From Fidelibacterota bacterium (GTDB lineage Bacteria > Fidelibacterota > Marinisomatia > Marinisomatales > TCS56): a stretch of 21,099 bases of DNA. Shown one piece after another: positions 1 to 21,099 of the stretch; the first letter of the stretch is position 1; each line of letters begins with the position of its first letter. The notes beneath the pieces were generated by a model, which was given only the letters and a program-made list of their open reading frames with translations, was not told the DNA's origin and did not search any database. Made by a program: the position numbers and the translations under genes. Location of the stretch: the NCBI GenBank assembly GCA_043822705.1, contig JBDRBK010000177.1, forward strand, positions 1 to 21,099. The letters run 5' to 3'.

Positions 1-295
1 GGATCAGCTCATAATCCAGCAGCGGCTCGACCCGGTTGGCGCCATAACCGCCGCGGGCACAGATAATCGCATCGACAGTGGGATCGGCGAACATTGCCAT
101 AATATCGGCCGCCCGTTCTTCCGGCGTTCCCGCATACAGGTTATTGCGCAGCAGGGGCGACTTACCCAGTTTGATTTTGAAGCCCCGTTTTTCCATGATT
201 TTAACGGTCTTGTCCAGTAATTCCTCTTTGAGCCAGTAGGATGGATTGATGATCCCGATGGTGGCCCCAGGTTTTAAGCGTGTTGGTTTCAGCAT
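1..295 (-). CDS. LD-carboxypeptidase, peptidase S66 (LdcA/MccF-like), N-terminal part; runs off the left edge
   Basis: Not in the ORF track. Manual translation from ATG at 295: MLKPTRLKPGATIGIINPSYWLKEELLDKTVKIMEKRGFKIKLGKSPLLRNNLYAGTPEERAADIMAMFADPTVDAIICARGGYGANRVEPLLDYELI. LKPG-TIGII-PS, AGT-EERA-D and ARGGYG are hallmark S66 motifs. GGAG RBS 5 nt upstream, 10 nt after the dacB stop, no signal peptide. The catalytic GYSD Ser lies outside the window. Confidence 0.88.
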   Translation of the reverse strand, partial: MLKPTRLKPGATIGIINPSYWLKEELLDKTVKIMEKRGFKIKLGKSPLLRNNLYAGTPEERAADIMAMFADPTVDAIICARGGYGANRVEPLLDYELI

Positions 296-305
296 GTTCA
301 CTCCG

Positions 306-1754
306 TTAGTAGGTTGCCAGAATTTTACCGATTTCATCCTGCAGGCGGCGATACGGTCGCGACGCACCCACATAGCCGTTCATCATGATTGAGAAGACCA
401 GTGGTTCCCCCCGACGACTGAAAGCGAATCCGGAAAGCGAACTGGCCCCCGACAAGGTGCCGGTCTTAGCCAGAATTTTCTCCCGGACTTCGTCCGCCTG
501 CATCCGTTCTTCCAACGTTCCGTCCACACCGGCTATCGGCAGTGCGTCCAGAAACACCTGGTTGAAATTTTCATTATGGTAGGCATAGGTCAGAGCCTTT
601 ATCAGTTGATCGGGGCTGGTCAGATTGTAGCGCGACACCCCCGAACCGTCGGCGATCCGGATTCCAGTGGTATCGATGCCGACTTCATTACTCAGAAATA
701 TTTTTACGGCGGTCAGTCCGTTCCGCCAGTTGCCCTGCTGACCGGTTTGCAGCATTCCGATCGTCTTAACCAGCAGTTCGCCGGTCAGATTGTCGCTGAC
801 CTTGAGGAAATTCTTCACAACTGCGGGCAGCGGTTCCGAAACATGATTGGCGATTACCGCATAGCCCTCGGGGATGCCGGTGATCACCGTCGGTCCGGTG
901 ACGGTTACGCCGTGCCTGGTCAGCATTTCCCGGAACACCTGACCGGTAAATCGGGCCGGCTGATCGATATTGCGGAAGAGCGTGTCCCTTTCCGCGTTCA
1001 CCAGCAATTCGCCGGTTATTTCCAGATTATTGGACCGTTCCCACCAGCGCCGCCGCACGGATAAATCCTGCAGATCGGTGGTGTCGTTAACGGTGACGGC
1101 CTGGTTGAAGACAGTTACGTAGCCCGTCGGCGGGTTGATCAGAATCCGTGGTGGAAGGCCTGTTGAATCCGGCGCAATATCGATATCGATGCAATTATCA
1201 TTCAGGGACATGGCGTCGATCTGGGCGGCGTACCATTCGTCGCCTTCGTCCCACATCCAGCCCTCGCCCCAGCGGGTCGAATCCAGTGTCGTATTGTCGA
1301 TAATCAGCGTATCGATAAAACTGATCATACCGGCGATGACAGCCGCCAGTGAATCCAGGCTTTTTAAACTCAGATCAGGGTCGCCGTCGCCCTTTAAAAC
1401 CAGCGCGCTGACCCGTGGCCGGTAGATTTCGGTACGCTTGATCCAAACCGTGGTCAGGAAACGGTAATCGGTTCCCAGGTAGTGTAGCGCCGCCACCGAC
1501 GAGTATATTTTATTATTACTGGCCGGTGTAAACAGATGATCGCTATTGAGCTGATACAGCGTTTTACCCGATTCCAGCGATACAACTTTTACGCCCAGAT
1601 TGGGGGCAATTCCCGATTTGTCGATAGCTTTTTTGATTGACCGGGAAAGCGGCGGATGTCCCTGGGCCTGATAAATCGCCGGAGATTGGGAGCAGCCGTT
1701 GAATAACAGAATACTAGTCAGAATAGTGTAAATCAGTGGTAGTAGTTTTTTCAT
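306..1754 (-). CDS. dacB: D-alanyl-D-alanine carboxypeptidase/endopeptidase, PBP4 (peptidase S13); probable lipoprotein
   Basis: All three PBP motifs: PASNNK (SxxK), SDN (SxN), AKTGTL (KTG). Also GDGDPDL and DGSGVSRYN, typical of S13. Hydrophobic N-terminal segment ending in a lipobox-like LFNGC. Confidence 0.93.
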   Translation of the reverse strand: MKKLLPLIYTILTSILLFNGCSQSPAIYQAQGHPPLSRSIKKAIDKSGIAPNLGVKVVSLESGKTLYQLNSDHLFTPASNNKIYSSVAALHYLGTDYRFLTTVWIKRTEIYRPRVSALVLKGDGDPDLSLKSLDSLAAVIAGMISFIDTLIIDNTTLDSTRWGEGWMWDEGDEWYAAQIDAMSLNDNCIDIDIAPDSTGLPPRILINPPTGYVTVFNQAVTVNDTTDLQDLSVRRRWWERSNNLEITGELLVNAERDTLFRNIDQPARFTGQVFREMLTRHGVTVTGPTVITGIPEGYAVIANHVSEPLPAVVKNFLKVSDNLTGELLVKTIGMLQTGQQGNWRNGLTAVKIFLSNEVGIDTTGIRIADGSGVSRYNLTSPDQLIKALTYAYHNENFNQVFLDALPIAGVDGTLEERMQADEVREKILAKTGTLSGASSLSGFAFSRRGEPLVFSIMMNGYVGASRPYRRLQDEIGKILATY

Positions 1755-1949
1755 ATCAGGTTTGGCTTTTGATTTATTGTGTTACCGTCAAGGTTAGAGT
1801 AGAACCACTATAATTTTCCCGAATAAATTCGGTGTCGGCGGAAATTCCCCCGGTAAACTGATTTTTACTGGCTGTAAAAACGGTAAACACGGACCGGAAA
1901 TTATTCTCCCGCGATAATCTTTGAAACGGAAAAGCCCAGTGAAAAGCAC

Positions 1950-3248
1950 TTACTTGGAAACTGGTTCGGAATATAGCTGGTATTTCTTGACCAGTGCCTG
2001 GTAGTCATCAGAAGTACTATCCTCCCAGGGCCAGGATATTGTACCACCGAGCTTCAGATTGTCGATTAACTCCGGTAACGTGTCCGATCCCCAGAGCCGG
2101 GCCAGGGTGCCGCGGTTGTATTCCAATTGTTCGGGGTACAGGGAGTGGATCGTCGCCAGTACCAAAACGCCGGTTGCAACACTGTTTAACACCGATCGGT
2201 CGGTCAGCAGGATTTCCACCCCGCCACAGTTCTGATTCTTGAACTTGGGATTATCCGACATGCCAGCGATACCGACCGGAGTGAAACGTATTGGTTTGAA
2301 AACGATGCCCGGCAGCTGCAAATCATTCAAGGCTTGCGCAAGCTTCTTTTCTTCGATCCAGGGTGCGCCGATCTTCTTGAATGGTTGATAGGTGCCACGG
2401 CCTTCATTGACATTGATACCTTCCACCAGGCACAGGCCGGGATAGATGATCGCTGTTTCCAGATCCGGAATATTGGGGGAAGGTTTGACCCAGGGCAGGC
2501 CGGTCTCGTCGTACCATAAGTTCGGTGACCAGCCCTGCATTGGAATAATTTCCAGTTGCGGCGTTCCCGTTATCCAGCCTTCACCGACGATCATCCGCGC
2601 CAGTTCGCCGACCGTCAGACCGTAGGCCACGGGGATCGGGTAGTAACCAACAAAGGACCGATAGGTCAGGTCCAGCAGCGGTCCCTCGATCCGATCGCCA
2701 CGAATCGGGTTGGGACGATCCAGCACCCAAACCGGTATGTTTTGTTCGGCGCCGGCTTCCAGTATCAGACCCAGAGTCGAGATATAGGTATAATAGCGGG
2801 CGCCGACATCCTGAATGTCATAGATTATCAGGTCGACCCCGGCCAGCATCTTGGCCGTTGGTTTGCGGTTCTGACCGTAGAGGCTGATTACCTGTGGTAA
2901 CTCTTCGATTGAATCATACTGCACTTGTTCGCCGGCGGCGGCTTCACCGAACAGTCCATGCTCGGGTGAGAAAATGACCTTCAGCCGGGTCGATTTTATA
3001 TTCATCAGTAAACGGTAATTAGGCGTACCTTGCTTATCAATACCGGAATTGTTGGTTACCAGGGCAATGTTGCGGCCCTTCAACCGTTCCGCTTGTTGAG
3101 TAATCAGAACGTCCAGACCGCTGAGTACGACCGCCGGTCGCGGAGTATCATTTCGGCCATATTTTTCCTGGTGTTCCTGATGGATTGATGGATGTTCCTG
3201 AGCCGGCAACAAGCCGGTCAGCAGCAGGGCAGTGATAATTATTTTCAT
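1950..3248 (-). CDS. namZ: DUF1343 / NamZ-family exo-beta-N-acetylmuramidase (YbbC-like, GH171), with signal peptide
   Basis: Family motifs IALVTNNSG, FSPEHG, SLYG, DIQDVGARYYTY, VLDRPNP, YGLTVGELA, WVKPSPNIP, EGRGT and GAPW. Signal peptide MKIIITALLLTGLLPA. Start overlaps the upstream stop (ATGA). Confidence 0.9.
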   Translation of the reverse strand: MKIIITALLLTGLLPAQEHPSIHQEHQEKYGRNDTPRPAVVLSGLDVLITQQAERLKGRNIALVTNNSGIDKQGTPNYRLLMNIKSTRLKVIFSPEHGLFGEAAAGEQVQYDSIEELPQVISLYGQNRKPTAKMLAGVDLIIYDIQDVGARYYTYISTLGLILEAGAEQNIPVWVLDRPNPIRGDRIEGPLLDLTYRSFVGYYPIPVAYGLTVGELARMIVGEGWITGTPQLEIIPMQGWSPNLWYDETGLPWVKPSPNIPDLETAIIYPGLCLVEGINVNEGRGTYQPFKKIGAPWIEEKKLAQALNDLQLPGIVFKPIRFTPVGIAGMSDNPKFKNQNCGGVEILLTDRSVLNSVATGVLVLATIHSLYPEQLEYNRGTLARLWGSDTLPELIDNLKLGGTISWPWEDSTSDDYQALVKKYQLYSEPVSK

Positions 3249-5683
3249 TTTAGCAGGGTGAATTTTTTAATGGTGATTTGATTGGTGTTATTCAGTACGG
3301 CCAGATAGACGCCGGTCGGTGCCGGTTTGCCGTCGGCCAGCAAAGCATTCCAGGTGAGTTCCCCTGAACCGCCGGTAGTCGGCAGATCGGTCATTGTGAC
3401 AACCGTTTGACCGAGGATATTGACGATCTGCAGCCGGGCGCCGTCAGCCAGATTCGGCAGGCGATAGGAAATATTGACGACGGTGTTGGACGGGTTAGGG
3501 TACACGGCGGTGATTCCGAATTGTTGCGGCAGGGGCGAGCCGACGTCGGTCCCGGTGTCGGCCAGAGTGAAGAAATCGAGGATTCGCTCCATTATCAAGT
3601 TACGGGTCGCTTCGGGATAGATCGTTTCGAAACCGAACGCCAGGTAGACTACCGCTCCGGTCATATTGCCACCGTCAAAGCTGCCCTGGTATTGAATACC
3701 GGCGCCGCCACGGGTAGCATAATCAACGCCCGTGTACCGCAGGCAGTCCGCAGCGCCGGCGGCGGGTTTGATGCCGTCGGGATAGTCGACATTATAGGTA
3801 CCCTGAGTGCCGTTATCAAAACTGAAACTACCGAGACCATCAAGACAGCTGCTGCTGACGGCGGTTGCGGAGTAACCGTCGCCGGCGGCATCGGTCAGGT
3901 ATTCCGCCTTCAGATAGCCGGAATAAAAATCCTGGTCGGCAGTACTGCCCTGGGCCACCAGATCGTAACCGATTTCCGAGCCGGACAAGAATAGCTGTCC
4001 GCCATATTTAAGATAATCCGCAACCAGCAGTTGTTCCTCGCCGGTGAAGGAACTGTTGGTAGCGCCTTCTTCGCCCAGAATCCAGTCGATGGCCGCATAA
4101 TCGGCCAGATTAACAAAACCATTGATGACGGACTCATTGCTGGCGGCATCGAAGGCCTGGCCGGTCGCCAGGATTGCCGTGCCATGTTGTCGAATGAAAT
4201 CCCGCGAGTTGTTGGTTCCCGACATCCGGTCGAATCCATTGATTACTAGAATCTGCGGTACATCCGCGACTGGCACCACACCCAGCAGTTCAGTCACAGG
4301 GCTGTCGCCGAAATCGTTGGAGGCATAAATTTTTAAAAAATAGCATTGATTCAAGTCCAGCCCGTTCAACACCAGCGGCCGCTGGGAAAGGACAGCCAGT
4401 GTGTCGATCGTGGTTTGATCGGCATAAGCCCTCAGAACCGTGAAATTGTCGGCGTTCTCGGCCCCGCTGAACTGAATCGCAATCGAACCACCACCGATAT
4501 TGTTGATCGATAAATTTTCCGGCGTCAGCGGCGGCGTGGTGGCGCCAAATTTGGCCTGGAGGGCTGACCATAACTTGGAACTGGAGCCATCATAACCCAA
4601 CGCCCACATACCGACACCGCCCAGATCCTTATCCAGGGCCAGATCATACTTCAGGGAAAGCGACAGACTGTCATCGTACCAGACTTGGTACCAGCTGCCG
4701 GACTGATAAGCGATCCAGGGCGTCTGGGTAGTAGCATACCAGTCACTGCCATAAGTCAGCGCCAGGGCCTCGGCTTCAGCATAAAAAGGTGATCCGATAT
4801 AACTGAGCACCGTCGAACCGGGCGTATCGCCGGCAGTCTGCCATTTGCGTCCGTAATAGGGAACACCGAGCATCAGTTTATCGGTCTTGCCGCCGGTTTT
4901 AGTGATATAATCGTTGACCGACCAGGTTATATTATAAGTATAACCGGTCAGGGGCGCTACCGGGCCGGTAGTTTCGCTCCAACTACCGAAAAAGTCGTAG
5001 CCCATGATGAACAGACCGTCACTGACGGTGGCCAGGGCGTTGTAATCCCATTTATCGCTCCAGTCGACCGCCGGCATCGCCAGCGTAACCTGGGAACCGG
5101 GAATCTGGTTGTGAAAAGCGCTGGTCAGGTCGGTGATGAACTGGACCATATTGGCTTTCTGTCCGGCTGGAAACGCCTCGAAATCGATATTAACACCGTC
5201 GCCGTTACCGCTTTTCACCAGGGCGATCAGGTTATTGATCAGATTCTGACGGTAGGTCGGGCTGCTCAGCAGGGTGGTTAATGCCGTGCCATCGAACAGG
5301 GTCACGCACAGCACGACGTCGACGCCGTTGGAATGGGCCAGGTTGATCAGACCGGCATCCGGCCAGCCATTGTAATTGGTGACTGATCCGGTGGCGGTGG
5401 CGCCGACGCTGAACCAGGCAATCGTTGTTAACAGATTGTAATTATAATTCTCCCAGGCGCGGCCGCTCCAGTAGGGATGATAGCCGAAGATTTTATGGCT
5501 GGGCGCGGATGACCTTTGCAGCTTCGGCAGCAGTGGAGCGGTGACCTGCGGCCGGTCCTCGGCAATATAACGATCGGCATAAAATTCCGCCTGCTGCTGG
5601 TGAATGCTTTTAAATGGTTGCCCCGCCAACAGGCCGAGACAGACAACCGGAATCAGGATCGTTTTAGTAAAGGCATTTGGCAT
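3245..5683 (-). CDS. Secreted multidomain GH18 glycoside hydrolase: GH18 + FN3-like + alpha/beta module + C-terminal sorting (T9SS-A/FlgD-like) domain
   Basis: GH18 motifs GYHPYW, DGVNIDFE, FIMGYDF, LGVPYYG, QVWYDD and GVGMWALGYD. C-terminus YPNPSN...IVNILGQ...W...G...PTGVYL...KKFTLLK. ATG at 5683 preferred over GTG at 5704 because it gives a normal signal peptide. Overlaps the lysA end by 20 nt. Confidence 0.85.
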   Translation of the reverse strand: MPNAFTKTILIPVVCLGLLAGQPFKSIHQQQAEFYADRYIAEDRPQVTAPLLPKLQRSSAPSHKIFGYHPYWSGRAWENYNYNLLTTIAWFSVGATATGSVTNYNGWPDAGLINLAHSNGVDVVLCVTLFDGTALTTLLSSPTYRQNLINNLIALVKSGNGDGVNIDFEAFPAGQKANMVQFITDLTSAFHNQIPGSQVTLAMPAVDWSDKWDYNALATVSDGLFIMGYDFFGSWSETTGPVAPLTGYTYNITWSVNDYITKTGGKTDKLMLGVPYYGRKWQTAGDTPGSTVLSYIGSPFYAEAEALALTYGSDWYATTQTPWIAYQSGSWYQVWYDDSLSLSLKYDLALDKDLGGVGMWALGYDGSSSKLWSALQAKFGATTPPLTPENLSINNIGGGSIAIQFSGAENADNFTVLRAYADQTTIDTLAVLSQRPLVLNGLDLNQCYFLKIYASNDFGDSPVTELLGVVPVADVPQILVINGFDRMSGTNNSRDFIRQHGTAILATGQAFDAASNESVINGFVNLADYAAIDWILGEEGATNSSFTGEEQLLVADYLKYGGQLFLSGSEIGYDLVAQGSTADQDFYSGYLKAEYLTDAAGDGYSATAVSSSCLDGLGSFSFDNGTQGTYNVDYPDGIKPAAGAADCLRYTGVDYATRGGAGIQYQGSFDGGNMTGAVVYLAFGFETIYPEATRNLIMERILDFFTLADTGTDVGSPLPQQFGITAVYPNPSNTVVNISYRLPNLADGARLQIVNILGQTVVTMTDLPTTGGSGELTWNALLADGKPAPTGVYLAVLNNTNQITIKKFTLLK

Positions 5684-6920
5684 AGATATCTTCGATCGTC
5701 TCACGGTTGCGGATCAGTCGGGGACCGGCGTCGGTCAGCAGTACTTCCGCGGCGCGCGGGCGGGAATTCAGCTGCTGCGACATGGCGAAACCATAGGCGC
5801 CGGCATCCATGATGGCGATCAGGTCGCCTTCGGCGACGGTCGGGAAGGGCCGGTCGATAGCCTGGCGGTCGGTGTTTTCACAAATCTGGCCGGTAAAATC
5901 GACGGTGCCGGCGGCGGCCTCCGCGGTTGCCCCGACTTTGTAGAAACGATGATGGGCGTCGTACAATGCCGGTCGCAGGATCGTTTCCATGCCGGCGTTG
6001 AGACCGACAAAAGTCCGGTAGCTCTGCTTGAGGCCGGTGACCGTTGCCAGTATAAAACCGGTATCGCCGACGATATATTTGCCGGGTTCGAGCCACAGGG
6101 CCGGACAGTCCGGCGCTTCCTGGTCATAACTGGCATGGAAGACCTGGCCCAACTCGGTCATTACCCGGTCGATCGGAATGGTCTGCTGATCGTCGCGATA
6201 GGGGATGCCGATCCCGCCGCCGATGGAAATATATTCCATGTCCATGCCCAGTTCGCTTTTCAATTCTTTGGCGACATCAATCAACGCCTGCAGCAGTTGC
6301 GGAAAATATTGGTCATCGAGGACACCGGAGCCGGTCATGGCTTGCAGGCCAAAGCGTTTTATACCTAACGATTGAGCACGGCAATAGGCGTCAATGATTA
6401 GATGTCGGGGTACGCCGAACTTGGCTTTTTCGCCGCCGGTGGTGATCTGGGAAAACATACCCTTGCCGAAACCGGGATTGAGCCGGAAAGACACCCGCGG
6501 TGGCAGTCCGATCCGGGCCAATCGTTCCAGGGAAGAAATATCATCAAGATTGATGTTGATGCCGGATTCGATGGCGTAGATCAGGTCGCCGGGCGATTCA
6601 AAGTTGCCGGTATAGATACTGTCACTGGTGGCGATGCCGGCCAGCCGGGTGGCATGAATTTCACCGGGACTGGCGCAATCGGTGCCCAGAGTCGGGAGAA
6701 ATCCATGCATGGCGGCAATCAGGGCCGGATTGCAGTTGGCCTTGACGGCGTAACAGATATGATATTTGGTGAAATTATTTTTCAGGGCGCGGTCCAGGCG
6801 CAGCAGATTGGTCTGCAGACGACCGGCGGAATAAACATAGAGCGGTGTTCCATATTCGGCGGCAAGACTTGACAGCAGCACTTTGTCGTCGATCAAATCG
6901 AGCAGGGGATGTTTGTTCAT
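5664..6920 (-). CDS. lysA: Diaminopimelate decarboxylase (PLP fold-type III), divergent motifs
   Basis: YGTPLYVY, YAVKAN (PLP lysine), RLNPG, TG..KAKFG, IGGGIG, EPGK, RPALY, GQICENTD, DAGAYG and NSRPR. Confidence 0.85.
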   Translation of the reverse strand: MNKHPLLDLIDDKVLLSSLAAEYGTPLYVYSAGRLQTNLLRLDRALKNNFTKYHICYAVKANCNPALIAAMHGFLPTLGTDCASPGEIHATRLAGIATSDSIYTGNFESPGDLIYAIESGININLDDISSLERLARIGLPPRVSFRLNPGFGKGMFSQITTGGEKAKFGVPRHLIIDAYCRAQSLGIKRFGLQAMTGSGVLDDQYFPQLLQALIDVAKELKSELGMDMEYISIGGGIGIPYRDDQQTIPIDRVMTELGQVFHASYDQEAPDCPALWLEPGKYIVGDTGFILATVTGLKQSYRTFVGLNAGMETILRPALYDAHHRFYKVGATAEAAAGTVDFTGQICENTDRQAIDRPFPTVAEGDLIAIMDAGAYGFAMSQQLNSRPRAAEVLLTDAGPRLIRNRETIEDIYAKCLY

Positions 6921-6993
6921 TCGTCTAAAATCCTGTTGTATTGTTTTTTCTAAATTCGGGCCGTATTGCCGGTTGAAGTTACATTCGGTTGGA

Positions 6994-8157
6994 TTATTTG
7001 ATGATTGTCATTTTACACGTCGCGCCGTATCGTCCGGACGACAGGCGGCAGATATAGACACCGGCCGGTTGATCGCCGGCATACCAGATCACTGACTTGA
7101 GTCCCGGTCCCTGGACGACATCGACCAGCATGGCAACCGGGCGGCCCAGCAGATCGTAGATACGCATCGTGATGTGGCCGGTCATTTTAAGTTCGTAGTC
7201 AATTCGGGTGCTGGGATTGAACGGATTCGGATAATTCTGACGCAAACTGAATAATTCGGGGAGCAAAGTGGTTGCGACGACACCGCCGGTCTCCTCGAGA
7301 CCCAGGTAATCGCCGATACCGTGCAGAATGGCATTAGCGCTGGAATCATACATGCCGGCCGCGGCATTGTTCATGTCTTCGTAGGTCAGGGCCAGAACGG
7401 CTGCCCCGTGATTCAGCCAGAACCAGCTCTCGGGATAATAATCGGGCGTGATACTGGTCCAGGTGACGGTATGATCCCAGGATGCGATACCGGAAGGGAA
7501 ATATCCCTGGACGGCAGCGATAAATGCCTGTTCCATTTGAGCATAAACGGCGGAAGTGCCATTTGCATGATGGAAAACAAAATACCGTTGGGTCGCTGCA
7601 TATGCTGAATGCATGTTCAAGGCGATTTCGATTGGCGCGTCTGAGGACATTAATTCTTCAAAACGTTTTTTCAGCGCAGCCGGCTCCGGTTGCAGCGGAA
7701 CATCGGCCCAGTTGCTTTCGATGTCGATGCCGTTGGCATTCTGGCGATCATAGCCCAGTTCAACGCCGTCCGGATTGTACATCGGGATGATATAAAATGT
7801 ACACTGGCGGCGCAGGAGTCGGGCGAATGGGTCGTCGGCGATCAATTGGGCGATGATCTGCTCGGTGACCCGGAAAGACTGAAATTCGTTGGGGTGGGTC
7901 CGGGTGTGAATGTAAACGGTATGCCGGGGAACAGAGGGGGGAGTGGTATCGGTGATCGTCAATTCCCAGAGTGCCCGGTTTTGAACCGAGGCGCCGATGG
8001 AATCGACCGTGACCCAGGGACTGGCATTCCAGCTAACCAGATCGTTCAGCAGGTCGTTGTATCCGTAGCCCCAGTTGGCGGCCGCTACGGAAATATTAAC
8101 GGTGAACAACAGACCGAATATTAAAACCCGATACAGGCGTGGTATTTTTGATTTCAT
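6994..8157 (-). CDS. Secreted M14-family zinc peptidase with C-terminal sorting (T9SS-A-like) domain
   Basis: IGASVQNRAL, HPNE (HxxE zinc ligands), IIPMYNPDG, RQNANGID, LNMHS (third ligand) and LTYE (catalytic Glu). C-terminus LRQNYPNPFNPST...IYDLLGR...AGVYICRL...KMTIIK. Signal peptide at the N-terminus. Confidence 0.85.
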   Translation of the reverse strand: MKSKIPRLYRVLIFGLLFTVNISVAAANWGYGYNDLLNDLVSWNASPWVTVDSIGASVQNRALWELTITDTTPPSVPRHTVYIHTRTHPNEFQSFRVTEQIIAQLIADDPFARLLRRQCTFYIIPMYNPDGVELGYDRQNANGIDIESNWADVPLQPEPAALKKRFEELMSSDAPIEIALNMHSAYAATQRYFVFHHANGTSAVYAQMEQAFIAAVQGYFPSGIASWDHTVTWTSITPDYYPESWFWLNHGAAVLALTYEDMNNAAAGMYDSSANAILHGIGDYLGLEETGGVVATTLLPELFSLRQNYPNPFNPSTRIDYELKMTGHITMRIYDLLGRPVAMLVDVVQGPGLKSVIWYAGDQPAGVYICRLSSGRYGATCKMTIIK

Positions 8158-8309
8158 AAAAGAATACTTTCTTCAGCAGGTTTCGGGTTCCGGCTACCCG
8201 CTGAAAATTAGCGGTATGGGCATCAACATCCAATGGTCTATTCGTGATTGTTTTGTGTATTTTCATGTACCTGTCAAAGTCGGTATGATACTAAATTAAG
8301 CCCAGCACC

Positions 8310-9662
8310 ATGGATGTACTACTATTATCACGCCTGCAATTCGCCGTCACCATCGGCTTTCATTACATTTATCCGCCGCTCAGTATCGGTCTGGGTGTCC
8401 TGCTGGTCCTGATGGAAGCACTGTACCTGCGCACCGGAAACCAGCTCTATCACCAGATGAGCCGTTTCTGGGTCCGGATATTCGGTCTTACGTTTGCGGT
8501 CGGAGTGGCCACCGGGATTGTGATGGAATTCGAATTCGGGACCAACTGGTCGGCCTATTCCCGTTATGTGGGGGACATTTTCGGCAGCGCTCTGGCGGCG
8601 GAGGGTGTGTTCGCCTTTTTCCTGGAATCCGGTTTCCTGGCGATTCTGCTTTTCGGCTGGGACAAAGTGTCGCCGAAATTCCATTTTTTTTCGACCGTAA
8701 TGGTAGCCCTGGGAGCGCATTTCAGCGCTGTCTGGATCATCGTTGCCAACAGTTGGCAGCAAACACCGGCCGGTTATCATATCGTCGGTGAAGGACTGAC
8801 CGCCCGGGCGGAAATCACCGATTTCTGGGCGATGGTATTCAATCCGTCCACGGTCGACCGCCTGACCCATACCATCATGGGGGCCTGGCAGGCCGGGGCT
8901 TTCCTGGTCATCAGTGTGGCGGCCTGGTACCTGCTGAACAACCGCCATCGGGAATTTGCGCTGGCCAGCCTGCGCCTGGGACTGGCCGTTGCGGTCGTCG
9001 CTTCCCTGGGGCAATTGCTGACCGGCCATTCCGCCGCGCAGATGGTCGCCGAACAGCAACCGGCCAAACTGGCGGCTTTCGAAGGACATTACGACGCGGC
9101 GGCTCCCGGCGATATGTATCTGCTGGGCTGGGTGGATGAGCAGCGGGAGCAGGTGACCGGTATTAAAGTGCCCGGCATGCTGAGCTGGCTGATTTATGGT
9201 GATCCCGCCCGGCCGGTGACCGGGTTACGCCAGTTTACGGCAGCCGACCGACCGCCGGTAAACCTGGTTTTTCAGGCCTACCATTTGATGATCATTTGCG
9301 GTATGGCACTAATTGGCATCAGCCTGATCGGTTCCTGGTATTTTATCAGAAAAACCCTGGGTAATCAACGCTGGCTGTTGCTGATCCTGGTCGCCAGCGT
9401 CCTGTTGCCGCAGATCGCCAACCAGTTAGGCTGGCTGGCCGCCGAAGTTGGTCGGCAACCGTGGATTGTCTATAATCTTCTGCGCACCGCCGAAGGCCTG
9501 TCACCGGTGGTCAGTGCCCCGATGGTGCTGACATCGTTGATTTTGTTTTCCCTGATTTATCTATTGCTGTTCGTCCTGTTTCTATTCCTGCTGAACCGAA
9601 AAATCCAACACGGTCCTACCACAGAGGATTTGATCCGATCAACACAAGGGGCCGACCGGTGA
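8310..9662 (+). CDS. cydA: Cytochrome bd quinol oxidase subunit I (short Q-loop type)
   Basis: [54 protein letters not shown] and [12 protein letters not shown]. The Q-loop is about 80 aa. Confidence 0.97.
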
Positions 9663-10681
9663 TTCCCGACCTTAATACAATCTGGTTTTTCCTGGTAGGC
9701 ATCCTGTTCACCGGTTACGCCATTCTGGACGGCTTCGACCTCGGAATCGGCGCCCTGCACCTGTTCACCCGCGGCGACGATGAACGCCGGACCATGATCA
9801 ATTCCATCGGGCCGGTCTGGGACGGCAATGAAGTTTGGCTGATTACCGGCGGCGGCGCCCTGTTCGCCGCTTTTCCGGAGGCCTACGCTACGGTATTCTC
9901 GGGATTTTATCTGGCATTCATCCTGCTGCTGTTTTCGCTGATATTCCGGGCGATCGCGATCGAATTTCGCAGCAAACTGCCGCAGCTCTGGTGGCGTCGG
10001 TTATGGGATATCTGTTTCAGCGCCGGCAGCATCATGAGCGCCTTTCTGATCGGCCTGACGTTGGGCAATCTGATCCGCGGGATACCGCTTGACAGTCGAC
10101 ATGAGTTTGTAGGCAGCTTCATTGGATTGTTGAGTCCGTATGCCATAGCTGTAGGAATAACTACAGTTGCACTGTTTATGATGCATGGTTCTATTTATGG
10201 CGTACTGAAAACGGAAGGGGCCATTCAGGAAAAGATACTTGGCTGGGCAAAGAATACCGTTCTATTTTTTATAATCTGCTATGTTTTGATCACGGTGGTG
10301 ACACTGGTAGTCATGCCGCATTTCACCGAGCACATCCGTGCCAATCCCTGGCTGTTCACGATCGCCCTGCTGAATCTGCTGGCGATTGCCAATATACCGC
10401 GCCAGATTCACCGGGGACTGGTGTTCCGGGCTTTTCTCAGCTCAATCGCCAGCATCGCGGCCCTGATGCTGCTGTTCGGGATCGGGCTGTATCCCTATCT
10501 GGTGTACTCGCCCCAGGCGGTGGAAAACAGCCTGACGATCTACAACGCCGCTGCCAGCGAGCGGTCCCTGCGAATTATCCTGACGATCGCGCTGATCGGC
10601 ATGCCGCTGGTGGTCGCCTATACCGCCGGAATCTACTGGGTATTCCGCGGCAAAGTCCGGCTGGATGCCAACAGCTACTGA
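9659..10681 (+). CDS. cydB: Cytochrome bd quinol oxidase subunit II
   Basis: LDGFDLGIG, IGPVWDGNEVWL, GGALFAAFP, RAIAIEFR, LTIYNAAAS and YWVFRGK. GTG start overlaps the cydA stop (GTGA). Confidence 0.97.
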   Translation: MIPDLNTIWFFLVGILFTGYAILDGFDLGIGALHLFTRGDDERRTMINSIGPVWDGNEVWLITGGGALFAAFPEAYATVFSGFYLAFILLLFSLIFRAIAIEFRSKLPQLWWRRLWDICFSAGSIMSAFLIGLTLGNLIRGIPLDSRHEFVGSFIGLLSPYAIAVGITTVALFMMHGSIYGVLKTEGAIQEKILGWAKNTVLFFIICYVLITVVTLVVMPHFTEHIRANPWLFTIALLNLLAIANIPRQIHRGLVFRAFLSSIASIAALMLLFGIGLYPYLVYSPQAVENSLTIYNAAASERSLRIILTIALIGMPLVVAYTAGIYWVFRGKVRLDANSY

Positions 10682-10756
10682 TCTGGTGCCGACGATAGCA
10701 CAAGCACCGGATTGTGGCTGACAAAACGGCCGTGCCGGGGGATAATGGAGGCATGG

Positions 10757-13700
10757 TCACTGCGTTTTGGCGTTGCCGTTCGGTAGAGCCGTGACAGTAC
10801 TGAAATCACCTGCCAGATAGTTCAATACCGCCGCCATGACCGCATTACGGTCGCTGTCTTCTAAAATTGTTTCAAACGGAAAACCGAATACCACCACGCT
10901 ATAATCACCCTTATAGCCGACAGCGGCACCGTAATGGTTCTCATCGTAGCGGAGCAGAACCATGGATTGGTCCTTTATGGGAAGTAACGCATCGGGTGCT
11001 TCGACCGTGTAAAAATCAGGGTGGAACGTAGTATTGAAGGAAAAATCAAAAGCAAACGGCGCAAATGTCGTATCACTGGAAAAGACGCCACCGGTCCGCA
11101 CGGCCCGATCGCGCAGCAGGCGGAACTTCAGCCGGTCACGTATAAAGGCTTTGTCGGCCGGAACGCTGTTTTCGGACGACAGAATATCGGAGGCTACATG
11201 AGCGCCGGACACGAACAATCGACCGCCGGCGGCCAGGTACCCGGAGAGCTGGCTTTGCAGACGATCGGGGAAGGTTTTGAATTCCCGACCGTACTTGCGA
11301 TTACCGAAATCCTGGGGCCAGTCGGTTTCCCGTTCTTCACCCAGTATCAGATCGACCGCCAGATACCGACCCGGATCGACCAGACTGTCCATAACCGCTT
11401 CATCGCTGACGGATACGAAACCGTAACCGGCCGCCCGGATGGCCGCACCGTGAACCGCACTGAAATCATGGGTATTCCCGCGGACAATCCGTGTCTCGAA
11501 ATCGGAATCGCTGGCTCCGTGGCCGGGAGCGATATTTGAAATAAAGGTCGAGGCTGGATTGAAATCGTACTGCTTACCAGTATAGCTCAGATCAAAATTA
11601 TCGGCGACTCCGTTATCCAGATCTGAAAAACCGGCTGAACCGACTGAATTAACAACTACCGCTGGCGCCACACGGTCGAAACCGTTGATAATCAGGATGG
11701 CCGCCGAATCGCTTTCGGTCCGGCAGACTGTCAGCACCTCGGATGGGAAGCTGACTCCGCCGGCATTGACCGCCCGTACCTGGAATCCGTATACCACACC
11801 TGGTTCCAACTCATTAACAATATATTCCGGCTGGGCCGTCGGTCGGCCGTTGTCGAAAGCGTCCGTGCCGCGGCGACTGTACACGATATAACCGGTGGAC
11901 ATCGCGGTCGGCTCCAGCGGATCGCTGGCTGGGCGCCAGCGGAGAATAACACCGCTCCGGTCGTAAAATTCCGTCCGGAAATGTGTTACCGGCAACGGTT
12001 GCACTACGTAATCGCGCTCGTACTGGGTGGCGATAAATTTGAGGATCGCCTTGTAAATCGACCGGCCGGCGTCGAATTTGAAACGCGGATCGTTGGCGCA
12101 GCGCATATCGCTGAAATTCTGGTGGGACAGCAGTTCGATCAGGACCGCCGGTACATTCGGGCGATAGGCCTCGCTGTAATAGGAATTCATCAAGGCCCGG
12201 CGCGGCCACAGCGGATCGTATTTTAGCCGGATGTCGTTCACGATCTGGGTCTGCATGATGTCGGCCAGGTCGCGGTTGGCCAGCCGCGACATTCCGTCAG
12301 GGAACATCAAACTGGAATCCGTATCTTCGTAACTGTAGATCGCCAGGGTACCGATCGCCTGGTTGTTAGCGGTAATGCCGGCATCGGTGTGAAACGCCAG
12401 GGACACATCCACCGGAATCCCCAGTCCGGCGGCCGAACGATCCCGATTCGGGCCGTAAGGTGCTCCCCGTAGATAATTGACCCACTCGCCCCGGGATTGA
12501 TAATCATCGGTGTAATCGAGGGTGTCGGCATGGAGGTTGTAGACCAGCGTATCGTGAATTCCGGCATATTGCAGGTAATAGCGCGCCGCTTCCAGATACC
12601 GCGGCCGGCGGCTGATCTGTCCGGCGCGGGCCACATCGCCCATACCACCACCGAATTTGACGGCATCGGCCGAGATGATTTTACCGGCCTCGGCGCTGCG
12701 GTTGGTCAGCACTACTTTCCCGGAGTCGGGATGCCGGCCGGCGGCGAACTGAAATTTTCCCAGGTAGATCCAGGTACCACCGCCGATTTGCTGGTTCACC
12801 GAAAATTCGGTTTTCCCGCCCTGGTGATAAACAGTATAATGGGCGTCGTGAATGGCACTGTCACCGGATTGATAAGCAATCTGCACCGAATACCAGCCTG
12901 ACTCGGGGATGTCCGGAATCCATTCGGCAGTAGCACTGGCAGTGGTGTCGGCGTCGATCACCCGCTGCGTGCCCAGCAAGAAGGGGTTTACACCCGGCCC
13001 GTAGGGAGGTTGTCCCACGGCAAATGCGCTGTCGGGTGCAGTCCGCCAGACAGGTCCATCGACTGCTGTTTTCTCGGAATAAACACCGGCTGTCATCGGT
13101 GAATCATTGTCGATAAGCACTTCGTTCACCTGGGTATCCCGTTCCCGGGGGGTGAATACGGTGGCACCGGCATTTTCCAGCATCGGAATCAGGTAATTCA
13201 GGGTAAAAGTCATCGGCAGGATGTCCTCCACCGTTTGAAACAGGCGCGGGCGCTGCCAAGACCAGTGACCTTCCTGGTTGTTGTAGTACCAACCGTGACT
13301 GTGCCAGAGTGCTATTACGTTATCGGTGAGGCCGGCCGTTGGCTGAAAACCACGGTCCAGGTTCGTCGCGACCGCCGGCGGACGTTCTTGCACGGCTCCT
13401 GGTTTGCGCCGGTTATCGGCAGTTCCACCCTGGCGGTAAATATTTGGAATCAGGTTTTCGATCGGTTCACCCAGCGAGCACAGCGTCAATCGGTAATTAC
13501 GATAACGCCAGCCCAGCGATCGGCGATAAAGATCATGAATAACGGCTGTATTTTTGGCTCGAAATGGAACGTAGGAAAAATGTTTGCTGAAATTGACTTC
13601 GATCGTTCTGGCCTGCCGGTTGACGGTTATTTCCTGGATGCTGACATCCTTCAAATACTGGGGAGGGATTTGTCCGTCGACGCCCGATTTCAGGAATACC

Positions 13701-13831
13701 GCGGTTTTTTTATAGACTTTGCGGGTCGGTCGATCTAATTCCTTGAAGCCCGGATCGTTTTTCACCAAATTGATATTGGTGCATCCGCAGAGCAACGCCA
13801 CGACGGGTAACAGTATGGTAGAAGATTTCAT
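10757..13831 (-). CDS. Multidomain lipoprotein: Amidase_3-like zinc domain interrupted by a golvesin/CBM-like beta domain, then FN3 and an alpha/beta module (family often auto-labelled 'xanthan lyase')
   Basis: ATG at 13831 gives MKSSTILLPVVALLCGC (lipobox). Amidase_3-like ligand pattern: LWHSHG, FQTVED, LENAGATVFTPRE, LAFHTDA, PAVLIELLSH. Insert IDND...GWYSV...VNQQIGGGTWIYLG.F...ADAVKF. FN3 motifs LRW.P, GYIVY and LEPGVVYGFQVRAVNAGG.S..SE. Confidence 0.78.
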   Translation of the reverse strand: MKSSTILLPVVALLCGCTNINLVKNDPGFKELDRPTRKVYKKTAVFLKSGVDGQIPPQYLKDVSIQEITVNRQARTIEVNFSKHFSYVPFRAKNTAVIHDLYRRSLGWRYRNYRLTLCSLGEPIENLIPNIYRQGGTADNRRKPGAVQERPPAVATNLDRGFQPTAGLTDNVIALWHSHGWYYNNQEGHWSWQRPRLFQTVEDILPMTFTLNYLIPMLENAGATVFTPRERDTQVNEVLIDNDSPMTAGVYSEKTAVDGPVWRTAPDSAFAVGQPPYGPGVNPFLLGTQRVIDADTTASATAEWIPDIPESGWYSVQIAYQSGDSAIHDAHYTVYHQGGKTEFSVNQQIGGGTWIYLGKFQFAAGRHPDSGKVVLTNRSAEAGKIISADAVKFGGGMGDVARAGQISRRPRYLEAARYYLQYAGIHDTLVYNLHADTLDYTDDYQSRGEWVNYLRGAPYGPNRDRSAAGLGIPVDVSLAFHTDAGITANNQAIGTLAIYSYEDTDSSLMFPDGMSRLANRDLADIMQTQIVNDIRLKYDPLWPRRALMNSYYSEAYRPNVPAVLIELLSHQNFSDMRCANDPRFKFDAGRSIYKAILKFIATQYERDYVVQPLPVTHFRTEFYDRSGVILRWRPASDPLEPTAMSTGYIVYSRRGTDAFDNGRPTAQPEYIVNELEPGVVYGFQVRAVNAGGVSFPSEVLTVCRTESDSAAILIINGFDRVAPAVVVNSVGSAGFSDLDNGVADNFDLSYTGKQYDFNPASTFISNIAPGHGASDSDFETRIVRGNTHDFSAVHGAAIRAAGYGFVSVSDEAVMDSLVDPGRYLAVDLILGEERETDWPQDFGNRKYGREFKTFPDRLQSQLSGYLAAGGRLFVSGAHVASDILSSENSVPADKAFIRDRLKFRLLRDRAVRTGGVFSSDTTFAPFAFDFSFNTTFHPDFYTVEAPDALLPIKDQSMVLLRYDENHYGAAVGYKGDYSVVVFGFPFETILEDSDRNAVMAAVLNYLAGDFSTVTALPNGNAKTQ

Positions 13832-14063
13832 ATTCACCGATTTAGTTGAATTCCATGTGATTAACGAGACCGAAATTAATAATGATCGCGGCAAACACCG
13901 GGAATTTAGCTGGAGTGACAGTGAATCCGAGAATGTCCGGCAGTCATTCTATTACTGATAATGATCCGCCGGAATGGTTAAATTCATGCTGTCTGGAGAA
14001 CTTGGCAATGTGGACTTCAATTAATGTTTTGGGCAGATTAAAATGGAATGGAAAGTCGAATAA

Positions 14064-16004
14064 TTGAAGCTGCAGAATAAATCATTTCTGGGATTGTCGG
14101 TCATATTCATTTTATTGGCATTTATCGTCGGTATGGCCGGTTATTTCTGGGTCAATTACAACACTATTCAGGCCGCTGAAGAACGGGTCAGTCTCTACAT
14201 GCGCAACAGTTGGGCCATCTACTGGAACAAGGCTGAGCATTTGCAGACCTCCGCTGAAATCATGGCGGAAAAGCAGTCGATCCGGGAATTATTGAAACAT
14301 CCCGGCGATTCGGAATTGTCCCAGGCGATCGGCAATGAGCTGAAAGAGCTGCGCGAACGGACTGGTATCGACATCATTACGCTGCTCGATACTACTGCGC
14401 GGGTGCTGATCAATACCCAGTACCCCTTTCGGACGGGATTCGAAATGAAAGACGATCCGCTGGTCCGCCAGGTGCTGCGGGAACGGCGGAGCACCAGCGG
14501 CACGGTCATATTCGACCGCCAATTGTTAGGCCAGTTGGGTCCGGCCCTGGCGGAGCGCTGCGGCCTGTGCGGGGACGGCCAGAATGGCATGGTATTGGCG
14601 ACTGTTGTGCCTGTCAGCGAAAATGGTAAAGTTATCGGTCTGTTGCAGTTGGGCGGCCTGCTGAACGGTTCTACCGATAAAGTTGATCGAATCCGCGATG
14701 CTGTTTTTGCCAATGAAATTTACCGTGACAAACCTTTGGGCACGGCTACGATTTTCATGGGTGACCGGCGGATTTCGACTAATGTTGCCGGACCGGACGG
14801 GGACCGGGCCCTGGGAACCAGGGTATCGCCCGAAGTTGCCGAAAAAGTTCTGCGGCAGGGCGAATCCTGGACCGGCCGCGCCTGGGTCGTCGACACCTGG
14901 TATCTTTCACGATATGACCCGATACGGAACCCCGACGGAACCGTGATCGGTATTTTGTACGTCGGCGAACTGGAACAGAAATACCTCGATCTGCGCCAAA
15001 AAACATTGATCGTACTGATCGGAATAATCCTGTTGGTGATGATCCTGGCACTCGCCGTATTTTATTTCATCAATCGCGGCATACTGAATCCGCTGCAACG
15101 CCTGCTGGTAGCTACTCGACGCCTGGCCGGCGGTGATTTCAGTCATGAGATCGAACTGGCGGCTAACGACGAAATCGGCCTGCTGACCGAATCATTTAAC
15201 AGTATGACACGGCAATTGCACGACCAGCAAACAAAGATACTGGAACAGCAGCAAAAACTGGAACAGTCCAACCGGGACCTGCAGACGACCAACCACAATT
15301 ATATGGAAATGCTGGGGTTCGTCAGTCACGAACTGAAAAATCCGTTGGCTTCCGCCACAATGAGTCTGCATACGGTAAAAGACGGCTACCTGGGTGTGCT
15401 GAATCCGGCCCAGGAAAAATCATTGACGATGGTGGGAAAAAGCCTGGATTATTTCAGTGATATGATAACCAATTATCTGGATCTGTCACGCCTGGAAAAG
15501 GGTGAACTGCGAACCCGCATCAAGCCTGTTCCGATTAACAAGGAAGTGCTCGAACCGGTAATCGATGGTCTGCGTCGGGGAATGGAGGAAAAGGGCTATA
15601 AATTTTCCAACCTGGTAGATGACGACCTGACTCTGGTGACAGATCGCGATCTGCTGAAAATCGTATTTGATAATCTGCTGTCGAATGCAATTAAATACGG
15701 CCGGGAAGGCGGCAGGATCGATTTCACCGTCGAACGGACCGCTTCGGGCGTCAGTTTAAGTGTTTACAATGAAGGTGAAGGTATCGAGCCGGAGAAGATA
15801 TCACAACTGTTTCAGAAATTCAGCCGACTGGACAACAAAGCCTATTCCGGCAAGAAGGGCACCGGGTTGGGGTTGTACATCTGTCGGGAAATCGTCAATA
15901 AATTAGGGGGCCGGATCAATGTGGAATCGAAGGTCGGCCAATGGACCAGATTTGTCGTAACACTGCCGGTAAACTCAGAGGAGAATCATAATGAAAACCG
16001 CTAA
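14064..16004 (+). CDS. Membrane sensor histidine kinase (periplasmic Cache domains, HAMP, HisKA, HATPase)
   Basis: Two transmembrane helices. Cache-type ATIFMGDRRISTNV...RALGT...YDPI...IGILYVG. HAMP PLQRL...DEIGLL..SFNSM. H-box SHELKNPL, N-box NLLSNAIKY, G-boxes GEGI and GTGLGL. TTG start is uncertain. Confidence 0.93.
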   Translation: MKLQNKSFLGLSVIFILLAFIVGMAGYFWVNYNTIQAAEERVSLYMRNSWAIYWNKAEHLQTSAEIMAEKQSIRELLKHPGDSELSQAIGNELKELRERTGIDIITLLDTTARVLINTQYPFRTGFEMKDDPLVRQVLRERRSTSGTVIFDRQLLGQLGPALAERCGLCGDGQNGMVLATVVPVSENGKVIGLLQLGGLLNGSTDKVDRIRDAVFANEIYRDKPLGTATIFMGDRRISTNVAGPDGDRALGTRVSPEVAEKVLRQGESWTGRAWVVDTWYLSRYDPIRNPDGTVIGILYVGELEQKYLDLRQKTLIVLIGIILLVMILALAVFYFINRGILNPLQRLLVATRRLAGGDFSHEIELAANDEIGLLTESFNSMTRQLHDQQTKILEQQQKLEQSNRDLQTTNHNYMEMLGFVSHELKNPLASATMSLHTVKDGYLGVLNPAQEKSLTMVGKSLDYFSDMITNYLDLSRLEKGELRTRIKPVPINKEVLEPVIDGLRRGMEEKGYKFSNLVDDDLTLVTDRDLLKIVFDNLLSNAIKYGREGGRIDFTVERTASGVSLSVYNEGEGIEPEKISQLFQKFSRLDNKAYSGKKGTGLGLYICREIVNKLGGRINVESKVGQWTRFVVTLPVNSEENHNENR

Positions 16005-16386
16005 ACATATTCTGATCATAGATGACGATGTGCAACTGGTCGATTCAGTTCAAACCTTGCTGGAAAGTGTCGGCTATTCCGTTTCATTTGCCTATCAGCA
16101 GGAAGCCGGTATCCGGCTGGCCAAGGAGTTGAAACCCGACCTGATATTACTGGATGTTATGTTTGCCGGTCCACCAGGACCGGATGGTTTCGAAGTATCG
16201 CGGATATTTCATCAGAATATTGAGTTGAAAGAAATCCCGATAATAATGTTGTCCGGCGTTCGCCGGGCTCTGGACCTGCCGTTCCTGCTGAGTCCGGATG
16301 AAACCTGGATGCCCGTTCGGGCCTTTTTGGAAAAACCGGTCAAACCGGAGGTCTTATTGAATAAGATCAAGGAAGTTCTGGCCTGA
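15991..16386 (+). CDS. Single-domain response regulator (receiver only)
   Basis: ILIIDDD, PDLILLDV (phospho-Asp), IIMLS and LEKP. GAGGAG RBS upstream. Overlaps the kinase end. Confidence 0.93.
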   Translation: MKTAKHILIIDDDVQLVDSVQTLLESVGYSVSFAYQQEAGIRLAKELKPDLILLDVMFAGPPGPDGFEVSRIFHQNIELKEIPIIMLSGVRRALDLPFLLSPDETWMPVRAFLEKPVKPEVLLNKIKEVLA

Positions 16387-16512
16387 TATTTTTACCCGTC
16401 CGAATGGTCTCGGCTGCCGAGAATTGCTGCGGTCGCACACTGAGTATTTTATTTATTTTGTCTAAATAACGGGATATTTTCACCGGTAGAAATCAACCGG
16501 GGACCAGCTTAA

Positions 16513-17526
16513 TTGATATCCACCAGACTGAAAAACCTCCTGATTGCACCGTTTTTGTTGATCGTATTGTACGGTCAGGAACTGGCTACCGGTCAAAAAA
16601 GCGCAGCGGTGGATTCATCCGCCTCTCAATACCGTTTTGCTAACCGGTTCGCGATCCATCAACGCTGGCGGGACCGGGAAGTGGGGGCGGCGGCGGTCCT
16701 GGGTCCGTACCGGACTTATCAGAGTTCGTATCTGGAAATCTCATCCGATCGGGACCTGGTGCTTTGGGACGAAAATGAGATTCGTCTATATCGTGACTTA
16801 CTGGCCAGTTCGGTTCGGCCGGAATTTTTCCTGATTGAATTTACCGAATATCCGCTGGCCTGGCTTTCGGCCTGGCTGGAGGAACGGAATTCGGTCTTCT
16901 ACGACTCTTTTTCCGTGAGCGATGATGTGAATCTGATCCGCAGTCTGGGTGCCGGTGGCCAGGAGCCGTGGTCAGTGAGCCTGTTTTTAGGGCGGTTGGG
17001 CAGCTTCTGGGACTTGGATGAAAATTACAATCTGGTGGAAGCCGCTTCCGGAGCGGTCGGTCTGGTGATTACCGGCGGGATGTACCAGCTTTTCGATAAC
17101 CATCTGATTCGGTCCGACTGGGCGCGACTCGAATGGAAATTGAAGGGTGAGGGTCGGCAAGGGGGAAAAATCAATCGCTGGGACATCAAGCTCGGGTACC
17201 GCTGGTTCGGACTGTCAGCCGTACCGGACGCGCTGTCGCTGGTGCTATCGCGAATGCGGACCAATCAGCGTGACTGGAGTTGGGCGCTGCATCGCAACAG
17301 CAGTGTCAATCTTGAAGTGCAGGCGCCGGTTTTTCAGGATAGCGGACAAATCTCACGCCTGACAGTGATTTATGGCAAGGTTTTTCCGGTTGGGAAAGTA
17401 CTGGCCGGTCTGAAACTTGGATTTGGCTACGAATACCGCCGATTGTACGATACGAAAATCAATTCATTTGTCGACAAACCCACCCGGCTGACACAAATTT
17501 ATTTCCAGCCGGTGATTATATTTTAA
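16513..17526 (+). CDS. Hypothetical exported protein, possibly an outer-membrane beta-barrel
   Basis: 337-codon ORF filling the gap, with a hydrophobic N-terminal signal-like segment. The C-terminal half has alternating amphipathic strands (RLEWKLKG, WDIKLGYRW, LKLGFGYEY) and ends in Phe. TTG start is uncertain. Confidence 0.65.
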   Translation: MISTRLKNLLIAPFLLIVLYGQELATGQKSAAVDSSASQYRFANRFAIHQRWRDREVGAAAVLGPYRTYQSSYLEISSDRDLVLWDENEIRLYRDLLASSVRPEFFLIEFTEYPLAWLSAWLEERNSVFYDSFSVSDDVNLIRSLGAGGQEPWSVSLFLGRLGSFWDLDENYNLVEAASGAVGLVITGGMYQLFDNHLIRSDWARLEWKLKGEGRQGGKINRWDIKLGYRWFGLSAVPDALSLVLSRMRTNQRDWSWALHRNSSVNLEVQAPVFQDSGQISRLTVIYGKVFPVGKVLAGLKLGFGYEYRRLYDTKINSFVDKPTRLTQIYFQPVIIF

Positions 17527-17531
17527 TTAAC

Positions 17532-17556
17532 GGGGGTGACCTTGTCGATCACCCCC
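17532..17556. terminator. GC-rich hairpin between convergent genes, probable (bidirectional) terminator
   Basis: GGGGGTGA-N9-TCACCCCC is a perfect 8-bp stem in the 41-nt gap between two stop codons, flanked by AT-rich runs. There is no clean U-tract on either strand. Confidence 0.6.
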
Positions 17557-17567
17557 CGATAAAAAAT

Positions 17568-18263
17568 TTACTGGGCGATTTCCAGCAATTCGACTTCAAA
17601 AATCAGAGTGCTGTTCGGCTTGATGTTACGTGAACCGGATTCGCCGTAAGCCAGGTCACCGGGGATATATAATTCCCACTTGGAGCCCACCGGCATCAGT
17701 TGCAGTGCTTCGGTCCAACCTTTGATCACCTGGGTTACTCCGAAGGTGGCCGGCTGACCGCGATCATAGGAGCTGTCGAATACGGTCCCATCGATTAATG
17801 TGCCCCGGTAGTTGACCGTTACCCGGTCCGTGGAAGTGGGTAGGGGACCGTCGCCGGCAGTGATGATTTTATATTGCAATCCACTGGGCAAAACGACCAC
17901 GCCGGACCGCTCTGAATTTTTCTGCAGATATTCTTCGCCGGCGATCCTGTTTTTGTCAGCCTGCTCCTTACGGCGTTCGATCTGGATTTGTCGCAGATCC
18001 TGCTGGTAAGCCATCAGAATATTCTGACGCTGTGCGTCGGTAATCAGTTTATCACTTTCGTTGTAACCGTCGAGGAATCCCTGGTAGAATACAGCCGGAT
18101 CAACTTCGATAAACTGGGCCGCATAATTCATACCGACTTCGATTCCAATACTGTAGCTGATGGAATCCTGTGGTGATTCCAATTTTGTAACCCCGGTAGT
18201 GGATTTATCGCCGGTACAGGCCAACAGCAGTAGTACCAGCCCGGCGGTTAAGATATTTCTCAT
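17568..18263 (-). CDS. FKBP-type peptidyl-prolyl cis-trans isomerase (FkpA/Mip-like), lipoprotein
   Basis: Lipobox LLAC. FKBP_N region DSISYSIG. Core motifs LPSGLQY, VTVNYRGTLIDGTVFDSS, VIKGWTEALQLM, LYIPGDLAYG and STLIFEVELL. AAAGGA RBS upstream. Start is ATG 18263 or TTG 18266. Confidence 0.95.
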   Translation of the reverse strand: MRNILTAGLVLLLLACTGDKSTTGVTKLESPQDSISYSIGIEVGMNYAAQFIEVDPAVFYQGFLDGYNESDKLITDAQRQNILMAYQQDLRQIQIERRKEQADKNRIAGEEYLQKNSERSGVVVLPSGLQYKIITAGDGPLPTSTDRVTVNYRGTLIDGTVFDSSYDRGQPATFGVTQVIKGWTEALQLMPVGSKWELYIPGDLAYGESGSRNIKPNSTLIFEVELLEIAQ

Positions 18264-18558
18264 CAACAGTGCATCCTTTCATCCGCAAAAATCGAATGGC
18301 CGATCAACTCACGTCCGCTGATCGATCGCATCCAATTTTGGCGATCGTTTGTAATCAGTAAATAATTATAAAAATCGCTTTTCGCCGTGCGATTCAATGA
18401 TTAAATCTCCGGGTAAACAGGCGATGAATCAAAATACTATCTGGCTGATTGCGAATCAGCTGGTGGCAGTGGTCTGCACAACCGCCGGGAGTCCTGTTTC
18501 TTCTATCGCTTCGCAGGCCGTAATATTAACAGTTGATTAATAACAGATGAGGATGGTT

Positions 18559-19575
18559 ATGCCAGTCGAGCTTATTAAAGAATTAATAAATATTGCATCT
18601 CCCAGCGGCTACACCGGGCAAGTACTGGACCATATTGCCGCAAGATTAGCGGCCTGTCCGTATCAGATACGGCGTACCAATAAAGGTGCCTTACTGGTTT
18701 CGGTGACCGAGTCACCGGAGTTGTTGATATCGGCCCACGTCGATACCCTGGGCGGGATGGTCAAATACCTGAATGACAACGGAACACTGGAATTGACTCA
18801 AATCGGCGGTTGGCCGCCGAACAGTTTCGAGGGCGAGCACGTCACGATTGTCACCCAGGCCGATAAAACCTATCGCGGCACATTTCTGCTCAATAATCCC
18901 GCCGCGCATGTCAACCGCGAAGTCAGCAGCACCGAACGCAAGATGGATAAAATGCACATCCGGGTGGATGCGCTGACGACTTCGAAGAAGGAAACGGAAG
19001 AACTGGGGATTGCCATCGGTGATTATGTCTTGTTCGATCCCCGCTTCGAATACACGGCCACCGGATTTGTGAAATCGCGTTTTCTCGACGACAAGGCCTG
19101 TGCCGGTATCATGCTGGATATTTTATTGAATCATCAGGAAACAGTTGTTGCTCACAATATCGGATTCTTTTTCTCGAATTACGAGGAAGTGGGACACGGC
19201 GGTTCGGCCGGTATTCCCGGTTCGGTCCGGGAACTCTTAGTGGCTGACATGGGGGTAGTCGGTGAAAAAGTCGCCGGCCGGGAGACGGCCGTCTCGATCT
19301 GTGCCAAAGACAGTAATGGTCCTTACGACTATGAAATGCGGCGCGAGCTGGTGGCATTGGCGCAATCGGAGAAAATACCCCATATCGTTGACATTTTCCC
19401 GTTCTACGGCAGCGATGGCGGAGCGGCGCTGGCGGCCGGCATGGATCTGCGGGTAGGACTTATCGGTCCCGGGGTCAGCTCATCGCACGGCGTCGAGCGA
19501 ACCCATATCCAGGGTATCCAGGCTACCCGTGACCTTATACTGGCCTTTATAAAAACGATGGCTGAAATCGCCTGA
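18559..19575 (+). CDS. M42 family metallopeptidase (aminopeptidase)
   Basis: SPSG, SAHVDTLG, IGG, IGDYV.FDP, KSRFLDDK, YEEVGHG, DMG, YGSDG and SHGVERTH. ATG 18559 follows a GAGGA RBS; upstream in-frame ATGs at 18547 and 18553 are alternatives. Confidence 0.92.
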   Translation: MPVELIKELINIASPSGYTGQVLDHIAARLAACPYQIRRTNKGALLVSVTESPELLISAHVDTLGGMVKYLNDNGTLELTQIGGWPPNSFEGEHVTIVTQADKTYRGTFLLNNPAAHVNREVSSTERKMDKMHIRVDALTTSKKETEELGIAIGDYVLFDPRFEYTATGFVKSRFLDDKACAGIMLDILLNHQETVVAHNIGFFFSNYEEVGHGGSAGIPGSVRELLVADMGVVGEKVAGRETAVSICAKDSNGPYDYEMRRELVALAQSEKIPHIVDIFPFYGSDGGAALAAGMDLRVGLIGPGVSSSHGVERTHIQGIQATRDLILAFIKTMAEIA

Positions 19576-19620
19576 ATCGGCAAGAGTGATAATTCGGGAC
19601 ACCGGTCGGGCTAATTCGAT

Positions 19621-21099
19621 ATGGATTTAAAAAACCGTTTCTGGGGATTCCTGATCCTGATGACCCTGACCTTCGGTTCGTCACCGGATCGTCCGCGCAT
19701 CGGTCTGGCACTCTCGGGTGGTTCCTCGATGGGTCTGGCGCATATCGGTGCCCTGAAATTGCTGGACTCGCTCCAGATTCCGGTGGATTATATCGCCGGG
19801 ACCAGCATGGGGGGACTGCTAGGAGCCCTTTATGCGATCGGCTATTCCGGCGCCGAGATTGAGCAGATCGCCCTGGAGCTTAGCTGGGACGAAGTATTTT
19901 CGGATCAGCCGCCCCGGGATCGCCTGCCATATTTCCAGAAGAAGGATTTGGGTCGCTACCAGTTTGAATTTGGTTTCGATGGTTTTACACCGTCAACGCT
20001 CAGCGGACTGGTCCACGGGCAGAACATAATGCTGAGTCTGTCGGAATTGACTTATGCTTATGAGCATATCACTGATTTTGACGATTTGCCGATACCGTTT
20101 CGCTGTACGGCGGTCGATTTGATCACCGGTAATATTGTCATTTTGCGTAACGGTTCGCTGGCCAAAGCAATGCGGGCGACGATGTCGATTCCCAGCGTTT
20201 TTTCTCCGGTGGAGTGGGGGGACTCACTGCTGGTTGACGGTGGAATTCTGAATAATTATCCTACCGATGTTGTCCGCGCCATGGGTGCCGACTACATTAT
20301 CGCCGTTTCCGTGGGCTGGAGTCCGAAACCGCGTGAAGAGCTGCAGGATGGAATTGATATGCTGATCCAGTCGGGCAATATTGTACGGCGGGCGCAATTG
20401 AACTCGGCTACCGATGATGTTGACGTTCATATATTTACGGAACTGCCATCATTCATGGGTGCCGAATTCAAGAAGGCTAAAATTATTGAAATTATCCGCG
20501 ATGGCGAGAACAGCGCCCGGCAGGCTCTTCCCAAATTGCTGGAATTGAAGGAAAACTATCGTTTGGCGCGGACCTTTCCGGATTTGGATGCTGTTGACTC
20601 CGATGGAAACCGGTTGAAATTTTACAGCGTTTCGATCGTCGGTAACACGACGATTCCCTTCAGTATGATTTATCGTGAGCTGGGTATCAGTCCCAATGAT
20701 AATTATCAGGCCGACAGCCTTGAGACCAAAGTACGAAATATGTATCGAACCGGCTGGTTCGAAAGTATCGATTATGAAGTACGGCCGCTGGACGAGCAAT
20801 ACGTTAAGCTGTTTCTCCAGGTCAGGGAAAAGCAACCGCCGCTGATTTACGGCATCCAGATTATCGGAAATAAAAGTCTGCCATTCACCTTCATTTACCG
20901 ACTGTTAGGTTTGAAACCCGGCGATGTTTTCGACACCGCCATCATCAATGACCGGATCACCGATTTGTACGGATTGGGCTATTTCAATACGATATCTTAT
21001 GAAATCGATCCGGTCGATGAAAATTCGATCAGGCTTATTATCAATATTGAAGAAAGTTCATTAAGAAAGCTGCGATTCGGCCTCCGCTACGATTTGCAG
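19621..21099 (+). CDS. Patatin-like phospholipase followed by POTRA domains (PlpD / type Vd-like); runs off the right edge
   Basis: Not in the ORF track. Manual translation from ATG 19621: MDLKNRFWGFLILMTLTFGSSPDRPRIGLALSGGSSMGLAHIG...IAGTSMGG (GxSxG)...AMRATMSIPSVFSP...LVDGG (catalytic Asp). Two POTRA-like repeats follow, then LRFGLRYD, resembling the first strand of an Omp85-type barrel. Confidence 0.9.
   Translation, partial: MDLKNRFWGFLILMTLTFGSSPDRPRIGLALSGGSSMGLAHIGALKLLDSLQIPVDYIAGTSMGGLLGALYAIGYSGAEIEQIALELSWDEVFSDQPPRDRLPYFQKKDLGRYQFEFGFDGFTPSTLSGLVHGQNIMLSLSELTYAYEHITDFDDLPIPFRCTAVDLITGNIVILRNGSLAKAMRATMSIPSVFSPVEWGDSLLVDGGILNNYPTDVVRAMGADYIIAVSVGWSPKPREELQDGIDMLIQSGNIVRRAQLNSATDDVDVHIFTELPSFMGAEFKKAKIIEIIRDGENSARQALPKLLELKENYRLARTFPDLDAVDSDGNRLKFYSVSIVGNTTIPFSMIYRELGISPNDNYQADSLETKVRNMYRTGWFESIDYEVRPLDEQYVKLFLQVREKQPPLIYGIQIIGNKSLPFTFIYRLLGLKPGDVFDTAIINDRITDLYGLGYFNTISYEIDPVDENSIRLIINIEESSLRKLRFGLRYDLQ
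20617..21054 (+). repeat. Two tandem ~72-aa POTRA-like protein repeats
   Basis: FYSVSIVGNTTIPFSMIYRELGISPND...YRTGWFESIDYEVRPLDEQYVKLFLQVRE aligns without gaps to IYGIQIIGNKSLPFTFIYRLLGLKPGD...YGLGYFNTISYEIDPVDENSIRLIINIEE. Confidence 0.85.

Follow-up and report, generated by a model that had tools for sequence, protein, structure and literature searches.

A lysA-led run of peptidoglycan hydrolase genes in SAR406/Marinimicrobia that probably salvages diaminopimelate from foreign cell walls

Results

Organization of the locus

The window, which is the whole stretch of 21,099 nt that was analysed, derives from a genome bin that is 93% complete and 6% contaminated. The families that the earlier note had given to seven minus-strand genes were confirmed by profile matches, and the catalytic motifs were found intact. 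From the left edge, these genes begin with the 5′ part of an S66 LD-carboxypeptidase gene (<1–295; PF02016), dacB (306–1754), which encodes an S13 (PBP4-type) DD-carboxy/endopeptidase that is a probable lipoprotein (TIGR00666, above the cut-off), and namZ (1950–3248), of the exo-beta-N-acetylmuramidase family GH171 (PF07075 and PF20732). They continue with a GH18 hydrolase gene (3245–5683; PF00704), whose product also has an fn3-like domain, a glutamine-amidotransferase-like accessory domain and a T9SS-type sorting domain (PF18962), and with lysA (5664–6920; TIGR01048), a diaminopimelate decarboxylase gene of a Met-for-His subfamily. The overlaps among lysA, GH18 and namZ and the tight spacing of dacB and S66 that had been described were borne out by the coordinates: lysA and GH18 overlap by 20 nt, GH18 and namZ by 4 nt, and 10 nt lie between dacB and S66. 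The gap from namZ to dacB is 195 nt.

The first 141 nt of the window are an exact match to another contig, C167, which carries the remainder of S66 and then two Gate-domain (PF07670) spmA/spmB-like genes. The earlier statement that no transporter is present therefore holds within the window but not for its continuation, where these membrane genes are found. The Ser, Glu and His triad motifs of S66 are present when read from this continuation, and DacB has the catalytic motifs S79xxK, S320xN and K430TG. The conserved core is thus lysA-GH18-namZ-dacB-S66 followed by the spmA/spmB-like genes, and it is both smaller than and shifted from the unit that had been proposed. The run from lysA to spmAB is likely to be a single operon whose genes would be co-transcribed; a promoter and terminator scan gave counts at shuffle level (15 versus 12.7 and 19 versus 16.0).

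The layered targeting signals that had been read from the sequence were partly upheld. The sorting domain of GH18 matches PF18962, and the tail of the M14 protein scores 20.3 where the Pfam cut-off is 27, and lies at the TIGR04183 cut-off. By eye, lipobox-like cysteines were made out on the amidase (LCGC) and on DacB (FNGC, which is non-canonical), as was a signal peptide on NamZ.

Genes outside the conserved core

The earlier note treated all seven genes as one unit and omitted the plus-strand cydA (8310–9662) and cydB (9659–10681) genes for cytochrome bd oxidase (PF01654, PF02322 and TIGR00203 for the pair), which lie between the M14 gene and the amidase gene. On one side, 152 nt separate this pair from the divergently oriented M14 gene, and on the other, 75 nt separate it from the amidase gene, with which it converges. 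With the pair on the opposite strand, the amidase gene and the other hydrolase genes cannot lie on one transcript. The cydAB genes occur in none of 80 lysA loci and are unrelated to the hydrolase run.

The amidase gene (10757–13831, minus strand) encodes an Amidase_3/Golvesin_C/fn3 lipoprotein (PF01520, E 9e-7) with the same accessory domain as GH18. Residues H177, E202, H481 and E566 are present, and the protein is a plausible amidase. Of 60 relatives, 10 have an ortholog; in all 7 that have both this gene and lysA, the two lie on separate contigs. The amidase gene was found at none of the 80 lysA loci, about 40 of which extend at least 7 kb upstream as judged by eye. With cydAB also intervening, the amidase was rejected as part of the conserved unit.

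The M14 zinc hydrolase gene (6994–8157, minus strand) is an accessory gene that precedes lysA in 3 of 80 loci, all from the closest relatives. Its HPNE, MHS and YED motifs are intact, and it has IESN where MpaA has an Asn-Arg motif. This pair binds the substrate carboxylate in MpaA; among 120 M14 homologs read, ES or ER was found in all 119 with the motif and the Asn-Arg pair in none. The MpaA model NF007897 gave no match at E 0.01, similarity to E. coli MpaA was weak (31% over 77 aa), the signal peptide and sorting domain are at odds with MpaA, which carries no export signal, and the nearest structures are cytosolic-carboxypeptidase-like M14 proteins. The M14 gene was consequently ruled out as MpaA, and its proposed role as a gamma-D-Glu-mDAP amidase was not borne out.

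LysA and the conservation of its neighbourhood

LysA scored 329 bits against TIGR01048, for which the curated cut-off is 297.9. Alignment to solved diaminopimelate (DAP) decarboxylases located the Schiff-base Lys, the EPG and Cys-Glu motifs, the substrate Arg and Tyr, and the Tyr of GAY, and K60, R316, Y320, C347, E348 and Y376 were invariant in all 24 aligned sequences. The textbook HxHxGS motif is replaced by a Met-for-His motif, given as QCMTGS or QAMTGS. Relative to the textbook motifs, Gln193, Met195 and Leu384 are atypical, the last being at the position of the Tyr of the C-terminal NYN motif. LysA most likely acts on DAP that comes from foreign walls.

Orthologs of this lysA with at least 48% identity were found in 37 of 61 genomes. 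The linkage of lysA to wall hydrolases is conserved in relatives: in 57 of 74 Marinimicrobia loci the gene immediately after lysA is GH18 or namZ, although these loci come from related genomes and so are not independent samples. At least one wall hydrolase lies within 5 kb of lysA in 63 of the 74, with none in the other 11, and the two genes overlap in 35 of the 37 lysA-GH18 pairs that were called. Across 80 lysA loci, namZ was present in 51, dacB in 30, S66 in 9 and spmA in 8; dacB belongs to the core in many lineages. Variable partners include an AmiA-like amidase (20 loci), GH20 (14) and Amidase_2 (8). As a control, the 30 lysA loci with the highest scores, of which almost all belong to other families of the phylum, included just 1 with such a neighbour within 1.5 kb.

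In a family of the same class (f21), a different lysA (28–31% identity) lies between S66 and GH18, and a single clade of this gene with the window lysA was rejected (AU p 0.032). In family f30, lysA is present in 21 of 21 genomes and dapB in 1 of 21, and lysA adjoins unrelated genes, which indicates that an orphan lysA does not require a hydrolase context.

GH18 and NamZ

A DGVNIDFE-type catalytic motif (DxDxE-type) was found in 46 of 47 clustered GH18 orthologs. The nearest solved structures are 4wiw and YdhD (3cz8); these and several chitinases score better than YaaH (E 1e-11) or the SleL-type 4s3j (E 8e-10). GH18 enzymes of the SleL/YaaH type carry LysM domains, and a domain profile search gave no LysM match in this protein. 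The suggestion that it is SleL-type therefore stands for the catalytic motif but not for domain content or closest similarity. The accessory domain was modelled with a pLDDT of 88, and Foldseek likened its fold to the glutamine-amidotransferase-like domains of GH42 and IFT52 (TM 0.37–0.50); it matched no named family in Atlas. NamZ gave strong matches to NamZ_N (E 1e-78) and NamZ_C (E 5e-41).

The many chitinases among the structural-sequence matches raise the question of whether GH18 acts on chitin or chito-oligosaccharides, with the position of lysA inherited without functional coupling and LysA perhaps acting on another substrate. SAR406 GH18 has indeed been annotated as chitin-degrading (PMC5596340), the genomes are related and do not count as independent, and some LysA residues are atypical. 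This explanation is nevertheless very unlikely, given that the GH18 and namZ genes overlap in 27 of the 28 pairs that were called and NamZ is reported to be specific for MurNAc (PMC8054146). The accessory domain of GH18 is also found in Amidase_3 proteins, lysA adjoins namZ directly at loci where GH18 is missing, and the Met-for-His motif of LysA is shared by a sister clade in which 4 of 5 genomes have dapB.

Synthesis of DAP and lysine

No complete DAP pathway was found in a search that covered DapA, DapB, Ddh and, for the LysW-dependent aminoadipate route, LysX. DapB (as DapB_C) was absent from all 61 genomes of the order and from all 210 of families f1–f23, and it was present in 29 of 66 genomes of families f24–f31; the search also detected DapB in B. 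subtilis, which makes its own DAP. DapB_N was above the cut-off in none of 5 near-closed genomes. All nine DapA-family matches tested fell below the DapA cut-off, while three of three controls were above it. One candidate, on contig C119, was rejected as DapA since it scored 122 bits against a cut-off of 206 and has no Arg in the YNxPxR motif. In the source genome, no DapA was found and Ddh and LysX were below the cut-off, although lysC-asd-thrB-thrC is present. DapF was found in 6 of 61 genomes with no dap neighbours at the 6 loci read, and it was dismissed as a sign of DAP biosynthesis. Misses with E. coli queries (nagA, mppA, murP and dapD) are weak negatives because the E. coli query also missed asd, which was found by Pfam.

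MurA is nevertheless present in 59 of 61 genomes, including the source genome, and MurE carries a DNPR motif in 42 of 42 sequences read in alignment to E. coli MurE; this motif marks meso-DAP-adding MurE (PMC3829189), although it is also compatible with lanthionine or cystathionine. The retention of MurA and a DAP-type MurE, which had been overlooked, means that foreign DAP may also serve the cell's own wall. In one single-contig genome of 0.97 Mb (G056), MurA and a DNPR MurE are present with no matches for DAP synthesis or salvage, not even lysC or asd, which hints at uptake of free DAP, another wall amino acid or an undescribed route.

If the order made DAP by an undescribed route non-homologous to known ones, lysA would be an ordinary biosynthetic gene and the hydrolases would mainly recycle the own wall. 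MurA and MurE imply a DAP-like demand with or without salvage genes, and f30 likewise combines a lack of dapB with a lysA that is remote from hydrolases. We regard this as quite unlikely, however, because G056 has not even lysC or asd, the genes most often found next to lysA include no recurrent candidate for such a pathway, two lysA subfamilies occupy the same slot among hydrolases, the sorting domains point to extracellular action, and the phylum's one cultured member cannot make DAP or lysine (PMC11652737).

It is also conceivable, though somewhat unlikely, that the same scavenging operon coexists with a wall that has self-made cystathionine or lanthionine at position 3, foreign DAP being only a source of food and lysine. 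A single cystathionine-beta-synthase-like gene is present in 56 of 61 genomes, 1 Mb genomes included; the lack of salvage genes in G056 would fit, and Fusobacterium uses lanthionine, and incorporation of either lanthionine or cystathionine is possible in E. coli (PMC12039745, PMC3091646). In several genomes, however, the gene adjoins a gamma-lyase-family gene, a family found in 5 of 5 genomes tested, which is the pattern of ordinary transsulfuration. It is far nearer to cystathionine beta-synthase (E 3e-150) than to 5xem (E 1e-57), which we take to be the Fusobacterium lanthionine synthase, and so it was not supported as a dedicated lanthionine synthase. DapF, a possible maker of meso-lanthionine, is confined to the same 6 genomes. 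A thioether wall would be compatible with scavenging as such; all that it would change is the idea that foreign DAP is required for the wall.

Salvage genes elsewhere in the genome

A true MpaA is encoded on contig C130 (250 against a cut-off of 157), and a YkfC ortholog on C69 adjoins an Ala-Glu epimerase gene. Among the MurNAc and muropeptide genes sought beyond the locus, AnmK, MurQ and an AmpG-like permease are encoded elsewhere in the source genome, as are NagB, GH20 and SprA, but GH3/NagZ was not found there. The presence of GH20 and the other enzymes without GH3/NagZ fits a glucosaminidase-then-NamZ route. With E. coli queries, MurP gave no match in the source genome, where murQ is on a different contig from the locus. 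Orthologs of Mpl and MppA were likewise not detected, so that the cells would liberate DAP instead of reusing it within the tripeptide. For the T9SS machinery the search covered SprA, which was present in 5 of 5 genomes tested; with their sorting tails, GH18 and M14 are candidate T9SS cargo.

Discussion

Gene content, motifs, synteny and the absence of matches together suggest that the conserved run in aerobic SAR406/Marinimicrobia probably dismantles the peptidoglycan of other organisms and that LysA turns the freed meso-DAP into lysine. Salvage of necromass DAP, as first proposed, thus remains the best reading given the orphan lysA and its conserved linkage, but without the roles given to M14 and the amidase. 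In reaching it we counted against it the similarity of GH18 to YdhD and chitinases, the LysA motif deviations, the 11 of 74 loci without a hydrolase, f30, G056 and the bin quality. Of the two genomic findings that together would have spoken against salvage, a complete DAP pathway and a lack of conserved lysA-hydrolase linkage in relatives, neither was made.

The activities and transport steps predicted by this salvage reading can be arranged as follows. Exported GH18 would cut GlcNAc-MurNAc bonds so that the non-reducing ends carry MurNAc, the stems would be stripped by amidases from other loci, and NamZ would release MurNAc for metabolism via AnmK, MurQ and NagB. DacB and S66 would trim cross-links and terminal D-Ala to give tripeptide, SpmAB may import fragments, and YkfC and MpaA would free DAP. 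In the source-genome family, LL-DAP that stems from walls of other types could be converted by DapF. The DAP would then be divided between DNPR-type MurE and LysA. Since LysA would deplete a pool to which no known internal route contributes, DAP would on balance have to come from foreign sources even if the own wall is recycled.

We tentatively extend this to a proposal that has somewhat less than an even chance of being correct: the aerobic, abundant SAR406 order may be a DAP auxotroph that makes its own MurNAc but takes its wall cross-linking amino acid and lysine from others' walls through a lysA-led secreted operon that captured lysA twice, with streamlined members that lack the operon living on DAP freed by others. 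If so, wall dependence would extend from anaerobic lineages to the phylum's open-ocean majority, and a missing growth factor for cultivation would be identified. Should the diamino acid of the wall turn out to be cystathionine or lanthionine, an abundant clade would have an unusual wall chemistry.

Peptidoglycan makes up a large pool of organic nitrogen in the sea, and little is known about the organisms that consume it. Aerobic SAR406, which are common and for the most part uncultured, become a candidate consumer through this locus. The proteins of interest are the GH18, which lacks LysM and is paired with NamZ, SpmAB, which may import fragments, and the unstudied M14 subfamily. No description of a lysA-led locus was found in the literature searched, a scope that excluded the full text and supplements of the most relevant paper.

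The locus is a variation on the wall scavenging known from Fidelibacter multiformis IA91, which lives on the wall fragments of others and is reported to be unable to make DAP and lysine (PMC11652737). The two belong to the same phylum, and no DAP or lysine synthesis was found in this order either. In contrast to this order, which keeps MurA, IA91 also lacks the synthesis of MurNAc, D-Ala and D-Glu; its trait is said to have been passed on to anaerobic sub-lineages, and its wall contains lysine (PMC11652737). The order studied here has exported sorting-domain hydrolases in a lysA-led run, of which no mention was found in the parts of that paper covered.

The B. subtilis murQ-murR-murP-amiE-nagZ-namZ operon is similar in that NamZ frees MurNAc for catabolism by MurQ (PMC8054146), but here namZ is coupled to GH18, PBP4, S66 and lysA, NagZ/GH3 and MurP gave no match, murQ lies elsewhere, and B. 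subtilis, as the DapB control showed, synthesizes DAP itself. The source genome resembles the E. coli MpaA/YcjG and Bacillus YkfC/YkfB systems in having MpaA and YkfC with an epimerase (PMC2954226, PMC4600125); in contrast to those routes of stem catabolism, both genes lie outside the lysA locus, with neither Mpl nor MppA detected. Tannerella forsythia, likewise of the FCB group, depends on its neighbours for a wall building block, but its missing block is a sugar, MurNAc, whereas in the SAR406 order it would be a diamino acid (PMC6721243).

Layout of the locus

The window comprises the whole of contig C177, whose source bin is 3.34 Mb, 93% complete and 6% contaminated. The earlier note had described seven minus-strand genes as one peptidoglycan-scavenging locus. 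All seven exist, with the families and junctions it claimed: S66 (<1-295), dacB (306-1754), namZ (1950-3248), GH18 (3245-5683), lysA (5664-6920), M14 (6994-8157) and an Amidase_3/Golvesin_C/fn3 protein, here called the amidase (10757-13831). The boundaries of the unit did not hold, because cydA-cydB (8310-10681, plus strand), which had been omitted, stand between the amidase and the remaining minus-strand genes and cut it off. lysA and GH18 overlap by 20 nt and GH18 and namZ by 4 nt, while gaps of 195 nt and 10 nt separate namZ from dacB and dacB from S66. DacB, S66, LysA, M14 and the amidase retain intact catalytic motifs, and NamZ and GH18 carry their conserved motifs.

Contig C167 matches the first 141 nt of the window exactly and carries on S66; two spmA/spmB-type Gate-domain genes come next, a pair that we take to be SpmA/B. 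These genes follow dacB/S66 on C167 (L195:825-1998) and dacB in family f21 of the phylum (L289), and this position hints that they transport wall fragments.

At the other end, 14064-21099 encodes a Cache/HAMP histidine kinase together with a single-domain response regulator. Other products of this region are an FKBP, an M42 aminopeptidase and a patatin-POTRA protein truncated at the window's edge; an unannotated ORF of 337 aa lies at 16513-17526 on the plus strand.

Conservation of gene order around lysA

Neighborhood counts covered the best 80 of 121 lysA loci, which were mostly Marinimicrobia/Fidelibacterota or uncultured bacteria, with two under other names that had the same gene order. These two, L088 (labelled archaeon) and L156 (labelled Winogradskyella), carry a Marinimicrobia-type lysA with the same neighbors and are probably misbinned or mislabelled. 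Among the best 80 of 121, the core partners were namZ (51/80), GH18 (49/80) and dacB (30/80); S66 (9/80), spmA (8/80) and M14 (3/80) were rarer, and the amidase and cydAB were each found at 0/80. Other recurrent neighbors in this set were an AmiA-like amidase (20), GH20 (14), PorV (12), a sodium symporter (11), Amidase_2 with a sorting domain (8) and TonB receptors.

Six of the 80 loci had <700 nt downstream and were set aside. In 57 of the remaining 74, GH18, its accessory-domain protein or NamZ began no farther than 400 nt from lysA, and a wall-hydrolase family was located within 5 kb in 63/74 and absent from that distance in 11/74, so that the linkage of lysA to hydrolases is kept in relatives. 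In a set of 30 top-scoring lysA loci, drawn almost entirely from the phylum's other families, one has such a neighbor within 1.5 kb. The overlaps recur in 35 of 37 called lysA/GH18 pairs and 27 of 28 called GH18/namZ pairs. Across the 61 whole genomes of the order, a lysA ortholog (at least 48% identity) was found in 37 and a close GH18 (at least 53% identity) in 28; the 26 genomes with both had them adjacent by coordinates in 24 cases. Amidase orthologs occurred in 10/60 relatives, on a different contig from lysA in 7 of the 7 having both.

Family f21, which belongs to the same class, has a lysA only 28-31% identical to that of the window. It carries the textbook HxHxGS motif and is flanked by S66 and GH18, and in one f21 genome dacB and spmAB are also beside it. 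Because kin genomes are not independent, this arrangement is stronger evidence than the counts above. The LysA tree (39 of 51 rows, without 12 near-duplicates from f30; long-branch warnings were returned) placed the window's clade as sister to LysA of f27/f29 (support 96/92) and a single clade of the window's and f21 LysA was rejected (AU p 0.032). The locus is a real, conserved and likely functional unit.

DAP synthesis and LysA

DapB_C was found in 0/61 relatives and DapB_N was above cut-off in 0/5 near-closed genomes. Phylum-wide, DapB_C occurred in 29/276 genomes, all in families f24-f30 (0/210 in f1-f23), and DapB, where found, adjoins dapA. DapA-family matches were present in 11/61 genomes; 9/9 tested fell below the DapA cut-off, with 3 controls above it. 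DapF was found in 6/61 genomes, all of the window's family. No complete DAP pathway was found. In the window's genome, Ddh and LysX gave no match above cut-off, and same-phylum dapB, dapD, dapH and ddh queries gave no match. DapL would depend on DapA and DapB upstream. Since lysC-asd-thrB-thrC are present, only the lysine branch is missing there.

LysA scores above its family cut-off and keeps its catalytic and substrate residues. Met replaces the PLP-stacking His, as it does in the sister clade, in which 4/5 genomes have dapB; Gln193 and Leu384 are atypical. In f30, lysA occurs in 21/21 genomes, among unrelated genes, and dapB in 1/21. The f30/f31 lysA (L203-L225) is textbook-type, and at most f30 loci it lies between genes that by eye resemble a glycine-cleavage P subunit and RidA.

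The cell's own wall

MurA was found in 59/61 genomes and MurE above cut-off in 60/61, with a DNPR motif in 42/42 MurE read. This motif binds the distal carboxyl of DAP (PMC3829189), and the cells therefore need a dicarboxylic diamino acid, without a known way to make one. Partial MurE-model matches also occurred within open frames of about 940 aa in G013, G031, G039, G052 and G054. Their size and pattern are as expected for cyanophycin synthetase.

The single-contig genome G056 (0.97 Mb) has murA, dcw genes and a DNPR MurE, and gave no match for lysC, asd, dapA/B/F, lysA, namZ, GH18, MpaA, YkfC, AmpG-like, S66, anmK or spmAB; lysA was found in 0/21 genomes of its family. It counts against simple order-wide salvage, and its options are uptake of free DAP, another residue in place of DAP, or an unknown route. 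As to another residue, a CBS-like gene present in 56/61 genomes could supply cystathionine or lanthionine for the wall, and both are able to replace DAP in other bacteria (PMC3091646, PMC12039745). However, the gene is paired with a member of the gamma-lyase family, which points to ordinary transsulfuration.

Hydrolases and salvage genes

Among solved structures, GH18 is most similar to 4wiw and YdhD; chitinases come next and YaaH/SleL rank lower. No LysM domain was found in it. The non-reducing end must be MurNAc for NamZ to act, and a glucosaminidase and an amidase together served to prepare its substrate MurNAc-GlcNAc (PMC8054146). A role of GH18 in wall breakdown is predicted because it overlaps namZ, whose substrate preparation used a glucosaminidase. 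An unnamed fn3 and glutamine-amidotransferase-like module with invariant acidic residues (3524-4510, GH18 residues 392-720) is shared with the window amidase and Amidase_3 proteins on contigs C82, C9 and C202; at loci L147 and L149 it follows lysA without a GH18 domain.

The M14 belongs to a large, conserved family (983 matches, with names including KSB1 and Calditrichia) that carries sorting domains and has intact zinc ligands and catalytic Glu. It is not MpaA, so the M14 step of the earlier note fails; ES/ER replaces Asn-Arg in 119/119 homologs. Since carboxypeptidases have Asn-Arg at this place, the subfamily may act on a different substrate class, as the replacement suggests.

Salvage genes were found on other contigs of the genome. 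These are MpaA with a second S66 opposite it (C130, L194:627-3582), YkfC, which matches Bacteroides dipeptidyl-peptidase VI at E 6e-71, next to an Ala-Glu epimerase (C69, L188:303-10028), anmK and nagB (C36), murQ (C133), two additional namZ, and an AmpG-like permease with SpoIID (C40; 162 bits, below the cut-off of 350). The genome has no GH3/NagZ. YkfC-family genes occurred in 3/5 other genomes tested. C130 carries a further gene that resembles glutamate racemase by eye, with no Pfam match at 1e-5, and C69 holds a second wall-degradation cluster (GH20, S13, Amidase_3 and GHL10) facing the epimerase and YkfC. Evidence for a putative T9SS-like export route comes from about 72 sorting-domain-like ends and from SprA.

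Proposed scheme

The run would degrade foreign peptidoglycan outside the cell and in the periplasm, wall fragments would be imported, DAP would be freed by enzymes encoded outside the run, and LysA would turn it into lysine in competition with MurE. From gene content and order, which are observed, we infer the activities, transport and co-transcription, and we regard the whole scheme as quite probable. Because there is no internal DAP source, LysA would be a net drain and its substrate must therefore be foreign, whatever the residue of the cell's own wall, unless an unknown route exists. With no known DAP route and the linkage kept, the core of the earlier note, salvage of foreign DAP as lysine, stands.

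Comparison with known systems

SAR406 peptidoglycan degradation was earlier predicted from GH23, GH103 and CBM50; the same source assigns GH18 to chitin (PMC5596340). The literature search found no account of the locus; the primary 2024 paper on the cultured phylum member Fidelibacter multiformis IA91 and its supplements, which may cover DAP genes, were outside its scope. According to PMC11652737, IA91 depends on foreign muropeptides and has no synthesis of MurNAc, D-Ala, D-Glu, DAP or lysine, and muropeptide dependence is described as a trait inherited by anaerobic sub-lineages. Compared with IA91, the window's order is alike in being without known DAP synthesis, but it differs in keeping MurA.
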